A DNA stretch of 64,000 nucleotides, taken from the sequence record LC739534.1, one strand, 5' to 3'. This DNA comes from Escherichia phage phiWec181. A program made the translations under genes and the position numbers. Of this stretch, positions 1 to 64,000 are shown piece after piece. The notes beneath the pieces were generated by a model that did no database searches, was not told the DNA's origin, and saw nothing but the letters and a program-made list of their open reading frames with translations. Every line of letters starts with the position of its first letter. Position 1 is the first letter of the stretch.

Positions 1-1
1 A

Positions 2-844
2 CTAAGCATGACGGATTTGGCAAACGAAGCACAGGTCAAAAGTTTGGTGGTAGAATGCAACCCTGATTTCATTATTCACTTAGCGGCAGAGAGTCATGTG
101 GACAACTCTATCAAAAATCCACGAGCTTTCATCGACTCCAATATCATCGGTACATATAATTTACTGGAAGCTGCGAGACTACTCCCAAGGAATAAGCTGA
201 AGATGTTTGTACACGTCTCCACAGACGAAGTGTACGGCGATATGGCAGACTCTGGCGCTCCCTTTACCGAAGAGACAGCATATACTCCTTCAAGCCCGTA
301 CAGCGCGTCCAAGGCGGCTTCTGATCATCTTGTGAAAGCTTGGCACCGTACTTATGACTTGCCTGTAGTGATAACTAATTGCTCCAATAATTTTGGACCT
401 TACCAATACCCTGAAAAATTGATTCCAAAAGTAATCACAAGCATCTTGACGAACAAAGAAATCCCAGTGTATGGTAAAGGTGATCAGGTACGAGACTGGC
501 TTTTTGTTGAGGACCATGCACGAGCTATTCTTCAGGTAGCTTCTGGCGGCGAACCTGGACAAACTTACAACGTAGGTACACGTAATCCTAAAACCAATAT
601 GGAGATCATCTATATGATTTGTGATTACATGGATGCCGTACACCCGCAAAGTGGAACCTACCCCTCTTCAAGTTTAATAACTTTTGTTGAAGATCGTAAA
701 GGACATGACTTGCATTATGAAATCAACCCTGCTAAGATTGAATCTGAACTGGGTTGGAGTGCAAACTCCACATTTGAACAAGACCTTTACTCTACGATAG
801 AGTGGTATTTAAACAACCCTCAATGGTGGAGAGAAAAGATTTAA
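2..844 (+). CDS. rfbB: dTDP-glucose 4,6-dehydratase (RmlB/RfbB), 5'-truncated at window edge
   Basis: Translation has HLAAESHVD and [13 protein letters not shown] (YxxxK region) typical of RmlB; N-terminal Rossmann part lies upstream of window. Confidence 0.85.
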
Positions 845-852
845 GGAGGGTT

Positions 853-1731
853 ATGAAAGGTATTATTTTGGCTGGAGGAAGTGGAACCCGCCTACATCCA
901 GTAACACGCAGTGTGAGCAAGCAATTGCTCCCTGTGTATGACAAACCTATGATTTATTATCCTTTATCAGTCTTGATGTTGGCAGATATTAAGGATATCT
1001 TAATCATCACAACCCCAGGCGATCAGGAAGATTTTGAGTATCTTCTTGGAGATGGATCTATGTTTGGGATAAAGATCACTTACGCAATGCAGTCTGAACC
1101 ACGAGGTCTTGCAGATGCTTTCATCATTGGTAAAGATTTCATTGGGGAAGATTCTGTTGCCCTTATTTTAGGGGATAACTTGTTCTTCGGACAAAGTTTC
1201 GGAAAACTTCTTATCCAAGCCAGCGAAATGGTGGATGTTTGGGGTGGAGCTTGTATCTTCGGGTATCTGGTGAAAGATCCTGAACGATTCGGTGTTGTTG
1301 AGTTTGGAAGTAATCGCCAAGCTATCTCTATTGAAGAGAAACCGGAACATCCTAAATCAGACTATGCTGTCACGGGTTTGTATTTCTATGACAACTCTGT
1401 TGTTCAACGTGCATTGGAAGTAACCCCTTCCGAGCGTGGAGAACTGGAGATCACAGATATCAATCGCAGCTACCTCGAAGACAGGAAGTTACAAGTTGAA
1501 GTTCTTGGAAGAGGATTCACTTGGTTGGATACAGGGACACACGCCAGTCTAATGGAAGCAGGTCAATTCGTGCAGACTATTGAGAACTGCCAAGGATTGA
1601 AGATTGCGTGCCTGGAAGAGATCGCTTTCAAAAAAGGGTGGATTTCTTTAGAGACTTTGGTGTATCATGGCAACTCATTGAAGAAAACAGAGTACGGGCA
1701 ATATTTGTTAAAATTAGCGGAGGGTAAATGA
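853..1731 (+). CDS. rfbA: glucose-1-phosphate thymidylyltransferase (RmlA/RfbA)
   Basis: N-terminal [12 protein letters not shown] sugar-nucleotidyltransferase motif; SD AAGGAGG upstream of ATG 853. Confidence 0.9.
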
Positions 1732-2288
1732 AAATAAAAGAATTAAGTATTCCTGGTCTGGTTGTCTTTAAACCTCAAGTTTACAAAGATGATCGTGGTT
1801 ACTTCACGGAGACGTTTAACGAGAAGATTTACGAAGAGGTTATTGGCAAACAAACGTTTGTTCAGGATAACCATTCATTCTCTACTTTAGGTGTTCTTCG
1901 CGGAATGCACTTTCAAGTAAACAATCCGCAAGGTAAGCTTGTACGTTGCACACGAGGTGAAGTTTTTGACGTGGCTGTAGATCTTCGTGAAGGTAGTCCA
2001 ACCTTCGGACAATGGGAAGGTGTGATTCTTAGTGGGCGTAACAATAAACAGTTTTGGATTCCACCTGGCTTTGCACATGGTTTTGTTGTAACCTCTTATG
2101 AAGCCAACTTTGAATACAAGTGCACCAACTACTACGATCCGGCATCTGAACGTAGTTTGTTGTGGAACGATCCTACTGTGAATATTGATTGGGGTTTTGA
2201 TATGATTTTCAATGATGAGAATTTTGTACCTATCATTTCGGAAAAGGATGCACAAGCTAAAACACTGAAGGAGCTTATGGAATCATGA
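1728..2288 (+). CDS. rfbC: dTDP-4-dehydrorhamnose 3,5-epimerase (RmlC/RfbC)
   Basis: RmlC-like cupin sequence ([22 protein letters not shown]); start overlaps rfbA stop (ATGA). Confidence 0.85.
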
Positions 2289-3127
2289 AAACATATTTAG
2301 TATTGGGTGGTAATGGTCAATTAGGTCAGGCACTGCGTAAAGTGGTGCCGGAGAATGTGACTTTGGTGTATCCAGAAAAGCGTGTAGATATCACCAGTTT
2401 CGAAGCTGTAAGAAAAGCGATCATGGACACCCCAAATATTAACGGTGTTATCAACTGTGCGGCATACACTGCGGTGGACAAAGCAGAGACAGATGTTGAT
2501 GCAGCTATGGCTGTAAATTTACACGGGGCAGCTAATATTGCTGCCTTCTGTAAGGCTTGGGATATTGACATGGTGCATATTTCTACTGACTATGTGTTCA
2601 ACAGCGATAAACCGTTGTTCCATCAGGATGAACCCAACCCTATCAATGTTTACGGGTTATCTAAAAGTTTGGGTGAAGCTGCTGTTCGTGGTATCTACCA
2701 TAAAGCTTTTATTATCCGCACGGCTTCTGTGTATAGCGAGTTTGGTAACAACTTCCTGAAGACTATGGTGTCTCGTTACAACGATGGTCAAAGAGACTTC
2801 TCGGTAGTTGCAGATCAAACATCTCGACCAACTTATGCCCCAGATTTGGCTAAGATGATTTTCCAAGTGTTGGAAACAGGATATAACACCCGTACTTTGC
2901 ATTACGCTGGGAACATCACTGTTTCGTGGCACCAGTTCGCAAAAATGATATTGACACGTATGCCTGAATCTGTTATTATACACCCGACCTCTGCTGCAAC
3001 CTATAATTCGGCAGCGATGCGACCAGCAAAGTCTATACTAATTACGTCTGGTTGGAACGAACCTTCAAGCGTCGGACAAGGTATTGAAGAATCTTTAGCA
3101 GTATTACTTAATAAGGAGAGAGCATGA
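2285..3127 (+). CDS. rfbD: dTDP-4-dehydrorhamnose reductase (RmlD/RfbD)
   Basis: N-terminal LGGNGQLGQAL dinucleotide-binding motif, RmlD-like length; ATGA overlap with rfbC. Confidence 0.8.
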   Translation: MKTYLVLGGNGQLGQALRKVVPENVTLVYPEKRVDITSFEAVRKAIMDTPNINGVINCAAYTAVDKAETDVDAAMAVNLHGAANIAAFCKAWDIDMVHISTDYVFNSDKPLFHQDEPNPINVYGLSKSLGEAAVRGIYHKAFIIRTASVYSEFGNNFLKTMVSRYNDGQRDFSVVADQTSRPTYAPDLAKMIFQVLETGYNTRTLHYAGNITVSWHQFAKMILTRMPESVIIHPTSAATYNSAAMRPAKSILITSGWNEPSSVGQGIEESLAVLLNKERA

Positions 3128-3384
3128 ATTTTGTAATTTACGGCAAACCAAATTGCCAGTTCTGTGAAATGTCCAAACAACTCTTAACTATGCGTGAAAA
3201 AGAGTTTGAATATCTGACATTAGATCAGGACTATGATTTTGAAGTGATGACTCAAGCAGTGATCGCAGCAACAGGAATTGCACCTCGCACCTTCCCGCAG
3301 ATTTTTGTGGAAGAGCTTGGAGCAGTAACCCACGTAGGCGGTTTTACCGAACTGCGTGATTTCATGGCTCAAATTGCGGAGTAA
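3124..3384 (+). CDS. glutaredoxin/thioredoxin-like protein (NrdC/NrdH-like)
   Basis: 86 aa with CQFC redox motif near N-terminus, same layout as T4 NrdC thioredoxin; ATGA overlap with rfbD. Confidence 0.65.
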   Translation: MNFVIYGKPNCQFCEMSKQLLTMREKEFEYLTLDQDYDFEVMTQAVIAATGIAPRTFPQIFVEELGAVTHVGGFTELRDFMAQIAE

Positions 3385-3389
3385 TATAA

Positions 3390-3539
3390 ATGAAAAGTAA
3401 ACAGAAACGTAAGATCTTTTCTCGTGCTTTAGCAAACGAGCTTAAGTCCAACACAAAGAAGACGAAACCGAAACGTGAGACTTCTCCTGAACATTTACTG
3501 TTTGACGAACTGGATCACGGAGTAGAGGACGACGAATAA
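3390..3539 (+). CDS. small basic protein (49 aa), hypothetical
   Basis: ORF MKSKQKRKIFSRALANELKS... not in ORF track (<60 aa); no clear SD, so low confidence. Confidence 0.3.
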   Translation: MKSKQKRKIFSRALANELKSNTKKTKPKRETSPEHLLFDELDHGVEDDE

Positions 3540-3547
3540 AGGAAAAC

Positions 3548-4051
3548 ATGGCTAAAAAAGTAGTAGATGAGTTTGACATGTTGGCTGTTGATGAAGGACT
3601 GAAGCTGACTGTTTACCCAGACACCTTGGGATATTGGACAGTCGGCATTGGACACCTCTTAACTAAAAAGAAAGATAAGGCGGAAGCTATTCGTATTCTG
3701 GATGCTCTTGTTGGTCGCAAGACTAACGGAGTTATCACAGAGAAAGAAGCCCGTGCTATCTTTGCTGACGATGTTGAAAAGGCGAAAAAACAGATTAAAA
3801 ACAGTTCCATTCTTGCCCCAATTTATGATAAGGTGAGTGAAACCCGTAAACTGGCAATCATCAATATGGTGTTCCAGTTGGGGTTAACAGGAACGGAAGG
3901 CTTTAAAAATAGCTTGACTTTAATCAGTAATTCGTACTATACTCAAGCTGGTAAAAACATGAGAGCCAGTAAATGGTACTCTCAAACGCCAAACCGTGCA
4001 GAACGAGTAATCAAGGTTCTAACATCTGGGACTCTTGATTCTTACAACTAA
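3548..4051 (+). CDS. e: T4-type lysozyme (endolysin, GH24 muramidase)
   Basis: MLAVDEGLKLTVYPDTLGYWTVGIGHLLTK...ITEKEA...INMVFQLG...SKWYSQTPNRAERVI aligns along whole length with T4 lysozyme. Confidence 0.9.
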   Translation: MAKKVVDEFDMLAVDEGLKLTVYPDTLGYWTVGIGHLLTKKKDKAEAIRILDALVGRKTNGVITEKEARAIFADDVEKAKKQIKNSSILAPIYDKVSETRKLAIINMVFQLGLTGTEGFKNSLTLISNSYYTQAGKNMRASKWYSQTPNRAERVIKVLTSGTLDSYN

Positions 4052-4088
4052 CAAAGGGGCGCAAGCCCCTTCTATAAGGAGTGCTACT

Positions 4089-4844
4089 ATGGGAAAAACA
4101 GCTACCGCTAAATCACCGCGCCAGAAGTTAGCTTCTAATGCGAAAGTAGAAAGTCGTTATGCTGCAAAAGCAGTTGGAAATGATGACTATCGTTTAGATG
4201 GGTTTTCACCAGAAGGAGATCAGCAGCAAATCGTTCAAAGTATGATCTGGAATGATCTTACAGTCGTAAATGCTCCAGCAGGGACAGGCAAGACTTCCGT
4301 GACTTTATGGAAAGCTTTGCAGATGCTTCGAGCAGGAGATTTCCGTAAGCTTCTTTTTATTAAAAACCCGACTGAAGTTGGTGATGATCAGATTGGTTTC
4401 CTTTCAGGAGATAAAACTGATAAACTGGCGGCGCACTACGAATCAACCAAACGAATCTTCCAGCAGTTTATGACTGCAAACAAATTAGAGAATGATATTG
4501 GTTCCGGTAAGATTGAACTTAATATCCCGAACTACCTACTGGGTGCTACCCTGGACAACACTATTGTGATCATTGATGAAGCACAGCTTATGTCTCCAGA
4601 AACATTAAAACTTCTGGTAGAGCGTGCAGGGATCAACACTCATGTTGTTGTTCTTGGAGATGTTCGTCAAACCTACGCTATCAAGAAGCGTGCAAACGGT
4701 TTGAAAGATCTTCTTGACAAAGTTGCCCCTGAAGGTGAAGATGGTGTTCGTGTCCCTCTGGTAGACTTTATCGGTTATGTGCAGTTAACCACAGATGACA
4801 ACAAACGATCTCGTTTGTCTAAGTTCATCACGGAAATTTATTAA
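4089..4844 (+). CDS. phoH: PhoH-like ATPase
   Basis: Walker A NAPAGTGKT and Walker B-like VIIDEAQ; SD AAGGAG upstream of ATG 4089. Confidence 0.8.
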   Translation: MGKTATAKSPRQKLASNAKVESRYAAKAVGNDDYRLDGFSPEGDQQQIVQSMIWNDLTVVNAPAGTGKTSVTLWKALQMLRAGDFRKLLFIKNPTEVGDDQIGFLSGDKTDKLAAHYESTKRIFQQFMTANKLENDIGSGKIELNIPNYLLGATLDNTIVIIDEAQLMSPETLKLLVERAGINTHVVVLGDVRQTYAIKKRANGLKDLLDKVAPEGEDGVRVPLVDFIGYVQLTTDDNKRSRLSKFITEIY

Positions 4845-4883
4845 TAACAAAAAAGCAAGGATGCTTTATTAAAGGGAGGGTCG

Positions 4884-5381
4884 ATGGTACAGACAATTAT
4901 AGATCGGACTGGTATTGATGAATGTTACCAAACTGGGCTTGTGAAGCCTAACGAGTTCCGACAGATTTGCGTGAATCATATTGAGAAAGAAATTGCACTA
5001 ACTTTGGAGAACCTTACTCTCCGAGACAAGCTGTCAATGTTTGTGGCTTGGTGTAAAGGTGAAGATTGGTTATTGGCCCATTTTCAAGAACTTTCTGATA
5101 GTCAAGAAGGCTTATATGAATGTATAATAGGAATAGCTGGCTCCAATCCTGAACTTCTCCATTTGGAAGAAGAAGAGGCGAAGTTATTGTTCTTAAGCAA
5201 CATGTTCAATCGTAAAGCATTGCTTGTTCGTGAGTGTAGTGATCTTTTAAATCATCCACTGGCGATCACAAACGAAATACTGGTTGACAAAGAGACATTA
5301 CGTGCGATAGACTATCTGCGCAAGTATGTCAACGGCGGGAAAGCAGTTCTTAAAACATTAACAGAGGAGGAAGCAGAATGA
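4884..5381 (+). CDS. hypothetical protein (165 aa)
   Basis: ORF with SD GGGAGGG upstream; no recognisable motif. Confidence 0.5.
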   Translation: MVQTIIDRTGIDECYQTGLVKPNEFRQICVNHIEKEIALTLENLTLRDKLSMFVAWCKGEDWLLAHFQELSDSQEGLYECIIGIAGSNPELLHLEEEEAKLLFLSNMFNRKALLVRECSDLLNHPLAITNEILVDKETLRAIDYLRKYVNGGKAVLKTLTEEEAE

Positions 5382-6067
5382 CTACAATTATCGCAACCAA
5401 AAACAAGATCCTTAGCGACGGTAAAGTAACTTTCGGTGGTCGTGTAGATTCAACCAATTTCAAGAAAGTACGTAAGATTGGGGATTATCTCGTAGGTGGC
5501 GCAGGGCGTTTGACTTCGGTATTAGCTTTCTTCCAGTGGTTCGAACAGAACCTGCAATGTGAAGCGGCGCGTGAGGCAGTGCCTGGGTTGATGATCAGTT
5601 CTAACCCTGATCGTGAAGATGAAGAGTTTATTGCTCTCGTTGTTCACCCAGACGGACGTATTTTCCTGCATGAAGGTAATGATCCTACTCGTGCATACCC
5701 AATCGACGAAGAATACTACGCAGTAGGTAGTGGTTCCGATTTCGCGCTCGCAGCACTGGACGGCGGTGCTTCTCCAGAAGCTGCTATGGAGGTTGCCAAG
5801 AAGCGTGACGCATACTCCGGTGGCGAAACCTTCGTTGAAGAATTAGATGAGATCATTGAACTGACTGACGAAGATCTCGAAAACTTCACCAAACAAGAAC
5901 TGATCAACCTGCTCAAGTTTGGTGATCCTTCTGGTGAAGAAACTCCTCGTGACGTGGCAGGTGACGAGACGGTAGAAGAAGAGGTTGCTGTAGAAAAAGA
6001 CTTGACTTCTAAACCGGAAAATATTAATCTCGTAAACGTAGCGGATTTCGACAATCCCGCTGCTTAA
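5378..6067 (+). CDS. HslV-like N-terminal-nucleophile peptidase with acidic C-terminal extension
   Basis: Starts MTTII (Thr after Met), KVRKI and AVGSGSDFALAAL resemble HslV MTTIV/KVRRL/AIGSGG; ~50 extra acidic residues at C-terminus. Confidence 0.6.
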   Translation: MTTIIATKNKILSDGKVTFGGRVDSTNFKKVRKIGDYLVGGAGRLTSVLAFFQWFEQNLQCEAAREAVPGLMISSNPDREDEEFIALVVHPDGRIFLHEGNDPTRAYPIDEEYYAVGSGSDFALAALDGGASPEAAMEVAKKRDAYSGGETFVEELDEIIELTDEDLENFTKQELINLLKFGDPSGEETPRDVAGDETVEEEVAVEKDLTSKPENINLVNVADFDNPAA

Positions 6068-6073
6068 TAAAAC

Positions 6074-6096
6074 TGCCCCTTCGGGGGCATTTCTTA
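6074..6096 (+). terminator. rho-independent terminator
   Basis: GCCCC-TTCG-GGGGC hairpin followed by TTTCTT directly after CDS stop. Confidence 0.6.
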
Positions 6097-6112
6097 CACA
6101 GAGGAGATTATT

Positions 6113-6550
6113 ATGTTGAACGTTCCTGTTAAATTCGTCGATAGCTGTGTTAATGCTTACCAACAAACTTGTAAACGTGCCTCAAACTGTTTGCAGTCTT
6201 TGATTCAAACGCGGTACGTGATCCAAAAGAAAAGAAAGTGGTTTGGTAAGGATTCTTATAGTGTTAATGCGTTTGGGGAGTATCAACTCCAATATGACGA
6301 TAACATGCAGCACATCTTAGAGTTTTTACTGATAAAAGATAAAATCTCCCCTGCGGATTACCAGTTACTTAAATTCTACGATCAGAGTTTGTCTATTGAG
6401 GAAGTTATTGAAGATATCCTTTCTCGTAAGACAGATAAGAACACTATTGGTATTACAAACTTAGAGATGCAATTGCTTAATGAGATCTTTTTGTTTGTGG
6501 AAGATGAGTCTGTAACTAAGGAGGAGCTTTTAAATGGCTTTAAGCTATGA
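6113..6550 (+). CDS. hypothetical protein (145 aa)
   Basis: ORF with SD GAGGAG upstream. Confidence 0.5.
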   Translation: MLNVPVKFVDSCVNAYQQTCKRASNCLQSLIQTRYVIQKKRKWFGKDSYSVNAFGEYQLQYDDNMQHILEFLLIKDKISPADYQLLKFYDQSLSIEEVIEDILSRKTDKNTIGITNLEMQLLNEIFLFVEDESVTKEELLNGFKL

Positions 6551-7043
6551 TCGTCCAGAGTCCGATTACTATCCGACTCCGCAAAAAGCGATTAACTCGT
6601 TATTTAGCATTATTGATTTTAAAAATTTGAAAGAGGAAGGATTTACATTTGCAGAACCGTGTAAAGGACAAGCAGCGGCTATTTACCGTCACTTCCCTGA
6701 AGGTTCTCAGTATTGTGAGCTTGAAGAAGGTAAAGATTATTTTAGTCACGTATGGGAAAATCGTCCCGACATTATAATCACTAACCCCCCGTTCAAGCTG
6801 GCATTAGAGTTCTTGGAAAAGAGCTTGAAAGAAGCAGACGTATCAGTCTACCTGCTTCGCTTGGGATTCCTTGAGTCAAAGAAACGTCGAGCGTTTCATC
6901 AAGAAAACCCACCTACGAATTTGATTGTACTCTCCGAACGTCCTTCGTTCGTAGCGGGTGGAACAGATAAGACAGCGTATGCTTGGTACGTATACGATCC
7001 AAAACAAATTTTGGGTCTAACTCAACCATTTTATTTCGTTTAA
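6534..7043 (+). CDS. putative DNA N6-adenine methyltransferase (small, NPPF motif)
   Basis: IITNPPF (motif IV (D/N)PP(F/Y)) preceded by FAEPCKG AdoMet-binding-like motif and DYYPTP. Confidence 0.5.
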   Translation: MALSYDRPESDYYPTPQKAINSLFSIIDFKNLKEEGFTFAEPCKGQAAAIYRHFPEGSQYCELEEGKDYFSHVWENRPDIIITNPPFKLALEFLEKSLKEADVSVYLLRLGFLESKKRRAFHQENPPTNLIVLSERPSFVAGGTDKTAYAWYVYDPKQILGLTQPFYFV

Positions 7044-7053
7044 GGAGCACACT

Positions 7054-7290
7054 ATGGCTAAATTTATTATGACCGTTTCTATTGATTTTGATGATGAGGA
7101 CGGAGGCATTAACTTAGGTATTGCTCAGAACCTGGAAGGGGATTTGAACCCGACAGAAGCAGCTATGGCGGTATTCTTTAAAGATGCCATAACAGCCACA
7201 GCAACGCATTCTGCAAATCAAACTGTAGATTACGGTAGCATGGTTCAAGCCTTGGTTGATGCTCAAAACGGTGAAGATTGGGATGATTAA
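7054..7290 (+). CDS. hypothetical protein (78 aa)
   Basis: ORF with SD AAGGAG upstream. Confidence 0.45.
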   Translation: MAKFIMTVSIDFDDEDGGINLGIAQNLEGDLNPTEAAMAVFFKDAITATATHSANQTVDYGSMVQALVDAQNGEDWDD

Positions 7291-7493
7291 TGGCTTACAA
7301 TTATTATTGCGTTTACGCAAATGAAGCAAAGAAAGGCGACACTGGCACTAATGTCTATGCAGAATCAGAAATACATGCAAAAGAAATTGGTGCGATCCTT
7401 CTGTCACGTTGGACAGGTGGTAACTATTCTGCTGCGGATTTGTTCGCAGAAATGGATGACACCATCCAAGAAGATACCATCACCACAACCTGA
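7290..7493 (+). CDS. hypothetical protein (67 aa)
   Basis: ORF start overlaps previous stop (TAATG). Confidence 0.4.
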   Translation: MAYNYYCVYANEAKKGDTGTNVYAESEIHAKEIGAILLSRWTGGNYSAADLFAEMDDTIQEDTITTT

Positions 7494-7515
7494 TATTGCT
7501 TGAAGTAGTTGGTAC

Positions 7516-7545
7516 TCTCCTTGTTTCGGCAAGGAGGGTATTTTT
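7516..7545 (+). terminator. rho-independent terminator
   Basis: CTCCTTG-TTTCGG-CAAGGAG hairpin followed by GGTATTTTT. Confidence 0.5.
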
Positions 7546-7557
7546 AAGGAGGAAATT

Positions 7558-7749
7558 ATGCAGGAGAATGAAGAGATAGTTGTTAAAAAGTTCCCGACAC
7601 GTACACAGGCAGTCAACTTTGCCTCTGATTTGCTTTTGGATGTGGAAGGAGTTCTCATTAGACATGAAGGGGATTCCTGGAATGTCTCTTATAATGTAAA
7701 CAGATCAATTATATATTTAGGAGAAGAGAACTTCTCTCGTATAGAGTGA
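7558..7749 (+). CDS. hypothetical protein (63 aa)
   Basis: SD AAGGAGG 5 nt upstream of ATG. Confidence 0.45.
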   Translation: MQENEEIVVKKFPTRTQAVNFASDLLLDVEGVLIRHEGDSWNVSYNVNRSIIYLGEENFSRIE

Positions 7750-7763
7750 TCGAAGGAGCAATT

Positions 7764-8336
7764 ATGCGTTCTACTTACACAGGTAAGATTAATTCTGGTA
7801 TCATTTTAGCAGCAGCAGGAATCATCAGCAAAACTTTCAAAGTGGCAAACCTACCAGAGTGTGTAGATTTTGACCACGTATTCAATCCATTAAATCCTTC
7901 TCGTTGTGTTGTTCGTAGCAACGTTGAGAATCCAAATGAGAACTTGTTTTATGTAACATCACCTTCACAAAGTATTCTAAACCAAGTGGAGGCTAAAATT
8001 ATTACCGAAGGTAGTTATTTCTCATTGCTACCTTGTAAATCGGTGGAGATTGAAGATAGTATCACCTTCGCAAATAACTTGGTCTTGACCATGTTCATGG
8101 TTTCTGATAAAGACTGTGGAGACGATATGGTTTTAGCTGTAAGGAATGTTTATGACACATTGGGTATTGCTTATAGCTGTAAGTTGTGCGATGATTATAA
8201 ATCTTGTTCAGACTTTTACATAAATGGTGTTCGGGTATGCCGTGTTGAATCCTACTGGGTGCAAGACACATACATAACAGTAGCGAACGTGATCAATGAA
8301 CCTATGTTCAGCCACGCTTTAGCGTTAATCATTTGA
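7764..8336 (+). CDS. hypothetical protein (190 aa), Cys-rich C-terminal half
   Basis: SD GAAGGAG upstream of ATG 7764; ORF-track start 7746 lacks SD. Confidence 0.5.
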   Translation: MRSTYTGKINSGIILAAAGIISKTFKVANLPECVDFDHVFNPLNPSRCVVRSNVENPNENLFYVTSPSQSILNQVEAKIITEGSYFSLLPCKSVEIEDSITFANNLVLTMFMVSDKDCGDDMVLAVRNVYDTLGIAYSCKLCDDYKSCSDFYINGVRVCRVESYWVQDTYITVANVINEPMFSHALALII

Positions 8337-8346
8337 GGAGGAAGGA

Positions 8347-8676
8347 ATGGAAATTACTACAGAACAGGCTCTTATCGACGAAGGGCGTAAAATCTTAGAG
8401 AAGCATTTGGGAGATATACATCAAACCCCTGGCTACTTAGGGTGGCGCATGGTTGAAGCTGTAGATTTCCTTCCTCGTACAAAACAAGACGTTGAAATGC
8501 GTTCTCTGTTCTTGCTTGTCAAAGTAGACGGGGATACGCCTTTCAAACTCGCAGCTTCACACATTGAGAAGGTGGAGGAGAAAGCTTATTCAGAGTTTGC
8601 CGAACTCGTATTACAGGAGGATCTCGAAGGGAAGGTAAACATTTTTATTTTTCTGGATTTTGAGGAGGAGATATGA
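8347..8676 (+). CDS. hypothetical protein (109 aa)
   Basis: SD GGAGGAAGGA upstream. Confidence 0.5.
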   Translation: MEITTEQALIDEGRKILEKHLGDIHQTPGYLGWRMVEAVDFLPRTKQDVEMRSLFLLVKVDGDTPFKLAASHIEKVEEKAYSEFAELVLQEDLEGKVNIFIFLDFEEEI

Positions 8677-9410
8677 TTTTATATAAAGAGATTACCGTGG
8701 AGCAGGATCAAGACCTCTTCATCATCGGGGACTTACATGGTTGCTACGATCTTTACTTGAAAGGTAAGAATTATCTTGGTATCCGAGATACAGATGTGGT
8801 TGTGTCTCTCGGAGATTTGACAGATCGCGGTAAACAAAACTTCAAATGTGTTGTGGAATTTACACGCAAAGAGAATCGTTATGCGCTTTGTGGTAATCAC
8901 GAAGATATGATGATTAAAGGCTTACTGGAAGGGGATCGTCGTTACTACGAATGTTGGTATCAGAACGGTGGTCATACAGTGTTGGCAGAATGTGATGAAG
9001 AAGGCTCTACATTACTTGCTACGATGGTCGAGGACAACCCTGTGGTTTTGGTTGTGAATTACCGAGGTATGAAGTTAGGGTTTATTCATGGCGGATATCC
9101 TTCCTCTTTTGAATATATTCCGCTGACAGACATACCGCACCTACGTATGAACAAAGCAAGAGAGGCTACTTTTGCTGAAGCTTTGATGTGGGATCGTGAC
9201 ATGGTGGAGTGTGCTAAAGAAGGTATGAAACTTCCGGTTGTTATGGGTGTTGATTATGTGTTTCACGGGCACTCTTATGTGAAAGAACCTTTGATCAATG
9301 CTAATCGTGTTTATATGGACACTGGGTCTGTTTTCAATAACAACTTAACGTTTGCCTATTTTGATGCAGACGGTGGACTTCAGTTTTATTCAACTTTACA
9401 GGAGGATTAA
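8673..9410 (+). CDS. Ser/Thr protein phosphatase (calcineurin-like metallophosphoesterase)
   Basis: Ordered GDLHGC, GDLTDRG and GNHE metallophosphatase motifs. Confidence 0.75.
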   Translation: MILYKEITVEQDQDLFIIGDLHGCYDLYLKGKNYLGIRDTDVVVSLGDLTDRGKQNFKCVVEFTRKENRYALCGNHEDMMIKGLLEGDRRYYECWYQNGGHTVLAECDEEGSTLLATMVEDNPVVLVVNYRGMKLGFIHGGYPSSFEYIPLTDIPHLRMNKAREATFAEALMWDRDMVECAKEGMKLPVVMGVDYVFHGHSYVKEPLINANRVYMDTGSVFNNNLTFAYFDADGGLQFYSTLQED

Positions 9411-9703
9411 TGTATAAAATTACAATCGTAGAATCTGTGGGTGAGATTCGTAAAGAAATTATTCTGGAGACGGAAGATCTGGAACTGGTACGTGAAATCA
9501 TAATTGGTAAGAATGTAGACAAGGTGGAGTCGGACGCACCCAACCTGATGATCGATGACCAATATGCAGAATTTCGTCGTATTTTTGAGGAAGAAAGGAA
9601 GAAGTGGGGCAAAGAACCAAACGTTTTTCGTCCTTATAATCCGTATCCTTCTGGTGATCCGTGGATCATGACTAACAGAAACCCGTTTGAAATAACCTGT
9701 TGA
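9410..9703 (+). CDS. hypothetical protein (97 aa)
   Basis: ORF overlapping previous stop (TAATG). Confidence 0.45.
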   Translation: MYKITIVESVGEIRKEIILETEDLELVREIIIGKNVDKVESDAPNLMIDDQYAEFRRIFEEERKKWGKEPNVFRPYNPYPSGDPWIMTNRNPFEITC

Positions 9704-9711
9704 GGTGGCCT

Positions 9712-10290
9712 ATGAGCAACCTATTTTACACAGGCGTGGGAAGTCGAGAGATAACCCACGAAGAATGGGATTTAATGGTCGCTGTAGCAAAGTGGTTGGC
9801 TAACTGTGGTTTTACTTTACGTTCAGGTAATGCAAACGGTAGTGACTCTGCTTTCGAAACAGGTGTGGAAGAATCCAAAAACAAATCTCTCAAGGAGATT
9901 TATATCCCTTGGGAGAAGTTTGAAGGCAATGATATTCCAGGTGAGAAAATAGTTCTTGCTAAACCTGACAGTATGAACTATGCTATCAGTCTCCAGTGGA
10001 TAAAGGATATTCATCCGGCATTTGATAAATTGAAACAAGGTGCACGTAAATTGCATCAACGTAACGTTCATCAGGTGTTGGGACAAGATCTGGAGCATCC
10101 AATTCCTTCTTTGTTTTTACTGGCTTGTTCCAAAGAAGATAAGAAGGGAGACGTTATGGGTGGAACACGGACGGCGTGGCTCATCGCTAAAGCTAATAAC
10201 GTTCCATGTTTTAACTTACGTGGTAAAACAAAGGAAGAACTTTATGCTTTTCTTAAACCGTTGGTCAAGGGGGCAATCAGTGGCAATTAA
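9712..10290 (+). CDS. SLOG/DprA-like Rossmann-fold protein (putative nucleotide-binding)
   Basis: GVGSREIT...LRSGNANGSDSAFETG resembles the DprA/Smf GxR...SGxAxGxDxAAH core; assignment tentative. Confidence 0.4.
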   Translation: MSNLFYTGVGSREITHEEWDLMVAVAKWLANCGFTLRSGNANGSDSAFETGVEESKNKSLKEIYIPWEKFEGNDIPGEKIVLAKPDSMNYAISLQWIKDIHPAFDKLKQGARKLHQRNVHQVLGQDLEHPIPSLFLLACSKEDKKGDVMGGTRTAWLIAKANNVPCFNLRGKTKEELYAFLKPLVKGAISGN

Positions 10291-10804
10291 GTTAAATCGT
10301 GCAAACGTAGGTAATCGTTTTAACCTTAGCCGTATAAACGAGGACGTAGATGTTACAGCAGATATTGAAAAAATCATGCAGGGTATTGTCCATCACGGTT
10401 TGCGTTTTGCCAGGGATTTGGTAATCTTCCGTTATGACGGAGAAGATGATCGTTCAAAGAATGATGGGATTATCTTCGTAGATAAAGATTTAACCCAAGC
10501 AGATATTGAACAGATCAACCGTTATTTTATTGGTGTAGGGGATCTTCAAGACACGCAGCTTGCACGTATGGCAGAAATTCTGGCGAATAAATTGTTGCAA
10601 GATATCGGAAAAGTTCTTGACAAAAATCCAAAACATGTTATAGTGACTATCCACAAAATGAGTTTTATTAAGTATCTTAACAAACCTGGTAAACTGGGTT
10701 ATGGATGGATACGCACAAGTGGACCACAAACCACTCTCGAAACCGAGATGTGCTATACAATTGAAGAAGTAAAACGTGAGGAGGAAGAGAATGGCGGAAT
10801 TTAA
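10280..10804 (+). CDS. hypothetical protein (~174 aa), GTG start
   Basis: In frame with ORF-track 10040..10804; GTG at 10280 preceded by AAGGGGG and placed just before the upstream stop; longer version would overlap upstream gene. Confidence 0.4.
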   Translation: MAIKLNRANVGNRFNLSRINEDVDVTADIEKIMQGIVHHGLRFARDLVIFRYDGEDDRSKNDGIIFVDKDLTQADIEQINRYFIGVGDLQDTQLARMAEILANKLLQDIGKVLDKNPKHVIVTIHKMSFIKYLNKPGKLGYGWIRTSGPQTTLETEMCYTIEEVKREEEENGGI

Positions 10805-11081
10805 TGAAGTGAAAAGTTACGAAAGCAATTTCGTAAGCAATTGGGAAGCATGGGATGAGATGGGTGTTGGTGAACTCTATTTCTACAATGTAACCCTTCG
10901 TCCAGAATATCAACATCTCATTCCAGAAGGCACTGTGCAGATCGGTATGTTCATGTCTTCTCAAGACGGTGTTGTGCAGTTTGAGTTTTACTCTGACACA
11001 GAACAGAACGAATTCACTTATCGTGCATTCAATATCGTATTAGCTTTAGGAGAGGAGAAATTTTATGACGACGAAGTATAA
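10791..11081 (+). CDS. hypothetical protein (96 aa)
   Basis: SD GAGGAGGAAGAGA upstream of ATG 10791. Confidence 0.45.
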   Translation: MAEFNEVKSYESNFVSNWEAWDEMGVGELYFYNVTLRPEYQHLIPEGTVQIGMFMSSQDGVVQFEFYSDTEQNEFTYRAFNIVLALGEEKFYDDEV

Positions 11082-11262
11082 AACAGTAGCAGAAGCACTG
11101 AAAGCAGCACACGAAGCCATTGCAGAAGCTGAACAATTGGCTGATGAAACTGGCACAAGTTTTCACTTCTCTGTTGAATATGGGATGGGTGGTACTTATG
11201 ACCCAGAAGATGAGAACGAATACACTGGGACCAACTGGCACCCATCTTCCCTCGGTTGTTAA
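11065..11262 (+). CDS. small protein, paralog family G (N-terminal helix, C-terminal Cys)
   Basis: SD GGAGAGGAG upstream; shares architecture with the next two ORFs. Confidence 0.45.
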   Translation: MTTKYKTVAEALKAAHEAIAEAEQLADETGTSFHFSVEYGMGGTYDPEDENEYTGTNWHPSSLGC

Positions 11263-11276
11263 TAAGGAGAAATAAA

Positions 11277-11495
11277 ATGAGTGATCGTAATGCACAAGCA
11301 TTAGCAGACAAAGCAAAAGAAATCATGAAGCTTGTGGATGCACTGGCAGCAGAAGCAGAAAAGGAAGGTTTCGGTCTTAGCTTAGAAAACAATACAATCT
11401 GTTTTGAAGATTGGCAGTCTTCTGCTTGCTATGGCGAAGCTGATGATGGTTTCACCGTTGACTCTGACGGTGTTTGGTATAGCAGTAATTGTTAA
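11277..11495 (+). CDS. small protein, paralog family G
   Basis: SD AAGGAGA upstream of ATG 11277; Ala/Glu-rich N-terminus, ends ...WYSSNC. Confidence 0.45.
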   Translation: MSDRNAQALADKAKEIMKLVDALAAEAEKEGFGLSLENNTICFEDWQSSACYGEADDGFTVDSDGVWYSSNC

Positions 11496-11504
11496 GGAGG
11501 GATC

Positions 11505-11774
11505 ATGTCAGAAGGTAGTGCCTTAATCAAGGCAAAAGTTAAAGAGATGGAAGAATCACAACAGAAGTTCCGCAACGAGATTGAAGAGCTTTGTGAGCAG
11601 TTCCAAGAACAAGCGTGGATCGGTGATTACGGGAATGGGGAAACTTACTACCCAACAGGAACAAACGCAGAAGAACATTATCTCACCTATATCTGCGGAG
11701 ACTATGATATTGAGATTGACGAAAACGGTCTGATGACCGAAGGTCTTTGGGTGTCTTCCTCGGAAATGTGCTAA
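11505..11774 (+). CDS. small protein, paralog family G
   Basis: SD AAGGAGGG upstream; ends ...WVSSSEMC like its neighbours. Confidence 0.45.
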   Translation: MSEGSALIKAKVKEMEESQQKFRNEIEELCEQFQEQAWIGDYGNGETYYPTGTNAEEHYLTYICGDYDIEIDENGLMTEGLWVSSSEMC

Positions 11775-11782
11775 TAAATAAT

Positions 11783-11808
11783 AACCCGCTTCGGCGGGTT
11801 TTTTATTG
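11783..11808 (+). terminator. rho-independent terminator
   Basis: AACCCGC-TTCG-GCGGGTT hairpin followed by TTTTTATT. Confidence 0.65.
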
Positions 11809-11816
11809 TGTGAGTG

Positions 11817-11845
11817 TTGACAAGACACGAAGAACCTGGTAGACT
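11817..11845 (+). promoter_or_regulatory. sigma70-type promoter
   Basis: TTGACA, 17-nt spacer, TAGACT upstream of CDS 11874. Confidence 0.4.
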
Positions 11846-11873
11846 TGTCTCATCAACTAAGAGAGGAGGATAT

Positions 11874-12812
11874 ATGAAAGTATTAATCGGTAGTCGTGCG
11901 TTGGAAATGATTTGTCGTTCTCGTGGTGTAGAACTGTATCGTGCTTGCGTAGATCTGGATTACCTCTGCACTGAAGAAGAGTGGCAAGCAGAAGCCCAGA
12001 AATTCTCGAAAGATCGTTTCGTAGAAATTGTTGAACGTAAAGGTAACAAAGGGCATATCAAAATGATCGCGGGCGCTCATCTGGAATATGATATTGCACA
12101 ACCAGGCGACTCTACAGATGCTTTGATTCAATACATCAAAGAGAATGCAGATCATCTGCCGCGTATTGGTTATGATGTGGTCGCGCCTTTGGATGTTTTA
12201 TACCTTCTGAAGATGAGTCACCGTTTTAAGAAGGACAGTCCTCACTTCCTGAAAACAATGAAGGATATCCACTTCATGCGTAACCTTGGAGCGAAGATCC
12301 CTGAAGAGTTGGAAGATACATACAAACTGCGTCAGAAGGAGTCCTATAATTACGGGCACCCTAATCTGAACGTGAAAAGTAAAGATTTCTTCAAGGGTGA
12401 TGAAGTGCCTTATGTGTATGATCACGATAGCCTGCACAGAGTTTTAGCTGTAATGGAGGAACCAGCTTACACGAACTACCTAAAGGATGGTAACGAGGTA
12501 ATGACAAGTAAAGATAAGTTCTATGCTGTTGACGAAACTACCAGATTGCTTGGGGTGTTAGAGGAGAGTTTGGTTCTGGCTTCGGAAAGGTGTCTAATAC
12601 CTTTCAACTACAGTGTTACAGGGAAGAAGGCATTTCTTATGGCTTTGACTAAAGTTTGCACTTCTATCACATCGGGCTACTTTCGAGAATATGCTTATGA
12701 AAAGTTCTTCCTTGTGTGTAAGGTATACGATAATATGTATCCTAACGACGAGTGGGTGGATACGTTAAGACAAGCCATAGATAAGGGGGCTGTTGATGTA
12801 TATAAAGCATAA
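11874..12812 (+). CDS. hypothetical protein (312 aa), possible minimal nucleotidyltransferase fold
   Basis: SD GAGAGGAGG upstream; N-terminal LIGSRAL...VDLDYL loosely resembles the GS...DxD NTase motif (weak). Confidence 0.5.
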   Translation: MKVLIGSRALEMICRSRGVELYRACVDLDYLCTEEEWQAEAQKFSKDRFVEIVERKGNKGHIKMIAGAHLEYDIAQPGDSTDALIQYIKENADHLPRIGYDVVAPLDVLYLLKMSHRFKKDSPHFLKTMKDIHFMRNLGAKIPEELEDTYKLRQKESYNYGHPNLNVKSKDFFKGDEVPYVYDHDSLHRVLAVMEEPAYTNYLKDGNEVMTSKDKFYAVDETTRLLGVLEESLVLASERCLIPFNYSVTGKKAFLMALTKVCTSITSGYFREYAYEKFFLVCKVYDNMYPNDEWVDTLRQAIDKGAVDVYKA

Positions 12813-13407
12813 ATATTTAGGAATCACAGACGAAGACTCCAAAGATGGAGAATTCGTCTACACGATCACAGCAGCGAATGGATACTACCAGACCCGTATA
12901 GGGGGTTTATGGAGAGCTTTAAATGCGCGGGTAGGTAAGGGATCATACACAAACGTATGTGTAGATTTTAAAGATTTCAAAGAGTTTGCCGAGAGTGTAA
13001 CAATATTAGCCAATTATAAAACATTAGATAGTTATGGGAACCACTATCACTTAGATAAAGACTTAAAATGTTACAAGAAGGATAAATCTTACAACAAAGA
13101 TTCAGTGCTGTTTATCCCTGGGCACTTAAATACCGCCTTGAAAGGTGTGATCCCTTACTTGGAGTGTGGGGCTACTTGTGGAGTCAGTTTTAGTAAGATT
13201 CGGAATAAGTTTCGAGCCTACTGTAATGATGGCGGTAGTAGACAGATACATTTAGGGTACTTCGAAAGTAAAGAAGCTGCTCAAAAAGCTTGGGTATTGG
13301 AGAAGATAAATCAAATAAAACGTTCCTTAATCAAAGAGAACATCTCGGACGAAGATATTTTGTATTTTACGGGTGTTTTGATAAGCGATTTAGAAGGAGG
13401 TTATTGA
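12793..13407 (+). CDS. AP2-domain-like DNA-binding protein (possible homing-endonuclease relative)
   Basis: C-terminal GVSFSKIRNKFRAYCNDGGSRQIHLGYFESKEAAQKAW matches the AP2 pattern common in phage HNH/AP2 endonucleases; nuclease motif not evident. Confidence 0.4.
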   Translation: MMYIKHKYLGITDEDSKDGEFVYTITAANGYYQTRIGGLWRALNARVGKGSYTNVCVDFKDFKEFAESVTILANYKTLDSYGNHYHLDKDLKCYKKDKSYNKDSVLFIPGHLNTALKGVIPYLECGATCGVSFSKIRNKFRAYCNDGGSRQIHLGYFESKEAAQKAWVLEKINQIKRSLIKENISDEDILYFTGVLISDLEGGY

Positions 13408-13408
13408 T

Positions 13409-13807
13409 ATGGGTTGGTGTGATCAGTCACAAAGTTACTTCAAAGTGACACATGTGGATCTCAACAAGGCAAGAGTGAAGCTGTTGAGTATTGAAAAAGA
13501 AACAGCAGCTATTGACAAACGCCTCCGAGAGAGTAAAGTGGTAATCACTTCTTGGTTCGGACTGAAACGTAAAGTCCTCACGCAGCGAGAGCATGTAATT
13601 AAAAATATGCATGGTTGGGCTTGGTTCCACGACATGGCAAAACACCTGGGGTACATTTCTACTGAAGAACACGACCTCTTGGAGCTACGTTATCGCCTTC
13701 CAGATGTAGAAGATTTAGATTTGTGGATCAGTTCCGAACAAATCTTCTTAACCGAGAGCGATTGGAAGAAAGTCAATATTTGTCTTAAATGGAGGGAGAA
13801 TGAGTAA
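13409..13807 (+). CDS. hypothetical protein (132 aa)
   Basis: ORF with SD GAAGGAGG upstream. Confidence 0.45.
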   Translation: MGWCDQSQSYFKVTHVDLNKARVKLLSIEKETAAIDKRLRESKVVITSWFGLKRKVLTQREHVIKNMHGWAWFHDMAKHLGYISTEEHDLLELRYRLPDVEDLDLWISSEQIFLTESDWKKVNICLKWRENE

Positions 13808-14483
13808 AGTAGTTTTATCAACATTTGATGGATCTGGGATCATGGTACTTCGTTACGCAGAAGCGGGACATAAATGCTATTGTGTAAATGCTGACGAAGG
13901 TGATCACGGGGCTTATGAAGTTCGCATGGAACATCCTAACATCACTTACGTGAACGCATGGATTGATTCCAACTTCAACCCTGAAGATTACGGTATTCCT
14001 AAGCCAGATATTATCTTTGGCTTCCCTCCATGTACCATGCTTGCTGGTTGCGGTAGTAAGCACGAACGTAGCGCAGAAGAGTTGGAAGAAGCTTTGGCTA
14101 ACATTCGTATCGTGGAAGCTTTAGGAAATAAATACAACGTTCCGTGGATGATTGAGAATCCGGTGGGTAAACTGTCAACATTGTGGCGTAAACCGGATTT
14201 CTATTTCGATCCTTACGAATATGGCGGATATCTGTTTGATGAAGAAGGCAGCTTCCACCCTAAAATGCCTACCCGTGACGGTTACACAAAGAAAACCTGT
14301 ATTTGGCATGGCAATGGTTTTGTTAAGCCTGTGAAGAAGCCTGTGGAACATATTGGTTGCTTCTGGGGCTGGAAAAGTTTAGGCGGAGCAAGTGCGAAAA
14401 CAAAGCAACTCCGATCGTTAACTGCTCGCGGTTTTGCTCGTGCTGTGTTTTTATCTAACAACCTTTTAGATAAGGAGGAATGA
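13800..14483 (+). CDS. compact C5-methyltransferase-fold protein (motifs I, IV, VI only)
   Basis: FDGSG (motif I), GFPPC (motif IV PC) and ENPVG (motif VI ENV) in canonical order, but only 227 aa with no room for a TRD or motifs VIII-X. Confidence 0.5.
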   Translation: MSKVVLSTFDGSGIMVLRYAEAGHKCYCVNADEGDHGAYEVRMEHPNITYVNAWIDSNFNPEDYGIPKPDIIFGFPPCTMLAGCGSKHERSAEELEEALANIRIVEALGNKYNVPWMIENPVGKLSTLWRKPDFYFDPYEYGGYLFDEEGSFHPKMPTRDGYTKKTCIWHGNGFVKPVKKPVEHIGCFWGWKSLGGASAKTKQLRSLTARGFARAVFLSNNLLDKEE

Positions 14484-15148
14484 TGACCCATTTAAAACCT
14501 TTTGGTGGAAAACCTATTGTGGCGTATCAAGTAGATCGTGATGATTGGGAAGGCAGTGTAGTTGTCTTTGGTAATCATTTCTTTGCTGTGCGTCGTAAAG
14601 GCGCAAGCATGTTAGATTGTGAGGAGGAGTATTGTCATGTCTCCCGTGCCAAAGAATTCGACCAGTATGTAGAAAAAGGTTTTGTGCCTGTCAAAGCTTT
14701 ACTGGAGGCAGGATGGTGGATACACTCTGCTCATGATGGTGTTAGACTTGACGAGTCTGTAGATAGTCTTGAGGCAGATTTTGACGAATGTGAAGATGGC
14801 ATGTATATTGAGGGGGATCTTGTATTTTCCCTTGACGAGAAAAGTGTGTGGAAGAACTGGGAAGAAATGGAACGTCACGCGCATTTTATCAATGATGCTT
14901 TGATTCGTAAAGCTTGGTTCACGGAGGCGGTGAAGGTAGCGTATCCGCAATTCACCTTTACAGAGGTTTGGGGCGGTCCACACCACATCACCCATACAGC
15001 ATTTTTCGACTTCCCTGGTTCACGTTACAAAGGTAATGTAATGTGGGACTGGGATGAGAATGAAGTACCATCTGTTCAAGACTTTCGTTGTTATGTTTGC
15101 CAAGGCGATCAAGAAGCCCTTGACAAATACCTGCAAAGTCTGGTATAG
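14480..15148 (+). CDS. hypothetical protein (222 aa)
   Basis: SD AAGGAGG upstream; start overlaps previous stop. Confidence 0.5.
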   Translation: MMTHLKPFGGKPIVAYQVDRDDWEGSVVVFGNHFFAVRRKGASMLDCEEEYCHVSRAKEFDQYVEKGFVPVKALLEAGWWIHSAHDGVRLDESVDSLEADFDECEDGMYIEGDLVFSLDEKSVWKNWEEMERHAHFINDALIRKAWFTEAVKVAYPQFTFTEVWGGPHHITHTAFFDFPGSRYKGNVMWDWDENEVPSVQDFRCYVCQGDQEALDKYLQSLV

Positions 15149-15164
15149 TGCCAGCATCTGAACA

Positions 15165-15194
15165 AAGCCTCCTGCTTCAGGGGGCTTTTCTTTT
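15165..15194 (+). terminator. rho-independent terminator
   Basis: AGCCTCC...GGGGGCT hairpin followed by TTTCTTTT. Confidence 0.5.
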
Positions 15195-15206
15195 ATGGGA
15201 GGAAAT

Positions 15207-15701
15207 ATGTTTCAAGTAGAAATTCATGTGCACAACAGTTGTTCAAATTGCGAAACTTGTGGTTACAATAGTTCAACCATGATCACTGTTAGCGGAGACT
15301 TAGGACATGCCAAGTTTGGCGAAGTCGCAAGCTGCTTCAGCGGAGAGGATGCAGATTGGCATGATATTGCTTTGTGGCTATGCGGAAGACTGAATGTAAA
15401 TTGTAAAGACTTCCCTGAACTGTTGAGCCGAAATCTTATTGATAGTCGGGAACAAGCCTACAATATTTATGCCGCTTCTGTTTATGTTGATCATAAATGG
15501 GTAGAAGATGAAGAAGCTGAACGTTTGCTGCGCCTCTACTACGAAGCAGAGGAAGCTTATGATAACTATTATAGCATGTCCAACATTCTACGCTTGTTTG
15601 CAGAGTTTGATATTTACTTTGAAGTGAGTTATTCTGAAGAGGAAGTGTATGATTTTGATGACGATGATTACGAGGAGGATGAAGAATGCCAAGACGATTA
15701 A
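15207..15701 (+). CDS. hypothetical acidic protein (164 aa) with N-terminal Cys cluster
   Basis: SD GGGAGG upstream of ATG 15207; CSNCETCG motif; highly acidic C-terminus. Confidence 0.5.
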   Translation: MFQVEIHVHNSCSNCETCGYNSSTMITVSGDLGHAKFGEVASCFSGEDADWHDIALWLCGRLNVNCKDFPELLSRNLIDSREQAYNIYAASVYVDHKWVEDEEAERLLRLYYEAEEAYDNYYSMSNILRLFAEFDIYFEVSYSEEEVYDFDDDDYEEDEECQDD

Positions 15702-16486
15702 TAGTGATCAGCGGTGCTGGTCTAAGCGCCGATAGCGGTGTACGTACTTTCCGCACTGATACAGATAGCGGGAAAGCTTTGTGGGATGAATACGACCTTT
15801 CTGAAGTGTGCGATATTTTCAATTTCCGTGCTGGCTACCAGCAAGAACAATGTGTTCCTGGCGCTGCTGGTGGATTAGATGCAGAGGGATACAACCTCTA
15901 CCGTAAAACTCACGACTTCTACAATAAACGTCGCGTAGAGATGGATAGTGTGTCTCCTAACGCTGCGCATTACCAGATCGCAGAGTGGTTCCAAGAGTAC
16001 GGCTGCGATCGTGTTATCAACATCACAACAAACGTAGATGATCTTCTGGAACAAGCAGGGGTTGTTCATGAAGATGTTCTGCATGTTCACGGCTTCCTGC
16101 CTGAAGTGATTGTAGACAATAGAATCATCAAGGATGTTGGTTATGCTGCTATTGATGTAGATGATTACAAGTATGTGAAGCCCAATGTAGTGTTCTTTGG
16201 GGAGACTGCCCCACTGTATAACGATATGTACCACATCTTAGACGGCTTGACGGCTCAAGATATGGTGGTTGTAGTGGGCTGCTCTAATCAAGTGATCAAC
16301 TTCAACTGGGATTTGTTCCCAGCCCTCAACATAGGAACAAAGATGGTCGTAGTTAATCCTGGGGTTAATTACGAAGAAACACTTCTCTATGAAGATCGTG
16401 GAGTTTTTGTTTACCGAGAAAAAGCTGCAACAGCCTTCAGTAATGAAGGTTTCATTAAAATGATCGAAGACCACTTAAACAAATAA
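15686..16486 (+). CDS. SIR2-family (sirtuin-like) NAD-dependent protein
   Basis: N-terminal VISGAGLSADSGVRTFR matches sirtuin GAGISxxSGIPxFR; HVHGF resembles the catalytic His region. Confidence 0.7.
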   Translation: MPRRLIVISGAGLSADSGVRTFRTDTDSGKALWDEYDLSEVCDIFNFRAGYQQEQCVPGAAGGLDAEGYNLYRKTHDFYNKRRVEMDSVSPNAAHYQIAEWFQEYGCDRVINITTNVDDLLEQAGVVHEDVLHVHGFLPEVIVDNRIIKDVGYAAIDVDDYKYVKPNVVFFGETAPLYNDMYHILDGLTAQDMVVVVGCSNQVINFNWDLFPALNIGTKMVVVNPGVNYEETLLYEDRGVFVYREKAATAFSNEGFIKMIEDHLNK

Positions 16487-16493
16487 ACCAACC

Positions 16494-16518
16494 AAGGGGC
16501 TACGGCCCCTTTCTTATT
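16494..16518 (+). terminator. rho-independent terminator
   Basis: AGGGGC-TACG-GCCCCT hairpin followed by TTCTTATT. Confidence 0.6.
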
Positions 16519-16529
16519 AGGAGATTACT

Positions 16530-16802
16530 ATGCAACAAGAAACTTTCGATTTTTATCTCGCCAATTACGTCTACTACTTCTCTAATGGTACACAGAAAGG
16601 GGAAGGCAACCTTTACCTGGCTACCAACACTGGAGCAGGTGTTCGTAAAGCCAATATTGATTTAGCAAGAGAAACAGTTCGCTCTGGACTGGAAGAGACG
16701 CTTGAAACTCCCGTTGTTGTGGTTATACAAACTATCAGTTACCTTGCAACTTGTACTAAAGAAGATTTTGAGGCTCCTCAAACGCAATCTAACGAAGCAT
16801 AA
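16530..16802 (+). CDS. hypothetical protein (90 aa)
   Basis: SD AGGAG upstream. Confidence 0.45.
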   Translation: MQQETFDFYLANYVYYFSNGTQKGEGNLYLATNTGAGVRKANIDLARETVRSGLEETLETPVVVVIQTISYLATCTKEDFEAPQTQSNEA

Positions 16803-16836
16803 AAGAAAGGCACCCAAGTGGGTGCCTTTTCTATTT
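16801..16836. terminator. bidirectional rho-independent terminator at convergent gene junction
   Basis: GGCACCC-AAGT-GGGTGCC hairpin flanked by A-run on left and T-run on right, between last + gene and first minus gene. Confidence 0.6.
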
Positions 16837-16871
16837 GAGAGCGTCTCTGTGCGATTTAAGGGGGTTCTCGG

Positions 16872-17102
16872 CTATTTGTGAAGTGCTCTCTCGTACAACT
16901 CGATAATCAACTCGTCTTCGGCAGTAATACGGGCCATTTGATCTGTCTTCAGGATTGCTGGTTGGTAATGATGCATTTCACTGCTCAAGATACACTCCCA
17001 CTCATCTTCCCCTACTCTCTCACCTACGTGAATCTTCACAGGATACCAGAAAGGATTGTCCACCAGGAATGCCATACAACCTTCTTCGATTTTGCTCAAC
17101 AT
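16872..17102 (-). CDS. hypothetical protein (76 aa)
   Basis: SD AAGGAGA upstream of ATG. Confidence 0.5.
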   Translation of the reverse strand: MLSKIEEGCMAFLVDNPFWYPVKIHVGERVGEDEWECILSSEMHHYQPAILKTDQMARITAEDELIIELYERALHK

Positions 17103-17123
17103 AGTAATCTCCTTTGTTCAGAT

Positions 17124-17148
17124 ATGAAAAAACCCGCCGAAGCGGGTT
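17124..17148 (-). terminator. rho-independent terminator
   Basis: AACCCGC-TTCG-GCGGGTT hairpin followed by TTTTTT on minus strand. Confidence 0.6.
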
Positions 17149-17192
17149 CATGTGCTGCGGTAGGATCAGTATCCTACAACACGAATTGTTTG

Positions 17193-17477
17193 TCAACGTT
17201 TGGAGTAGAAAAACTCCTCATATTCTGATCGTGTGACTATTGCTGGGCGACCTTTAGTGCCGAAGAAGTTTGCGCTTGGGCCTTGTGCCATACCTTTATT
17301 GAACAAGCAGTAATCCCCACGCATATAAATCCCAGAGAATGTTTCAACAACATCGTATTTGCCAACGCTGGAGAACTTAATTTCTCCATCTGCATCTCGA
17401 ACTGCGATCACAGCTTGTTCAGGCCATTCTTCGTTGAGAGCTTTAAGACCGTTGTAAACTTCTTGTACGAGTTCCAT
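17193..17477 (-). CDS. hypothetical protein (94 aa)
   Basis: SD AAGGAGG upstream. Confidence 0.5.
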   Translation of the reverse strand: MELVQEVYNGLKALNEEWPEQAVIAVRDADGEIKFSSVGKYDVVETFSGIYMRGDYCLFNKGMAQGPSANFFGTKGRPAIVTRSEYEEFFYSKR

Positions 17478-17486
17478 ATTACCTCC

Positions 17487-17660
17487 TTAAAGTACGATTT
17501 TTTCTTCGTCTGGTTTGTCATAATTTGGAGAGTAGACATGTGAAGGGTTGAAACCCTTGAAGCTACCACGTCCTTTACGAGGACAGTTGAAAGTACGAGC
17601 CTGATGATCACCGAAAGACTTACCACAATGCACACATTTGAAGTTGGTAACTTTATTCAT
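17487..17660 (-). CDS. small zinc-ribbon-like protein (57 aa)
   Basis: SD AAAGGAGAAG upstream of ATG 17660; CVHCG...CPRKG Cys pairs; ORF-track start 17690 lacks SD. Confidence 0.45.
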   Translation of the reverse strand: MNKVTNFKCVHCGKSFGDHQARTFNCPRKGRGSFKGFNPSHVYSPNYDKPDEEKIVL

Positions 17661-17715
17661 GTTCTTCTCCTTTAGGTTAATAGGCTGCACCTATTAAGAT
17701 GCAGCTTTTGATAGA

Positions 17716-17817
17716 TTACTTAGATGAGTCCAGAATATCTTTTACTTTGGCGATGATAACATCTTGATACTTATGGATGTGATATCCTACTACTAAACCT
17801 ACGATAAATGCAATCAT
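17716..17817 (-). CDS. small hydrophobic peptide (33 aa)
   Basis: MIAFIVGLVVGYHIHKYQ...; SD GGAGAAA upstream; TAATG overlap with upstream gene; not in ORF track. Confidence 0.3.
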   Translation of the reverse strand: MIAFIVGLVVGYHIHKYQDVIIAKVKDILDSSK

Positions 17818-18416
17818 TATTTTCTCCTATTTTGCTCGAATGTAGCTTGTGTCGGTATGTCAAACCAGTGGAAGTAACCTTTTTGTTGGGGTGCGATGCT
17901 GGTGCCAGTTGCCACAGCCAACACATCCACACTGATACCTATCTGATCATCTTCTACCGTATAATCCGAGGACCATAATTTAACAGTCAACGGTGTCTTT
18001 CCGACGAGGAAGTGAAGTCCTGCGTTTCCCCAGAGATTCACTTCAATCGCCTCGTCTTGAGATACATCTTGCTCTACTTCCTGTAGTTTGTCAAACACTT
18101 TCTGCACATCTTTTGGGTTAAGACGGATACTGTGCAGATAGTCAAACATGTTCACAAAATCTTGTGCTCGTTTTGTGTTTTTGGATACAGGATGAAGACA
18201 GTGTGGCACTAACGGCGACACACGAATATACCCTCCATCATCGTACCAACGCACAATAAACACGTCTCGACTTGGCTGACGATCTTTTGCTAAGATCGTA
18301 ACTTCTTGACCCTCTTCAATAGATGGGTAGTCTGGATCATACGCTGATGCACCATAGACCAAAGCTACGTGTCCAACATCCAAAGGTGTTTTTCCGTCCC
18401 AATAATTTGTTTCCAT
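17817..18416 (-). CDS. hypothetical protein (199 aa)
   Basis: SD AGGAGGGG upstream. Confidence 0.55.
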   Translation of the reverse strand: METNYWDGKTPLDVGHVALVYGASAYDPDYPSIEEGQEVTILAKDRQPSRDVFIVRWYDDGGYIRVSPLVPHCLHPVSKNTKRAQDFVNMFDYLHSIRLNPKDVQKVFDKLQEVEQDVSQDEAIEVNLWGNAGLHFLVGKTPLTVKLWSSDYTVEDDQIGISVDVLAVATGTSIAPQQKGYFHWFDIPTQATFEQNRRK

Positions 18417-18425
18417 TTTCCCCTC

Positions 18426-18689
18426 CTAAATAAGATCTGTGAAGTAGTGAATAACTTCAATATTATGGAAAAGCGTTTTACGCTCTTTTGTGTATTCTGT
18501 TGTCGTGACAGTTACCTTCGCCACCCCAAAATCTTTCATAGGGAACGTGGGTGCCTCTTTCAGGATATTATGTACTGTTTGGATGGCTTCAAATTCTGTC
18601 TCCCAGTAACTGAAGTAACCTTCGTCATCCGTGACGAGATTCTTGCCTTCCAAGTTCACGAAACAATAAAACTCTCGCGGTGTTGTCAT
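18426..18689 (-). CDS. hypothetical protein (87 aa)
   Basis: SD GAAGGTGG upstream; ATGA overlap with upstream small ORF. Confidence 0.5.
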   Translation of the reverse strand: MTTPREFYCFVNLEGKNLVTDDEGYFSYWETEFEAIQTVHNILKEAPTFPMKDFGVAKVTVTTTEYTKERKTLFHNIEVIHYFTDLI

Positions 18690-18844
18690 TCCACCTTCTC
18701 CAAAGCTTTCTTGAAGAATGTAGCATGTAACAGATGGCCCTCTGTATCAAACCATGTCACTTTACAGGAGTCCCCGTAGTCCTCTGTGACGGTCATGATA
18801 ACAGCTTCCCCACGTAAGGTTACAACATCGCCTACTGTAATCAT
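18686..18844 (-). CDS. small protein (52 aa)
   Basis: SD CCGGAGGA upstream; ATGA overlaps at both ends; not in ORF track. Confidence 0.4.
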   Translation of the reverse strand: MITVGDVVTLRGEAVIMTVTEDYGDSCKVTWFDTEGHLLHATFFKKALEKVE

Positions 18845-19287
18845 AAATCCTCCGGTGTACCAGCACGTAAAGCAGCTAAAGGTTCGGCTACAGCTTCCAG
18901 GGCGGCTTCAATTTGATCTTCAATCACATCACGAACCATTGCAATACGCTCATCAATATGCACAACGAAAGCATCGCTATAAGCACCAACTAACGTATTG
19001 TAAAATGTTTCTTGTGCGCTTAACGCGCCGCTAAGAATGAAATTACGTTGATCTTCAGGTAGTTGTTGGTGCTCTTCATATTTGGCAAACGTTTCACGGT
19101 TGATTTCCAACAGAGTCCCCATCATAAGGTCAAACTGCAAATCTTTGTCCGAGGGATTTCCCATTACAATGGTATTGTAAATGTTCAGCAAGCTGGTGCT
19201 AACACGAGCATTGTTTTCTACACCTTCCATCTGACGGAAAATAGTTAACACATCAATAGTTTCTTCAATCTTTTCGTTTTGGTTCAT
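18841..19287 (-). CDS. hypothetical protein (148 aa)
   Basis: SD AGAGGAGAA upstream. Confidence 0.55.
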   Translation of the reverse strand: MNQNEKIEETIDVLTIFRQMEGVENNARVSTSLLNIYNTIVMGNPSDKDLQFDLMMGTLLEINRETFAKYEEHQQLPEDQRNFILSGALSAQETFYNTLVGAYSDAFVVHIDERIAMVRDVIEDQIEAALEAVAEPLAALRAGTPEDL

Positions 19288-19459
19288 ATACGTTCTCCTC
19301 TATTATTGGAAGATATCCTGTAGTTTTACAGGGATTGCACTCATAAAGCTGGCCTACATCAACCATAACGTAGCCTAAACCTCCACAATATGGACACTCC
19401 ATAGGGGTACAAGGTACAGGTGTTGTTACGGTTACATCCACAACACGGGCAATTCTCAT
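19265..19459 (-). CDS. small Cys-rich protein (64 aa), putative zinc-binding
   Basis: CPYCGG...CNPC Cys pairs; SD AGGAGA upstream of ATG 19459. Confidence 0.45.
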   Translation of the reverse strand: MRIARVVDVTVTTPVPCTPMECPYCGGLGYVMVDVGQLYECNPCKTTGYLPIIEENVYEPKRKD

Positions 19460-19683
19460 TCCCATTCTCCTATAAGCTGGGGATTCAAGGCGAATTGTGA
19501 CATACGTTCAGTGGGAGAGTATAAGTACGGAGGTGTAATTTGCTCCAGCACCTTAGCTGCACGTACTTCATCTTCCACATCAATATGGAAACCACGTTCC
19601 ATAGTTAATACGCCATGATCATTAAGAAGGAATAGAGATTCTACTCCATCTACCTTATCAATTGCAACATAAAGTTTAGTCAT
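19456..19683 (-). CDS. small protein, paralog family H
   Basis: SD GGAGAT upstream of ATG 19683; C-terminus FALNPQLIGEWE matches next gene. Confidence 0.45.
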   Translation of the reverse strand: MTKLYVAIDKVDGVESLFLLNDHGVLTMERGFHIDVEDEVRAAKVLEQITPPYLYSPTERMSQFALNPQLIGEWE

Positions 19684-19693
19684 ATTATCTCCA

Positions 19694-19909
19694 TTACCAT
19701 TCGGCAATCAGTTGAGGTTTGACAGCAAAAGCTTGAAAGGTTGTAATATCATAAAGAAAGACATTAGTCGCCTCTTTCAGCTTAGTTGTCATGCCAGCCT
19801 TAGTTTCTCCGTTCCACGGGAAGATAGCAACACCTTGCTCTCCAACTAACCACCAGTGGTAATTGCCGTCACGAAGATCTTTTGCTTTATAAAGATAATT
19901 AGTAATCAT
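19694..19909 (-). CDS. small protein, paralog family H
   Basis: C-terminus FAVKPQLIAEW; start set at ATG 19909 (SD GGGAGA) rather than ORF-track 19999. Confidence 0.4.
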   Translation of the reverse strand: MITNYLYKAKDLRDGNYHWWLVGEQGVAIFPWNGETKAGMTTKLKEATNVFLYDITTFQAFAVKPQLIAEW

Positions 19910-20072
19910 TGCCACGTTTCTCCCATCTTTGCATCGCCTGTAACCAGCCCTCGGCTCTTTCCCTGGTTTCGAAGTAGACAGGAATACCCGTCCCTGCAAA
20001 TGTGACCCACCAAGTGAAGATCCACCAACCTGTTTTTATGCGATATCCTGTTTCATATTCGACCACTTTCAT
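19899..20072 (-). CDS. small Trp-rich protein (57 aa)
   Basis: MKVVEYETGYRIKTGWWIFTWW...; SD AAAGGTGA upstream; explains the N-terminal part of track ORF 19694..19999 in another frame. Confidence 0.4.
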   Translation of the reverse strand: MKVVEYETGYRIKTGWWIFTWWVTFAGTGIPVYFETRERAEGWLQAMQRWEKRGNDY

Positions 20073-20094
20073 GAGTCACCTTTAAAATCGTCTC

Positions 20095-20124
20095 ACTATA
20101 TCATTTACTATGTGTGTCTGTCAA
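20095..20124 (-). promoter_or_regulatory. sigma70-type promoter
   Basis: Minus strand TTGACA, 18-nt spacer, TATAGT; A-tract upstream. Confidence 0.4.
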
Positions 20125-20262
20125 GTTTTTCTTAGGGAAGAAGAGATCACAATAATGAATGTAGAAAAGTTCCACCAAAACCTCATCCTTGTACGACAAA
20201 CACTGCTCATCCTATTATTTTACATTAAAGCTTGGATAACAACCATCAGACAAATCTTAGTA

Positions 20263-20427
20263 TCATCTTATGGCTACAAGATAGAAACATAGAACACATC
20301 CAACCACACTTACTAAGAAACTGACATAAACAACAAACCTGTTATCGTCCACAATAGCCACAGCTAATGCGGCAGATGTTATCAGGAAAAGAACCATCAA
20401 CAGAATATCCCTGTTTACTGCATCCAT
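20263..20427 (-). CDS. small membrane protein (54 aa)
   Basis: Hydrophobic MDAVNRDILLMVLFLITSAALAVAIV...; strong SD AGGAGGTG upstream; not in ORF track. Confidence 0.45.
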   Translation of the reverse strand: MDAVNRDILLMVLFLITSAALAVAIVDDNRFVVYVSFLVSVVGCVLCFYLVAIR

Positions 20428-20556
20428 AGACACCTCCTCTTGTTAGTTACAGAGAGTATAATACCGGAACGTTACGATTACAACTACGAAGAACGGGTGA
20501 TTTTTGATTGATAGGTAGGACTTATCTGAAAGGAATAATTGATAGGGAACGCTGTA

Positions 20557-20585
20557 TTGACTTTTGCGAAAAAACATGCTACCCT
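20557..20585 (+). promoter_or_regulatory. promoter-like element, extended -10 type (TTGACT N17 TGcTACCCT), copy 1
   Basis: Nearly identical element recurs at 61274..61303; on + strand inside a minus-gene block, followed by homologous structured sequence. Confidence 0.35.
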
Positions 20586-20714
20586 AAACATATGTTTACG
20601 AGCGATAGCGAGTAGTGATTTCTATAGTATTATTGCATGTTACTCACGATAGGGAGTAAGCAATGTTAGTGAGGTAGACAGACTATGATCAACCATCTAC
20701 CTACTAACTATCTA

Positions 20715-20915
20715 TTACTCAGAGAAGGTACATTCGAGTACAGTCCAGACTAATATTACAGTCCAAGATGCTAACAGTATCCTGAAGATAGTCCACCAAC
20801 TAAACACATCTACCGTAATCCAGTGTCCAGCTACCAGTGATCCTGCTAACCAACCTCCTACAACAGTGATAACCCAAAGAATAAAACCTATCAAAGAAAA
20901 CGTAGCAAGTTTCAT
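20715..20915 (-). CDS. small membrane protein (66 aa)
   Basis: Two hydrophobic segments rich in Trp; SD AGAGGAGAAG upstream. Confidence 0.55.
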   Translation of the reverse strand: MKLATFSLIGFILWVITVVGGWLAGSLVAGHWITVDVFSWWTIFRILLASWTVILVWTVLECTFSE

Positions 20916-21196
20916 TAGACTTCTCCTCTATAAAGTTTATCTTCTCTTCTAACTTCAATCTTACACTCTTTGTCTACCACAATCAAGACTGAACATGAGT
21001 AATATCCTTCTGCAACAGTCTCGATCTGTTCTTCCAGATCCTTCGTCAATTCCTCTCCCATGAGATAGAAGGCAAACTTCGTGCAATGTAATAACTCTTC
21101 CTTGAAGTTAACCATCTTGTAGATGTTCATCCCAGTCTTATGTTCATCTACTGTCCAACCACTTGATCGAAGTCTGACTGCTGCGTTATGTCTCAT
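20915..21196 (-). CDS. hypothetical protein (93 aa)
   Basis: ATG overlaps stop of upstream small ORF (ATGA coupling). Confidence 0.45.
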   Translation of the reverse strand: MRHNAAVRLRSSGWTVDEHKTGMNIYKMVNFKEELLHCTKFAFYLMGEELTKDLEEQIETVAEGYYSCSVLIVVDKECKIEVRREDKLYRGEV

Positions 21197-21336
21197 CGTC
21201 CGTTACCATTCAATTGATCACGTAGCTTTTCTGCATCTCGTTTCTGTGGGAACGTGGCAACAGAGACATTGAATTCATTAACAACAGAAAAGGACTTGTC
21301 CAGGTTTTCACGGATAGTAAAAGGTTTCTTGCTCAT
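21193..21336 (-). CDS. small protein (47 aa)
   Basis: MSKKPFTIRENLDKSF...; SD GGAGGGAGA upstream; ATGA overlaps at both ends; not in ORF track. Confidence 0.4.
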   Translation of the reverse strand: MSKKPFTIRENLDKSFSVVNEFNVSVATFPQKRDAEKLRDQLNGNGR

Positions 21337-21686
21337 AATCTCCCTCCATCTTTAAGACGATTTTTAACCCAGCGTAGACGATCTGGATCTGTGTGTTGTG
21401 AAGCGTTTTCCGAATCCAGTAAATAAGCCTTTCTTCCGAACGGATAGGTTTCACATAACCCTGCTTCAATAAACTGATTATACATCTCTTTCATAGTGTT
21501 TTCGATTAAATACCAGTTACCTTCTGGAAGGTCTAAATCATACAACCAATACTCAAGATTACCACACAACCCTACAGAAGAGCTAAACACGTCTTCCATA
21601 ACAAGGCCCGTCTCGTCTCCATTTTCAGCCCAAGATAACCAAGCCTGATAAAAATCTAAAAGTAATTTACTTGATGCAATCTTCAT
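21333..21686 (-). CDS. paralog family A member
   Basis: Family pattern L..FY..WL.W...GLC...PF(N/G)...RL.WVK.R; SD AGGAGAG upstream of ATG 21686. Confidence 0.6.
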   Translation of the reverse strand: MKIASSKLLLDFYQAWLSWAENGDETGLVMEDVFSSSVGLCGNLEYWLYDLDLPEGNWYLIENTMKEMYNQFIEAGLCETYPFGRKAYLLDSENASQHTDPDRLRWVKNRLKDGGRL

Positions 21687-21688
21687 GC

Positions 21689-21874
21689 TCACTCTCCTAC
21701 ACTTTCTGGTGTGCCATCCCAAGCACCTAAGACTTCTTTCAGGTGTGCACGGGGTTCTTTAAAATACTCCTCCATTTTATCCAGAAGATCGTCTGTGTTT
21801 GGGCTGTATCCCAACATCCCACGTAAAACTCTTTCTTCTTGCAAGACCAACCATCTATGATAGCTTCGAATCAT
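21689..21874 (-). CDS. small protein (61 aa)
   Basis: SD GGAGG upstream of ATG 21874; ORF-track start 22006 lacks SD. Confidence 0.4.
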   Translation of the reverse strand: MIRSYHRWLVLQEERVLRGMLGYSPNTDDLLDKMEEYFKEPRAHLKEVLGAWDGTPESVGE

Positions 21875-22289
21875 AATATTCCTCCAAGAGTTTCTCAATT
21901 CTCTGAACGGTCTTAGTATCCCAATAAACCTTATTAAAGTCAAGTGTTCCATGTGCATTTCTTTTTGTTTCGAAGTAATAACCACCTTCCCGCTCCAAGC
22001 GATCACGGATCACTTCTATAAGATGATCCTTACCTATCTGCGTCAAACAATAATCATACTCTCCTTTTAAGAGATCTATAGAAGGTTGACGGTTATCTCC
22101 AACCTGGGAAATCTTCCAATTTACCAATGATCCTTGTATACCAACGTCTGTCTGCTTCACAGCGAAGCCTTTGGCACCCCAGCTACCCAACGTTACCACT
22201 AACAGGGCTTCTCCCGTCAGAGAGCGATTAAGCGTGTCGCTTCGGGGTTCACTTAAAGTTGAAAACCATTTAAGAATCTTTTTAAACAT
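21855..22289 (-). CDS. hypothetical protein (144 aa)
   Basis: SD GAGAGGAG upstream of ATG 22289. Confidence 0.5.
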   Translation of the reverse strand: MFKKILKWFSTLSEPRSDTLNRSLTGEALLVVTLGSWGAKGFAVKQTDVGIQGSLVNWKISQVGDNRQPSIDLLKGEYDYCLTQIGKDHLIEVIRDRLEREGGYYFETKRNAHGTLDFNKVYWDTKTVQRIEKLLEEYYDSKLS

Positions 22290-22309
22290 TATATGCTCCT
22301 CTCGTTCAA

Positions 22310-22344
22310 CATGCACAAACAATAACACCCTCCAAAGAGGGTGT
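22310..22344 (-). terminator. putative rho-independent terminator
   Basis: ACACCCTC-TTTG-GAGGGTGT hairpin followed by T-rich run on minus strand. Confidence 0.45.
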
Positions 22345-22350
22345 CAATGA

Positions 22351-22560
22351 TTAATCGATCACAAAAAACGTAGCGTTCAAACGTCTGAATGTCGCAGGGC
22401 TATATCCATGATCACACTCTTCAATGAACTGATCTGTAGTCTGATCGTAACTATAATACTGATCATTTTGGAAATGGAAGGACGCACAGAACAAATCATT
22501 TCCTACAGTCCACACTGCCACAAAATTCTTACCGAACGGATAACCTTCAGCTACTTTCAT
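22351..22560 (-). CDS. hypothetical protein (69 aa)
   Basis: SD AGAGGAGGGAGA upstream of ATG 22560. Confidence 0.45.
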   Translation of the reverse strand: MKVAEGYPFGKNFVAVWTVGNDLFCASFHFQNDQYYSYDQTTDQFIEECDHGYSPATFRRLNATFFVID

Positions 22561-22571
22561 TCTCCCTCCTC

Positions 22572-22841
22572 TTACCAAGAAACATACATAGAATACACAA
22601 AATCATTGCAGTCTGTCGTAAACGTCGCACTGCAACCTTGAGATCTGAATTTATCACAAATCCCGCGTACAATCGAAGCTTGTAGTTCTTTACCTTTCGG
22701 TAGACCTAAAGCTTTTACTGGGTTCTGAATCGTCGTGCTGTAGTAACCCCCTTCTGCTGCCGTTGTAATGAGGATTTCTGCTCGTTTGATATATTCAAAG
22801 TTCACAGAGTCAGCCAAAGCGTGTAAAGAATATGCATCCAT
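22572..22841 (-). CDS. hypothetical protein (89 aa)
   Basis: SD GAGGAGG upstream. Confidence 0.5.
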   Translation of the reverse strand: MDAYSLHALADSVNFEYIKRAEILITTAAEGGYYSTTIQNPVKALGLPKGKELQASIVRGICDKFRSQGCSATFTTDCNDFVYSMYVSW

Positions 22842-22851
22842 TATAACCTCC

Positions 22852-23187
22852 TCAAGAACGATCGAGTTTCATTAAAAATACAATCATAGCTGCACGCAGT
22901 GGTTTATCGTCTTCACGGGACGGTACACCTTCTGTCTTCGCAAGCCAACCGCGAGGAAAACCATCTTCCCCTGTTACAGGGCTGATACAAATCCTATGTT
23001 TTACTATGATAGCCCAAGCATCTGCTGGATCATTGCAGTAATCATACCAAGTGTAATTGCCGTTGCAGTCATTCCCCACTGATCGTCCATCTGCATTGTG
23101 CGGATAACCTAAAGGCTTGACACCGTGGACTGCTGCAAACACACGCTTGTTGATTTCAAAATCACTCATTACTCCATATTCTGTCAT
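22852..23187 (-). CDS. hypothetical protein (111 aa)
   Basis: SD AAGGAGAAAG upstream. Confidence 0.5.
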   Translation of the reverse strand: MTEYGVMSDFEINKRVFAAVHGVKPLGYPHNADGRSVGNDCNGNYTWYDYCNDPADAWAIIVKHRICISPVTGEDGFPRGWLAKTEGVPSREDDKPLRAAMIVFLMKLDRS

Positions 23188-23513
23188 GCTTTCTCCTTAT
23201 CTTTGGATACTGGAAGGATATTGATCATAACAACCCCATCATATCCGTAGGTATCGTTGATTGTAGTTTCAACTTCACGTATGTCGGCTAAAGATGGAGG
23301 CCAATCTGTGAATTGCACATCAATATTACCTGTCCCGATAAAATTACCTTCTTCTGGTCTGTAGTTGTATACAAACACAGCATCGTAACGAAACTCCTTC
23401 TGTTTGTTACGCTTCTTAAAAGTGCGGTCTAAGGCATAGATGCTTCCTATGACACATACCGCTACAGCAACAACAACAATGTTAAAATAGAGTTCTTGTA
23501 AAATTGCGCTCAT
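23184..23513 (-). CDS. membrane-anchored protein (109 aa)
   Basis: N-terminal hydrophobic segment NIVVVAVAVCVIGSIYAL; SD AAAGGGGG upstream. Confidence 0.5.
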   Translation of the reverse strand: MSAILQELYFNIVVVAVAVCVIGSIYALDRTFKKRNKQKEFRYDAVFVYNYRPEEGNFIGTGNIDVQFTDWPPSLADIREVETTINDTYGYDGVVMINILPVSKDKEKA

Positions 23514-23515
23514 TG

Positions 23516-23845
23516 TTATTTACCCCCTTTCAGTTTTGATTTAACCCATGCCAACCGTTCTTTGTTCATATGTTGCGTGCCGTGCTCATAATCCTGCATA
23601 TAAGCTAAGTCACCAAATGGGTACAAGGTGTCTTGGAAATCTTTGAAAAGCATCTCTGCAAATGCTTCGTTAACTTCGTCAATTTCTTTTAATGAAAACC
23701 CTTGTTCCAGTAACCAGTAAGACAAAGAGTCGCAAAGCCTAACAAGTGTGCTGAAAGGTTTGACATTCTCTCTTTTCGGAGCCACTTTAGCCCAGGCTAA
23801 CCATGCCTTAAGAAATTGTTGGATAATCACTTCGTTCTTTGTCAT
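23516..23845 (-). CDS. paralog family A member
   Basis: Family A pattern (FLKAWLAW...YPFG...RLAWVKSKL); SD AGGAG upstream of ATG 23845. Confidence 0.6.
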   Translation of the reverse strand: MTKNEVIIQQFLKAWLAWAKVAPKRENVKPFSTLVRLCDSLSYWLLEQGFSLKEIDEVNEAFAEMLFKDFQDTLYPFGDLAYMQDYEHGTQHMNKERLAWVKSKLKGGK

Positions 23846-23853
23846 TTTAGCTC

Positions 23854-24528
23854 CTATTTGATGTTCAGTTTGTTGAGCAGACGTTGAACCGTATAAGGGT
23901 GCCATGTGGTACTGCCACGAACGGTTTCAATTTTCTCTTCAGTAAAGATCTCTGCAATTCGAGTCAGAGATGCTCCTGCTTTCCTCATTAACGTCACTTT
24001 ATCACGAAGCTTCTCTGCATACAAGACACTTTTATCATTTTTTCGAGGTTGTTTGTAGTCTTGACGTGATTCTTTATACTTAGGGGAAGCAGATCCTAAA
24101 AGAACTCCTTTGCTCTTAGCTACTGCCAAACCTTTTTTGATACGATCTGCCATACCGCGAACTTCCTGTTCGGCGAGAACAGATAAAAGCTGGATAACCA
24201 TCTTATCCGCATCTGGCATAATGGCGATCTTAACGTCGATCATTTCCAGCAAGATTGCTACCGAGGCGTTGTTACGACCTAAACGGTCCACTTTAGCTAC
24301 CAGGAGGGTTGCTCCGGTAGCTTTACACATCTCAACAGCCTTGACAAGTTCTTTACGTTGCTTCCAGTCACCTTTACCTGAATAGAATTCAGAAAACTCT
24401 CCGATCACTTCAGCCTCCGGCACAGACTCCAAGAAGTAACGGATATCGTTCTCCTGACTCTGCATACCATACTGGGCTTCGCCTTTCTTCTGTTTGGACA
24501 AACGGCTGTAAACAACAAACTTTTTCAT
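23854..24528 (-). CDS. serine recombinase (resolvase/invertase family)
   Basis: N-terminal VVYSRLS...Q with catalytic Ser, VDRLGR motif, C-terminal HTH-like SLTRIAEIF; SD GAGGAG 6 nt upstream of ATG 24528. Confidence 0.7.
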   Translation of the reverse strand: MKKFVVYSRLSKQKKGEAQYGMQSQENDIRYFLESVPEAEVIGEFSEFYSGKGDWKQRKELVKAVEMCKATGATLLVAKVDRLGRNNASVAILLEMIDVKIAIMPDADKMVIQLLSVLAEQEVRGMADRIKKGLAVAKSKGVLLGSASPKYKESRQDYKQPRKNDKSVLYAEKLRDKVTLMRKAGASLTRIAEIFTEEKIETVRGSTTWHPYTVQRLLNKLNIK

Positions 24529-24538
24529 GATCAACTCC

Positions 24539-24745
24539 TCAATCGTTATTAGGCTTCCATTTTACAAACTTGAAGCAGTTATTGTCAAGGAATTTATTGG
24601 CATCTTTTTCCTGTTTCCAAACGGTGCATTGTTCTTTAAGGGCTATCTGTTCATTCTGCACATCTGATACCACATCAGCAAGGAGGATCAGAAATCCCAA
24701 AAAGACCAACATCAATAACAGATTAAAGAAAGTTTGAAAACTCAT
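24539..24745 (-). CDS. small membrane protein (68 aa)
   Basis: Hydrophobic FNLLLMLVFLGFLILL; SD GGGAGG upstream of ATG 24745. Confidence 0.45.
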   Translation of the reverse strand: MSFQTFFNLLLMLVFLGFLILLADVVSDVQNEQIALKEQCTVWKQEKDANKFLDNNCFKFVKWKPNND

Positions 24746-24996
24746 GCGTCCTCCCATTTGATCCACAGAATCATTTCTTCAACGTAAACCTCTTTACCTT
24801 TGTTATTGATGAAAGTGTATTCTATGAACTCCGCTGTATACTTTTTGTTGTATTGCTCCGCTGCTGGGATCGGACACTTTGTCATACGTGTCTCAACCCA
24901 TTGACGATGAATCGTTGCCTTGTTTTTGGGGTCAAACGGGTGTAAATAGTGTGGTTCCCCACCCTGACTTTGCCCCATCTTATTTTTCTTTGCCAT
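24742..24996 (-). CDS. hypothetical protein (84 aa)
   Basis: SD GGAGGAGG upstream of ATG 24996. Confidence 0.4.
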   Translation of the reverse strand: MAKKNKMGQSQGGEPHYLHPFDPKNKATIHRQWVETRMTKCPIPAAEQYNKKYTAEFIEYTFINNKGKEVYVEEMILWIKWEDA

Positions 24997-25324
24997 GCTG
25001 CACCTCCTCCAGACGGTCATACACCCAAGCAAGACGATCGAAGTTTTTGTGTTGGGTGCCGGACTTCTTCTCAATCCAATAACAAGGAATCCAACCTGAC
25101 AGATCCCACTCGCCATCGAACGGATAGTTCCATTCTAAACCTTCCGCTTCAAACTGCTCTACCATTTCATCAGAAAGGGAAATATACAAATCTTGGTCTT
25201 CCCCGCAATACACTTCCACTGCATGACACAAACCGCAAGCTTTGATGTTTTCGTGCGGATCTTGGCCCATAGCCTGATCCAACCACCACTCATAAAACTC
25301 CAGTAAAGCTTCACTTGATCTCAT
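24980..25324 (-). CDS. paralog family A member
   Basis: Family A pattern (LLEFYEWWL...GLC...YPFDG...RLAWVYDRL); SD GGGGAGGGGAAG upstream. Confidence 0.6.
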   Translation of the reverse strand: MRSSEALLEFYEWWLDQAMGQDPHENIKACGLCHAVEVYCGEDQDLYISLSDEMVEQFEAEGLEWNYPFDGEWDLSGWIPCYWIEKKSGTQHKNFDRLAWVYDRLEEVQHGKEK

Positions 25325-25697
25325 TTTCTTCCCCTCCCCCTTTTCCAATAAGCGGCGAAGCCGCGATCATCGACTTATAGACAACTTCGGCTGTTCGGGT
25401 TAGCCCCGTCCAGTCCTTCGCTGCCTCCAACATTTCTGGGGTAGGCTCTTTCGGGACCAAGACATACCCTTCTGGGACACACATCCCACTCTCTTTCTTT
25501 TCGGCTTCTTCCGACATAACTTGCCACACTCCATAGCTGCAATTCTCGAACAAACAATAGAGTTCAGATCCTTCATCATCCACGACAATGAAACAGTTCT
25601 CATCTGCTACTTTGGCATTATAGATCCGACCTATGGTCAAATAGTCTCGGACATTAATAAACTTAGAGGCAAGAAACTTCACACGAATGTTTTTCAT
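25311..25697 (-). CDS. hypothetical protein (128 aa)
   Basis: SD CGGAG upstream. Confidence 0.5.
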   Translation of the reverse strand: MKNIRVKFLASKFINVRDYLTIGRIYNAKVADENCFIVVDDEGSELYCLFENCSYGVWQVMSEEAEKKESGMCVPEGYVLVPKEPTPEMLEAAKDWTGLTRTAEVVYKSMIAASPLIGKGGGEENEIK

Positions 25698-25933
25698 TTC
25701 TTAAACTCCGAAAAGCAACCCAAAGAGATGACCCCGCCATTATAGACGATAGCAAACTGGCACCCTGTCTTTGTGTCTGTGATGATGTAATCTAAAGCCC
25801 CAGTCATGCCAGTTTGAACAAAGCGATCCTTGGTTACAACTTTTGAGTCCGAGAAGCCGTTAACTTTCGGCACAGTGTCTGCCATAACAGTAGGAGTCAC
25901 CAGAAACAATGCGATCAGTAATGCCTTTTTCAT
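25694..25933 (-). CDS. small secreted protein (79 aa) with signal peptide
   Basis: MKKALLIALFLVTPTVMA signal-like N-terminus; SD TGGAGGG upstream. Confidence 0.5.
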   Translation of the reverse strand: MKKALLIALFLVTPTVMADTVPKVNGFSDSKVVTKDRFVQTGMTGALDYIITDTKTGCQFAIVYNGGVISLGCFSEFKK

Positions 25934-25944
25934 AAACCCTCCAG

Positions 25945-26259
25945 TTAGCCTTGAAATGAATTGCGACGACCAATACGGGCACAGCGATCACCTTCATAAG
26001 AGGTGAAATCCAGACTCACTCGGAAGCCAGGGTGGGTATCAGAGATCCCCACATTCTTCACCCACATCTCGAAACTGCCGATATGTAAGGTCATAATGTT
26101 TACATACCATTCCAGCGTCACTTCTGTGCCGTCTACGCCTGTGATGTAGAAATCACGAGCGAAATGGGTGTCGTGCTTCTGTTTCTGACGCTCATACTTA
26201 GCGATTGCACCTTTCTCAACAGCCGCTTTCAGGATCACTTCTAACTCTTCTATTTGCAT
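25945..26259 (-). CDS. hypothetical protein (104 aa)
   Basis: SD AAAGGAGAGAGA upstream. Confidence 0.5.
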   Translation of the reverse strand: MQIEELEVILKAAVEKGAIAKYERQKQKHDTHFARDFYITGVDGTEVTLEWYVNIMTLHIGSFEMWVKNVGISDTHPGFRVSLDFTSYEGDRCARIGRRNSFQG

Positions 26260-26288
26260 GTTCTCTCTCCTTTATTGTTGATGCAACC

Positions 26289-26317
26289 ACTATAATATGT
26301 CTGACACTCTCTGTCAA
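26289..26317 (-). promoter_or_regulatory. sigma70-type promoter
   Basis: Minus strand TTGACA, 17-nt spacer, TATAGT upstream of CDS 25945..26259. Confidence 0.4.
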
Positions 26318-26529
26318 ATGTTTTCTGCTTCCAGCACTACTCTTTGGATCTGCACGTCATCAATGTTTGCGAGACAATTCCCTAAAATAAGCCCTGCTCG
26401 GAAAGGGGCTTGGAACTTGGAGGAAGCCCCCACTCGAATAGAATACTCCACACCGCACATAACATAATCTACACGGTACATATTCAAGCCCATGAACATG
26501 AGTTCTTCTTCCGACTCTTCGATTTGCAT
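26314..26529 (-). CDS. hypothetical protein (71 aa)
   Basis: SD AGAGGAGA upstream. Confidence 0.45.
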   Translation of the reverse strand: MQIEESEEELMFMGLNMYRVDYVMCGVEYSIRVGASSKFQAPFRAGLILGNCLANIDDVQIQRVVLEAENI

Positions 26530-26541
26530 TTTTATCTCCTC

Positions 26542-27096
26542 TTAGTTCCAACTAATAATGATGTGTTTGATAACCCCAAAAACGCTATATTCCGCTGTTG
26601 TCAACGTTACATCTAAACCTTTTGCACGCAACATTGCGGCTACTACATTCACCCCTTCTTTCTGTTTATCCATCTCTTCGTAAGAAGAAGGGCTGTTACA
26701 CAAACCAAAACTCGAAGGTTCAAAATATTTTTGGAATTTTCCCTGTTCTGCATAATCTTCAATCTCCAGCAGAACACAGTCTACCATTTCAGTAAAATGG
26801 GAATTTGCTTGCAGTGCTTTACTACGTAGTTTATCACGTAAACTTCCCACAAACCCTTCCTGATCTTCTGTTTGCTCTACTTCACAGAAAGGATGAAGTT
26901 CAGCCCAGTCCCAAACGTCTCCCTCTAAAGCAAACGTTGTGTTGTAGTTGAAGAAGGTGCAACGTGGAAGTTCCCCGTTGAAAGAATCCTTCAGCAAAAT
27001 GTATTTCTTACCATTTGCGTGGAAGAGTTCCCCTTTGATAACCTTGCCTTTCTGGATATCGCTGTCGGTGGAACGGGTGCAGATAAACTGTTTCAT
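26542..27096 (-). CDS. hypothetical protein (184 aa), paralog family B (C-terminal domain)
   Basis: C-terminal FEPSSFGLCNSP...AMLRAKGLDV resembles CDS 33333..33635; SD GAGAGGAGAA upstream. Confidence 0.55.
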   Translation of the reverse strand: MKQFICTRSTDSDIQKGKVIKGELFHANGKKYILLKDSFNGELPRCTFFNYNTTFALEGDVWDWAELHPFCEVEQTEDQEGFVGSLRDKLRSKALQANSHFTEMVDCVLLEIEDYAEQGKFQKYFEPSSFGLCNSPSSYEEMDKQKEGVNVVAAMLRAKGLDVTLTTAEYSVFGVIKHIIISWN

Positions 27097-27150
27097 GATT
27101 TTCTCCTCTCTGTTTCGATGAGATGATTATGACAAAGACAGATCCTTCTG

Positions 27151-27477
27151 TCAACCAATTATTTCTTCTGCTATACGTTCTTTTACCCAGTTCACACGAT
27201 CCACATTCAAATGACAACGGCTTCTTTCCGCTTCTAAGGTGTACTTTCCAAAATTACTGTTGAAAGGCAACACCATAACCAAATCTTTGCGGTAGAACTG
27301 CTCATGCATTTCATCCAGTACAGGTTCGTATCGTTCGCTTTCCCCCATATCGTAAAAATCATAGAGGTTCGAGCACAAACCTGTGCAACGGGTGAACGGT
27401 TCACCTTCAGGAGCACCAGCTTCCAACCATGCCAAATACGTGCGGTAAAATGTTAATAGTTCTTCGCTCATTTCCAC
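27151..27477 (-). CDS. paralog family A member
   Basis: Family A pattern (LLTFYRTYLAWL...GLC...LPFNSN...HLNVDRVNWVKERI); SD AAGGAGAG upstream. Confidence 0.6.
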   Translation of the reverse strand: MEMSEELLTFYRTYLAWLEAGAPEGEPFTRCTGLCSNLYDFYDMGESERYEPVLDEMHEQFYRKDLVMVLPFNSNFGKYTLEAERSRCHLNVDRVNWVKERIAEEIIG

Positions 27478-27680
27478 TCTCCTTCATGATAGTAAACCTC
27501 AAAAGAATAGTAAGTGAACATGCTCATTGTAACACCTCCCATTTCTGGATCAACGGAAGTGTTGTTATACATGTCAACTACTGCCTGACCCGCTGCTTTG
27601 GCATGTGCTGCCGAATCACAGGCACAAACATCTTTCTCCCACGGAAACTTGCCATCATACTTAAGACGGACAATCCACAT
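27468..27680 (-). CDS. hypothetical protein (70 aa)
   Basis: SD TGGAGGAA upstream. Confidence 0.45.
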   Translation of the reverse strand: MWIVRLKYDGKFPWEKDVCACDSAAHAKAAGQAVVDMYNNTSVDPEMGGVTMSMFTYYSFEVYYHEGEWK

Positions 27681-27682
27681 GA

Positions 27683-27910
27683 TTATTCCTCCATCTTAAA
27701 CCATTGAGGGAATACTTTACGGAAGACACGAGTTGCTTCCAAAAGGAATTCCAATTCTTTTTCCCGATCTGCGTTCCAACCGTGTACTTTAACATTGATC
27801 GCCAGTGCATCAGCGCGCTGACTCAATGCTTGGCAAATCGGATCGCGCAACACTACCGCATCATAAAACTGACAAACAGCTTCAAGTTCATACCAATTAT
27901 AAGCAGCCAT
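27683..27910 (-). CDS. hypothetical protein (75 aa)
   Basis: SD AGAGGAGAA upstream. Confidence 0.45.
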   Translation of the reverse strand: MAAYNWYELEAVCQFYDAVVLRDPICQALSQRADALAINVKVHGWNADREKELEFLLEATRVFRKVFPQWFKMEE

Positions 27911-28236
27911 TATTCATTCTCCTCTGCAATACGATCTTTAACCCAATTAATCCTGTCCACGTTCAGGTGACAGGCATCTGCATCTGACTCTAAAACATAT
28001 GCATCGTAGTTCTCATTGAAAGGGAGTTCTTGACTCAACCCTTTATAGTGGAACTGTGCGTGCATCTCATCTGACAAGGTTATTATAATGAGATTGAAGC
28101 CATCCCTGTGCACATAATCGAACAAGTTGGCACACAAACCCACACTTGGCAGAAACGGTCTGCCATAAGGAGCACCATTTTCAATCCATGCCAGATACTT
28201 TTTGTAAAACTTCATCAACTCTTCACTTGTTTTCAT
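27910..28236 (-). CDS. paralog family A member
   Basis: Closest relative of 27151..27477 (…GLCANL…HLNVDRINWVKDRIAEE); SD GAGGTGG upstream. Confidence 0.6.
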   Translation of the reverse strand: MKTSEELMKFYKKYLAWIENGAPYGRPFLPSVGLCANLFDYVHRDGFNLIIITLSDEMHAQFHYKGLSQELPFNENYDAYVLESDADACHLNVDRINWVKDRIAEENE

Positions 28237-28474
28237 TTAGCCACCTCGTCAGTTTTTCTTGCTCTTTGTTTGCGCGTTCTAAGCTTCTAAACTTTAAACA
28301 AAGGGGAAGAGTATCCACACCCATGCACAAGCTTTTATCTAAGCTGTGCTCCCCAACCAACCAAAGAGAATATGTTTGAACATCTAACCCATAGTTTCTG
28401 TCTTTCCATAATCTCACCCCAAGAACATCAAAAGGCGCTTCCGCGACTAAAGAAAGAAACCGATCTTTATTCAT
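28223..28474 (-). CDS. hypothetical protein (83 aa)
   Basis: SD GAGGTGG upstream. Confidence 0.45.
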   Translation of the reverse strand: MNKDRFLSLVAEAPFDVLGVRLWKDRNYGLDVQTYSLWLVGEHSLDKSLCMGVDTLPLCLKFRSLERANKEQEKLTRWLNENK

Positions 28475-28475
28475 G

Positions 28476-28820
28476 TTACACCACCTCTACCACATGAATG
28501 GACACATCGTCACGGTAGTATTTATCATCCCCGTAAATCTGGCCCAAACGTACACATGCGTCGTAGATAGAAAGGGCTGGGATCTGATAAGTTTTAATAC
28601 TGCCGTTATCTTTTGTATACCGGATCTCAAAAAGACGCATCACATCTTCAGCTACCACCTCAAAAGTGGCGCAGCCCATTCTCAACTCAATAACACAATC
28701 TGTTCCGTCATCACTATTGATCCAGTAGTAGTCCACATCCTCGTCTGTATTTGTCACAGGGTATTGCTTACCAACAGTGAAATATGGAACGGAAGATGAT
28801 ACGCACAAAAGTTTAGTCAT
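28476..28820 (-). CDS. hypothetical protein (114 aa)
   Basis: SD AAGGAGAGAA upstream of ATG 28820; ORF-track start 28877 lacks SD. Confidence 0.5.
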   Translation of the reverse strand: MTKLLCVSSSVPYFTVGKQYPVTNTDEDVDYYWINSDDGTDCVIELRMGCATFEVVAEDVMRLFEIRYTKDNGSIKTYQIPALSIYDACVRLGQIYGDDKYYRDDVSIHVVEVV

Positions 28821-28848
28821 TTTTCTCTCCTTATTGTCTTGATGTGGT

Positions 28849-28877
28849 AAGCATACCATACAGAAATCAGGTGTCAA
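28849..28877 (-). promoter_or_regulatory. sigma70-type promoter
   Basis: Minus strand TTGACA, ~16-nt spacer, TATGCT upstream of CDS 28476..28820. Confidence 0.35.
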
Positions 28878-28880
28878 GCT

Positions 28881-29081
28881 TTATCGACACAGATAGTTGT
28901 AACGATCTGCTTTATCCTCTGCTTCAGCAAAGTCAGCAATCAAGGAAGTTTTGAGTTCTTCCAACTCTTTCACCCAAGAGTCGTAATCGCTCTGTGTTTC
29001 CCCGATGGTTTGGAGAAAACAATCGTCGTAGCCAATAGACATGGCTAACTCGATAATACGTTCCAGTTTTTCTTCCATCAT
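28881..29081 (-). CDS. hypothetical acidic protein (66 aa)
   Basis: SD GAAGGAGAGA upstream. Confidence 0.45.
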   Translation of the reverse strand: MMEEKLERIIELAMSIGYDDCFLQTIGETQSDYDSWVKELEELKTSLIADFAEAEDKADRYNYLCR

Positions 29082-29602
29082 TTCTCTCCTTCTACAGATT
29101 CTTGTTTAATATGATAATAGGCACCCCGTGCCAGATACACTTCGTGTTCTACATCGCTGATCGGGAACCCATCAGGATTGGAAAGTCCTTGCTCAATAGT
29201 GAGAATAAGGCTTCGCAAACTAAGAGCCAGCAATTCTATACGTGCTTCAAGCACACGGTTGTGTTTACGAGAAATATCGTAGTTGCACTGTGCTTCCTTC
29301 CATTGTTCGGTGGCATGTTCCGCTACACGCAGAAGAACAGCTTTCTCCTGTTCAGCTTTAGATACTTCCCAGTTCACAGAAGTGTCAGCAGGAACAAGAA
29401 TGAAAGGTTCTTCTTTCTCTCCCACAACAGACCAACGCCCCAGCTTACTATCTTTCAATGTATCCCACGCATAGTCCCCATCGTCACAAGTAAATCGGAA
29501 TACCTCTCCTTCCTTGGCCTCCCATTCAGCCTCGTAAGTTTTACCAGTGGTAACAAAGGAATGTTTAGAGAGACTACAGTAAACAGCGAATACCTTGCTC
29601 AT
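29078..29602 (-). CDS. hypothetical protein (174 aa)
   Basis: SD GAGGAGG upstream. Confidence 0.55.
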   Translation of the reverse strand: MSKVFAVYCSLSKHSFVTTGKTYEAEWEAKEGEVFRFTCDDGDYAWDTLKDSKLGRWSVVGEKEEPFILVPADTSVNWEVSKAEQEKAVLLRVAEHATEQWKEAQCNYDISRKHNRVLEARIELLALSLRSLILTIEQGLSNPDGFPISDVEHEVYLARGAYYHIKQESVEGEK

Positions 29603-29844
29603 TCTACCTCCTCATTAGAAATTACAGACAAAGAGAGCGTAGCAAAACCTACAGAGATTGCTCGCCCCTCATCAATAGCTTCGTTAATCATATAACTTAC
29701 CAAACTGGTAGTAGCAAAATCACCATCTTCAGTAAGGCGAAACACTTCTTGATCCGGTTCGGTGATGAAAGGCAGAAGGTATTCTTTCTTTGTATCCAGG
29801 AAACGTACTACATGGAATAAACGGGTTTTATTTCCGTAAGACAT
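29599..29844 (-). CDS. hypothetical protein (81 aa)
   Basis: SD AAAGGAGAGA upstream of ATG 29844. Confidence 0.4.
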   Translation of the reverse strand: MSYGNKTRLFHVVRFLDTKKEYLLPFITEPDQEVFRLTEDGDFATTSLVSYMINEAIDEGRAISVGFATLSLSVISNEEVE

Positions 29845-30109
29845 TCTTTCTCTCCTTTGCTTTTGGATACTCCCAACCCTCTGGGAGATCTTCGTTAAGC
29901 ATCCACTCAAAAGGCCAGCGACAATAGCTATGCCACTTTCCATCCAAGTAGAGGCAATCTTCATCTACTGGTCCACAAGGATTGATAACTACAACACACC
30001 CTTTTGCTCGCCAATACTGAACTATTTCGGGGTAAAAACAAGAAACATCAGTCCACTCCCAAATACGTTCATCATTCAAACGATACGCTGCTGGTAATGT
30101 TTCTTTCAT
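29828..30109 (-). CDS. hypothetical Cys/Trp-rich protein (93 aa)
   Basis: ORF; weak SD AGAGG. Confidence 0.45.
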   Translation of the reverse strand: MKETLPAAYRLNDERIWEWTDVSCFYPEIVQYWRAKGCVVVINPCGPVDEDCLYLDGKWHSYCRWPFEWMLNEDLPEGWEYPKAKERKNVLRK

Positions 30110-30113
30110 CCGA

Positions 30114-30560
30114 TCAAACCTCTGTCAAAGAGAAACGCCAATCTTTACTACTACCCACACCAAGGAAGTAATAGTCTCCGGTACTAACGGAAATACGCCA
30201 AGCGGAAATCCAGTCAGGAATCTCTGGCTTATGGCTGTAGCCATAGCGATCACCACTTGAATCTGTTGCAATATAATTAACAAATTCAGGCACATCTAAA
30301 GTTTCACCTTGATACTCTACACGCTTGAAGCCATCTTCCACTTGTTCCTCCCCTTCTACCAGAAGGGCAAGAAGCTGAATGTGCGGACAAGTGAAATCTT
30401 GCCCTGGATAACGTGAACGGATATCTGTAAGCAGAGCGATCACCGCGTCTGCCAGATTTTGGTAATCTTCATACTTCACGAACGTCCCTTTTGTAGGATC
30501 ATCCGAACACAAAAGCCAAGCGTCGTTCGGATTCACTCCATAATGTTTAACTTTAGACAT
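30114..30560 (-). CDS. hypothetical protein (148 aa), paralog family D
   Basis: YEDYQNLADAVIALLTD resembles YDDYQKLAEATSWLVSML of CDS 33121..33333; SD AGGAGGG upstream. Confidence 0.5.
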   Translation of the reverse strand: MSKVKHYGVNPNDAWLLCSDDPTKGTFVKYEDYQNLADAVIALLTDIRSRYPGQDFTCPHIQLLALLVEGEEQVEDGFKRVEYQGETLDVPEFVNYIATDSSGDRYGYSHKPEIPDWISAWRISVSTGDYYFLGVGSSKDWRFSLTEV

Positions 30561-30640
30561 ACACCCTCCTATTCGTACATTAAGAAGCCCAAAATAATAA
30601 TCAGGGCAGCGAAAATAATAATCTCTATCATATCACATTC

Positions 30641-30853
30641 TCACTTATTCATAGAAGCAGGAAGAATCGAATGACACTTCCTGCACACTTTCACTTTAAC
30701 AAGATTATCACTCCCTTCTGCGTAAATCAAAGCTTCTTTCAACTTATTCCCACACGAACAATACTCTGTTAGGTCCAGGGGAACATCAAAAAGCCCGTAA
30801 TCGCTCTCATATTGTTTCTTACACAACGAAACCACTCTTGTAAAGTAAGACAT
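30641..30853 (-). CDS. small zinc-finger-like protein (70 aa)
   Basis: CSCGNK...CRKCH four-Cys arrangement; SD GAGGAA upstream. Confidence 0.45.
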   Translation of the reverse strand: MSYFTRVVSLCKKQYESDYGLFDVPLDLTEYCSCGNKLKEALIYAEGSDNLVKVKVCRKCHSILPASMNK

Positions 30854-30856
30854 TTC

Positions 30857-31078
30857 TTATTCCTCGATCACTTCTACATCCCAAGAGAAGAATACATAGT
30901 CACAACCTTCCCAAACATCATCCTCCAGGATCTCACAACCTTCCACTTTAGCCATCTCTTCTTGGGAAACGAAGAATGTTTGCAGATCATCGCTGAAAAG
31001 GTGTGCTTCAACAACAAAAGGAAGCTGAACGTTCTCGAAACCTACATAGCCTGTAACATCAATAATCTTAATTTTCAT
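30857..31078 (-). CDS. small acidic protein (73 aa), paralog family C
   Basis: MKIKIIDVTGYVGFENVQLPFVV... resembles CDS 35471..35701; SD AAAGGAGAA upstream. Confidence 0.5.
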   Translation of the reverse strand: MKIKIIDVTGYVGFENVQLPFVVEAHLFSDDLQTFFVSQEEMAKVEGCEILEDDVWEGCDYVFFSWDVEVIEE

Positions 31079-31269
31079 GATGGTTCTCCTTTATAAAGTA
31101 AACCTCTTAGTTCGCATTCTGCCACCAATAGACGGTTGGCTTGATTGTCCATAGACACGTCTATCTCCACACTCCAAGCATTAATATACACTTCGTTGAT
31201 CTTTGCGTCAAGCATTTGTGCAACTAAAGCTACGGCTCCAGCATATTCAAGTTTGATCTCTATAATCAT
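31075..31269 (-). CDS. hypothetical protein (64 aa)
   Basis: ORF with start overlapping upstream stop; no clear SD. Confidence 0.4.
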   Translation of the reverse strand: MIIEIKLEYAGAVALVAQMLDAKINEVYINAWSVEIDVSMDNQANRLLVAECELRGLLYKGEPS

Positions 31270-31553
31270 TTAAGATGATCCCTTACCCATTGGATACGGA
31301 CAGCATTGAGATGAGAACCATCTTCCTTGTATTCTTTCGCGTAATCATCCCAATCCTTATTGAACGGGAGTTCTGGGTCCAACCCCGCAGCTTCAAACTG
31401 TTTTGACATTTCATACAGCAAATCATCATCACAATAACCGAAGAAATAGAGATTAGTACATAAACCCCATTCACGGCGGAAAGGATTACCGTCTGGCGCT
31501 CCCGCGTCCACCCAATCTGCGTAAGCTTGATAGAACTCTCGTAATGTTTTCAT
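31266..31553 (-). CDS. paralog family A member
   Basis: Family A pattern (LREFYQAYADWV...GLC...LPFNKD...RIQWVRDHL); ATG 31553 overlaps stop of upstream small ORF. Confidence 0.6.
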   Translation of the reverse strand: MKTLREFYQAYADWVDAGAPDGNPFRREWGLCTNLYFFGYCDDDLLYEMSKQFEAAGLDPELPFNKDWDDYAKEYKEDGSHLNAVRIQWVRDHLK

Positions 31554-31708
31554 AACCACCCCTTATCTTGATAACCTTTAGAAAACCCTTCTTCCCACTC
31601 TTGAAACTGTTCAGGATGTTTATTGGGATCGTAAGGATTGTGGCGGCAAAACATGCCGAATTTATAACCCTGTGCGTAGCCTTTATCGAATGCGTTCTTA
31701 CTCTCCAT
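31550..31708 (-). CDS. small protein (52 aa) with KGY repeats
   Basis: MESKNAFDKGYAQGYKFG...SKGYQDKGWL; strong SD AGAGGAGAGAA upstream; not in ORF track. Confidence 0.4.
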   Translation of the reverse strand: MESKNAFDKGYAQGYKFGMFCRHNPYDPNKHPEQFQEWEEGFSKGYQDKGWL

Positions 31709-31720
31709 TGTTCTCTCCTC

Positions 31721-31993
31721 TTATTCAACGTTCCAGAAAACACCCCGTTTATCTGTAATGTCTATACGATACTCCTCCCACATCTTAGTTACAAGAGGTC
31801 TTTTCACATAACCGTGAAAATAAACTTCAGAATGCACCCCGTAAGCTGTGTAATTGTCAACAGTCCCTTCTACCTTGAAGATCACCATGTCTCCACCTAA
31901 AAATCTTTCAAAAACCAAGGTGAAACAGTCGAACTTAACAACGTCTCCCTCGAAGAGGGAGATATCTTTCACCTTACAGAAATGTCCGATCAT
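31721..31993 (-). CDS. hypothetical protein (90 aa)
   Basis: SD AAGGAGAGAA upstream. Confidence 0.5.
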   Translation of the reverse strand: MIGHFCKVKDISLFEGDVVKFDCFTLVFERFLGGDMVIFKVEGTVDNYTAYGVHSEVYFHGYVKRPLVTKMWEEYRIDITDKRGVFWNVE

Positions 31994-32002
31994 TTTCTCT
32001 CC

Positions 32003-32194
32003 TTAATACACATCACCTACAAACCAGATTTCTGGATCGCCATACTGATCCTTCTCGTAAGATTTGTAGACACTACAGCAATATTTCAAAACACCGTCCA
32101 CAAGGATTGTTGATCTTTCTTCTGGAATCTCTGTGATCTCCCCTTTGCGGGTTTCGAAGATGGTATCACCCTTTTCAATTAGTCGGATTTTCAT
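32003..32194 (-). CDS. hypothetical protein (63 aa)
   Basis: SD GGGAGG upstream. Confidence 0.5.
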   Translation of the reverse strand: MKIRLIEKGDTIFETRKGEITEIPEERSTILVDGVLKYCCSVYKSYEKDQYGDPEIWFVGDVY

Positions 32195-32195
32195 A

Positions 32196-32393
32196 TCATA
32201 CCTCCCTCAATGCGATTAGTGCGTTCACCAGATTATCAACACCTTGAGCATCCAGGGCAATAACATCAAAGTTAAACCCTGTATCAGTTGGGACTTTACG
32301 TGTTATGGTGTAATAATCCTCTGCATGACGTTCAACATATGCGTATGGGTAACTGGTGTTCGGATCATGTTTTACGCGAATAGATGTTTTCAT
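32196..32393 (-). CDS. hypothetical protein (65 aa)
   Basis: SD AAGAGGAGAA upstream. Confidence 0.5.
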   Translation of the reverse strand: MKTSIRVKHDPNTSYPYAYVERHAEDYYTITRKVPTDTGFNFDVIALDAQGVDNLVNALIALREV

Positions 32394-32863
32394 GTTTTGT
32401 TCTCCTCTTTAGTTGCAACACGGAACTTATTAGCTTCTCTCACCTGGAACATGAAGTCTTTCTTCTTCATAATCCCGATGGACATTTCATCCAGTTCTTC
32501 TGGATGGATCTGGAGATTACGGCGATCGGACAGGAACCAAGATTTCTCCCACCAGAAGCGTTGATCCTCCTCCTTGTGGTGCTTGTATTCCTCTTTTTCT
32601 TTTTCTGTGAGGATCTTGAAGCGATTCTTTCCTTCCCAACGCATTGCTGTGTTAAAAGGAATACCGTTATCCCCATTATACACTGCGGAAGTAGGAAGGC
32701 AATAGCCAGTTTCTGCGTCGATCATTTGGTAGTGAAATTCACATTCCAGTTCAACGTACTCTAAATCCCCATAAAAATCACTGATCAAGAAAGCAATGTA
32801 AGTTTCACCATGTTCGGGAACAAATTCTTGCTTTGTCAACATCTCCAGTTTCAAACCTGCCAT
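32390..32863 (-). CDS. hypothetical protein (157 aa)
   Basis: SD AAAGGAGAAAG upstream. Confidence 0.55.
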   Translation of the reverse strand: MAGLKLEMLTKQEFVPEHGETYIAFLISDFYGDLEYVELECEFHYQMIDAETGYCLPTSAVYNGDNGIPFNTAMRWEGKNRFKILTEKEKEEYKHHKEEDQRFWWEKSWFLSDRRNLQIHPEELDEMSIGIMKKKDFMFQVREANKFRVATKEENKT

Positions 32864-32875
32864 TGCTTTCTCCTT

Positions 32876-33109
32876 TTAGTCGAACCAGTTATATTCAGAA
32901 GGGTAACGCGCATAGTTTGGCTTATACCCCAGCCTTTTCATCTTAACAGACATACGAGTGAAGCCAAAGGTTTTTTTGCCCTTAGACATAAACTTCTTCC
33001 CACTCTTCATTGGCTTCTTAGGGTCTTTGATCGCCTGGTTTAACGCTCGCGCAAGCCACAAAGTGTATGCGCTCGGTGCTTGGTTAACTTTCATCTTGTT
33101 ACCCTTCAT
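32876..33109 (-). CDS. small basic protein (77 aa)
   Basis: Lys-rich (KDPKKPMKSGKKFMSKGKK); SD AAGAGGAGA upstream. Confidence 0.5.
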   Translation of the reverse strand: MKGNKMKVNQAPSAYTLWLARALNQAIKDPKKPMKSGKKFMSKGKKTFGFTRMSVKMKRLGYKPNYARYPSEYNWFD

Positions 33110-33120
33110 ACGATCTCCTC

Positions 33121-33333
33121 TTATAAAATTTCAAGTTCTTCGAGTGTTTCTTTCAGGGAAACTGGCAAATCACACTCCACATCCAGCATCGAAACCAACC
33201 AAGAGGTGGCTTCGGCTAACTTCTGGTAATCATCATACAACACATAACCCCCTTCGTCAACCTCTACGATGCAACGATAAGATGCAAAAGGGTTTTTGCT
33301 CATTTCTTCAATGTCATAACGTTCAACAACCAT
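33121..33333 (-). CDS. small acidic protein (70 aa), paralog family D
   Basis: SD AGAGGTGA upstream of ATG 33333; related to CDS 30114..30560. Confidence 0.45.
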   Translation of the reverse strand: MVVERYDIEEMSKNPFASYRCIVEVDEGGYVLYDDYQKLAEATSWLVSMLDVECDLPVSLKETLEELEIL

Positions 33334-33635
33334 TATTTCACCTCTGACCAATCAACAGTAATACATTGATAAGCTTGATGATTTATGTCCAATTCAATAT
33401 AAACCACAAGCCCACGCTCGCGGAGTGCTGTTACCACCATATACATTAACTCGCGCTGTCTGGCGATCCCATCTTGGGAAAGAGGACGATTACAGAAGCC
33501 AAAATCAGAGGGCGTGAAATCCCGTTGGTAATTTCCCGCCCGTGCTTCTGAAAAACACGTCTCAATAACCTCTTCAATAGGAAAACCGATGGAAGCTTCT
33601 TTGGCAATACTGCGTAACTGTTCGGTCAAATTCAT
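33333..33635 (-). CDS. hypothetical protein (100 aa), paralog family B
   Basis: FTPSDFGFCNRP...TALRERGLVV resembles C-terminus of CDS 26542..27096; SD GAGAGGAGAA upstream. Confidence 0.5.
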   Translation of the reverse strand: MNLTEQLRSIAKEASIGFPIEEVIETCFSEARAGNYQRDFTPSDFGFCNRPLSQDGIARQRELMYMVVTALRERGLVVYIELDINHQAYQCITVDWSEVK

Positions 33636-33700
33636 TTCATTTCTCCTCTCGTCTGTGTATGCAAAGATTATCTACCAACGTGATCCTTATGTCAAGCTAT

Positions 33701-34213
33701 TTATTCAAAATAAACTTTAACTTGTGCCGTGCTGTAGCGATTGTAAATCTCGACCACGGCTTTAGCATTATCTTCTTTATAGGATTCTGCCAGATCTTCC
33801 GCATCTCGGATATTTCCGGCAACACCTACGAGAACAAGATCCACCATTACAAGATATTTTTTATCTTCTGGACTCTCTTGAGAAGGCTCTTGCACTGGTT
33901 CTTCCTTTGGTTCTGGTGGCAAACCAACCTCTGCCTCAACATAAGAGTCAAACCAAGTGATATCGTTAAAATGCTTTAACTCGTGTTTGGACAGCAGCAT
34001 ACCACAATCAACGAAAGCACCTGCATCAGCTTCAAAGACATGCCCTTCAAATGTTTGGAACTTAACCACATCCCCTTTTTCTGTTGTCTCCAACACCAGG
34101 AAGTGTTTTGGCCCCAGCAGATCTGAAATCTTTCGGTTCAGATTGACAGCTTCACGGAACGCATTGTACTCTTTTGTATTTTTGAATTTATAAGAATGCC
34201 CTTGAATAAACAT
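33701..34213 (-). CDS. hypothetical protein (170 aa), paralog family E
   Basis: SD AAGAGGAGA upstream; tandem duplicate of next gene. Confidence 0.55.
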   Translation of the reverse strand: MFIQGHSYKFKNTKEYNAFREAVNLNRKISDLLGPKHFLVLETTEKGDVVKFQTFEGHVFEADAGAFVDCGMLLSKHELKHFNDITWFDSYVEAEVGLPPEPKEEPVQEPSQESPEDKKYLVMVDLVLVGVAGNIRDAEDLAESYKEDNAKAVVEIYNRYSTAQVKVYFE

Positions 34214-34225
34214 AGTAGTCTCCTC

Positions 34226-34744
34226 TTAGTCAAATATCACATTACTTACGAGTTTCGCTGTGCTACGCAGAGTATAAATCTCCACAAGCTTCCCTGGACT
34301 CTCTTTCTTCGCTTTCGTGGCTCTTTCTTGTGCCTCTGAAAAAGATGATACAGTATGCACTACTACGTAGTCAACAATAACTGCAAACTTTTTAGGCACA
34401 ATATCGGCATCAGGACGATCGTCGTGCGCAGAAACATCCTTACCTGGCTGTGGTGCCAGCGGCGGCAAGCCTGTCATTAACAGTGCACCTCCATCAAAGA
34501 AATATCCGATTTCATCGTGTGCAATAAGGAAGCGATCCATTTGAGCATCACCTACTCCCTGATCCCAGAACACTTTCCTATCTTCTACGAAGATGATAAG
34601 GGACAGGACATTCCCATGAACATCCGTGTTAACTGGTTGGAACCAGTGATCCCCAATCGCTTCAGCCAATTGTTTAGAGATTGATTGAAACAACTCTTGG
34701 TACGTGCCTTGTCTGAAACGATATACATTATTTGTTTTAAACAT
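34226..34744 (-). CDS. hypothetical protein (172 aa), paralog family E
   Basis: SD AAGAGGAGA upstream; C-terminal KKFAVIVDYVVVHT...VEIY resembles previous gene. Confidence 0.55.
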   Translation of the reverse strand: MFKTNNVYRFRQGTYQELFQSISKQLAEAIGDHWFQPVNTDVHGNVLSLIIFVEDRKVFWDQGVGDAQMDRFLIAHDEIGYFFDGGALLMTGLPPLAPQPGKDVSAHDDRPDADIVPKKFAVIVDYVVVHTVSSFSEAQERATKAKKESPGKLVEIYTLRSTAKLVSNVIFD

Positions 34745-34766
34745 TAGTGTCTCCTCTTGTATTAAA

Positions 34767-35225
34767 TTATTGTTCTACTTCACGCAGCCACGCTAAAGCC
34801 TCTTCTGGGGATTTATCGAAGTCGTTGAGCAGTTCCTGCTCCAACTCCTCTTTCATTTCATTCAGCACTTGTAGTTGACGTGCCTTTTTCCACAAGGCTA
34901 CACGATAATCAACACCTTGTGGTGCTTCTTCTGCCACTTTTACATTACCTGTCGGGCAGCGAGGAAGATAGTCTTCAATATCTTCCAAGGCACGGCGATA
35001 ATTGGGGTCCATGTAGTTCACACGAACACGATTACATTCTAACAAAGTGGCACGGAACACTTCATAACGTGTTTCGGATAGAATGTGTTTCACACAGACA
35101 GCACCAGTATCTTCTGAAATTACGCTATACACTTCCAGTAGGCTGGAGTTTCTCTTGACATAATCTGTAACGCATTGCACATATGCTCCCAATATTGTGG
35201 AAGCTCTCGCTGGTTTTTCGCTCAT
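34767..35225 (-). CDS. hypothetical protein (152 aa)
   Basis: SD GGGGAGG upstream. Confidence 0.55.
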   Translation of the reverse strand: MSEKPARASTILGAYVQCVTDYVKRNSSLLEVYSVISEDTGAVCVKHILSETRYEVFRATLLECNRVRVNYMDPNYRRALEDIEDYLPRCPTGNVKVAEEAPQGVDYRVALWKKARQLQVLNEMKEELEQELLNDFDKSPEEALAWLREVEQ

Positions 35226-35461
35226 TTTCTACCTCCCCATAATGCCACCATTTTATTAAAGATGGAAGCGCGTCGTGCACGAGATGCTAACATACGATTG
35301 GCTTCTTCGTAGCCATAGAACAAACGATCTGTCAATACCAACGCCAGTGTCTTCTCTTGCAGAGACTGGCAATTATGTTCAGGACGACAGTCGTGCCCTG
35401 CATCGAAGTACAGATTGTTCAGATAGTTGTTTGCTCTCTCATTCTGCTTTGCAGTGATCAC
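35222..35461 (-). CDS. hypothetical protein (79 aa), GTG start
   Basis: ORF-track start is GTG preceded by AAGGAGGG; start uncertain. Confidence 0.4.
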   Translation of the reverse strand: MITAKQNERANNYLNNLYFDAGHDCRPEHNCQSLQEKTLALVLTDRLFYGYEEANRMLASRARRASIFNKMVALWGGRK

Positions 35462-35470
35462 GATCCCTCC

Positions 35471-35701
35471 TTAATGAACAATTTCATATTCGTGAGGAAG
35501 GAAAACATAATCTTCCCCTTCACCTGCATCTTCTTCATCCCAGAAGAAACCTGGTATCTCAATCATCTTCGAAAAGCGCACATGCGCCAACCCACTATAC
35601 CCTATCTGTGCATTCAGCACAACGGGTAACTCTGCACCAATCAGACCTACATACCCGCAAGCGGTTTCAATACGAATTTTCATACGTTTTATGTTATGCA
35701 T
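35471..35701 (-). CDS. small protein (76 aa), paralog family C
   Basis: Related to CDS 30857..31078; weak SD. Confidence 0.45.
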   Translation of the reverse strand: MHNIKRMKIRIETACGYVGLIGAELPVVLNAQIGYSGLAHVRFSKMIEIPGFFWDEEDAGEGEDYVFLPHEYEIVH

Positions 35702-35903
35702 CTTTCATATTCTCCACGAAGTGACGAGCAACAGGATTCCCGTAGAAATATTCATTGATGAAATCGATCACACAGGTTTCACTGCCTGTCACAACGGACG
35801 GTGCGAAGTTTCGGAACTGCACGAGTACACGACTTGCGTTAGCAAGGGCGTTCACACGATCAGTATTAGCTAAATACAAGGATACAGTTTTCATATTCGA
35901 CAT
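35694..35903 (-). CDS. hypothetical protein (69 aa)
   Basis: SD TGAGGAGA upstream. Confidence 0.5.
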   Translation of the reverse strand: MSNMKTVSLYLANTDRVNALANASRVLVQFRNFAPSVVTGSETCVIDFINEYFYGNPVARHFVENMKDA

Positions 35904-35974
35904 TTCAATCTCCTCATTGGCTATCTGTTATGCGCGGTATTGCGCCTCTCATGCAAACAAGTATACAGACATTT

Positions 35975-36343
35975 TTATTCAATGCAAGCATTATTTGCAT
36001 CTTCGATGCGATCTTTCACCCATTGAAGACGTAACGTGTTGGTATGACACGCCAAGTCTATACACTCTGAAAGGTAATCCATGCAATCTGCATTGAACGG
36101 AAGATTGTAGTCCAGTTTTGCACATGTAAATTGTTTCCTCATTTCGTATTTCAAACTATCCAACAAACGATCACGCCATCTTTTATCTTCTTCTCTAATT
36201 ACCTCACCAACAAAATCATCTACATAATCTACCAGACAACCACACAAGCCACTCGTTGTGCGATTCATTGCCGGATGGTTGGCAATCCATGCTTTATAGA
36301 ATCGTATTAATGTTGCACTGCTCAACGGAATGTTACTTTTCAT
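35975..36343 (-). CDS. paralog family A member
   Basis: Family A pattern (LIRFYKAWIANH...GLCGCL...LPFNAD...RLQWVKDRI); SD GAAGGAGG upstream of ATG 36343. Confidence 0.6.
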   Translation of the reverse strand: MKSNIPLSSATLIRFYKAWIANHPAMNRTTSGLCGCLVDYVDDFVGEVIREEDKRWRDRLLDSLKYEMRKQFTCAKLDYNLPFNADCMDYLSECIDLACHTNTLRLQWVKDRIEDANNACIE

Positions 36344-36698
36344 TATTGCCTCCTTCACAATCCTGGATACGATCTTCTACCCATTGCACACGCAGTCGGT
36401 TGAGATGACATTTTCTGTTTTCACATTCTTCCTCGTAGTCGAAGAAGTTGGTATTGAAAGGTGTGGTTTTAGACAACCCTGCATACATAAACTGTACCAG
36501 CATTTCATCAGCTAAAGCTTCACGCATCTCCCAAAACTGATCCACATCGGCACCATGTATCGGACACAATACGTCCCATGCAAAATTGCCTAAACATACG
36601 CACAAGCCATTCGCTGTGTTCACCAACTCACTACGGTGAGCCATCCAATTCTTATAGAACATCAGAAGAGTATCACTACTCAAGGGAATATTTTTCAT
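36333..36698 (-). CDS. paralog family A member
   Basis: Family A pattern; N-terminus MKNIPLSSDTLLMFYKNWM; SD AAAGGAG upstream. Confidence 0.6.
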   Translation of the reverse strand: MKNIPLSSDTLLMFYKNWMAHRSELVNTANGLCVCLGNFAWDVLCPIHGADVDQFWEMREALADEMLVQFMYAGLSKTTPFNTNFFDYEEECENRKCHLNRLRVQWVEDRIQDCEGGNNEK

Positions 36699-36699
36699 A

Positions 36700-37080
36700 T
36701 CAGGCTCCTTTACGATTATGGAAACAATCTTTCACTCGCTCTTGCACCCACTCTACACGAAGCTTGTTTTCATGCGCTCTGTTGTGGTTATGCTCTTGCA
36801 CATAGTCTTCGTAGTTCACATTAAAGGGAACACTGACAGACAATCCTGCACAACGAAATTGTTTCTTCATTTCTTTTAATGTCGCATCACTTAGGGCACA
36901 AAGCTGATTTGCCTGTTCCTCACTGAAGTTACTGTCCCACATCTCATCCCAGATAAAACTATCCAAGCATACACATAACCCATGCCTTGTGCGCTCTTTA
37001 GTATGATGATCAGCAAGCCAACTTTCATAGAAAGCTAACAACACCGGACTACTCAACGGAACATTTTTACTCTCTTGCAT
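36700..37080 (-). CDS. paralog family A member
   Basis: Family A pattern; SD AGAGAGGAGA upstream of ATG 37080; ORF-track start 37167 lacks SD. Confidence 0.6.
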   Translation of the reverse strand: MQESKNVPLSSPVLLAFYESWLADHHTKERTRHGLCVCLDSFIWDEMWDSNFSEEQANQLCALSDATLKEMKKQFRCAGLSVSVPFNVNYEDYVQEHNHNRAHENKLRVEWVQERVKDCFHNRKGA

Positions 37081-37133
37081 GATAATCTCCTCTCTTGGTT
37101 TCATGACAAACATCCTAATTCTCAACGAGGAAC

Positions 37134-37162
37134 ATCTTACGATCAATCCTCGGCAATTACAA
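37134..37162 (-). promoter_or_regulatory. putative sigma70-type promoter for the three tandem family-A genes
   Basis: Minus strand TTGTAA, 17-nt spacer, TAAGAT (same -10 as array promoters). Confidence 0.35.
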
Positions 37163-37437
37163 TTCATTTATCATCGCTTTTCCCTATCAATTATTCTATA
37201 TATACCTGTTATTTTTGACACCCCCTTTGGTCAAATATTAATCGGCAAAATATCTGGGGGTACTCTATAAAATGATGCCCCCTGTTCCTGCAATTTATCG
37301 AGGAGAATATCATTCGACTATCATCGGCAAAGAGACAGAAAAGCCTTTGGTAGCAAGGATTTATGGCGAGTACGTCAGGACTGCTTAACGCGAATTTTTC
37401 GGCCCCTCCACTTCTGCGAGCCGGAATCCTCAAATAT

Positions 37438-37470
37438 CAATGAGAATAATTATCATTATCATTCGTATTC
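37438..37470. promoter_or_regulatory. Fur-box-like palindromic operator motif
   Basis: AATGAGAATAATTATCATTATCATT: 16/19 identity to Fur consensus GATAATGATAATCATTATC; related copies at 52026..52140. Confidence 0.35.
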
Positions 37471-37859
37471 AATAACTTAGGCGATCTTTTCCCCTGCTAT
37501 AAGGTCGGGCCTAACTTAACCATCACTTTTCAAACAATCCTTTATCAATCAACTACTTAACAACCTAAACATATGATTACTACGGTGTAAAGGTGCCGCC
37601 CATAACAGACTACCTATAAAATAGATGAGAATGATTATTATTCAGACAATTCTTACAACAAATCGACCAACAAATCAAGAATTTTCTTATTTTTATTCAC
37701 GTTTAAGAGAACGTGCTCAACATTCCGCTACGCGTAACGGTTCGCCCCCAAAAGATTAGCCTTTGCTTTCCTGTATATTTATACACTATGTGCAAGGTGT
37801 CGCTACACGCTCGCCTTGCCCCGCATAATCCTTCACTGTGCTAATGATTTCATAGTGCA

Positions 37860-38060
37860 ACAATAACACTTATTATTATATTACGCTTAATTATTCTTAC
37901 ATACAATGCTAATAATAAGCCAGCGTAATTAGTGTAAGCGTAATACGCTTGCAATAATTGCAAGCTACATAATCACAAGAAATAACTATCACCGATAGTT
38001 ATGATTGTGGGGGTGTAGTTGGCTTATTATTAGCTCGCTACGTGTCCGGCGTAGCGTGCT
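37860..38060. repeat. cluster of four distinct perfect palindromes in non-coding DNA
   Basis: AAGCGTA-a-TACGCTT, GCTTGCAAT-a-ATTGCAAGC, ATAACTATC-acc-GATAGTTAT, CGCTACG-N7-CGTAGCG within ~120 bp. Confidence 0.45.
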
Positions 38061-38099
38061 AATGATGAGGCTTGGAATGATTCATTTTGCAATTATTAC

Positions 38100-38480
38100 A
38101 GTCTTCACTATTTTGATAATAGTTGTTCTTTTAATGGTTTCATTTGTTATCGTTAGTTAGTTGGTTGTTTTGTAGTGTTATCGTTATCTTGCTTAGTATT
38201 CATCACGGTTTGATTGTTTGTCGTTATCAATCATCTTTCTATTATTCCTTTGATTATGATTAGTTTGCTTATTGTTTTAGGTTGTTGGTTGGTTAGTTGT
38301 TGCGAACTATTATCAACATTATAGTTATGCACTTATATTGCATAGATACGCAAGGGTAGATGATAATGGTTATCATTGCACTGGAAAGGAAGAAAACAGC
38401 CTTTTTCGGTTGTTTGTTGTTGGTTGTTGATCTATTTTAACCGCTCTAAATAGCTCTCTAACAGCCTGTTTACCTGGGGT
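38100..38480. repeat. G+T-rich low-complexity tract with reiterated GTTATC / GGTTGG motifs (iteron-like)
   Basis: Multiple GTTATC(G/A) and GTTGTTGG repeats; no ORF with SD on either strand. Confidence 0.4.
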
Positions 38481-38583
38481 GTATGGTTATTCGTTTGCTG
38501 GTTGATTAGCTCGATACCGCGATTTATTCAGTTTTGTTCTGTGTCGGTTTTTCATAGGCGGAATCTATCAACATTGTTCGGGC

Positions 38584-38612
38584 AAAAAGAAAGGGCGCTT
38601 GGTGCGCCCCTT
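38584..38612 (-). terminator. rho-independent terminator
   Basis: AAGGGGCGC-ACCAA-GCGCCCTT hairpin followed by TTTCTTTTT on minus strand, just after CDS 38626..39045. Confidence 0.55.
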
Positions 38613-38625
38613 GTTTTGTTGTCGA

Positions 38626-39045
38626 TTATAACGCTTCATAGATTGAGTAGATCCGGTTCGCCAGGTCATTACGAAAGCGGAATTTTTCATCACGTTTAAT
38701 CATCAGATCCTTAAAACCGCATTCTTTCAAGGCTTCATTAACTTTACTGCGGCATACTTTCATATTGTCCTGCGCGTCACCAATAAACTTATTGCTATGA
38801 TGCATTGCTTTGATCTCTTCCTCCAGGACCAGGGCAACTACACGGATCGGATCAAGCTGATACGCGGTAACATCCATGCGGCATTGTAAACGGCTTTTAA
38901 CATCGTTTACCGGATACACTGCAACCTCTTCCCCGTCAACGTTCACGATAACCAGTTTGCCATCAATTTCGAAGCCTTTAGCGGCGCTACCGTGACAAAA
39001 AGCGTTATCGAAGGAGTAAGCCGGATTATTTGATTTAATGTTCAT
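38626..39045 (-). CDS. hypothetical protein (139 aa)
   Basis: SD AAAGGAC upstream; promoter TTGACA inside palindrome CCCCTGTCAATAGGGG upstream. Confidence 0.55.
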   Translation of the reverse strand: MNIKSNNPAYSFDNAFCHGSAAKGFEIDGKLVIVNVDGEEVAVYPVNDVKSRLQCRMDVTAYQLDPIRVVALVLEEEIKAMHHSNKFIGDAQDNMKVCRSKVNEALKECGFKDLMIKRDEKFRFRNDLANRIYSIYEAL

Positions 39046-39156
39046 GTTGTTGTCCTTTGTTTGGTTGCGTTGTTTGCTGCCAGTGAGTTAAATATAATAT
39101 AACGCCGATCCCCTGTCAATAGGGGATAGCGTATTATTTACATTTCTTTACGTTAA

Positions 39157-39175
39157 AGGGCGCTTAGTGCGCCCT
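39157..39175 (-). promoter_or_regulatory. intergenic GC hairpin (weak terminator or mRNA-stabilising element)
   Basis: AGGGCGC-ACTAA-GCGCCCT 10 nt after stop of CDS 39185..39553; only a short T-run follows. Confidence 0.35.
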
Positions 39176-39184
39176 TGTATAATC

Positions 39185-39553
39185 TTACTTTGTGCGGTTG
39201 TGAACGTTATCGCGTTCAACCATCAAGGCAAGGCGGATCAGTTGATCAGTTGTATCGCGTAAGCTGTCAGGCCATGTCTTATAGTTCCAGCTATCCAGGT
39301 TTGATTGTATATAGGTTTCAATCGCTTGATCCATATTATCAAACAAGTTTTCCTCCAAGCTCTCGGCTGTTTCACACTGGAAAGCATCAGCGACACTATT
39401 AATCAATAAGCAAGCCAGTAAATCAGCGTTGCGCCAATTTTTACGGATAGTTTCATCTGTCAGATAACCAACGAGATTAACCTTTGCGCCAGTGGTGGAC
39501 GTTGCGATCACTTCTTGCGCTTTTTCAACTGCTTTAATTGCTGATTTGCTCAT
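39185..39553 (-). CDS. hypothetical protein (122 aa)
   Basis: SD AAAGAGGAAAAG upstream. Confidence 0.55.
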   Translation of the reverse strand: MSKSAIKAVEKAQEVIATSTTGAKVNLVGYLTDETIRKNWRNADLLACLLINSVADAFQCETAESLEENLFDNMDQAIETYIQSNLDSWNYKTWPDSLRDTTDQLIRLALMVERDNVHNRTK

Positions 39554-39631
39554 CTTCTTTTCCTCTTTGTGGGCTTGCTGTATTGCTTGCCCTACGCAAT
39601 AACTATAAGTTAACAGGGTGTATAAAGCAAG

Positions 39632-39865
39632 CTATTTTTTATAAAATTTTTCTGCTGTGATATTCTTCCCTGTAGGCTTAACCGCTTGCAAAATCTTATC
39701 ATGTGCCGAACGTCCAAAGGAATAAGATCCGTAAACGGTAAACCAATAATCGCCATTGGGTTGCACGGTTACGGCGGCGTATGGTGTACCTCTCTCATTA
39801 TCACCGATAAAGTGTGAAACATTGCCGTTAACGTTCGATTTAGTGCTTTTAATTTGTCCGATCAT
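39632..39865 (-). CDS. hypothetical protein (77 aa)
   Basis: SD TAGGAAT upstream. Confidence 0.5.
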   Translation of the reverse strand: MIGQIKSTKSNVNGNVSHFIGDNERGTPYAAVTVQPNGDYWFTVYGSYSFGRSAHDKILQAVKPTGKNITAEKFYKK

Positions 39866-39885
39866 GGTGTTATTCCTATATTAGA

Positions 39886-39942
39886 CGGGAAACATTCCCG
39901 CCCTACGTGATAAATAATAATATAAGCGTGATCCGGTGTCAA
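39886..39942 (-). promoter_or_regulatory. promoter + 5'-proximal GC stem-loop cassette (PeSL-like), hairpin class IV
   Basis: Minus strand TTGACA, 17 nt, TATTAT, 10 nt, GGGAATGTTTCCC hairpin, then CDS 39632..39865. Confidence 0.5.
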
Positions 39943-40077
39943 TAGGTAGAATTGTAAAGATTTGATAGTTTGTCTCTTTGTTGTTTTGTTGTTTGATAGA
40001 TGTTAGCTATCAATATATAGCGGGGTCGTCCGGTGATTACCTCCCCCGTTGCCAGTGCCGCCCGTTCAATAAGCATA

Positions 40078-40107
40078 ACAAAAAACAGGACAAAAGCAAG
40101 CCCTGTT
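40078..40107 (-). terminator. rho-independent terminator
   Basis: ACAGGGCTTGCTTTTGTCCTGT hairpin followed by TTTTTTGTT on minus strand after CDS 40117..40320. Confidence 0.55.
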
Positions 40108-40116
40108 TTGTAAAGA

Positions 40117-40320
40117 TTAGATGATCTGCATATCCTCCACGATAATTTCTAATTTCCAAACAAGATGATCTAAGCTCCCTGATAAAAATGATTCCGATAC
40201 ATAACCGCCATCGGACACCGTAGCAAGGATCTCGCCATTTGCTTGCTCTTTGATTTGAACATCCAGGCGGTTAGCCTTTGCTTTGTTCAGGACGGCGATC
40301 AGGCGGTTAGCTGTAGTCAT
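40117..40320 (-). CDS. hypothetical protein (67 aa)
   Basis: SD GAAAGGAAAA upstream; loosely similar to CDS 41063..41299. Confidence 0.5.
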   Translation of the reverse strand: MTTANRLIAVLNKAKANRLDVQIKEQANGEILATVSDGGYVSESFLSGSLDHLVWKLEIIVEDMQII

Positions 40321-40340
40321 GGTGTTTTCCTTTCAGTTGT

Positions 40341-40398
40341 GAGCGGCACCATTGCCGCCCTACGTGATACATCTTACACTATCAGATACATTGTGCAA
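40341..40398 (-). promoter_or_regulatory. PeSL-like cassette, hairpin class I
   Basis: TTGCAC, ~16 nt, TAAGAT, 10 nt, GGCGGCA-ATGG-TGCCGCT hairpin ~20 nt before ATG of CDS 40117..40320. Confidence 0.5.
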
Positions 40399-40404
40399 GC
40401 TATT

Positions 40405-40596
40405 TTAGATCTCGTCACCTATATAATCAGATCTGTTCTTCTCTGTCATACGTTTTAATAATTCTTGCATATCGCTTATAGCTTGCAATGTGTCTTCTTC
40501 CAGGCTTGAATCCACATAGTCAGGATCATTCTTTACCTTGCTATGGTTATGATAGCGCAACGCTGCTAATACCTTTCTAACTTGTTCCACGTTCAT
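40405..40596 (-). CDS. hypothetical protein (63 aa)
   Basis: ORF; weak SD AAGGG. Confidence 0.45.
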   Translation of the reverse strand: MNVEQVRKVLAALRYHNHSKVKNDPDYVDSSLEEDTLQAISDMQELLKRMTEKNRSDYIGDEI

Positions 40597-40605
40597 GATG
40601 TACCC

Positions 40606-40725
40606 TTAAAATAGTGTGCCGATGGAAGATAGCAGGTCACTAATAACCAGGACCAGATCTACTATCACATATCTAATCAGGAAGGGGATTAGCGCCAGCG
40701 TCGCTACTATGATCCCCATTGTCAT
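40606..40725 (-). CDS. small hydrophobic peptide (39 aa)
   Basis: MTMGIIVATLALIPFLIRYVIVDLVLV...; SD GAGAAAGG upstream; not in ORF track. Confidence 0.4.
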   Translation of the reverse strand: MTMGIIVATLALIPFLIRYVIVDLVLVISDLLSSIGTLF

Positions 40726-40736
40726 GATTACCTTTC

Positions 40737-41027
40737 TCATTGTTGGCGGTTTACATAAGCTTTACCGTTTACGGTCATCGGTATGGCCTCAAGGTCTGGA
40801 TCTTCCTTAAGGTCGCGTGCAAGCTCACCGCACCGGACACCCTCGAATCCGTGGTATTCTGTTTCCCCGTTCTTAAAAGTTTTAGCGGCAAGGCATAGGC
40901 GATAATTAACACCGATCCGGTTTACTGCGTTGATATCGGTTAACGTGATCGATTCCGGCAAATCGTTAGCCATTACAGGCGCGTTAATACCAACAACCAG
41001 GGCAACTACTGCGATCATCTTTTTCAT
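40737..41027 (-). CDS. small secreted protein (96 aa) with signal peptide
   Basis: MKKMIAVVALVVGINAPVMA signal-like N-terminus; SD GGAAGAGGA upstream. Confidence 0.5.
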   Translation of the reverse strand: MKKMIAVVALVVGINAPVMANDLPESITLTDINAVNRIGVNYRLCLAAKTFKNGETEYHGFEGVRCGELARDLKEDPDLEAIPMTVNGKAYVNRQQ

Positions 41028-41062
41028 GTGTCTATCCTCTTCCTATTGCGTTTAATGGGGCG

Positions 41063-41299
41063 TTATTGATTGATGTTATGATGAAAGTTATTTTCTTCAA
41101 CGGCTTTTAAAATAAAGGCTGTTACCGCTTTCGTGTCTACTTGTTCGAACGTATCAGAATAAGCCCAATAATAATCATCCCCTACTTTAGGCGGGTAAAC
41201 CTGGACAAGGAGATCGCCACCTGGTTGATCTATAAGCTCAACATGTAAGCCGGATGATTCAGCGGTTTTAACGGCGTTTAATACTGTTGCAATACTCAT
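41063..41299 (-). CDS. hypothetical protein (78 aa)
   Basis: SD GAAAGGAAAAG upstream. Confidence 0.5.
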   Translation of the reverse strand: MSIATVLNAVKTAESSGLHVELIDQPGGDLLVQVYPPKVGDDYYWAYSDTFEQVDTKAVTAFILKAVEENNFHHNINQ

Positions 41300-41318
41300 A
41301 ATCTTTTCCTTTCTAATG

Positions 41319-41334
41319 TGGGGCGTTGCCGCCC
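41319..41334 (-). promoter_or_regulatory. intergenic GC hairpin without adjacent promoter
   Basis: GGGGCG-GCAA-CGCCCC between CDS 41344..41643 and 41063..41299; no -35/-10 next to it. Confidence 0.3.
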
Positions 41335-41343
41335 CTTTGTTGA

Positions 41344-41643
41344 TTAGATCGCTGTTTCCAGTAGTTCGGCTAACGTCTTACCGCCTGATAGTTGGTCTAA
41401 CGTTTGCTCTTCTGACAAGAAATTAGCGGATATTAAACCGACCTGGTTCCCTTTGTGCCAGTTAGCCTGGCGGGTGATTCCATCCTTTAAGGATTTTACC
41501 GCCATTGTGCAACCATCACCAAATGATTCATTTTTATGGTCCATCACTTCATAAGCGCCCAGCTTGCTGCTGTTAGGCACCATTAACGCGAATACATCAC
41601 CAACAACCAGTTTTTCTACGGTAACAATAGCGATAGTTTCCAT
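41344..41643 (-). CDS. hypothetical protein (99 aa)
   Basis: SD TGAGGAAAAC upstream. Confidence 0.5.
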   Translation of the reverse strand: METIAIVTVEKLVVGDVFALMVPNSSKLGAYEVMDHKNESFGDGCTMAVKSLKDGITRQANWHKGNQVGLISANFLSEEQTLDQLSGGKTLAELLETAI

Positions 41644-41660
41644 TTTGTTTTCCTCATTAT

Positions 41661-41718
41661 CGGCGGCACCATTGCCGCCCTACGTGGTAAATATTATCAC
41701 ACTGGCGATCTGTGTCAA
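41661..41718 (-). promoter_or_regulatory. PeSL-like cassette, hairpin class I
   Basis: TTGACA, 16 nt, TAATAT, 10 nt, GGCGGCA-ATGG-TGCCGCC hairpin, then CDS 41344..41643. Confidence 0.5.
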
Positions 41719-41724
41719 TACTTT

Positions 41725-42111
41725 TTATTCAATATAAATCAAATTATCTTCACCAATGTAAGCCGACACGTCCGGCATGAATTTAGCGGCATTTGTTAGG
41801 CGGTTGGCTGTGTTAGTAGTGTATATTTCAGGGCGATCCCAAAATCCTACGCCGTGACCGTTACGGGTAAAATGTAAATCATTCCCGATCTGGTTGGCTG
41901 TAGCGCCGTCGCTCATTGCTTCCGCAATAGCGGCAACGTTAGCATTACAAAATGATGTAACATCGTCCGCGATACGGTCCAGGGCTTGAGAAGAAAAATC
42001 ATAATCGTCTAAGTTATCAATAAAATCACCTTCGTGATCCCTGGCTGATTCAGCAAAAATAAAAACGTCTTTATAACCGTTGATGATTTCGTTAATGATT
42101 TCTGTTTTCAT
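41725..42111 (-). CDS. hypothetical acidic protein (128 aa)
   Basis: SD AAAGAGAGA upstream. Confidence 0.55.
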   Translation of the reverse strand: MKTEIINEIINGYKDVFIFAESARDHEGDFIDNLDDYDFSSQALDRIADDVTSFCNANVAAIAEAMSDGATANQIGNDLHFTRNGHGVGFWDRPEIYTTNTANRLTNAAKFMPDVSAYIGEDNLIYIE

Positions 42112-42125
42112 GTTGTGTCTCTCTT

Positions 42126-42230
42126 TTAACCGATACCGTGGGAAGATAGGATCATATTAGCCATAGTTGCAACCACTCCAACCGATAACGCCAGGCCAAC
42201 TACTGCAACCGTGAAAATTTTCTCTAACAT
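42126..42230 (-). CDS. small hydrophobic peptide (34 aa)
   Basis: MLEKIFTVAVVGLALSVGVVATMANMILSSHGIG; SD GAGGGTAG upstream; C-terminus resembles 40606..40725 peptide; not in ORF track. Confidence 0.4.
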   Translation of the reverse strand: MLEKIFTVAVVGLALSVGVVATMANMILSSHGIG

Positions 42231-42248
42231 GATGCTACCCTCATTAAT

Positions 42249-42310
42249 GGGCGTTGCCTTATTGCCCCGCCCTACGTAATACAGTTTACCCGATTTATAA
42301 TTGTTGTCAA
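42249..42310 (-). promoter_or_regulatory. PeSL-like cassette, hairpin class V
   Basis: TTGACA, 16 nt, TAAACT, 10 nt, GC hairpin GGGCG...CGCCC, then small ORF 42126..42230. Confidence 0.45.
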
Positions 42311-42311
42311 A

Positions 42312-42593
42312 TTATTTTTTCAAGCTTGACCACTCAAAACACGGCGGGATCTCGTTAAAACTTGCACCCTGTAAAGCACATAATTTTTTAGCAATAGCCG
42401 CCGTAACCTGGCGTTGTACGCGCGGATCTGCTACTGATTGGAGAAAGTAGGCGGCTTTATATGTGATCATGCTTTCGCCTGTTTCCTTGTTAACGTGGTG
42501 CACTATTTTAGCCTTATCATCTTTAACCAGGGTGTAACCGGATTCGATGGCCTTGATTGCAACGTCCAATGATATTTTCATGATTTGTCTCAT
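42312..42593 (-). CDS. hypothetical protein (93 aa)
   Basis: ATG only 7 nt after hairpin and without SD; possible short-leader translation. Confidence 0.45.
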   Translation of the reverse strand: MRQIMKISLDVAIKAIESGYTLVKDDKAKIVHHVNKETGESMITYKAAYFLQSVADPRVQRQVTAAIAKKLCALQGASFNEIPPCFEWSSLKK

Positions 42594-42599
42594 CTGATA

Positions 42600-42658
42600 A
42601 GCGGGGCGGTTGTCGCCCCTGTAAAATGAATACTACGCGCTTATTTTGCTGTTGTCAA
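42600..42658 (-). promoter_or_regulatory. PeSL-like cassette, hairpin class III
   Basis: TTGACA, 17 nt, TAGTAT, ~10 nt, GGGGCG-ACAAC-CGCCCC hairpin, then CDS 42312..42593. Confidence 0.5.
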
Positions 42659-42823
42659 CAACGGGCGAAAAAACTTTTTGATCTGGTTTGCTGTTAGGCG
42701 CATATCTGCTTTGAGCGTTGCCAGGCGATAAGCTTTACCCTTGATCAGTTTATGGTGTCCGGTGCCGTTGCCGATGATAACATCGATTTCACACAATACG
42801 CGGGAAGCATCAATCTTTTTCAT
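42641..42823 (-). CDS. hypothetical basic protein (60 aa)
   Basis: SD GAAAGGTAA upstream. Confidence 0.45.
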   Translation of the reverse strand: MKKIDASRVLCEIDVIIGNGTGHHKLIKGKAYRLATLKADMRLTANQIKKFFRPLLTTAK

Positions 42824-42843
42824 GTTGTTACCTTTCGTGTTAT

Positions 42844-42899
42844 GGGGCGCTTGTCGCCCCCTGTCTGATAAAGATAATCCCTTTCGGGATATCTGTCAA
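42844..42899 (-). promoter_or_regulatory. PeSL-like cassette, hairpin class III, with second hairpin in promoter spacer
   Basis: TTGACA, 17 nt (contains ATCCC-GAAA-GGGAT), TATCTT, 10 nt, GGGGCG-ACAAG-CGCCCC. Confidence 0.5.
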
Positions 42900-42905
42900 C
42901 TATTT

Positions 42906-43091
42906 TTATTGTACGGTGTGGCGATCGCTGTATTCAGCGTAAAACTCACATCCATCGTCACGGCTATCAAGTTTAACGATGTACCCGCTATTCCAACGTT
43001 CAACTGATACTACCGGATAATACTTCCCGTTAAGGATATTTTTCACCAGGTCGCCTTTTACCAGTTCTTTCGTTTTCTTGTAAGTAGTCAT
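42906..43091 (-). CDS. hypothetical protein (61 aa)
   Basis: ATG 43091 preceded by AGAAGAGAAAAC; ORF-track start 43172 would lie inside the promoter cassette. Confidence 0.45.
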   Translation of the reverse strand: MTTYKKTKELVKGDLVKNILNGKYYPVVSVERWNSGYIVKLDSRDDGCEFYAEYSDRHTVQ

Positions 43092-43110
43092 GATGTTTTC
43101 TCTTCTGTTT

Positions 43111-43172
43111 TGCGGTGGACCGTTCCGCCGCCCTATGTAATAAACTATACGCGCCAACGTTCCAGGCGTCAA
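43111..43172 (-). promoter_or_regulatory. PeSL-like cassette, hairpin class II
   Basis: TTGACG, 17 nt, TATAGT, 10 nt, GGCGGCGGA-ACGG-TCCACCGC hairpin. Confidence 0.5.
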
Positions 43173-43289
43173 GTATATTTTTAAAATTATTTTCTACAAC
43201 GTAAAACGCCCCAGCATAAGCCAGGGCGCACTAATTAAATCAGGTAGGGGATTGCATTGCCTTACACCTTTTAGGCTGTTAGCTGGCGA

Positions 43290-43517
43290 TTAGTAGCGTA
43301 GGATGTTTACACGCTCATCCCGCCCCAAGATATCTTCATATCTGTTTCCCCTTCCTTCGTACCAGATGATCACGGTGTCAGGATCAAACGGATTGTTTTC
43401 GATAGCCGTTACCTTACAAAAATCATAAAACGGGAACGGATAAACGCCAACCTGTAAACGCGCCCGATCTCCTGGGCGAATGGTAGCGGCACGATCTGCA
43501 ATGACATTGTTATACAT
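43290..43517 (-). CDS. hypothetical protein (75 aa)
   Basis: SD TAAGGGG upstream of ATG 43517. Confidence 0.45.
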   Translation of the reverse strand: MYNNVIADRAATIRPGDRARLQVGVYPFPFYDFCKVTAIENNPFDPDTVIIWYEGRGNRYEDILGRDERVNILRY

Positions 43518-43527
43518 AGTAAGCCCC

Positions 43528-43806
43528 TTAACGATTATAAACATTGTGGATGGCATCGAAAGCAAGCCGACCATAAGCCGCCAAATCGGGATTGATCCAG
43601 GCGTTATCTAACATCGTTTCAAGGACTGTGGAATCATCGTATAAAGCATCATAAAAATCTGCACGGATGATCGTTTCAATATCGTCCGGTGTTAGTTCCC
43701 TGTTAAGGTTGCAAACCGCTAAAACGTCCACCAATAATTTCCAATCTTGCAAATTAGTGGTTAATACTGTTTTCATTTCTTCGGTTGTGAGTTTAACGAT
43801 GGTCAT
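43528..43806 (-). CDS. hypothetical acidic protein (92 aa)
   Basis: SD AGAGAGATAA upstream. Confidence 0.5.
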   Translation of the reverse strand: MTIVKLTTEEMKTVLTTNLQDWKLLVDVLAVCNLNRELTPDDIETIIRADFYDALYDDSTVLETMLDNAWINPDLAAYGRLAFDAIHNVYNR

Positions 43807-43823
43807 GATTTTATCTCTCTGTT

Positions 43824-43882
43824 AGGCGGGGCGCTTGTCGCCCCTATGTGATACACTTTATCAGATTGGTTGGGCTTGTCAA
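43824..43882 (-). promoter_or_regulatory. PeSL-like cassette, hairpin class III
   Basis: TTGACA, 17 nt, TAnnnT -10, GGGGCG-ACAAG-CGCCCC hairpin, then CDS 43528..43806. Confidence 0.5.
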
Positions 43883-43883
43883 A

Positions 43884-43994
43884 CTATTTTTTCTTTTTCT
43901 TTGCTTCCAACCGTCTAAGGTTACGGCTTGACTTATTGCGCAAGGCGCTTAGATCGTCGTACCCTTTCCATGCTTGCATATCTTTCGGATTCAT
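43884..43994 (-). CDS. small basic protein (36 aa)
   Basis: MNPKDMQAWKGYDDL...KKKKK; SD TAAGGGGGG upstream of ATG 43994. Confidence 0.4.
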   Translation of the reverse strand: MNPKDMQAWKGYDDLSALRNKSSRNLRRLEAKKKKK

Positions 43995-44004
43995 GTTAGC
44001 CCCC

Positions 44005-44211
44005 TTAACGCGTTGCGTAAATAATATGACTTGCCGGACTACTGCAAACCAGGTTAAGCGGCTTGCTGTTATATTGCATCTTGTCGGCTTGTTTGCTTGC
44101 TGCGATGATTCCATCTATTACACGTTGCAAACTAACCTTTACCGCCTTTTTTGCCAACCGTTGACGCTTTACCAGTGCCTGGATCTTTTTCTTGTCTGCG
44201 TTGCTTAACAT
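44005..44211 (-). CDS. hypothetical basic protein (68 aa)
   Basis: SD TAAGGGCG upstream. Confidence 0.45.
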   Translation of the reverse strand: MLSNADKKKIQALVKRQRLAKKAVKVSLQRVIDGIIAASKQADKMQYNSKPLNLVCSSPASHIIYATR

Positions 44212-44220
44212 GGTGCGCCC

Positions 44221-44400
44221 TTACTTGTTAGCCGGATTGTATGCCAGGATCGCGCCGCTTGCTTTCACGCTTTCATCTTCATAGTTGCGCAGATCGTTTT
44301 CTGTAAGATTGAGCGCGATCACTTCCTCGATCTCAATGCCAGTGGCAAGGGCGATCTCTTTAATGATGTTTGATGATCTGATAACGTTTACTGTTTTCAT
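44221..44400 (-). CDS. hypothetical protein (59 aa)
   Basis: SD AAGGTG upstream of ATG 44400. Confidence 0.45.
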   Translation of the reverse strand: MKTVNVIRSSNIIKEIALATGIEIEEVIALNLTENDLRNYEDESVKASGAILAYNPANK

Positions 44401-44410
44401 GGTGTGCACC

Positions 44411-44530
44411 TTATAAGATGATTGATAAGATAGTGATAACGAAAGCGATAACACCAACGGCGATCGTAGTCTTACGCCCTTCGGATACTGCCGGATTCTC
44501 TACCGTGTATTCTACTGTGTATTTGTTCAT
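44411..44530 (-). CDS. small hydrophobic peptide (39 aa)
   Basis: MNKYTVEYTVENPAVSEGRKTTIAVGVIAFVITILSIIL; SD AGAGGATAA upstream; not in ORF track. Confidence 0.4.
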   Translation of the reverse strand: MNKYTVEYTVENPAVSEGRKTTIAVGVIAFVITILSIIL

Positions 44531-44552
44531 TGTGTTATCCTCTCGCTTGCTT

Positions 44553-44610
44553 TGAGAACTATTCCCGCCGCCCTATGAATTAAATATACACTATCCCAAA
44601 ATGATTGCAA
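44553..44610 (-). promoter_or_regulatory. PeSL-like cassette, hairpin class IV (degenerate stem)
   Basis: TTGCAA -35, TAnnnT -10, GGCGGCGGGAATAGTTCTC region with weaker pairing. Confidence 0.4.
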
Positions 44611-44629
44611 GCCTTTTTCTAAATTATTT

Positions 44630-44914
44630 TTATGCAGTAAACAGACCATCATTTACAACGGCGGCGATGATCTCCCGTGCCATTGATTCAGGGAACGGGG
44701 CGCTATAGTCCTGGCTTGTCTCGTCGCTGTCTGTTACCCAATGATAAGCCAACGAGTAAAAGCCTTTACTCCCTGTTTTCAGTGAAACGATGATCACTCG
44801 GTTAAGTCCATCGGTAAACGTTGCCGTTAATGTGTTATCATCTTGCGTCATGTTGGACAAGTAAGCGGCATCATTAACCAGGGAAAACAGTAGCACCGTG
44901 TTAGCTTTAACCAT
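44630..44914 (-). CDS. hypothetical protein (94 aa)
   Basis: SD GAGGAT upstream of ATG 44914, immediately after hairpin. Confidence 0.5.
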   Translation of the reverse strand: MVKANTVLLFSLVNDAAYLSNMTQDDNTLTATFTDGLNRVIIVSLKTGSKGFYSLAYHWVTDSDETSQDYSAPFPESMAREIIAAVVNDGLFTA

Positions 44915-44932
44915 GATTTGATCCTCAAACGG

Positions 44933-44990
44933 GCGCGGCACCATTGCCGCCCTACGTAATACACTTTACCTTATTTCTTCCAAAAAGCAA
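44933..44990 (-). promoter_or_regulatory. PeSL-like cassette, hairpin class I
   Basis: TTGCTT, ~17 nt, TAAAGT, 10 nt, GGCGGCA-ATGG-TGCCGCGC hairpin; -35 overlaps 3' end of upstream CDS. Confidence 0.45.
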
Positions 44991-45171
44991 GTTTATTTGC
45001 AATTGGTGACAAATAACGTTTACCCGCGTAAAACAGTACAGCGACACTAACCACGGCGGCGATCTCATGCATAGCCGACGGGAAACGAGTATCATAATAA
45101 GATCCAATAATAGCAATAGCGGCAACGGCTGCAACGTCGATAATGATTTTTTCTTGTTTTGCGGTGATCAT
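44971..45171 (-). CDS. small membrane protein (66 aa)
   Basis: Two hydrophobic segments; SD AAAAGGTAAAT upstream. Confidence 0.5.
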   Translation of the reverse strand: MITAKQEKIIIDVAAVAAIAIIGSYYDTRFPSAMHEIAAVVSVAVLFYAGKRYLSPIANKLAFWKK

Positions 45172-45192
45172 AATATTTACCTTTTTGTATGG

Positions 45193-45253
45193 TGGGGGGA
45201 ACTATTCCCCGCCCTGATGTAATACAGTTTAACAGATCCGGTTATAGTGTCAA
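45193..45253 (-). promoter_or_regulatory. PeSL-like cassette, hairpin class IV
   Basis: TTGACA, TAnnnT -10, GGGGAA-TAG-TTCCCC hairpin, then CDS 44971..45171. Confidence 0.5.
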
Positions 45254-45259
45254 CCACTT

Positions 45260-45445
45260 TTAAAGATATTTTATACTGATAACATTTTCCGGTTTAACCT
45301 GGTTGTGATAAGCATCAATGTAAATCAAACCATCGTTAGAAACGCCCAGGATCACGCCTTGCGCAATAAAACCGTATCGGTCGCGGTAACGTGCCGCCAC
45401 TTTGTTCGCTGCGTTGTAGGCTGTTTTAATCTCGTTTAAGGTCAT
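45260..45445 (-). CDS. hypothetical protein (61 aa)
   Basis: SD GAGAGGATAA upstream. Confidence 0.5.
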   Translation of the reverse strand: MTLNEIKTAYNAANKVAARYRDRYGFIAQGVILGVSNDGLIYIDAYHNQVKPENVISIKYL

Positions 45446-45469
45446 GTGCTGTTATCCTCTCGTTAGATA

Positions 45470-45493
45470 TAAGAAAGGGCGCTATTTGCGCCC
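45470..45493 (-). terminator. rho-independent terminator
   Basis: GGGCGC-AAATA-GCGCCC hairpin followed by TTTCTTAT on minus strand. Confidence 0.5.
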
Positions 45494-45503
45494 TTGATTT
45501 GTT

Positions 45504-45650
45504 TTAGTCTTCCAGGTCCATCCATGCACGTTTCTCGGTGCGGTCGCGCTTAGTTTTGTTGCGCTTGTCGCCCTTGCGGATCACTTCTTCATTCCACGCT
45601 GCGCGTGTTTTAGAAGATTGGATTTTTTCGGCGCGATTAGATGTATTCAT
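45504..45650 (-). CDS. small basic protein (48 aa)
   Basis: MNTSNRAEKIQSSKTRAAWNEEVIRKGDKRNKTKRDR...; SD AAAGAGGAAA upstream; not in ORF track. Confidence 0.4.
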   Translation of the reverse strand: MNTSNRAEKIQSSKTRAAWNEEVIRKGDKRNKTKRDRTEKRAWMDLED

Positions 45651-45672
45651 GATGTTTCCTCTTTTTAGTTGT

Positions 45673-45731
45673 GAGCGGCACCATTGCCGCCCTACGTGTT
45701 TTAATTTACTTTATTGTTTGATGCCTGTCAA
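45673..45731 (-). promoter_or_regulatory. PeSL-like cassette, hairpin class I
   Basis: TTGACA, TAnnnT -10, GGCGGCA-ATGG-TGCCGCT hairpin, then small ORF 45504..45650. Confidence 0.5.
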
Positions 45732-45748
45732 CTACTTTTAAAAACTTT

Positions 45749-46102
45749 TTATTCGTGGGAAAGTGTAAGGATCACACCTGCAATATATAACCAATAGTTT
45801 TCCCTTTCTTTCTGGATCTTGTTTTCGCTACTACGCTCGTTAATGTACCCCCAGGATGTTAACAACCGATCTACTTCCCAATACTCGAAAGCTATATTAA
45901 TATTTGACGGTAAACCTTGTAACCATGATGCTATTGCTCTGATAATGTTATGATCGTAACGTTTTTGATTATCGGTGTACCAATATTCAGATTTAAAACA
46001 GCGCATCAATTCCGCGATCTTCTCTTTCTCTTCTGTGATGCCATACTCGCTATAATCAATTGAGGCCAGAATATAAAGTTTAATTGCATTTTGTGCTTTC
46101 AT
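45749..46102 (-). CDS. hypothetical protein (117 aa)
   Basis: SD AGAAGAGAGA upstream. Confidence 0.5.
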   Translation of the reverse strand: MKAQNAIKLYILASIDYSEYGITEEKEKIAELMRCFKSEYWYTDNQKRYDHNIIRAIASWLQGLPSNINIAFEYWEVDRLLTSWGYINERSSENKIQKERENYWLYIAGVILTLSHE

Positions 46103-46121
46103 GGTGTCTCTCTTCTGTTGT

Positions 46122-46179
46122 GAGCGGCACCATTGCCGCCCTATGTGTTACATCTTACCGGATTTTTAAAACTTGTCAA
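46122..46179 (-). promoter_or_regulatory. PeSL-like cassette, hairpin class I
   Basis: TTGACA, TAAGAT -10, GGCGGCA-ATGG-TGCCGCT hairpin, then CDS 45749..46102. Confidence 0.5.
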
Positions 46180-46401
46180 TCATTTTTCTACTATCATTTG
46201 ATAACCTGTTTCAAGGTTAGTAAACACCGTGATCCCGTCCTGGCGTTCACTCATAAGCAAGCAAGGCGCTAACATCCTTCCTACTTCCTTGCACTCGTTA
46301 TAAGCGGCGGTAATGTCTCCCGCTGCTTTGTCTTCTGTGGTGAATGTATCGTTTACGTAAACTTTACCAGCGACAACGGCGACAATAGCAAAAGTGATCA
46401 T
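46180..46401 (-). CDS. hypothetical protein (73 aa) with hydrophobic N-terminus
   Basis: SD AAAGAGGAAAAC upstream of ATG 46401; ORF-track start 46473 lacks SD. Confidence 0.45.
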   Translation of the reverse strand: MITFAIVAVVAGKVYVNDTFTTEDKAAGDITAAYNECKEVGRMLAPCLLMSERQDGITVFTNLETGYQMIVEK

Positions 46402-46479
46402 GATGTTTTCCTCTTTGTGTTTTTCGTTTTGATTAGTTGATAATACAGCAATTCGCAGATTAGTCTTTAGCAATTCATG

Positions 46480-46698
46480 CTATTTACTCACAACAGTATC
46501 GAAAACAAATTTTTCTTTGTTGTCGAAGCTAACATATCCGATTCGACCACGCAAGCCGCCAGTAGTGCCGTATTCGTAACCATCAAGGCCTTTAACCTTC
46601 CAATCCGTACCCATTAAAACCGCATTATATTTCTGACCAACTACAAACGCGCCACCAGTTGATTCAATGCAAACAACTTTAATTTTACGGATTGCCAT
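46480..46698 (-). CDS. hypothetical protein (72 aa)
   Basis: SD AAAGAGAGAAAG upstream. Confidence 0.5.
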   Translation of the reverse strand: MAIRKIKVVCIESTGGAFVVGQKYNAVLMGTDWKVKGLDGYEYGTTGGLRGRIGYVSFDNKEKFVFDTVVSK

Positions 46699-46766
46699 TT
46701 TCTTTCTCTCTTTGTGGTGATTGGTTTCTCTTCTCTATAGCGCCCATTATAAGGCGCTATAACGAA

Positions 46767-46934
46767 AAGTCAACGATTATTTTTTACGGCTTAAGGTGCC
46801 CAAGTTATCAGCGTGACGCAGACCAGGGAAGATCCAAGCGCCGGATTCATCTTTTACAGGTGCCTTAACACTTGCGCCCAGGTTGGCGGCGTTAACTTTA
46901 CGTGCTACGTTGCGAGCGGCTTCACGGGTAGTAA
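46767..46934 (-). CDS. small protein (~55 aa)
   Basis: MITFTTREAARNVARKVNAANLGA...; SD AGAGGAAAAC upstream; not in ORF track. Confidence 0.4.
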
Positions 46935-46957
46935 AAGTAATCATGATGTTTTCCTCT

Positions 46958-47020
46958 TCTCTTTGTTAGGCGGTGGACCATTCCGCCGCCTTGATGTAAT
47001 ACAGTTTACTCTATTTTTAT
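46958..47020 (-). promoter_or_regulatory. PeSL-like cassette, hairpin class II
   Basis: TTGCAA, 16 nt, TAAACT, ~11 nt, GGCGGCGGA-ATGG-TCCACCGCC hairpin. Confidence 0.5.
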
Positions 47021-47165
47021 TTCTTTGCAACTACTTTTATATTTTCTTTCTTTGCCTCTTCCACCTGGTCCGCCCACTGCTTACCCCACGTTTGAGCGTT
47101 ATAGTGATATTGACAAAGAGCAACACCACGTTTTAAACCAGCGATAGACTTTTTACCACATTGAC
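47007..47165 (-). CDS. small Cys-containing protein (52 aa)
   Basis: MKTCQCGKKSIAGLKRGVALCQYHY...; SD TAAGGGA upstream; overlaps -35 of downstream cassette; not in ORF track. Confidence 0.4.
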
Positions 47166-47186
47166 AAGTTTTCATTTTGTGATCCC

Positions 47187-47399
47187 TTAGTTGATGATAG
47201 TCAGTGTAAAATTATAATCACCATTCTTATATAACACCATATTACCGAAGGTGCCGACTCGACGCATATCCATACGGATACCTATAACATCTTTAACGTC
47301 TTTAATGTTTTTAACGCCCGTGATATCTTTATTAAAATATTCCTCGTCTGAAAATAAAACTTGACTTGCATTTTTTAACAGTGTGCGGATATTAGCCAT
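47187..47399 (-). CDS. hypothetical protein (70 aa)
   Basis: Purine-rich AGAAGAGAGA upstream. Confidence 0.5.
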   Translation of the reverse strand: MANIRTLLKNASQVLFSDEEYFNKDITGVKNIKDVKDVIGIRMDMRRVGTFGNMVLYKNGDYNFTLTIIN

Positions 47400-47422
47400 C
47401 GTGATAATCTCTCTTCTGTTGT

Positions 47423-47480
47423 GAGCGGCACCATTGCCGCCCTACGTAATACAGTTTACTCTTTTTCTTTCCGGTGTCAA
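47423..47480 (-). promoter_or_regulatory. PeSL-like cassette, hairpin class I
   Basis: TTGACA, 16 nt, TAAACT, 10 nt, GGCGGCA-ATGG-TGCCGCT hairpin, then CDS 47187..47399. Confidence 0.5.
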
Positions 47481-47488
47481 CAATCTTT

Positions 47489-47716
47489 TTAGATTAATTC
47501 GTCCAGGCATAACAGGCGATCAACGTTGAGATCGGTCAGGCTGATGGTTGGCACCTGATAAGATTCGATGTACTCGACGCTTGCATATTCCCCAAAGTTA
47601 GCAATAGCCCACTTATTCAAGATCTCACATACATCATTAATCTTTTTGTTTGTTACAACTGCAATAACCTGGGAAGTGCCAACGGTGCCGGATACGCGAA
47701 CAATATTGATAGCCAT
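47489..47716 (-). CDS. hypothetical protein (75 aa)
   Basis: SD AGAAGAGAGAAAA upstream. Confidence 0.5.
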   Translation of the reverse strand: MAINIVRVSGTVGTSQVIAVVTNKKINDVCEILNKWAIANFGEYASVEYIESYQVPTISLTDLNVDRLLCLDELI

Positions 47717-47735
47717 GATTTTTCTCTCTTCTGTT

Positions 47736-47794
47736 AGGCGGGGCGCTTGTCGCCCCTATGTGATACATCTTACACTAATTTAAAACTTTGTCAA
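47736..47794 (-). promoter_or_regulatory. PeSL-like cassette, hairpin class III
   Basis: TTGACA, TAAGAT -10, GGGGCG-ACAAG-CGCCCC hairpin, then CDS 47489..47716. Confidence 0.5.
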
Positions 47795-47795
47795 A

Positions 47796-47876
47796 TTATT
47801 TTCTATTTCTTCCGTAATAGCCCAATTTATGATCTAAGCTAAAACGTTTTGTGAGATAGGTCGAACGATGTTTCAT
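47796..47876 (-). CDS. tiny basic peptide (26 aa), speculative
   Basis: MKHRSTYLTKRFSLDHKLGYYGRNRK; SD AAAGGAGAC upstream; may be spurious. Confidence 0.25.
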   Translation of the reverse strand: MKHRSTYLTKRFSLDHKLGYYGRNRK

Positions 47877-47889
47877 TTTTATGTCTCCT

Positions 47890-48129
47890 TTACATTCCAA
47901 CCATAGCGGCGCGGATCGCGGTAGTGCTATACTTGAAACCGTCTGGAGTTTTATCTTGTCCAGTCTGTTCCAGAAAGAGCATCATATCACGCGCCGCATC
48001 GTTACGGTTAGAATTATAACTAATAAATTCTTTCGCGGTGCGGTATAATGATTCATCGTTATTAATCCAAAGGCTTACATTCCAATGAGTTTTGTTTTTG
48101 TGACCTAAGAACATTTTTGATTTAGCCAT
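47890..48129 (-). CDS. hypothetical protein (79 aa)
   Basis: SD AAAAAGAGA upstream. Confidence 0.5.
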   Translation of the reverse strand: MAKSKMFLGHKNKTHWNVSLWINNDESLYRTAKEFISYNSNRNDAARDMMLFLEQTGQDKTPDGFKYSTTAIRAAMVGM

Positions 48130-48150
48130 GATGTTAATCTCTTTTTCAGT

Positions 48151-48212
48151 GAGGCGGGAACTATTCCCGCGCCCTATGTAATACAGTTTACTCTTTTTAT
48201 TCGTGCTGTCAA
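48151..48212 (-). promoter_or_regulatory. PeSL-like cassette, hairpin class IV
   Basis: TTGACA, TAAACT -10, GCGGGAA-TAG-TTCCCGC hairpin, then CDS 47890..48129. Confidence 0.5.
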
Positions 48213-48218
48213 TGCTTT

Positions 48219-48572
48219 TTATAAATCTTTTTTACGTTTTACATCGCTTGCATGACTGTATACAGCGATCCCATTATCACGACAAAAACGGGTAAGGTAT
48301 GATCCGCGTGAAAACTCTTTCCCTTCCAGGTCAACAACCTTGCTAAATTCTTCCAGGGCAACGGTATCAAAATGATCACCATAACCATATTGAAACGGCA
48401 CGTTAACAACTTCAATCAATTTACCGCCGATCTCAACGTCCACGCTTAAAGAAAAATATGTGTTACCGTAGGACTGTTGAAACCAGCGACGGGCGCTAAT
48501 GTGAACGGCTTCAATCTCACCAATTTTAAATTGAGTGTTACCCAGGATCGCAACGTTGATATTTTTAGCCAT
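48219..48572 (-). CDS. hypothetical protein (117 aa)
   Basis: SD AAAGAGAGAAAA upstream. Confidence 0.5.
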   Translation of the reverse strand: MAKNINVAILGNTQFKIGEIEAVHISARRWFQQSYGNTYFSLSVDVEIGGKLIEVVNVPFQYGYGDHFDTVALEEFSKVVDLEGKEFSRGSYLTRFCRDNGIAVYSHASDVKRKKDL

Positions 48573-48597
48573 GATTTTTTCTCTCTTTTTGGTTAGT

Positions 48598-48649
48598 GGG
48601 AAGTGTTCCCGATAAAAGTTATTATGCTTATACTATCGTTTTTTGTCAA
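48598..48649 (-). promoter_or_regulatory. PeSL-like cassette, hairpin class IV
   Basis: TTGACA, 17 nt, CATAAT, 10 nt, GGGAAC-ACT-TCCC hairpin, then CDS 48219..48572. Confidence 0.45.
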
Positions 48650-48668
48650 TAGTATAAGACTAAAACTT

Positions 48669-48848
48669 TTAACGATAATCATCGTAGGCTTTATTAACCT
48701 GGCGAATATAACATTCGAAAGCGAGATCAATAGAATCATATTCCCGCACATAATCCCCGTAAGAAACTACATACACACCTTTTTGATCCTCAAACGTCAT
48801 GATGATAGAATCCAGGCCGATGATTTCAGTTTTAGCGATGATAGTCAT
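48669..48848 (-). CDS. hypothetical protein (59 aa)
   Basis: MTIIAKTEIIGLDSIIMTFEDQKGVYVVSYGDYV...; SD AAAAAGGT upstream; not in ORF track. Confidence 0.45.
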   Translation of the reverse strand: MTIIAKTEIIGLDSIIMTFEDQKGVYVVSYGDYVREYDSIDLAFECYIRQVNKAYDDYR

Positions 48849-48867
48849 AATAATAACCTTTTTATTG

Positions 48868-48926
48868 TTGGCGGCACCATTGCCGCCCTACGTGATAAAC
48901 TATACCAGAATTTTAAACAGTGTCAA
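48868..48926 (-). promoter_or_regulatory. PeSL-like cassette, hairpin class I
   Basis: TTGACA, TAnnnT -10, GGCGGCA-ATGG-TGCCGCC hairpin, then CDS 48669..48848. Confidence 0.5.
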
Positions 48927-48936
48927 ACGTTTTTTC

Positions 48937-49182
48937 TTAGTTTGCGAAATATGGCGCGGCGGCTGATGCCGTTAATCTCCAAGTGATTTGGCTATCGATC
49001 AAGTATTCTTCATTCTTGATCCGCACGGTATCAATCGAGAAGTTACTGAAAGGCTTGCTCTTGATTTTACGAACAACCGTTACACGACGGTTATTTTTCA
49101 TCTCTTTTAACTGAATCCAGGCGTAACCTTTTTCATTGACAAATATTTCATTGTGATTGGTGATAGATGATAAGTGTTTCAT
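48937..49182 (-). CDS. hypothetical protein (81 aa)
   Basis: SD AGAAGAGAGAAAA upstream. Confidence 0.5.
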   Translation of the reverse strand: MKHLSSITNHNEIFVNEKGYAWIQLKEMKNNRRVTVVRKIKSKPFSNFSIDTVRIKNEEYLIDSQITWRLTASAAAPYFAN

Positions 49183-49203
49183 GATTTTTCTCTCTTCTGT
49201 TTT

Positions 49204-49265
49204 GAGCGGTGGACCATTCCGCCGCCCTATGTGTTACATCTTACTACTTTTTTAAACATTGTCAA
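49204..49265 (-). promoter_or_regulatory. PeSL-like cassette, hairpin class II
   Basis: TTGACA, TAAGAT -10, GGCGGCGGA-ATGG-TCCACCGC hairpin, then CDS 48937..49182. Confidence 0.5.
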
Positions 49266-49273
49266 GGATATTT

Positions 49274-49555
49274 TTAACTATATGATCCACATCGTTCGCA
49301 GTAGTGATCATCGTCGTCATCTGCTACCTGGCTGATAAAATGATCTACCTTTGCTTTCAAATTATTATAATTGCTTTCTACTTCCTGTAGTCGTCGTTGG
49401 TAGTATTCCAGGGCTTGCACATAGGCCATTTGTTCGGTTTTAGCTTGCATAGCTAAATTCATGCCACGCGTTTCATCGTATAACCAATAACCATCATTAC
49501 ATTCACTAATAGATAGTGTAGGGCTTAGTTTTTCGTGACGGATAACCTTGCTCAT
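49274..49555 (-). CDS. hypothetical protein (93 aa), coiled-coil-like with C-terminal CxxC
   Basis: SD TAAGGGG upstream; ends ...HYCERCGSYS. Confidence 0.5.
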   Translation of the reverse strand: MSKVIRHEKLSPTLSISECNDGYWLYDETRGMNLAMQAKTEQMAYVQALEYYQRRLQEVESNYNNLKAKVDHFISQVADDDDDHYCERCGSYS

Positions 49556-49565
49556 AGTGTGCCCC

Positions 49566-49676
49566 TTACTTCAAAATGATTGTTGTGATAACTGCTACGG
49601 TGATCCAGAATGGAACAACTAAGATAATAGCGTTAATCGTTCCAACTGTCAAACTATTTTCTTTCTTGATCATCAT
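49566..49676 (-). CDS. small hydrophobic peptide (36 aa)
   Basis: MMIKKENSLTVGTINAIILVVPFWITVAVITTIILK; SD AAGGAAAAC upstream; in frame with track ORF 49566..49799, whose N-terminal extension is rejected. Confidence 0.4.
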   Translation of the reverse strand: MMIKKENSLTVGTINAIILVVPFWITVAVITTIILK

Positions 49677-49683
49677 GTTTTCC

Positions 49684-49767
49684 TTACAGTGTCCAAAGAA
49701 TGATTTCAAGTGCAGCACGGAAACCAGGAATAAAATTGATTGCAAAAAACAGGGAAGTAGTAAACAT
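49684..49767 (-). CDS. small hydrophobic peptide (27 aa)
   Basis: MFTTSLFFAINFIPGFRAALEIILWTL; SD GAAAGGATAG upstream; not in ORF track. Confidence 0.35.
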   Translation of the reverse strand: MFTTSLFFAINFIPGFRAALEIILWTL

Positions 49768-49786
49768 TTTTCTATCCTTTCAGTTG

Positions 49787-49845
49787 TGAGCGGCACCATT
49801 GCCGCCTGATGAGTTAACTATAAGGGATCACGTTTTACCTGTCAA
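49787..49845 (-). promoter_or_regulatory. PeSL-like cassette, hairpin class I
   Basis: TTGACA, TAnnnT -10, GGCGGCA-ATGG-TGCCGCT hairpin, then the two small hydrophobic peptide ORFs. Confidence 0.5.
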
Positions 49846-50399
49846 CCTAAATCATCAAAATAAAGATAATTTTTTTCGGCTTCTTTCTTCTCTTCCTGTG
49901 ATGCCTCAAAGACTGGGAGAAAGTGATCAAAGGCGACGCACTCAACCGCTTGATCGTCTTCCTCTTCCTGGTCTTCCTCCTGGGCTATGGCTGCAATTTT
50001 GGCTAATTTCCTTTCAGCCTGGATCAGCTTACCATCTAAAACGCTTTTAGCGGTGCTGTACGCCGTCCAAGTGATGCGCTTACTTTCCAGCGCGGCATCA
50101 AGCGCCGCTATCTTGCTGGGGTATTCATCCAGGACACGAAAAGCCGGATCTACCTTGTACAGCGGATTATCTTTCGCGCCGTCGCTATCATCTGCGGCGC
50201 TTGCAATGTCAGCGTTACCATTCGCCAGCCAACCAGGGCGATCGCTGCGTGTTTTGGTATTCCCATGACTACGCGCCGATCTGTTGCCTACTTGCTCGCC
50301 ACTATAGCCAGGAGCATGATCGATCATGTCGTCCGGTATAATGCGCGGATCATTAACGTCATGTTTTACCCAGGACTGGATCACATATTCGCGCCCCAT
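49842..50399 (-). CDS. hypothetical protein (185 aa), acidic C-terminus
   Basis: SD AAAAGGGGTG upstream. Confidence 0.55.
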   Translation of the reverse strand: MGREYVIQSWVKHDVNDPRIIPDDMIDHAPGYSGEQVGNRSARSHGNTKTRSDRPGWLANGNADIASAADDSDGAKDNPLYKVDPAFRVLDEYPSKIAALDAALESKRITWTAYSTAKSVLDGKLIQAERKLAKIAAIAQEEDQEEEDDQAVECVAFDHFLPVFEASQEEKKEAEKNYLYFDDLG

Positions 50400-50659
50400 T
50401 ATACACCCCTTTTAACAATCATTTCACACACAAGAAATAAGCTGGCGGAATCACGGCAAGGATAGAAAGATGTACGATAATCTCTCACCCCTGCTTTTAT
50501 GATCTCCGTGGTTTTACCTGATAGCACATTGTAAATAGTGTAACTTGTCGGACTGTTTTTATATACCTTGCCAGGGTAGATCATAACATAACGAGCAAGG
50601 TTATAAAATTCCTCGTTACGAAAGGCTATGATCTTCCCGCATACCTTAAGAAAGTGCAC
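50399..50659 (-). CDS. hypothetical protein (86 aa), GTG start
   Basis: GTG preceded by TAAGGGGGG at 6 nt; start overlaps downstream gene stop. Confidence 0.45.
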   Translation of the reverse strand: MHFLKVCGKIIAFRNEEFYNLARYVMIYPGKVYKNSPTSYTIYNVLSGKTTEIIKAGVRDYRTSFYPCRDSASLFLVCEMIVKRGV

Positions 50660-50669
50660 GTTAGCCCCC

Positions 50670-50942
50670 TTACAGCAAAAAGTTTACTTGTCTTGCTGTT
50701 AATGTAGTATCAACCATTTTCGGGCTTTTATAATTGACAAAACGCGCGGTTTTTTCAATAGCGAAGCCGAGATAATCTTGTTTGTTGAAATTACATTCTT
50801 TCTTAAATGTTTCCCGTGCAATGGCGATCGCTGCGTCCAGGGATAAACGCCCGTCAATATTGATATTTGCGAAAGATCCGCCACCGCTCATAGGTTTACC
50901 AGTGGTGCCCGTTACGATCATTGTTGCGCTATATGATGCCAT
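50670..50942 (-). CDS. hypothetical protein (90 aa)
   Basis: ATG 50942 preceded by AAGAGAGATTATC; ORF-track start 50978 would lie inside the hairpin cassette. Confidence 0.5.
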   Translation of the reverse strand: MASYSATMIVTGTTGKPMSGGGSFANINIDGRLSLDAAIAIARETFKKECNFNKQDYLGFAIEKTARFVNYKSPKMVDTTLTARQVNFLL

Positions 50943-50964
50943 GATGATAATCTCTCTTAGTTGT

Positions 50965-51026
50965 GAGCGGTGGACCATTCCGCCGCTCTACGTGATACAT
51001 CTTATCAGGTTGTTGCCTGTTGTCAA
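50965..51026 (-). promoter_or_regulatory. PeSL-like cassette, hairpin class II
   Basis: TTGACA, TAAGAT -10, AGCGGCGGA-ATGG-TCCACCGCT hairpin, then CDS 50670..50942. Confidence 0.5.
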
Positions 51027-51032
51027 TACTTT

Positions 51033-51230
51033 TTATTCAAGCCCTACGATATGTAAGACACGGCGATTAGCAATAGCGTGCTGGTCTTCTGTTATAACGC
51101 CCATTTCTACCAGTGAATCAAGAAAGGAAAGCACCGTGATATATTCGTCATCGGGTACACTCATTTCATTAGTACCGTTTACCACTACGTTGATTTGTCC
51201 TGCTTTCGCTACAATGTGCAATGTTGCCAT
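51033..51230 (-). CDS. hypothetical protein (65 aa)
   Basis: SD CTGGAG upstream; long GC-rich leader. Confidence 0.5.
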   Translation of the reverse strand: MATLHIVAKAGQINVVVNGTNEMSVPDDEYITVLSFLDSLVEMGVITEDQHAIANRRVLHIVGLE

Positions 51231-51365
51231 GATCTTAACTCCAGGTGATGAATGATGTTTTTTGTTGGTTGACGGTGGATTATGGAGATCCTCACCTTTG
51301 CCCGTCCTGCATTGCGCCCTCCTGTTGTTTATTGTCGTTGTGCCTCGCCCCCCTCGACAAGATTA

Positions 51366-51394
51366 ATACTACGCTACCAGGTGCGGAACGTCAA
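51366..51394 (-). promoter_or_regulatory. sigma70-type promoter with long GC-rich leader
   Basis: Minus strand TTGACG, 17-nt spacer, TAGTAT; ~130-nt leader before CDS 51033..51230. Confidence 0.45.
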
Positions 51395-51504
51395 CGACTT
51401 TTTCAATCTTTTTTATTTTCTTTTTGCTTGCTATATATAAAGGAAAGGGCTATCATCTTTCTACCGCGCCAACCAGGGCGCACAACAGAAGAAAGGGCGA
51501 CACC

Positions 51505-51771
51505 ATGACAACTACTACATTACACCTTATGCACTCGTTAGGCTGGCAAGGCGGCACGGTCCACCAGGTAGCAAGCGCAACGGGCTTAAAGGTTGAAACA
51601 GTTCTCAACCTGGGCGATCATAAAGTGGAAGAGATAGACCATTTTGATCCGTTCGCTGATGGTTATCTCTGGGCTTGCAGTGGCGGCGGGGAAAGCAAGA
51701 TACCGCCAGCCGCGCGGGGCGATATGCATTTTTGGTTAGGTGTTCTCTCCTGGCAAGAAAACAAAAAATAA
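51505..51771 (+). CDS. hypothetical protein (88 aa) in GC-rich island, opposite strand to neighbours
   Basis: ATG 51505 preceded by GAAGAAAGGG; codon composition visibly more GC-rich than surrounding genes. Confidence 0.35.
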   Translation: MTTTTLHLMHSLGWQGGTVHQVASATGLKVETVLNLGDHKVEEIDHFDPFADGYLWACSGGGESKIPPAARGDMHFWLGVLSWQENKK

Positions 51772-51773
51772 TC

Positions 51774-51802
51774 TTGACAAGCCCAGGGATCGGGCTTATA
51801 CT
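51774..51802 (+). promoter_or_regulatory. near-consensus sigma70 promoter on + strand with no downstream SD-led ORF
   Basis: TTGACA, exactly 17-nt spacer, TATACT; downstream ~150 nt GC-rich with no convincing ORF. Confidence 0.5.
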
Positions 51803-52025
51803 GTTTTACATACAGAAGAGGAAGCGCCACCCCACGGCGTAAAGGCGGGGCTAACATACCAGGGGCACTGGTTGGAAGGTCGATCGCCGGGAGGCTGGGC
51901 GCTATATATTTGTAAAGAAATGTAAAGATAAAATAATCGCTTGCTTTCCTGGCTGGATCTGTTATTCTTATTACATGGCGAGGGGACACGGGAGCGCGAG
52001 ACAATCACCGGACCTGCCCGTCATT

Positions 52026-52140
52026 CTGCAAATGAGAAAAATTCTCATTTGCAAATAAGACTCATTCGCATTTAATAATTGAATGAGAATCATTCTCATT
52101 CTCATTCGTATTTCGATTTTAAGTGAGAATAATTCTCATT
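52026..52140. promoter_or_regulatory. three palindromic operator-like sites (AATGAGAAT-n-ATTCTCATT), Fur-box-like
   Basis: 27-bp perfect palindrome TGCAAATGAGAA-AAA-TTCTCATTTGCA at 52026..52052; further copies at 52082..52100 and 52121..52140. Confidence 0.45.
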
Positions 52141-52152
52141 TCGGTAATTTTC

Positions 52153-52338
52153 ACGTAAACTTTAGAATTTGCTTTTCAACTTTCACTTTTGTAAAAGCAA
52201 AAAAACTTTAAATACCTGGTGCGCGCGACTTTTTAAAAAATTTTTCTCGGTTTTTTGCTTTGAAATCTGGCCCACCAATTTGAGATAGTGTACGTAAACT
52301 TTAGAATTTGGTTTTGGATTCTCACTTTTGTAAACTCG
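52153..52338. repeat. pair of ~46-bp direct repeats in non-coding DNA
   Basis: ACGTAAACTTTAGAATTTG(C/G)TTTT...TTCTCACTTTTGTAAA at 52153..52198 and 52292..52338; TTGAGATAGT also repeated. Confidence 0.45.
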
Positions 52339-52483
52339 TAAAAAGTTTAAATAATTGTAGGGATTTTGAGATAGTTTGCTTGTAAGGTTTGAGATAATCC
52401 TTCCCGAAGATGTTACGCAGCCTACAGCCTACCTGAATGCTCGTCTAACGAGATTAACTCTAAAAGATGAGTGTTGGTGTAGC

Positions 52484-52521
52484 TAAAGAGAAAAGGCTCT
52501 CTACGGTGTTGTAGGAGCCTT
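52484..52521 (-). terminator. rho-independent terminator after NADAR gene
   Basis: AAGGCTC-N15-GAGCCTT hairpin followed by TTTTCTCTTT on minus strand. Confidence 0.45.
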
Positions 52522-52591
52522 ATTTCTGTGGCACAAAGTTGACGTATTCTTTTTAAAAACGAATTTTTTCAAAATATCACGAATATCGCCT

Positions 52592-53119
52592 TTATGGTAT
52601 TTTGGCTGGGAACAGGATTTTAATCAGATTGTTGTGGTATTGTCCTAAAAGATTCTGCCCTTTCCAGTTGGCAGGATTAAGCACCCCTGGTTCGTACATA
52701 CCCATTCCAATTCCGTAAACCTTATCATAAGGACTCGCCTCAACGAACGTTTTGAATTGGTACAGTCGCAAGTCAGAATAAAGATCAGGGTTCTGTGTAT
52801 ACTTCAAGCATAAGCCTCGCATTACGATACGCTCTCGGTACTCTTCCCACATGTCATTATTAAAACCAGACACCGCTCGACCCATGCGCTTGTAGTATGC
52901 CTGTCCCTTCTCGTCGTCACGCTTCATTGAGTGATCAAGGATAGCTGCTGCGATTACCTGATCCTTGAACAGCAAAGCCTTACGCCACATCATGTATTGC
53001 TCTACACAACAGAAAGTTTCATTGTACCCTGGTTCCGTCTCTGTGAATGGTGCAATGTACCAATTGCTAAACACATCTTTATGTGAAAAGAAGAATACAT
53101 ATTCATTAGTTATTCGCAT
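52592..53119 (-). CDS. NADAR-domain protein (YbiA-like, NAD/ADP-ribose processing family)
   Basis: N-terminal FFFSHKDVFSNWY and overall ~175 aa layout resemble NADAR/DUF1768 (YbiA). Confidence 0.65.
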   Translation of the reverse strand: MRITNEYVFFFSHKDVFSNWYIAPFTETEPGYNETFCCVEQYMMWRKALLFKDQVIAAAILDHSMKRDDEKGQAYYKRMGRAVSGFNNDMWEEYRERIVMRGLCLKYTQNPDLYSDLRLYQFKTFVEASPYDKVYGIGMGMYEPGVLNPANWKGQNLLGQYHNNLIKILFPAKIP

Positions 53120-53294
53120 TTTTCATGCCTCTTAAGACTTCAGCTTGCCCGTCTTGAAAAGCTTTCATCAGAACTATCTTAAGATTGACTTCCAAGCGTT
53201 CTTCATCCTCTTTATAACAATCCAACACTGCCTTAAGTTCATCATAGTGGTTCAGAATAGGTTTAAAGATTTCATGATCTGCTAAACGTGCCAT
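53106..53294 (-). CDS. hypothetical protein (62 aa)
   Basis: SD AAAGGAGAAAC upstream of ATG 53294. Confidence 0.45.
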   Translation of the reverse strand: MARLADHEIFKPILNHYDELKAVLDCYKEDEERLEVNLKIVLMKAFQDGQAEVLRGMKNANN

Positions 53295-53307
53295 AGTTTC
53301 TCCTTTG

Positions 53308-53673
53308 TTAGTCCATCCACCAGTAGCCATAAACTGCGTCTGCGTCGATGAGTTTGTGTTTGTTGTTCCGCATGTAGTCTAAGATAAGTAGACGTTTATT
53401 GTATCTGGAGAGATTATGACCCTCTTTTCCGCCATAGTCAAAATATTTTGCAAGACTTTTACACTCAAACAAAATCAGTTCGGGAGTTTCTTCACATTGG
53501 TCTGTCTGGTACACTTGACGGATGATCATGTATACGTCATCGTCTTCCGCTAAGTGCTCTACTGGTCCACACCCAGCAGGAATAAATTCATAGTCCCATC
53601 GAATCAGATGTTTCTCTACTGCTTCAAAGAAATCCATTTTTTCGCTACGCATGATCTGAACATCAATTAACAT
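53308..53673 (-). CDS. hypothetical protein (121 aa)
   Basis: SD CAGGAGGAAAA upstream. Confidence 0.5.
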   Translation of the reverse strand: MLIDVQIMRSEKMDFFEAVEKHLIRWDYEFIPAGCGPVEHLAEDDDVYMIIRQVYQTDQCEETPELILFECKSLAKYFDYGGKEGHNLSRYNKRLLILDYMRNNKHKLIDADAVYGYWWMD

Positions 53674-54679
53674 AATTTTCCTCCTGTCTCATTATTCCAC
53701 CTGCTTGGTTGATAGCACTTAAGACAACAGCCAAATCCTCACGCAGGAAGGTTTCACTATGACCGTCTTTCATGTGCAACGCTTCCACACAGCCGATAGA
53801 CGGTAGGATCTGATCAGTCTTAGATTTTAGCTTACTCTCTAACGCCCTGCAAGCCTGGTAGGACGGCAGATCAAACAATGCTACACGTTGCATAAAGTAG
53901 TTATTATTTGCATTCTGAATCTTCAAACGTATATCACTATCCTTTGCAATCCCCAGCTTGAAAGCTCCCGTATCTTCTCCATACTCATCAAGGATAACGT
54001 TGATGTAAAATTCTTGCTGTGATCTGCCTTTACATTCAGAACAACCATTCCCACTTAGATACTTATTAGGTGTTATCGTTTGTTCTCCGTGCTCACTACA
54101 TAAATATTTAAACTTAGACATGGTTCCCACCTTACCAACGAACCCTATAAACTGGTCCCCTCGTTCCTGGCAAGCTTCAGTCATACGGAAAATCCATTGC
54201 GCAGGAGTGTAACGATGGTTTTTAGAACAACGGCAAGCAAGCAGCCCATCTCTAAGACTGCTCCTCGTTACTTCAAACCTACCGTTACACACGCCAGCCT
54301 TTACATATTCGTCATGAGAACATACGGAACACTTAACTATCCAATAAGCCGCCCATCCTTTACTATCTAATCTATCACTACGATAATACTCACGCGGAAC
54401 GTTATCAGGACACGCTTTGTTAAAGGTTGTGATATGGATTGAATCATCAATTAAACATGTTTGCCTTATTGCTTCCACCCTACAACCTTTACAACCACTT
54501 CCTATTTTAGCATTATCTATAGAAGTTGTTCTCCATTCCCCATGTATAGAACATTCACAGGTTAGTTTAGTGCGTGCCCCCTTCCATTCACCATGCCACC
54601 CCGTAATGGTCCACGGTTTATCCTGGTAAGCTTGTTCTATTTCTTCCTGATATTCCTCCCAACTTTTAGCCCTCATCAT
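53663..54679 (-). CDS. T5orf172-like (GIY-YIG-related) domain protein with N-terminal CxxC zinc-ribbon repeats
   Basis: Repeated CxxC pairs, then C-terminal KLGIAKD...R...KDGHSETF resembling T5orf172; paralog of CDS 58247..59200. Confidence 0.5.
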   Translation of the reverse strand: MMRAKSWEEYQEEIEQAYQDKPWTITGWHGEWKGARTKLTCECSIHGEWRTTSIDNAKIGSGCKGCRVEAIRQTCLIDDSIHITTFNKACPDNVPREYYRSDRLDSKGWAAYWIVKCSVCSHDEYVKAGVCNGRFEVTRSSLRDGLLACRCSKNHRYTPAQWIFRMTEACQERGDQFIGFVGKVGTMSKFKYLCSEHGEQTITPNKYLSGNGCSECKGRSQQEFYINVILDEYGEDTGAFKLGIAKDSDIRLKIQNANNNYFMQRVALFDLPSYQACRALESKLKSKTDQILPSIGCVEALHMKDGHSETFLREDLAVVLSAINQAGGIMRQEENYVN

Positions 54680-54716
54680 CCCCCCTACAACAAATGCCCC
54701 TTGCGGGGCATCTTTA

Positions 54717-55856
54717 TTAGAACACGCTACTTAAGGTTGCAGATCGTGTAGTGGTTGGTTCCAGAACCACACGGAACGTATCCCCAGGTTTATCGCTCAC
54801 TACTACAATCTTACCACCTTCGATCAGGTCACACTTCAAACCTTCGGCAGTAGCTTTCAGGTCGATGCGTGGATCGCCATCATCATCCAGGATAACGTAG
54901 CTGCTATCTTCGAGAGGCTCCAGTTCTTCGTCTTTCACGGCTTCCAGGTAGATGTTCAGTTCACATGCACCAGACAAGAACTTGGTAGGAGTGAACTCAT
55001 GCCAGTTGTTGACCCAGTTAGGCTTGATAGCTTTACCGTTGACAACAATAGAGCTAATCGTCCAGCGTGCATCGTTACCCAGAGAGATACCCATCATCTC
55101 CAGACAGGTCTTGAACGTCATTTTCGGATAGAAGTTTAACTCTTCTACGATCCCTTGAATAACATCGAAAGACAGTTCAGTGCTAACATCCCACAAACGT
55201 TGGAAGCTTTCAACATGTTTGCGATTCTTCAGATTCTTGTCCAGGTAGTCCAGCATAGTTTCAATAGACAGTTTGTCGTAGTTGAAGCTATAGAAGATAC
55301 GGCTCGGACGGTTGACGAAGTATTCCGAGATGTATCCGCTGTTCTTTGTCAGCATGAACAGTTTGTTACCGCTACCTGTGCCATCCAGCAGAGTCAGCAG
55401 TGCTTCCTGATCTTCCTTCTTGGAATACACTTTGTCGAACTCATCGAACAGTACTACTGCGCGTTCAGAGATCTTACTCATGAACTCCAGGAAATTGGCA
55501 TCAGAATATGGCTGCGTTACCAGAATAGTTGGGATTCCCAGGTCTTCCGCTTCCAACAGAGTGTTACTGATCAGTTTTGCCAGCATTGTCTTGCCACTGC
55601 CTTTTGTACCCGACAACAGGACACCTGTGTTCTTACCTTCTTTACTACGACGAGCGAAGGTACGGATAACGTGGGCTGCACGTTCTTTGGTTTCCCCGTA
55701 CAGGCGATCAGGAATCGTGAACTTATCAGCGCGACTAAGAGAATAGTTACCATGTGGATCACAATTGACAGTCCAAACGCCAGCGGGGAGTTTATCAACC
55801 TCTACACCAAAATCTTTATTAACAATTGCAACATCCCCATAAACTGTGTATTTCAT
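54717..55856 (-). CDS. AAA+ family ATPase
   Basis: Walker A GTKGSGKT and Walker B VVLFDEFD; SD AGAGGAGAAAG upstream. Confidence 0.7.
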   Translation of the reverse strand: MKYTVYGDVAIVNKDFGVEVDKLPAGVWTVNCDPHGNYSLSRADKFTIPDRLYGETKERAAHVIRTFARRSKEGKNTGVLLSGTKGSGKTMLAKLISNTLLEAEDLGIPTILVTQPYSDANFLEFMSKISERAVVLFDEFDKVYSKKEDQEALLTLLDGTGSGNKLFMLTKNSGYISEYFVNRPSRIFYSFNYDKLSIETMLDYLDKNLKNRKHVESFQRLWDVSTELSFDVIQGIVEELNFYPKMTFKTCLEMMGISLGNDARWTISSIVVNGKAIKPNWVNNWHEFTPTKFLSGACELNIYLEAVKDEELEPLEDSSYVILDDDGDPRIDLKATAEGLKCDLIEGGKIVVVSDKPGDTFRVVLEPTTTRSATLSSVF

Positions 55857-55879
55857 TTACTTTCTCCTCTTCTGTTGGA

Positions 55880-55916
55880 ATAGACGTATTATCTCTTGTC
55901 TAATACGTCTTGTCAA
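55880..55916 (-). promoter_or_regulatory. sigma70-type promoter overlapped by 10-bp inverted repeat (operator-like)
   Basis: TTGACA, 17 nt, GATAAT; inverted repeat AGACGTATTA / TAATACGTCT spans the spacer and -10. Confidence 0.45.
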
Positions 55917-55924
55917 TACTTGTT

Positions 55925-56284
55925 TTAGATCCCTTCGCCTTTAGTGATGATAGCTTCCATCACCACAGCTTTCTTCTTACGTTGAACATCTTGACGGATC
56001 AGGAGGCTACCACCTTGATCATCCTTATACTGCTTCATGATGATGAAGTTGTTGCCACACACAGCGCCGATAGCCACGTATGGGCGATTAGAATTATCCA
56101 CATCCGCAGATGGGGTTACATCCGTGCAAGTAAAGAACTTGCCATCAGGATCAGTATAAGCAAAGTGGCCTTTAGCAGTTACTGCAACTTCTCCGGTGCT
56201 TGTGGACTGTGCAGCCACAAACGGTGCAGCAGATGCTACGAAACTTGCAGACAGCAGGGCTACAGCTAAAATAATCTTTTTCAT
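55925..56284 (-). CDS. secreted protein (119 aa) with signal peptide
   Basis: MKKIILAVALLSASFVASAAPFVAA signal-like N-terminus; SD AAGAGGAGA upstream. Confidence 0.55.
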   Translation of the reverse strand: MKKIILAVALLSASFVASAAPFVAAQSTSTGEVAVTAKGHFAYTDPDGKFFTCTDVTPSADVDNSNRPYVAIGAVCGNNFIIMKQYKDDQGGSLLIRQDVQRKKKAVVMEAIITKGEGI

Positions 56285-56296
56285 GGTGATCTCCTC

Positions 56297-56458
56297 TTAT
56301 TCCAACAACATACACAATGCAGCTACAACCAAGAACAGAGTAGCCACGCTTAAAGCGATAAACATTCCTAATTGAGAATGAAATTCGCCTATGATAGGTG
56401 CAGACAACGCACTTAGCAAACAACCTGTCAAACTTGCTTTGATAATAAGATCTAACAT
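56297..56458 (-). CDS. small membrane protein (53 aa)
   Basis: Two hydrophobic segments; strong SD TAGGAGGTAAT upstream; not in ORF track. Confidence 0.45.
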   Translation of the reverse strand: MLDLIIKASLTGCLLSALSAPIIGEFHSQLGMFIALSVATLFLVVAALCMLLE

Positions 56459-56466
56459 ATTACCTC

Positions 56467-56718
56467 CTACAATTCCACAATAGTTTTATCTAAGTGGTGT
56501 GCCTCAACTTGAGATAAGGTTAGCACTTCAACCAAACCTCTGTCAATACCTAATTTGATCACTTGCAAATAATCACCGAAAAGATCAGAGATTTCAATCT
56601 GGTGTTCAGTAACCACCACGACCTCGTTACCCTTGGTATACTCTCTCCAGATTCGTCCACACTTATAAATGAAATCTTTCTGGTCTTCACTGATCATCTT
56701 AGGCTTAACGCTTAACAT
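56467..56718 (-). CDS. hypothetical protein (83 aa)
   Basis: SD CGGGAG upstream. Confidence 0.5.
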   Translation of the reverse strand: MLSVKPKMISEDQKDFIYKCGRIWREYTKGNEVVVVTEHQIEISDLFGDYLQVIKLGIDRGLVEVLTLSQVEAHHLDKTIVEL

Positions 56719-57056
56719 TACATACTCCCGTAGTCTGGTTCAATATGGTGTTTACGACAAATAGCATCCCAACGTTCACTACCGAAACCCCGTCCGTGTA
56801 GTGCATCGTATGCGAAATGTTCTGCCAACCACAATACTACACCATCTGGTTCAGTGTCAAGCGGAATTCGAAATTCTCGATCATAACGCATACGGAGAAC
56901 AAACTCATTACCGTCTTCCAGGAGATGCATGTGACTTTTCGCTCGTGATGCCAAGTCAAAGAAAGGTGCCTCGTCTTTCCAAACCTGGCGCTCAACCTCA
57001 ATACCGTGATCAACTACCAGGGTAGCAATCACATCTTTCATTTCTTTACTAAACAT
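56718..57056 (-). CDS. hypothetical protein (112 aa)
   Basis: SD TAGGAGGGAAT upstream of ATG 57056. Confidence 0.5.
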   Translation of the reverse strand: MFSKEMKDVIATLVVDHGIEVERQVWKDEAPFFDLASRAKSHMHLLEDGNEFVLRMRYDREFRIPLDTEPDGVVLWLAEHFAYDALHGRGFGSERWDAICRKHHIEPDYGSM

Positions 57057-57064
57057 ATTCCCTC

Positions 57065-57310
57065 CTAATAATGTTTTAAAGTCCACTCAATACCTGACGG
57101 GTAACTGCCTCGACAAATCTTACCATCGGAATGCCAGTTAATGCTATCAGGGAAAGTATGATTTAGTGTTTTTTCATGAGGAAGCCATTCTGTAGGCTTC
57201 TCTCCACCATTGATCCATACAAAACCTTCGTCTTCCAGTAAACCTAAAGCAAACTCCATCTCTTCTGCATCGTGAACCGTTACTTTCTGACCTTTCTGTA
57301 ATTTAATCAT
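57065..57310 (-). CDS. hypothetical protein (81 aa)
   Basis: SD TAAGGGGG upstream. Confidence 0.5.
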   Translation of the reverse strand: MIKLQKGQKVTVHDAEEMEFALGLLEDEGFVWINGGEKPTEWLPHEKTLNHTFPDSINWHSDGKICRGSYPSGIEWTLKHY

Positions 57311-57319
57311 ATTACCCCC

Positions 57320-57493
57320 TTAACCAATTAGTTGGACTGCCTTGCAGATGTAAATCCAAACAGGACTAAGCATAAGTGCTACAATACTGGGGTAAATCCC
57401 TTTTGGCTCTATCTCAATTATTGATAAGATTAAGGTGACAGCACTGATAAACATATAAGCTCCCAAGAAAGCCAGCGTCAAGAATTCAGACAT
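57320..57493 (-). CDS. small membrane protein (57 aa)
   Basis: Two hydrophobic helices; SD GTGGAG upstream of ATG 57493. Confidence 0.45.
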   Translation of the reverse strand: MSEFLTLAFLGAYMFISAVTLILSIIEIEPKGIYPSIVALMLSPVWIYICKAVQLIG

Positions 57494-57495
57494 AA

Positions 57496-57828
57496 TTAGC
57501 TCCACAAGTTATGAAAATATTCAGCAAACAGGCAACGACCTTCGATTTTATCCGTTTTGGTCATAACGGATTCAGGTTTAAAACCTTCAATCATTTGATC
57601 AATAATGGATAACCACTCCACTGTAGCTTCCCGCTCCTGCTCTTCTGTTAGTTTACGGTAATCTGACACATATTTAGCCCAAATCTTAGATGGGATAAGG
57701 ATATCCCCTCGTTCCACAATACGTGCCTTGAACGCGTACAGTCCAGCACAGATAATCGCGGAGAACGTATCATCCAGGTCTTGCAGATCTTCTACGCCAA
57801 ATTGTAATTCATCATGGATAATTTTCAT
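57496..57828 (-). CDS. hypothetical protein (110 aa)
   Basis: SD CGGGGAGAAAC upstream. Confidence 0.5.
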   Translation of the reverse strand: MKIIHDELQFGVEDLQDLDDTFSAIICAGLYAFKARIVERGDILIPSKIWAKYVSDYRKLTEEQEREATVEWLSIIDQMIEGFKPESVMTKTDKIEGRCLFAEYFHNLWS

Positions 57829-58112
57829 TTTGTTTCTCCCCGCTCTGCGTCTAATTTCAATAAGAAGGCTGCATACTCTTCCGAACCTTTGTGTAAGAAC
57901 ATACGATAAGAACTCACCAGTTTCTTCGTTGTTGTATAACGCTCCATTCCGCCGACAACCCCTGTACCGAGAGTGTAGAGAACAACACCTTCAACCCCAA
58001 CATGGGTTACGACTTCAACCATGTCCGTGTTATCCCAGTGATATTTAGGGGATACAATAAGATCGCCAACTGCTAATTTGATGTTTGCCGCTTCGTCTTG
58101 TGAATAGTACAT
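57825..58112 (-). CDS. hypothetical protein (95 aa)
   Basis: SD GAGAGGAGAA upstream. Confidence 0.5.
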   Translation of the reverse strand: MYYSQDEAANIKLAVGDLIVSPKYHWDNTDMVEVVTHVGVEGVVLYTLGTGVVGGMERYTTTKKLVSSYRMFLHKGSEEYAAFLLKLDAERGETK

Positions 58113-58157
58113 TTTGTTCTCCTCTCACATTAGGACACGTTTTGTGTCGATGGGTGT

Positions 58158-58186
58158 AGATTACGTGAGCACAAAGGGGTTGTCAA
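58158..58186 (-). promoter_or_regulatory. sigma70-type promoter
   Basis: Minus strand TTGACA, 17 nt, TAATCT upstream of CDS 57825..58112. Confidence 0.45.
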
Positions 58187-58194
58187 CTACTTAT

Positions 58195-58222
58195 TGACAA
58201 AAATTTCTAAACGTTGTAAATT
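58195..58222 (+). promoter_or_regulatory. sigma70-type promoter, divergent from 58158..58186
   Basis: TTGACA, 16 nt, TAAATT upstream of + strand CDS 58247. Confidence 0.45.
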
Positions 58223-58246
58223 AAAAACATCTACAAAGGAGGAAAC

Positions 58247-59200
58247 ATGAAATACGAAGATTTTAAACAAATAGTTAAAGACGATGTGGTATTTGAGAAC
58301 TTACAGGAAGGTTGTGAAGTCTTAGGTTGGACAGAAAGAGATAGAAACTTTGCAAAAATATACGTAATACGTTGTAGTGTTTGTGCCAAAGACCCCGAAA
58401 TGTATGGAGATGGTCTTTTTACAGCTACAAAAGGGCGTTTAGTGAAAGGTCAGAAATGTTGCGCGTGCGCTGTATCCTTTAAATACAGTCAAAACCAACA
58501 CCTAATTCTGCTAAACAGGCATTTAAGTGTCGCAGGGTACAGCATAGTTTCTATTGGTGCTTGGGAGTGTTCTAAGACGAGAATAGAGTTTAGTTGTGAG
58601 AATGGACACACGAAGAACAGAACCCTGGCTCAAGCAAAGGTAGTAGAACCTTGTAAACAGTGTCTTGAAGAAGGCTGTACAAAACACAAACAAGATGAGG
58701 CAGAGGCAAAAATTATGAAGATAATAGAAGATAAATGTTTACCTTATGTATTTGTAGGGTGGGATACTTCTTACAAGAATGTAACTTCAAAATTCAACCT
58801 CATCTGTTCGGATCACGGTTTAAAAACAATAAGATACGCTTGTTTCCTAAATGGTCATTTTTGTAACGAGTGTTCTGGTAGAAATTGCCTAAGTCTTTAT
58901 TTATTAGGAGTTTATGATAGAGACTTGTTGGTAGGTTTAAAATTTGGCATCTCTCAGAGTCCAGTAAGAAGGGTTCAACAGTTAAATAAAAGGAACTTAT
59001 TTAAATGTAAAATACTACAGATTTGGACTTTTACATCACATGATCAAGCTGTACGGATGGAAACATTATTAAAGAACACATTGCGAACTGGAATATTTAC
59101 TAAAAGAGAGATGAAAGATGGTCATACAGAAACCACAGAAGTTACTAATTTAGAAACCATAATGGACCTTATGACCTCATCTCATGGATTGGTTAGTTAA
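58247..59200 (+). CDS. T5orf172-like (GIY-YIG-related) domain protein with CxxC repeats; + strand gene inside minus-strand block
   Basis: Repeated CxxC pairs, then C-terminal KFGISQS...R...KDGHTETT; own divergent promoter; SD AAAGGAGGAAAC upstream. Confidence 0.5.
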   Translation: MKYEDFKQIVKDDVVFENLQEGCEVLGWTERDRNFAKIYVIRCSVCAKDPEMYGDGLFTATKGRLVKGQKCCACAVSFKYSQNQHLILLNRHLSVAGYSIVSIGAWECSKTRIEFSCENGHTKNRTLAQAKVVEPCKQCLEEGCTKHKQDEAEAKIMKIIEDKCLPYVFVGWDTSYKNVTSKFNLICSDHGLKTIRYACFLNGHFCNECSGRNCLSLYLLGVYDRDLLVGLKFGISQSPVRRVQQLNKRNLFKCKILQIWTFTSHDQAVRMETLLKNTLRTGIFTKREMKDGHTETTEVTNLETIMDLMTSSHGLVS

Positions 59201-59495
59201 CAAAAACCTTAACATTTCCGATGTTCTTGCTGACTTCTTGTGAGAACATTGAAAGTACCTTGTCAAGCAGTTTTACTAATTCATTTGTAATTTGTTCCTC
59301 TGAACGAGAAGAAGTAAGTACCTTACTCTCACCAACGATGTGCATCACCTTGATAGGAGCATTCAGGATAACATTGTGCTTTTCATCTTCTTCGAAAGAT
59401 GCTAACCACTTCTCATTATTCCCGTGCAAAGCCACGATAACACCAAAACCGTTAATAGTTTGTGAAATGTTCTTAGTTGCTAATGTAATGTTCAT
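59193..59495 (-). CDS. hypothetical protein (100 aa)
   Basis: SD AAGAGAGGTGA upstream; 3' end overlaps 3' end of + strand gene by 8 nt. Confidence 0.5.
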   Translation of the reverse strand: MNITLATKNISQTINGFGVIVALHGNNEKWLASFEEDEKHNVILNAPIKVMHIVGESKVLTSSRSEEQITNELVKLLDKVLSMFSQEVSKNIGNVKVFVN

Positions 59496-59523
59496 TGTTC
59501 ACCTCTCTTAATAATGTAGGGCT

Positions 59524-59582
59524 ATTGTACACTAAAAATATTTCAGGTCAAGTGTTGACAAGCTTTTTGGTTCTGTTATGAT
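59524..59582. promoter_or_regulatory. back-to-back divergent sigma70-type promoters at strand-switch point
   Basis: Minus: TTGACC, 16 nt, TACAAT (59524..59551); plus: TTGACA, 16 nt, TATGAT (59555..59582); -35 boxes 4 bp apart. Confidence 0.45.
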
Positions 59583-59612
59583 TAGCTCATACTAAATGAG
59601 AGGAGAAAACAA

Positions 59613-60050
59613 ATGCAAAACATCAAACTGACTTGGACCGAAGCTAAAGAAGCAATGAAGGAAGGTAGACGTGTTAAACACGAGTATTTCTGTGGTGGGG
59701 AATGGTTTGAGATGCAATATGGTGTTATTCTGGACGAACATGGTTATAATATGACTGATTGGTATCGTGACGAAGCTTGGCAGGATGATGGTTGGTCTGT
59801 GGTTGAGAAAGAAGGTAATGAGGAAGAAGGACTGTTGTCTAATGTAGAGCGCGAAATGCGGGAAACAAAGGTGCCCGAACTGGACTACCATCACCTGGAA
59901 CTTCTTGTGGCAGCATCTTTCGCTACTGGAGATACAATGTGGCAAACTCCGGTGTCCCGTGTCGATAACCAAAATAAACCGTCTGCCCGTAATCACAAGC
60001 TTTACAAAGGTAAAGGTCATAACAAACTGAAGAAAGGAAAGAAGAAATGA
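59613..60050 (+). CDS. hypothetical protein (145 aa), Lys-rich C-terminal tail
   Basis: SD GAGAGGAGAAAAC upstream. Confidence 0.55.
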   Translation: MQNIKLTWTEAKEAMKEGRRVKHEYFCGGEWFEMQYGVILDEHGYNMTDWYRDEAWQDDGWSVVEKEGNEEEGLLSNVEREMRETKVPELDYHHLELLVAASFATGDTMWQTPVSRVDNQNKPSARNHKLYKGKGHNKLKKGKKK

Positions 60051-60193
60051 TCTACAAAAACAAGTTCACTGGTTGTCTACGTAAGTTTGTCGATAAAAAA
60101 GGTTATGTTTCGCTTGACAACGGGACTACATGGGTGCAGAATGGGACTTCAGAACAATTGATCAAGGCTCTGCCTTACTACGAGGAGGTTTAA
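60047..60193 (+). CDS. small protein (48 aa)
   Basis: ATGA overlap with upstream stop; next gene starts directly after its TAA with SD GAGGAGG inside it; not in ORF track. Confidence 0.4.
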   Translation: MIYKNKFTGCLRKFVDKKGYVSLDNGTTWVQNGTSEQLIKALPYYEEV

Positions 60194-60517
60194 ATGTCCA
60201 ACAATCTGTTTAGCGTGTCAATCGCACCGCGTGTTAATATTCGCTGTCAGTTTGTTACCTTGCCAGGCGTGACACACATTACTTTAGAGTATGATCCTCG
60301 TTCACGAGAGAACCCAATTACAGGCAAGATTGATTCAGCCTACGGCGACTTCCTAATGGATCACCAAGCGATCTTATGTTGTGTGCAACGCTTACAGGCA
60401 GGGTCTTTATACATCTTTAAGAAGTCTGTGTTCCAAGAGATTGCTCAAGCAGTTGAAAGCGGTATGGAGACTCTTAACGCTATGATTGAAGCAGCCAACA
60501 AGAAGGAGGTTTTATGA
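60194..60517 (+). CDS. hypothetical protein (107 aa)
   Basis: SD GAGGAGG upstream. Confidence 0.55.
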   Translation: MSNNLFSVSIAPRVNIRCQFVTLPGVTHITLEYDPRSRENPITGKIDSAYGDFLMDHQAILCCVQRLQAGSLYIFKKSVFQEIAQAVESGMETLNAMIEAANKKEVL

Positions 60518-60771
60518 CACTCTATCACGTAACCACTGAAGGCGATACCGAAGGTCGTACTACAAAAGACTTAGGGTATGTTGAAGCAGATTCGCCTGAA
60601 CATGCAATCAAGTATCTGCACTCTATAGGGAAGTATGCAGGGTATAAATATGACATTCAAGAAGTTGAAGTCAACCCTGTACAAGTGGCAACACCTATGG
60701 TAGAGTTGCAGTATCTTAAAGCCAAGGTTACACCTGGGCCTTTGGGCGGTTATAAGGGAGAGGTAAAATGA
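60514..60771 (+). CDS. hypothetical protein (85 aa)
   Basis: ATGA overlap with previous gene; SD AAGGAGG upstream. Confidence 0.5.
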   Translation: MTLYHVTTEGDTEGRTTKDLGYVEADSPEHAIKYLHSIGKYAGYKYDIQEVEVNPVQVATPMVELQYLKAKVTPGPLGGYKGEVK

Positions 60772-60977
60772 GCGGTTGGATTAAGGTATCTGGCACCGAA
60801 GATGTTCCTGTAGGAGAGTGGCTTGTCATCATGGCAGACGGCAAGAAGGGCTTCTGTGAGGTGCACAAAGCCGCAAAAGGGACAATAGCAGTCATTAACC
60901 GTTTATTTTACTTTGACTGTGAACCTGTAATAGCGTATCATGCATTACCAACTTATGAAGAGGAGACTAACAAATGA
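60768..60977 (+). CDS. hypothetical protein (69 aa)
   Basis: ATGA overlap; SD GGGAGAGG upstream. Confidence 0.5.
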   Translation: MSGWIKVSGTEDVPVGEWLVIMADGKKGFCEVHKAAKGTIAVINRLFYFDCEPVIAYHALPTYEEETNK

Positions 60978-61270
60978 GCCTTACCACTATGCACAAAACA
61001 CTGCTCAAACTATTTAACAATCAACGTAATCTTTTGATCGAAGATTTCCGTAGCTTTAAACGTAACAAGGTCAATCGTGCCTACATGCCTCATTCAGCCT
61101 TTGATGCCACGTTAAAAGAGTTTCGTAACCGTATCTCTGAAATGGATGCTTACATCCGTGGCACAAAGCTTGCACGCACAGTAACTATCCAAACAGGATT
61201 GTTGCACTTTTATGATGGAACTACCGGATCGATCTACAATCCAGACAGCATAGAGAATTATTTAAAATAG
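60974..61270 (+). CDS. hypothetical protein (98 aa)
   Basis: ATGA overlap; SD GAGGAGA upstream. Confidence 0.5.
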   Translation: MSLTTMHKTLLKLFNNQRNLLIEDFRSFKRNKVNRAYMPHSAFDATLKEFRNRISEMDAYIRGTKLARTVTIQTGLLHFYDGTTGSIYNPDSIENYLK

Positions 61271-61273
61271 TTG

Positions 61274-61303
61274 TTGACTTTGATATACGAAGTATGCTAC
61301 CCT
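61274..61303 (+). promoter_or_regulatory. promoter-like element, extended -10 type (TTGACT N18 TGcTACCCT), copy 2
   Basis: Shares TTGACTTT and ATGCTACCCTA with element at 20557..20585. Confidence 0.4.
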
Positions 61304-61470
61304 ACCCACGAAGTGCCGAGCGGGAGCGAGGTATAAGTGTTACCCTCCCGTTAGGGTAGAGGGTAGTAATTATAGTTTCTATCGTTAGATTGTTCGAAGA
61401 ACAGAAACTTAGATCTTGTTCTTATCGTTAGATGATCGTAAGATCAAGAACATAATATAGAGGAGATAAA
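61304..61470 (+). promoter_or_regulatory. structured 5' leader with inverted and direct repeats
   Basis: CGAGCGGGAGCGAGG block and TTACCCTC...GAGGGTAG hairpin homologous to 20600..20665; GTTC-gaa-GAAC palindrome; two CGTTAGAT repeats. Confidence 0.35.
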
Positions 61471-61472
61471 GA

Positions 61473-62009
61473 ATGAAATTGTTAGACTATGCGATGGTTA
61501 TGGATCTTAGTGTGCTTCGTGACGATGCTCAATACATGACACAGAACCAGGATGGCACCTTAAACCTGTATTCTGCCTATCCACGTAATCATGGTCCAGT
61601 TACAACTTACGGTTGGGGTGATAGCAACTTCCTGGATTACTACCCAGCACCACGTAGCCTGGAAACTGCTGAAGATTGGTTCCACTCTATTATCAACTTG
61701 CAAGCAATCCGTGACTACCAAGAGAGTGGGTCAGATAGCAACCTGGCAAATACATTGGGAACGTTGAATACCATCTCTTACAAAGAGAAGCCGCCTAAGC
61801 TTTACTTCCTGCGGGATATTCCAGAAGGCACTTTCTTTGTCTATGGCGGTGCTGACGCTTCTGGTGAGCCTCCTATCTGGCAGAAAGTAGATGGCGGTTT
61901 AGCAGTTATGTTTGATACAGGGATCACTTCTCCGCAAGATACTTTCTCTCAAGATCGTGTGTGGAAAATCTTGAAAGCGCATCTGACTGTTAGCCCAATC
62001 CGAGAATAA
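61473..62009 (+). CDS. hypothetical protein (178 aa)
   Basis: SD AGAGGAGATAAAG upstream. Confidence 0.55.
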   Translation: MKLLDYAMVMDLSVLRDDAQYMTQNQDGTLNLYSAYPRNHGPVTTYGWGDSNFLDYYPAPRSLETAEDWFHSIINLQAIRDYQESGSDSNLANTLGTLNTISYKEKPPKLYFLRDIPEGTFFVYGGADASGEPPIWQKVDGGLAVMFDTGITSPQDTFSQDRVWKILKAHLTVSPIRE

Positions 62010-62087
62010 TCTTAATCTGCAAATAAGTCTTGATCACAAGGTTGTATTCTGATAGAATGCAATCTCACTAAACAAAAGGAGATTTAA

Positions 62088-62285
62088 ATGGCTACGAAGA
62101 AACAAAAAATGAAATGTCTGTCACTAACTCAACTGGGACACAGTGCAGGTTGTGTGACGATCGGTAAAACCTACTCCACCACTTTGAATAAAGAGAACAA
62201 CAGCTTTACATTCAAAGATGACAATGGTAACATGCAGGTGGGGATTTACCCTGAGTGTGCATTCGGTACTTGGGAAAAAGTTTAA
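62088..62285 (+). CDS. hypothetical protein (65 aa)
   Basis: SD AAAAGGAGA upstream. Confidence 0.5.
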   Translation: MATKKQKMKCLSLTQLGHSAGCVTIGKTYSTTLNKENNSFTFKDDNGNMQVGIYPECAFGTWEKV

Positions 62286-62304
62286 TTAACTGATCGGAGG
62301 GAGT

Positions 62305-62478
62305 ATGCAAGACAAGAAAAACAATGTTCGTTATGCTTTGTACGGACGTATGGGCGTAGACTGCGAATGGAGACTTCTGTTACAGCGTATTCCCTCTTAT
62401 CAAGAAGCTATGACGAAGCGAGAACATTATAAGAAGACGTGGAGACACGTTGTTTGCAAACATTACGAGGAGGCATAA
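62305..62478 (+). CDS. small basic protein (57 aa)
   Basis: MQDKKNNVRYALYGRMGVDCEWRLL...; SD GGAGGGAG upstream; TAATG overlap with next gene; not in ORF track. Confidence 0.4.
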   Translation: MQDKKNNVRYALYGRMGVDCEWRLLLQRIPSYQEAMTKREHYKKTWRHVVCKHYEEA

Positions 62479-62786
62479 TGAGCACATTATCAACAGCAGT
62501 CAAGTTCCACCAGGATTATGAAGAAGCTGTCAAAGATGCTGACAATCCTTCCTCGTTAGTGTTTGAGGATCGTACAGGTTTGAAGTGGGTTAAATCTTTC
62601 GATGAGATCTATTTCTGGTATCCGCAGGGAGCCACAAGCAATAGTTCTCTGTATAGCTACGAACTGGAATACCGTGGCCCTGTAGATGAAGATGAAAACT
62701 TTATCATGTATTTCGTAAATAATGGTTGCGGTGAAACGTTTAATGTTGTATTCTCTAAAGCAGATGAGTCTGACGAGGAGGTGTAA
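62478..62786 (+). CDS. hypothetical protein (102 aa), paralog family F
   Basis: SD GAGGAGG upstream of ATG 62478; ...DENFIMYFVNNGCGETFNVVF resembles next gene. Confidence 0.5.
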   Translation: MSTLSTAVKFHQDYEEAVKDADNPSSLVFEDRTGLKWVKSFDEIYFWYPQGATSNSSLYSYELEYRGPVDEDENFIMYFVNNGCGETFNVVFSKADESDEEV

Positions 62787-63091
62787 TGCAGTACAATACG
62801 ACTTTAAGTTTGGCAGTTGCAGCCCACATGCTGTACAATGATTCTGTGAAGGATGAGTTGTCGCCTGTGAGTTTAGCTTTCTATCTGATAGAAAGGGATT
62901 GGATGTTCTCTGGTGAGGACGAAATCTACTACGTAAATTCGCGCGGTTTTATTGAAAGTTTTGAACTTGAACATCGCGCACCAACAGCAGAAGATGATCG
63001 TTTTATTATGTTCTGTGTAAGTGATGGTTACGGAGAGGTATATGATGTAGTATTCTTCAAAAACCGACAGAAGATTGAAGAGGAATTCTAA
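62786..63091 (+). CDS. hypothetical protein (101 aa), paralog family F
   Basis: ...DDRFIMFCVSDGYGEVYDVVFF parallel to previous gene; SD GACGAGGAGG upstream. Confidence 0.5.
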   Translation: MQYNTTLSLAVAAHMLYNDSVKDELSPVSLAFYLIERDWMFSGEDEIYYVNSRGFIESFELEHRAPTAEDDRFIMFCVSDGYGEVYDVVFFKNRQKIEEEF

Positions 63092-63454
63092 ATGAAAAAG
63101 CTACTTTGTGTCCTGATGTTGATGATTGCCACCAATGCTACAGCCGCCCGTGACGGTTTCAAGATTGGGGTGGAAGGTAGCCAATTCTTCACTTGGTACG
63201 GTGGTGAAGCTGTCTACCAGGTGGATGATAAAAAGTATAACTGTAAGTTTGATCGTATAGATCGTGGAGTAGATAATTGGGGCGACGCTTATAAAGCAAC
63301 AGGTTTTTATTGCACCAAAGAAATCTACATTACGGTCAAAGAACCACAAGACAACAGAAAGGTGTTGTTTATTGTGATAAACCCTGCTAAATTTGAAGAA
63401 CGTAAAGCTTACTATGCAGATATGTTCATTGAATACAAAAAGGAGGAAAAATGA
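63092..63454 (+). CDS. secreted protein (120 aa) with signal peptide
   Basis: MKKLLCVLMLMIATNATAA signal-like N-terminus; SD GAGGAA upstream. Confidence 0.5.
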   Translation: MKKLLCVLMLMIATNATAARDGFKIGVEGSQFFTWYGGEAVYQVDDKKYNCKFDRIDRGVDNWGDAYKATGFYCTKEIYITVKEPQDNRKVLFIVINPAKFEERKAYYADMFIEYKKEEK

Positions 63455-63813
63455 GAGAAACAATCGTAGATGTTGTTATTAATGGACAACGTTATGTACC
63501 TGTTATAGAGAAAGCTGAACCAGACGCTTTAGATGTTGTCTTTGAAGATGATGATCTTGGCACTGTTACTGTACGTGAATATTTCAGACGACTACTCTCT
63601 ACACTTTGGGAAGAAGAAGACAGTTTTAGTGGAAAACGACCTTTTGGTAACTCTTGCTGGCAGTTCGATTTGATTATCGGTTTGATCGATGCTGGCTACC
63701 TGGAGGGTAAAGTTTATCGTGACGAAGATGGAGGTATAGAAGATACCGACTATGATCGTGAAGAAGCAGATAAACTCATTCAAGGTCTAATTTCACGTAT
63801 GTGTTTGGGGTAA
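63451..63813 (+). CDS. hypothetical acidic protein (120 aa)
   Basis: SD AAAAAGGAGGAAAA upstream; ATGA overlap. Confidence 0.55.
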   Translation: MRETIVDVVINGQRYVPVIEKAEPDALDVVFEDDDLGTVTVREYFRRLLSTLWEEEDSFSGKRPFGNSCWQFDLIIGLIDAGYLEGKVYRDEDGGIEDTDYDREEADKLIQGLISRMCLG

Positions 63814-63814
63814 T

Positions 63815-64000
63815 ATGAAAGTCTTGAACTTCTACCATTTAGGTAAAGTTGTTCCCGACACTGCAATATACATTGGACGCGCGATGCCCCACTTCGGGTT
63901 GAAAGCGTCAAAGTTTGCCAACCCGTTCAAACTGAAAGAGGATGAACCAAGAGGTGCTACCATTCAAAGATACAAAGAGTGGTTGTGGGATCAGATCCGT
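63815..64000 (+). CDS. hypothetical protein, 3'-truncated at window edge
   Basis: ORF MKVLNFYHLGKVVPDTAIYIGRAMPHFGLKASKFANPFKL... continues past window end; weak SD. Confidence 0.4.
   Translation, partial: MKVLNFYHLGKVVPDTAIYIGRAMPHFGLKASKFANPFKLKEDEPRGATIQRYKEWLWDQIR

Follow-up and report, generated by a model that had tools for sequence, protein, structure and literature searches.

Candidate Fur-box arrays in the gene-free DNA of rV5-like phages

Palindromes that resemble the E. coli Fur box lie in gene-free DNA of Escherichia phage phiWec181, at both ends of a block of small genes, which raises the question of which protein would bind them and what they would do there. The window analysed here is a stretch of 64,000 nucleotides of this phage (sequence record LC739534.1). 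Its positions 51000–53500 are 100% identical to Escherichia phage phiWec179, window position 51000 being position 93325 of that record. The phage is a Phapecoctavirus of the subfamily Stephanstirmvirinae, an rV5/phAPEC8-like virulent myovirus that encodes nrdA, nrdB and an anaerobic reductase; no tRNA or tmRNA was found in the window. Comparisons cover four Stephanstirmvirinae, five Vequintavirinae and three T5-type genomes.

Palindromes in two gene-free gaps

Between a left gap (37188–38625) and a right gap (51772–52591, 820 bp), both devoid of genes and with a G+C content of 37–39%, lies an array of small early minus-strand genes. P3322, 536P1 and alia, the last of which belongs to another genus, Justusliebigvirus, share this arrangement of two large gaps bracketing a small-gene array. 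One of the open reading frames neighbouring a gap encodes a NADAR-domain protein, as judged from a Pfam check. The initial annotation had placed a Fur-like motif at both flanks of the array, and the motif is indeed present in both gaps. Together they hold seven palindromes, four on the right (R1–R4) and three on the left (L-A to L-C), of the form AAATGA[G/T]AAT-N-ATT[C/A]TCATTT, as derived from 32 collected phage sites. These were scored with a 19-bp symmetric weight matrix made from 12 DNase-footprinted Fur regions of E. coli K-12, with coordinates from Table 3 of Chen et al. 2007 (PMC2189734) and sequences from K-12; the consensus served as seed for the matrix, which comprises only these 12 sites.

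Box R1 (52027–52053) is a perfect 27-bp palindrome, TGCAAATGAGAAAAATTCTCATTTGCA, with the 7-1-7 core TGAGAAAAATTCTCA, and abuts a conserved leader. The palindrome had been recognized earlier, with coordinates (52026–52052) that are one base off. Its matrix scores are 12.3 and 11.1 bits at 52028 and 52034, 6 bp apart, and it is identical to the fhuF footprint sequence TGCAAATGATAAAAATTATCAT except for a symmetric T-to-G and A-to-C change. Box R2 (52053–52073) is a weak degenerate copy, AAATAAGACTCATTCGCATTT, with 11.5 bits at 52051; alignment places better copies at this position in relatives. Box R3 (52079–52103) combines the core TGAGAATCATTCTCA with a further ATTCTC hexamer and scores 15.7 bits at 52079 and 17.2 bits at 52085. 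Box R4 (52119–52143), with core TGAGAATAATTCTCA, is an exact match to the phage 7-1-7 core, scoring 9.2 and 11.0 bits (the latter at 52125) at a distance of 6 bp. The two related sites of the initial annotation, AATGAGAATCATTCTCATT at 52082–52100 and AAGTGAGAATAATTCTCATT at 52121–52140, stand where it had put them.

In the left gap, Box L-A (37436–37466) is the strongest site, GATAATGATAATTATTCTC on the minus strand, with matches of 13.7, 22.7 (at 37442) and 12.5 bits in 6-bp steps. The fourth copy reported previously, AATGAGAATAATTATCATTATCATT, is located here at 37439–37463, within the interval of 37438–37470 given for it, and the left-gap box at 37439–37469 shares 90% identity over 31 bp with Box R3. 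Box L-B (37621–37645; TGAGAATGATTATTA) scores 8.7 and 12.7 bits, and Box L-C (38356–38380; TGATAATGGTTATCA) scores 11.4 and 16.1 bits, the latter at 38362. The part of L-C at 38359–38378, TGATAACCATTATCA, has one mismatch to the Fur 7-1-7 core. This site, that at 37624–37643 and the weak one at 52053–52073 are additions to the earlier inventory.

Likeness to Fur operators and conservation

Identity to the Fur consensus GATAATGATAATCATTATC reaches 17 of 19 positions at 37442–37460 (minus strand), 15 of 19 at 52085–52103 and 14 of 19 at 52079–52097. Beyond such consensus counting, the proposed Fur-box likeness is upheld by the matrix trained on footprinted E. coli sites. Held-out true Fur sites score 7.7–22.2 bits, and the window sites, with 22.7, 17.2, 16.1 and 15.7 bits and several of 11–12 bits, lie in the range of footprinted sites. 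In real Fur clusters, 7-1-7 inverted repeats or hexamer arrays produce sites that overlap at a distance of 6 bp (or 3 bp) (PMC2189734), and paired matrix matches exactly 6 bp apart are present in all seven boxes except R2. Summed over 150 bp, the cluster score is 78.8 in the right gap and 48.9 in the left gap, compared with 11.8–52.0 for E. coli operators, among which fhuF is the strongest tested.

These are the two highest-scoring Fur-like clusters of the 154-kb phiWec179 genome, and dinucleotide shuffling of either gap, repeated 1,000 times, never yields a cluster score this high. The pattern AATGAGAANNNTTCTCATT, with up to three mismatches, occurs eight times against 0.84 expected, a count attained in 0 of 100 shuffles. 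A scan of the full genome, as the initial annotation had called for, places four of the five matches of at least 15 bits in the phiWec179 genome in the two gaps, and the fifth in a divergent intergenic region (phiWec179 record position 22196). As a control, the initial 50 kb of the T4 genome, despite a higher A+T content (34% G+C), contain no match of 18 bits or more, and their best cluster scores 28 bits. The phage boxes prefer the half-site GAGAAT (59%) over the canonical GATAAT, which could indicate another protein; the GAGAAT variant is also present in the fecI and fepB footprints of E. coli. In IMG/VR, the motif is found at no fewer than 120 loci, listed there without taxonomy.

Across eight rV5-like phages of two subfamilies, the boxes stand out as conserved islands. 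P3322, 536P1 and alia have Fur-like clusters in corresponding positions, frequently scoring higher (up to 24.1 bits), and in five Vequintavirinae Fur-like sites immediately follow the conserved element that precedes them here: SSE121, CR8, KNP2, POP17 and rV5, with Salmonella, Cronobacter, Klebsiella, Pectobacterium and E. coli as their respective hosts. In the alignments, mean pairwise identity is 0.81–0.86 in the boxes versus 0.43–0.61 in neighbouring stretches. Box R1, at 0.86 across eight phages, is the most conserved segment of its module. Box L-A has an identity of 0.83 versus 0.52–0.59 in its flanks (four phages) and Box L-B one of 0.81 versus 0.59, the aligned alia site scoring 24.1 bits; Box L-C is kept in P3322, 536P1 and alia.

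Surroundings of the boxes in rV5-like and T5-like phages

The right-hand boxes adjoin a conserved non-coding module in which two predicted plus-strand promoters are aimed into them. Directly before the first promoter is a plus-strand ORF of 88 amino acids (51505–51771), conserved in position. P1 (51774–51802, plus strand) is a predicted sigma-70 promoter, TTGACA-17-TATACT, which follows an A-tract, faces the right-hand boxes and matches the consensus at 11 of 12 positions. P2 (51941–51968, plus strand), predicted as TTGCTT-16-TATTCT, is weak in this phage (7 of 12). Across eight phages, the P1 hexamers have identities of 0.79 and 0.62 and the spacer 0.49; for P2 the values are 0.69 and 0.74 with a spacer of 0.43. 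Retention of the hexamers while the spacers drift is the signature of real promoters. With an inferred P2 start at about position 51977, the right-hand boxes would span approximately +50 to +165. A third candidate promoter abutting R1 (GAGACA-18-CATTCT) was rejected, as its ‘spacer’ is conserved as much as its hexamers.

Between P1 and P2 is a G-rich non-coding element (51809–51905, plus strand), with 0.75 identity across Stephanstirmvirinae and Vequintavirinae, followed just upstream of P2 by the TGTAAAG tandem TTGTAAAGAAATGTAAAGA (51910–51928; 0.79 identity, eight phages). A conserved leader (51975–52026, plus strand), containing GAGACAATCACCGG and then TGCCCGTCATTCT, has an identity of 0.61–0.86 and is joined to R1 without a gap in all eight phages. 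Neither the G-rich element (one covarying pair; single-sequence fold z-scores, −1.1 for the plus strand and −0.5 for the minus strand) nor the P2 leader (a weak, inconsistent consensus fold) was retained as a structured RNA. Rfam gave no match at gathering thresholds anywhere in the window, and E-values up to 10 in 51700–52450 yielded noise only. Given the single covarying pair, the weak folds and the low z-scores, we do not call the stretch between P1 and the boxes an RNA gene.

Beyond the boxes, iteron-like local repeats extend over 52153–52353, formed by a 62-bp direct repeat (52153–52214 and 52292–52353; 84% identity); nearby, TTTGAGATA occurs three times, at 52279, 52365 and 52388, the last two just past 52353. 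These repeats are almost absent elsewhere in the genome and partly conserved in relatives; being nearly confined to the right gap, they were discarded as candidates for genome-wide promoter motifs. The gap is closed by a hairpin, AGGCTCTCTACGGTGTTGTAGGAGCCT (52494–52520), with T-rich tails on both strands, which is kept in four Phapecoctavirus genomes and probably terminates the minus-strand operon upstream of it.

The left gap is not a paralogous copy of the right-gap module, as the 31-bp box alone is shared, and promoter-like matches in it are at chance level; a minus-strand promoter match overlapping L-C in the window was not recovered in P3322 or alia. An IHF-consensus match, AATCAACTACTTA (37547–37559, plus strand), lies between L-A and L-B and fits WATCAANNNNTTR, a consensus match only; it recurs at the equivalent alignment position of P3322 and alia, with an identity of 0.71. 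Consensus matches for LexA, DnaA, CRP, ArgR and FNR are absent from the gaps, IHF alone being conserved. The left gap also contains further conserved palindromes.

The initial annotation called the boxes operator motifs at the flanks of the cassette array. Control of the array by them is not borne out: the cassettes have their own box-free promoters, about 24 near-consensus TTGACA minus-strand promoters, one per intergenic space, and no Fur-like match of 15 bits or more occurs inside the array. The right-hand boxes are about 800 bp from the first cassette, with the plus-strand ORF and the promoter of that cassette itself (51394–51366) in between, and the boxes do not overlap any cassette promoter.

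A BLAST search with the right gap matches the box segment (window 52023–52115) to T5-like siphoviruses. In T5, copies 1–4 of ‘direct repeat C’ and palindromes E, G and I (9468–9637) are the same boxes, TTAAATGAGAATCATTATCATTTGCATTT, scoring 18–20 bits, and ‘palindrome D’ is a consensus LexA box; boxes and LexA box sit between DnaA boxes and the 7.9% nick. In bobsandoy and phage 1-29, too, the boxes have a consensus LexA box and DnaA boxes as neighbours. Eight of nine bobsandoy matches of at least 15 bits fall within the first 8.7 kb, the pre-early region, and one of its sites (19.9 bits) overlaps the predicted −10 region of a pre-early gene, a classical operator layout. Davison's analysis of the T5 region (bioRxiv 10.1101/866236) discusses the DnaA boxes and never mentions Fur or LexA.

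Repeat Region 3 of the T5 injection-stop (iss) region and the window have in common the motif with its flanks, in an array like that of direct repeat C and palindromes E–I, and a large repeat-filled non-coding region by the earliest genes. T5, however, is a siphovirus of unrelated lineage whose DNA has terminal repeats and enters the cell in two steps, and its LexA box (palindrome D), paired DnaA boxes, site-specific nick and nine DRD repeats have no counterpart in the window; neither CTGT-N8-ACAG nor TTATNCACA has a match in either window gap. Genome-wide tblastx between rV5-like and T5-like phages recovers as common proteins NrdA/B/D, a phosphatase, and Sir2-like, PhoH-like and hydrolase proteins, and no small regulator. 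No downstream gene is evident at the array of T5-like phages, for which an architectural role fits at least as well as a regulatory one.

Candidate binders and roles

Lying downstream of predicted promoters, the palindromes might fold into hairpins in RNA made from P1 and P2 and serve there as terminators, processing sites or stem-loops for protein binding. A 12-bp stem is possible for R1, and 52080–52108 followed by TATTTCGATT scored as terminator-like in a scan. In an alignment of 30 of the 32 collected sites, however, arm-to-arm pairing is 81.3%, versus 82.4% with shuffled partners (440 of 500 shuffles equal or exceed the observed value), and position ±4 (pair 7:15) is unpairable in 20 of the 30. 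The palindromes thus lack the covariation of a structured RNA hairpin, and the independent variation of the arms points to a symmetric protein-binding site with one degenerate position, not to an RNA or cruciform stem. Nor do they form G+C-rich stems with a U-run: the stems are A+U-rich and mostly without such a run, and the one that passes the loose scan, 52080–52108, has three G–C pairs. It is the sequence that is conserved and not its pairing; the same motif covers a predicted promoter in a T5-like phage, and Rfam offers nothing above noise, leaving this reading very improbable. Accidental palindromes in low-complexity, A+T-rich intergenic DNA would be another account, to which the G+C content of the gaps and scattered 14-bit matches elsewhere in the genome, obtained with a small matrix, lend something; but composition-preserving shuffles never attain the observed clusters, T4 DNA of still lower G+C content gives nothing comparable, and the sites persist across two subfamilies while their flanks have diverged, so that chance is extremely improbable. 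We regard the hairpin and chance explanations as effectively ruled out.

On the identity of the binding protein, the initial annotation had left a choice between host Fur and a phage dimeric regulator; its first option is favoured here, and its second has lost ground. Operators of a phage-encoded dimeric protein with Fur-like specificity, controlling or organizing the early region, would account for the steady G/T preference at ±4, the long AAAT/ATTT flanks and a placement unlike that of typical Fur operators, and the phage has many small ORFs without an assigned function, including the 88-amino-acid one before P1. Yet the best site agrees with the host consensus at 17 of 19 positions, scores are like those of true Fur sites, and the degenerate position is degenerate in E. 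coli footprints as well. The phage genome holds no Fur homologue (best tblastn E-value with E. coli Fur, 2.2), and none of seven neighbouring ORFs checked has a DNA-binding Pfam domain. The motif is also clustered in T5 and T5-like phages, by LexA and DnaA boxes; its presence in unrelated phages of the same hosts, beside sites for other host proteins, is most simply explained by a host-protein site. A phage-encoded binder is thus quite unlikely, and with neither a phage Fur nor, by tblastx, a DNA-binding protein shared with T5-like phages, host Fur is the likeliest candidate. We therefore lean, at slightly better than even confidence, towards the palindromes being sites for host Fur with Fe2+, in two conserved arrays that border the early-gene block. 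The main rival is compatible with Fur binding and reassigns its purpose only: the gaps would be replication-origin, packaging or DNA-entry control regions, and the boxes one repeat class of a nucleoprotein complex, possibly with Fur as an architectural factor and iron regulation not the purpose. The right gap, with its tandem promoters, G-rich transcribed element, box array and region-unique iteron-like repeats, has the look of such a region, as does the left gap with its conserved IHF-consensus match and additional palindromes; the T5 boxes lie near the calculated shear point of first-step transfer, between the DnaA boxes and the nick; and the origin of rV5 has never been located, the rV5 paper marking a ‘non-coding’ box. 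Against this, no origin-binding protein, nick or terminus has been mapped in these gaps, a DnaA box is absent from both gaps of this phage, and Fur is not known to serve as an origin or packaging factor. On balance we consider this purpose unlikely.

The host-Fur reading can be set against known Fur operators. Those of E. coli (fhuF, fecI, fepD-entS, entC-fepB and sodA, and iucA on ColV plasmids) share with the phage arrays the 19-bp GATAATGATAATCATTATC or 7-1-7 TGATAATnATTATCA motif and overlapping sites 6 bp apart in clusters over 30–120 bp; the fecI footprint contains TGAGAATGGTTATCA, with hybrid half-sites as in the phage. Chromosomal Fur sites, however, overlap the promoters of iron-uptake genes, and 303 of 363 E. 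coli Fur clusters overlap a sigma-70 promoter (PMC2189734), whereas the phage arrays consist of three to four separate palindromes about 23–51 bp apart in gene-free DNA with no adjacent iron gene, downstream of promoters or away from any recognizable one. Unlike most E. coli clusters, the boxes do not overlap a strong promoter, and a block at +50 to +165 is unusual for Fur.

Phage-borne Fur boxes are known from temperate phages: that of the sitABCD operon of lambdoid coliphages belongs to the host iron regulon (PMC6969025), and another lies at the Shiga toxin 1 promoter (a Shiga-like-toxin/fur paper is cited in PMC2189734). Each of these is a single operator at the promoter of a cargo gene, serving the lysogen; here there are arrays, in a virulent phage, with no cargo gene. 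Virulent cyanophages tie the lytic programme to the nutritional state of the host through PhoB and NtcA boxes, which, unlike the present arrays, are located at promoters of auxiliary metabolic genes, concern phosphate or nitrogen and do not form arrays in gene-free DNA. In the Fur titration assay (FURTA), high-copy DNA with strong Fur boxes sequesters Fur and de-represses the Fur regulon, as an artefact of laboratory plasmids; to our knowledge, no natural Fur decoy of this kind has been shown for any phage. The literature searched yielded no link of Fur to Phapecoctavirus or rV5-like phages, to intergenic regions of lytic phages or to the T5 injection stop signal, nor did it yield a transcriptome of an rV5-like infection. 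Fur boxes and single temperate-phage Fur operators are thus known, and what appears to be new are candidate Fur-box arrays in the non-coding DNA of lytic phages.

If host Fur is the binder, it would bind the phage DNA on entry into an iron-replete cell. In the right gap it would occupy the region downstream of the predicted P1 and P2, which point away from the neighbouring genes and into the array. The mechanism we consider most likely is that the array would form an iron-dependent block there, so that transcription could cross the gap only in low iron, with Fur released. As the genome replicates, about seven palindromes per genome in hundreds of copies should sequester a large part of the Fur pool, much like a multicopy plasmid in FURTA. 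Host iron uptake would thereby be de-repressed, to the benefit of a phage with its own iron-dependent ribonucleotide reductases; such titration requires host transcription to be active long enough to matter. Extending this to both phage groups, we offer as a tentative idea, and one held with low confidence, that two unrelated lineages of virulent enterobacterial phages, the rV5-like myoviruses and the T5-like siphoviruses, both retain arrays of host-protein landing sites in gene-free DNA by their first-expressed genes (Fur in both, with LexA and DnaA added in T5-like phages). These would not be ordinary operators but might act as a host-state checkpoint gating the entry of incoming DNA or early transcription, in T5 as part of the injection stop signal, and/or as a natural Fur decoy feeding iron-dependent reductases.

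By summed matrix score, the right-gap array lies above the strongest chromosomal operator tested (78.8 versus 52.0) and the left-gap array about level with it (48.9), and both are beside early genes. Conserved clusters that fit the Fur site this well suggest that the phage reads or manipulates the iron status of its host. Should Fur not bind, the sites would still mark a conserved, unexplained control region common to two phage subfamilies. Should it bind, phage DNA would constitute a natural sink for Fur as it replicates, and the injection-stop repeats of T5 would gain a concrete identity as Fur, LexA and DnaA sites, turning an old question into simple experiments with host mutants. Infection by the relatives of rV5 and phAPEC8, which are widely used therapeutic candidates, would then depend on iron, a nutrient that is limiting in gut and blood.

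The right gap and its neighbouring genes

At the start of the gene-free right gap is a non-coding module (51774–52026) in which two promoters are predicted on the plus strand, together with a G-rich stretch ~100 nt long. The module is oriented away from every neighbouring gene and shows 0.75 identity across the Stephanstirmvirinae and Vequintavirinae compared. It exhibits little covariation, and an Rfam search with it returned no match; it could be an uncharacterised RNA or an origin-type primer transcript. Located beyond it, at 52153–52400, are iteron-like repeats that are nearly absent from the rest of the genome. This segment carries a 62-bp direct repeat (52153–52214 and 52292–52353; copies 84% identical) and three copies of TTTGAGATA, at 52279, 52365 and 52388.

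Adjoining the right gap on the minus strand is an ORF (52592–53119) for a 175-aa NADAR-domain protein (Pfam E = 1e-33). The gene under the same match in related records is labelled 'GTP cyclohydrolase II', which is probably a misnaming of this NADAR-domain ORF. Ending directly before P1, the first of the predicted promoters, is an 88-aa ORF with a GWQGGT motif (51505–51771), the sole plus-strand ORF in its neighbourhood. It has no match in Pfam. The rV5-like relatives P3322 and alia also have an annotated plus-strand ORF in this position.

The left gap and the small-gene array

Besides the Fur-like boxes, the left gap has further conserved structure at 37947–38300. Two palindromes (37947–37965 and 37982–38002) are followed by a hairpin, TTAGCTCGCTACG-TGTCCGG-CGTAGCGTGCTAA (38030–38062), with three compensatory pair changes among relatives, and by a long CA/AAC-rich tract on the minus strand (~38150–38300). 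A match to the IHF consensus, AATCAACTACTTA (37547–37559), is flanked by one Fur-like box on each side, and P3322 and alia have such a match where their sequences align with it.

Between the two gaps, the small-gene array (38600–51450) contains ~24 near-consensus TTGACA-N16/17 promoters, all on the minus strand, with nearly each small gene preceded by its own. As a set, these promoters are strong, host-type and unusually dense.

Related sites in T5 and elsewhere in the genome

Within the injection-stop region of phage T5 (AY587007, 9330–9637), the annotated 'palindrome D' (TACTGTATAAATATACAGTA) is a LexA box by consensus, and copies 1–4 of 'direct repeat C' resemble Fur boxes, as do palindromes E, G and I that go with them, at 18–20 bits with the Fur weight matrix. 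These LexA-like and Fur-box-like sites have DnaA boxes on one side and the 7.9% nick on the other, and the calculated shear point of T5 lies near them. In the literature searched, we found no statement of a LexA or Fur-like identity for palindrome D or direct repeat C.

Outside the gaps, the only further Fur-like match of at least 15 bits genome-wide (16.9 bits; 22196–22214 of the phiWec179 record) is in a divergent intergenic region adjoining the tRNA cluster. The offset from the window to the phiWec179 record (LC739533.1) changes from 42432 at window position 1 to 42325 at 51000, a shift of 107 bp, and the window therefore differs from phiWec179 somewhere rather than matching it base for base throughout.

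Encoded at ~15680–16470 of the window is a Sir2-like protein with 57–74% identity (tblastx segments) to that of the unrelated T5-like phage bobsandoy, by far the closest of the genes common to the two. Identity so far above that of the other common genes suggests that the Sir2-like gene was exchanged recently between the lineages of the window phage and bobsandoy.

Follow-up and report, generated by a model that had tools for sequence, protein, structure and literature searches.

The direct-repeat pair D1 of Escherichia phage phiWec181 is, as judged by comparison with related genomes, a genuine, ancient and selectively maintained cis-element. It is best described as one of the repeat arrays of phage control or origin regions, a known kind, and would, with a probability of roughly 40%, constitute a DNA-level array of recognition sites for a lineage-specific factor, located in a conserved non-coding control hub. 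The label of a classic iteron origin should not be applied to it. The DNA examined, referred to as the window, is a stretch of 64 kb from record LC739534.1. To our knowledge, neither an origin of replication nor a control region has been defined for the Stephanstirmvirinae or the Vequintavirinae. These abundant coliphages have a broad host range; they are used in therapy cocktails and form part of the BASEL collection.

The pair and the short elements related to it are the following:

52153..52214, plus strand: repeat copy D1a, 62 nt, ACGTAAACTTTAGAATTTG / CTTTTCAACTTTCAC / TTTTGTAAAAGCAAAAAAACTTTAAATA, from the repeat search
52292..52353, plus strand: repeat copy D1b, 62 nt, ACGTAAACTTTAGAATTTG / GTTTTGGATTCTCAC / TTTTGTAAACTCGTAAAAAGTTTAAATA, from the repeat search
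52215..52291, plus strand: inter-repeat spacer, with the GC clamp GGTGCGCGCGAC, the A/T tract TTTTTAAAAAATTTTT, a poorly conserved stretch and TTTGAGATAGT (52279-52289)
52365-52375 and 52388-52398, plus strand: two further TTTGAGATA(G/A)T motifs, from the repeat and motif searches
51909..51937, plus strand: distant third paralogue of the D1 3' half, TTTGTAAAGAAATGTAAAGATAAAATAAT, directly upstream of promoter P2

In the repeat search, D1 formed one family of two directly oriented copies, which are 84% identical (52/62) and start 139 nt apart. The first-pass annotation had described repeats of ~46 bp about 140 bp apart; the pair and its spacing were recovered, and the length had to be corrected to 62 nt. 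Both copies begin at their 5' end with the identical 19-mer ACGTAAACTTTAGAATTTG, for which exactly two sites exist in the window with up to three mismatches allowed (0.05 expected; two sites reached in 0 of 100 shuffles). The additional short sequence that had been said to recur beside the pair is found as well, namely as exact copies of TTTGAGATAGT at 52279 and 52365 and as the one-mismatch third copy TTTGAGATAAT at 52388. Window-wide, TTTGAGATAGT at one mismatch was found four times against 1.7 expected, which is not significant alone; three copies of this type within 120 nt of one strand represent a strong local excess, and TTTGAGAT was observed three times against 0.01 expected. Each D1 unit carries an A-tract followed by short A/T boxes (AAA[C/G]TTTA, three per unit, plus TTTTGTAAA). 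The hexamer AACTTT, located at 52158, 52178, 52204 and 52297 (intervals of 20, 26 and 93 nt), is over-represented on the plus strand, with four occurrences against 0.14 expected, as is AAACTTTA with three against 0.03. The TTTGTAAAGAAATGTAAAGATAAAATAAT block, listed as family D5 in the repeat search, is 72% identical to 52327-52355, and TTTGTAAAGAAnnGTAAAGA is kept in six aligned phages, from Phapecoctavirus through to Certrevirus CR3 and phiTE. Since the 19-mer, the 16-mer CTTTCACTTTTGTAAA and AAASTTTAAATA are essentially confined to the D1 locus within the 64 kb, a general class of repeated early or late promoters or motifs was ruled out; a second matching site cluster was not found elsewhere in the window.

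The pair is located within a gene-free gap of 820 bp (51772-52591), which is bordered by a plus-strand gene for an 88-aa protein and by a minus-strand gene for a NADAR-domain protein (52592-53119). That the region is non-coding, as had been proposed, is confirmed by its ORFs, which measure only 30-44 aa and are unlike, in position and length, the short CDSs annotated there in two related records; coding potential was therefore rejected. The recognizable elements of the gap are all on the plus strand, in the order P1, GC-rich element 1, TTTGTAAAGAAATGTAAAGATAAAATAAT, P2, GC-rich element 2, palindromes, D1a, spacer and D1b, followed by the two TTTGAGATA motifs, ~95 poorly conserved nt and a hairpin closing the gap. 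In addition to the repeats, the following features are relevant:

51505..51771, plus strand: gene of the 88-aa protein, the only plus-strand gene here and always adjoining the hub
51774-51802, plus strand: promoter P1, TTGACA-17-TATACT, near-consensus sigma-70, 11/12 match
~51809-51900, plus strand: GC-rich element 1, ~90 nt, after P1
51941-51968, plus strand: promoter P2, TTGCTT-16-TATTCT, near-consensus sigma-70
~51975-52030, plus strand: GC-rich element 2, ~55 nt, after P2
52030..52141, no strand assigned: four Fur-box-like palindromes, with TGAGAAnnATTCTCA cores at 52033, 52084 and 52124 and a degenerate one at 52053-52073
52494..52525, no strand assigned: bidirectional intrinsic-terminator hairpin GGCTCTCTACGGTGTTGTAGGAGCC, with T-runs on either strand

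The palindromes, which had been noted earlier as neighbours of the repeats, are indeed present at 52030-52141 as four copies of AATGAGAAnnATTCTCATT (repeat and motif searches). The GC-rich elements (~55-95 nt) hardly vary across Phapecoctavirus, Certrevirus and Vequintavirus. They look like undescribed conserved phage small RNAs, for which covariation support is thin, because most of the predicted pairs are invariant; neither has an Rfam match. A known RNA family was rejected as an identity for the region, with cmscan returning nothing at E <= 1 over 49000-55000 and no tRNAs being found. The 88-aa protein shows 91-98% amino-acid identity across Phapecoctavirus and Justusliebigvirus; its model is confident and all-helical, with no fold match and no detectable DNA-binding fold. 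Directly after the stop codon of its gene, the hairpin AAGCCC-AGGGATC-GGGCTT (51781-51797) is situated exactly in the spacer of P1, with compensatory changes at 3/6 pairs across six phages, and may be a terminator or attenuator overlapping the promoter.

Over 1.8 kb around the repeats, phiWec181 is 100% identical to the Escherichia phages phiWec179 and phiWec186 (Stephanstirmvirinae), 94-97% to phiWec188/190 and PsgM04F, and ~85% to the phAPEC8/ESCO13/Schickermooser clade. phiWec179 and phiWec186 are filed under Phapecoctavirus and have lately been proposed as a separate genus (PMC12695924). With 52142-52400 as query, 70 of 70 Phapecoctavirus-type records were covered to at least 80%, each with two matching places, the effective sample for the D1 sequence being about three independent lineages, since the main clade is nearly invariant. 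In an alignment of eleven phages, the identities between the clade of the window and the main Phapecoctavirus clade were as follows:

D1a: 89%
D1b: 84%
Spacer, 52215-52291: 60% overall, and 43% in its middle part, 52251-52278
Segment after D1b: 63%
Next 95 nt: 48%
Terminator, 52494-52525, the sole conserved structure 3' of the repeats: 95%

The D1 copies, with 84-89% against 43-67% for the flanking non-coding segments, are islands of conservation of fixed orientation, and they are under purifying selection. The absence or lack of conservation in relatives, which the first-pass annotation had envisaged as evidence against its proposal, was not observed. The presence of both copies in 70 records and their far better conservation than that of the surroundings support a functional cis-element and, with it, the part of that proposal which spoke of a multi-site element; the part which spoke of an iteron-type replication origin is left without support. 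The 3' 29 nt of D1a (positions 34-62) are 97% identical between the window and phage ukendt, with TTTTGTAAAAGCAAAAAAACTTTAAATAC invariant in 11 phages. In these 29 nt of D1, orthologues are 93-97% identical, compared with 79-83% between the copies inside one genome. Both clades share the differences by which the copies are told apart, from which it follows that the duplication predates the clade split and that each copy is constrained on its own. The 5' 19-mer is 84-100% identical within a genome, and between the clades the same two substitutions (TAGAAT to TAAATT) occurred in both copies in parallel; gene conversion of short tracts would account for this, as would co-evolution with a binding factor. 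The TTTGAGATA(G/A)T motifs are kept in the main clade, and the sequence between them is not.

Two phages show rearrangements near the repeats. EP57 is devoid of two palindromes and of 52376-52492 (~115 nt, from the last TTTGAGATA motif to the terminator) and has kept both D1 copies and the spacer. phiWec188 contains ~92 extra bp adding two palindromes, with the D1 pair intact. The 'Pseudomonas phage PsgM04F' (OR584014.1) is 97% identical to phiWec181 across the locus, and several 'Campylobacter phage' records also fall within the family; the hosts named in these entries seem questionable. An IMG/VR scan with an 18-mer yielded ten loci, only two of them on contigs as long as Stephanstirmvirinae genomes (149-153 kb), and added no diversity. 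An origin of the repeat sequence from host or plasmid was rejected upon zero matches in 5,426 E. coli genomes and in the PLSDB plasmids.

Conservation of the initial 300 nt of the gap, with the promoters, the GC-rich elements and the first palindrome, reaches far outside the genus: Justusliebigvirus (87-90%), Klebsiella Stephanstirmvirinae, Certrevirus (CR3, phiTE), Vequintavirus (rV5) and others share this part. On the 3' side of the palindromes, direct repeats are present in every lineage read, with sequences differing between lineages; the spacing runs from start to start:

phi92 and muut: three 63-nt units, spacing 75 and 67
rV5: three 57-nt units, spacing 74 and 65
CR3: three 39-52-nt units ending in the GC-rich box CGATCGAGACCC, spacing 63 and 78
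phiTE: up to six copies of the CGATCGAGACCC box, spacing 20-221 (main units 63 and 78)
FBKp34: two 45-nt units, spacing 186

In rV5-, CR3/phiTE- and FBKp34-like phages, this position is taken by two to six repeats whose sequences are unrelated; the period of the sister arrays is given as 63-78 bp, the spacing in FBKp34 being 186. Colinear alignment with phi92 equates D1a with unit 1 (61%), D1b with unit 3 (54%) and the spacer with unit 2. The spacer as a degenerate middle repeat was rejected, since it is no more similar to D1 than shuffled sequence; its match with unit 2 of phi92 is thus only positional. GCAAAAAAACTTTAAATA is found verbatim in the window, in the main clade and in phi92. Arrays of different sequence at the same place across lineages imply that the architecture is preserved while the sequence turns over. 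Such a turnover would be expected of specific protein-site pairs, whereas sites for the host RNA polymerase would converge on one consensus.

The earlier label of an iteron-type origin is not borne out by the content of the region. Instead of at least three contiguous, tandem and phased iterons of 17-22 bp, the region has two copies of 62 nt at a distance of 139 bp. A perfect DnaA box (TTWTNCACA) does not occur in 51700-52650; boxes with one mismatch are mostly situated inside the palindromes, with one inside D1a, and the wider surroundings contribute few more, the 51-kb and 52-kb bins having 2 and 5 per kb, respectively, against a window mean of 2.5. IHF sites were not matched in or beside the D1 repeats. 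The region has 71-76% A+T, and TTTTTAAAAAATT is conserved in phi92; the 15 least stable 40-bp stretches of the window do not include the D1 locus, and the least stable ones cluster at 37.4-37.9 kb. No switch of GC skew is seen at 52 kb, the skew running parallel to the orientation of the genes. For rV5, skew analysis in the genome paper placed no origin, and the region was marked there only as a 'non-coding' box (PMC3606486). No linked initiator gene of the Rep/O type is recognizable nearby and no replication genes lie within about 10 kb, the neighbours being the 88-aa protein, the NADAR protein, a CapR-domain endonuclease, an AAA ATPase and small proteins of unannotated function. The AAA ATPase, 2.1 kb from the repeats, gave only weak DnaC or clamp-loader-like matches. 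The classical features of an iteron origin are thus not apparent, and an origin using a phage-specific initiator or transcription is possible but unproven.

With the iteron origins of lambda (ori), P1 (oriR), pSC101 and RK2, the locus shares direct repeats in non-coding DNA beside dyad-symmetric sites and A/T-rich tracts, as well as a lineage-specific sequence within a preserved architecture, as known from initiator-iteron pairs. It differs from them in that their sites are 17-22 bp long, contiguous, helically phased and 3-7 in number, compared with the two 62-nt copies of D1, and in being devoid of DnaA and IHF sites and of a linked initiator gene and showing no marked unwinding element. The crr region of satellite phage P4 comprises two direct repeats of ~120 bp, ~60 bp apart, with copies of the octamer bound by the alpha protein, and acts distant from ori. 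D1 is similar to P4 ori/crr in having two long, spaced direct repeats, which are built from a short word (AACTTT-type) and lie away from a replication gene, but it shows no sequence similarity to it, and neither a nearby alpha-like primase/helicase-initiator nor a second site cluster exists in the 64 kb. Transcription-activated origins are exemplified by the primary origin of T7, with tandem promoters and A/T-rich DNA, and by oriF/oriG of T4, with a promoter and a downstream unwinding element. The hub resembles them in its strong promoters, GC-rich transcribed segments and A/T-rich repeat DNA, all in one orientation. In contrast, its promoters are of the host sigma-70 type, its A/T-rich part is not unusually unstable, and formation of an R-loop or primer would be hypothetical.

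The number of palindromes varies from 3 to 6 between phages. From the Fur 7-1-7 consensus, TGATAATnATTATCA, the 52-kb palindromes deviate by 2-3 mismatches and the sites at 37441 and 38361 by one. Palindromes of the form TGAGAATnATTCTCA / TGATAATnGTTATCA cluster in two non-coding regions only, one being 52030-52141 and the other comprising 37439-37469, 37626-37640 and 38361-38375. The block GAATGAGAATCATTCTCATTCTCATTCGTATTTCG is homologous to a block of T5-like phages (86% over 55 nt, E = 3e-7, BLAST; Epseptimavirus and others); Stitch, rokbiter, misterkot and others carry it. In Salmonella phage Stitch, where the long terminal repeat has its inner end, the block is found in 1.5 kb of gene-free DNA, preceded by DnaA boxes and followed by ~9 direct repeats of GTGCGAATCCGACA. 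This DNA is 'Repeat Region 3', in which the injection stop signal resides and for the repeats of which there is as yet no explanation (bioRxiv 10.1101/866236).

Phage Schickermooser is reported to have a direct terminal repeat of 329 bp (PMC6563267), which maps to 37386-37717 of the window, a stretch with two of the same palindromes. The hub would accordingly lie 14.4 kb inside the physical end, and between the 37-kb end and the hub only small minus-strand genes are found. The window contains a second large non-coding region of ~1.2 kb at 37380-38600; its first 330 bp are the counterpart of the Schickermooser terminal repeat, so that the physical genome end is probably there. The window's least stable duplex DNA is likewise found in this region, along with short GT-rich repeats and three Fur-like palindromes. 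The records of phiWec179 (LC739533.1) and phiWec189 (LC739538.1) each show an exact 148-bp overlap of end and start, at unrelated positions, and the paper describing the phiWec genomes states that they 'terminate with direct terminal repeats'. That palindromes delimit the terminal repeat of Vequintavirus, as the 148-bp overlap of phiWec189 is bounded by them, was rejected; the overlap is an assembly artefact, because phiWec179, which is unrelated, overlaps itself by exactly as many bases at an arbitrary point beyond the window.

Since all elements share the plus-strand orientation of the transcription island, a function in promotion or at the RNA level retains some probability. It is possible, if on balance doubtful, that each D1 copy is a promoter module, in which an UP-element-like A-tract is combined with -35/-10-like hexamers for the host sigma-70 RNA polymerase. 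TTTGAGATA(G/A)T would then be an extended -10-like TGnGATAGT, and non-coding plus-strand transcripts stopping at 52494-52525 would serve as small RNA, as insulation against the converging minus-strand operon or for activation of neighbouring DNA. Three plus-strand sites agree with this, the best being TTGAGA-16-TAGAAT at 52280-52307 (10/12), next to TTGAAA-18-GATAGT with TG (TGnGATAGT) at 52260-52289 and TTGTAA-16-AATAAT at 52328-52355, and a consensus scan yielded 10 promoter-like sites in the 2.3-kb region compared with 4.6 +/- 2.3 in shuffles. In the same direction point the paralogy of the D1 3' half with the A/T-rich block just upstream of the P2 -35 (D5), the conserved T-run of the terminator on the plus strand and the survival of A2 and T6 of the putative -10 in the change from TAGAAT to TAAATT; in the main clade, the D1b site reads TTAAGA/TAAATT and is weaker but recognizable. 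However, D1a is without an acceptable -35 (TTCGGT or TGCATA) and has no -10 after its A-tract, and the geometry is not conserved, the distance from TTGTA(A) to TAAATA being 14 nt here versus 21 nt in unit 3 of phi92. PWM matches this strong occur at 5.8 per kb per strand across the window. Moreover, the sister arrays display neither enrichment nor a unit-by-unit promoter, the CR3/phiTE units ending in CGATCGAGACCC, and the downstream RNA body is 48% conserved, without conserved structure, and deleted in EP57. Compared with UP-element promoters, such as rrnB P1 and the T5 early promoters, D1 has in common the A-tracts (AAAAAAAC or AAAAAG) directly upstream of -35-like hexamers and a 3' half paralogous to the pre-P2 block; the complete -35/-10 geometry is, however, present at one of the two copies only and unconserved in sister lineages. 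A literature search found no published transcriptome of any Stephanstirmvirinae or Vequintavirinae phage. Rather unlikely is a repeat acting at the RNA level, according to which P1 and P2 would give rise to a long non-coding RNA, with the palindromes as hairpins and D1 as single-stranded A/U-rich sites for binding or decoy of proteins, for instance Hfq-like proteins, RNases or a host defence nuclease. All elements are oriented as P1 and P2, no convincing plus-strand terminator occurs between P2 and 52494 (only a weak A/T-rich hairpin at 52080-52108), and the A-rich tracts resemble (ARN)n runs. A precedent from a related phage is phiTE, which evolves non-coding RNA repeats, pseudo-ToxI, against ToxIN (PMC3475682). 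These are, however, head-to-tail tandem pseudoknot repeats of ~34-45 nt, while the D1 copies are non-tandem, 77 nt apart, and without a stable or shared fold (z = -1.3 and +0.35). The phiTE pseudo-ToxI locus was rejected as an equivalent, since no such repeat is visible by eye in the phiTE counterpart of the gap. There is likewise no Rfam family and no covariation outside the terminator; a structured small RNA downstream of the repeats was rejected, only the terminator hairpin being conserved.

An element related to DNA entry or to the genome end is improbable. The hub would in that case be the counterpart of the T5-like Repeat Region 3 with its injection stop signal; placed where a terminal block of small early genes (~14 kb) ends on its inner side, it would pause or anchor the incoming genome. 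In its favour, the palindrome block is homologous to the T5-like one, which there also precedes a direct-repeat array (GTGCGAATCCGACA, ~9 copies), and the same palindromes occur in the stretch mapping to the Schickermooser terminal repeat, with the hub 14.4 kb inside the physical end. Both loci have this block followed by direct repeats in a gene-free stretch of ~1 kb between converging genes (bioRxiv 10.1101/866236). On the other hand, the direct repeats are unrelated, D1 having no T5 homologue, and the paired DnaA boxes typical of the T5 region (131-bp inverted repeat) are absent from the hub. Repeat Region 3 is situated at the inner end of a terminal repeat of ~10 kb; here the terminal repeat measures 0.3 kb (329 bp), so that the hub, 14.4 kb away, does not border on it. 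Transcription of the small genes runs towards the end, which differs from the T5-like arrangement in phage Stitch, and the function of Repeat Region 3 is unproven even in T5. We know of no two-step injection in these myoviruses, which was also counted against this explanation. A functionless, neutral remnant of a local duplication, already disfavoured, is highly improbable. A/T-rich non-coding DNA duplicates easily, and only two copies exist; yet both have stayed at 84-89% while the DNA between and after them drifted to 43-60%, and, with the duplication predating the clade split, both are present in 70/70 genomes and persisted through the EP57 deletions.

The reading of D1 as an array of sites for a lineage-specific factor draws on the universality of the pair, its islands of conservation, its retention in EP57 and the separate constraint on each copy, as well as on the sister arrays, the non-enriched promoters, the missing RNA fold and the over-represented short words. 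The factor would most plausibly be a phage-encoded, sequence-specific DNA-binding protein; among the neighbours, where the annotated domains are only NADAR, endonuclease and AAA-ATPase, no candidate for it was found. Together with the palindromes and the plus-strand promoters, the D1 units would assemble a nucleoprotein complex in a dedicated control region. Both protein binding to D1 and the process served by such a complex are what we infer. Initiation or enhancement of phage DNA replication is tentatively preferred as this process, with control of transcription within the island as the next most likely. In the former case, the region could operate as a transcription-activated origin, where strong promoters would produce GC-rich transcripts upstream, followed by binding sites and A/T-rich DNA.

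A wider reading, considered distinctly unlikely, takes the gap as a control hub that is as yet undescribed and is widely conserved among rV5-, phi92- and phAPEC8-like myoviruses, with D1 as its lineage-specific module. Such a hub would comprise two conserved small RNAs with strong expression and a palindrome cassette, and a phage protein would bind its repeat array and co-evolve with it. The cassette would have been exchanged horizontally with T5-like siphoviruses and be present also in the terminal repeat. The function of the hub would be that of a replication origin primed by transcription or, alternatively, of a T5-like entry checkpoint bordering the terminal 14-kb early-gene block. As part of the hub, the D1 pair gains interest. 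The present work delimits a compact, universally conserved set of cis-elements, which lends itself to deletion, to exchange between lineages and to use as bait. Sequence homology connects this set with the repeat region at the injection-stop locus of T5, which still awaits an explanation. If D1 binds a lineage-specific protein, array swaps between genera would provide both a direct test of specificity and a handle for phage engineering.

At the distal border of the gap, the minus-strand gene 52592-53119 encodes a NADAR-domain protein (DUF1768/COG3236; Pfam E = 1e-33), which is designated 'GTP cyclohydrolase II' in the records of several relatives. Just after its stop codon, at 52571-52590, the motif pair AATATCAC / AATATCGC is located; in phi92, rV5, FBKp34, CR3 and phiTE, it recurs at this end of the hub as AAATATCA(C/G), in two to four copies.
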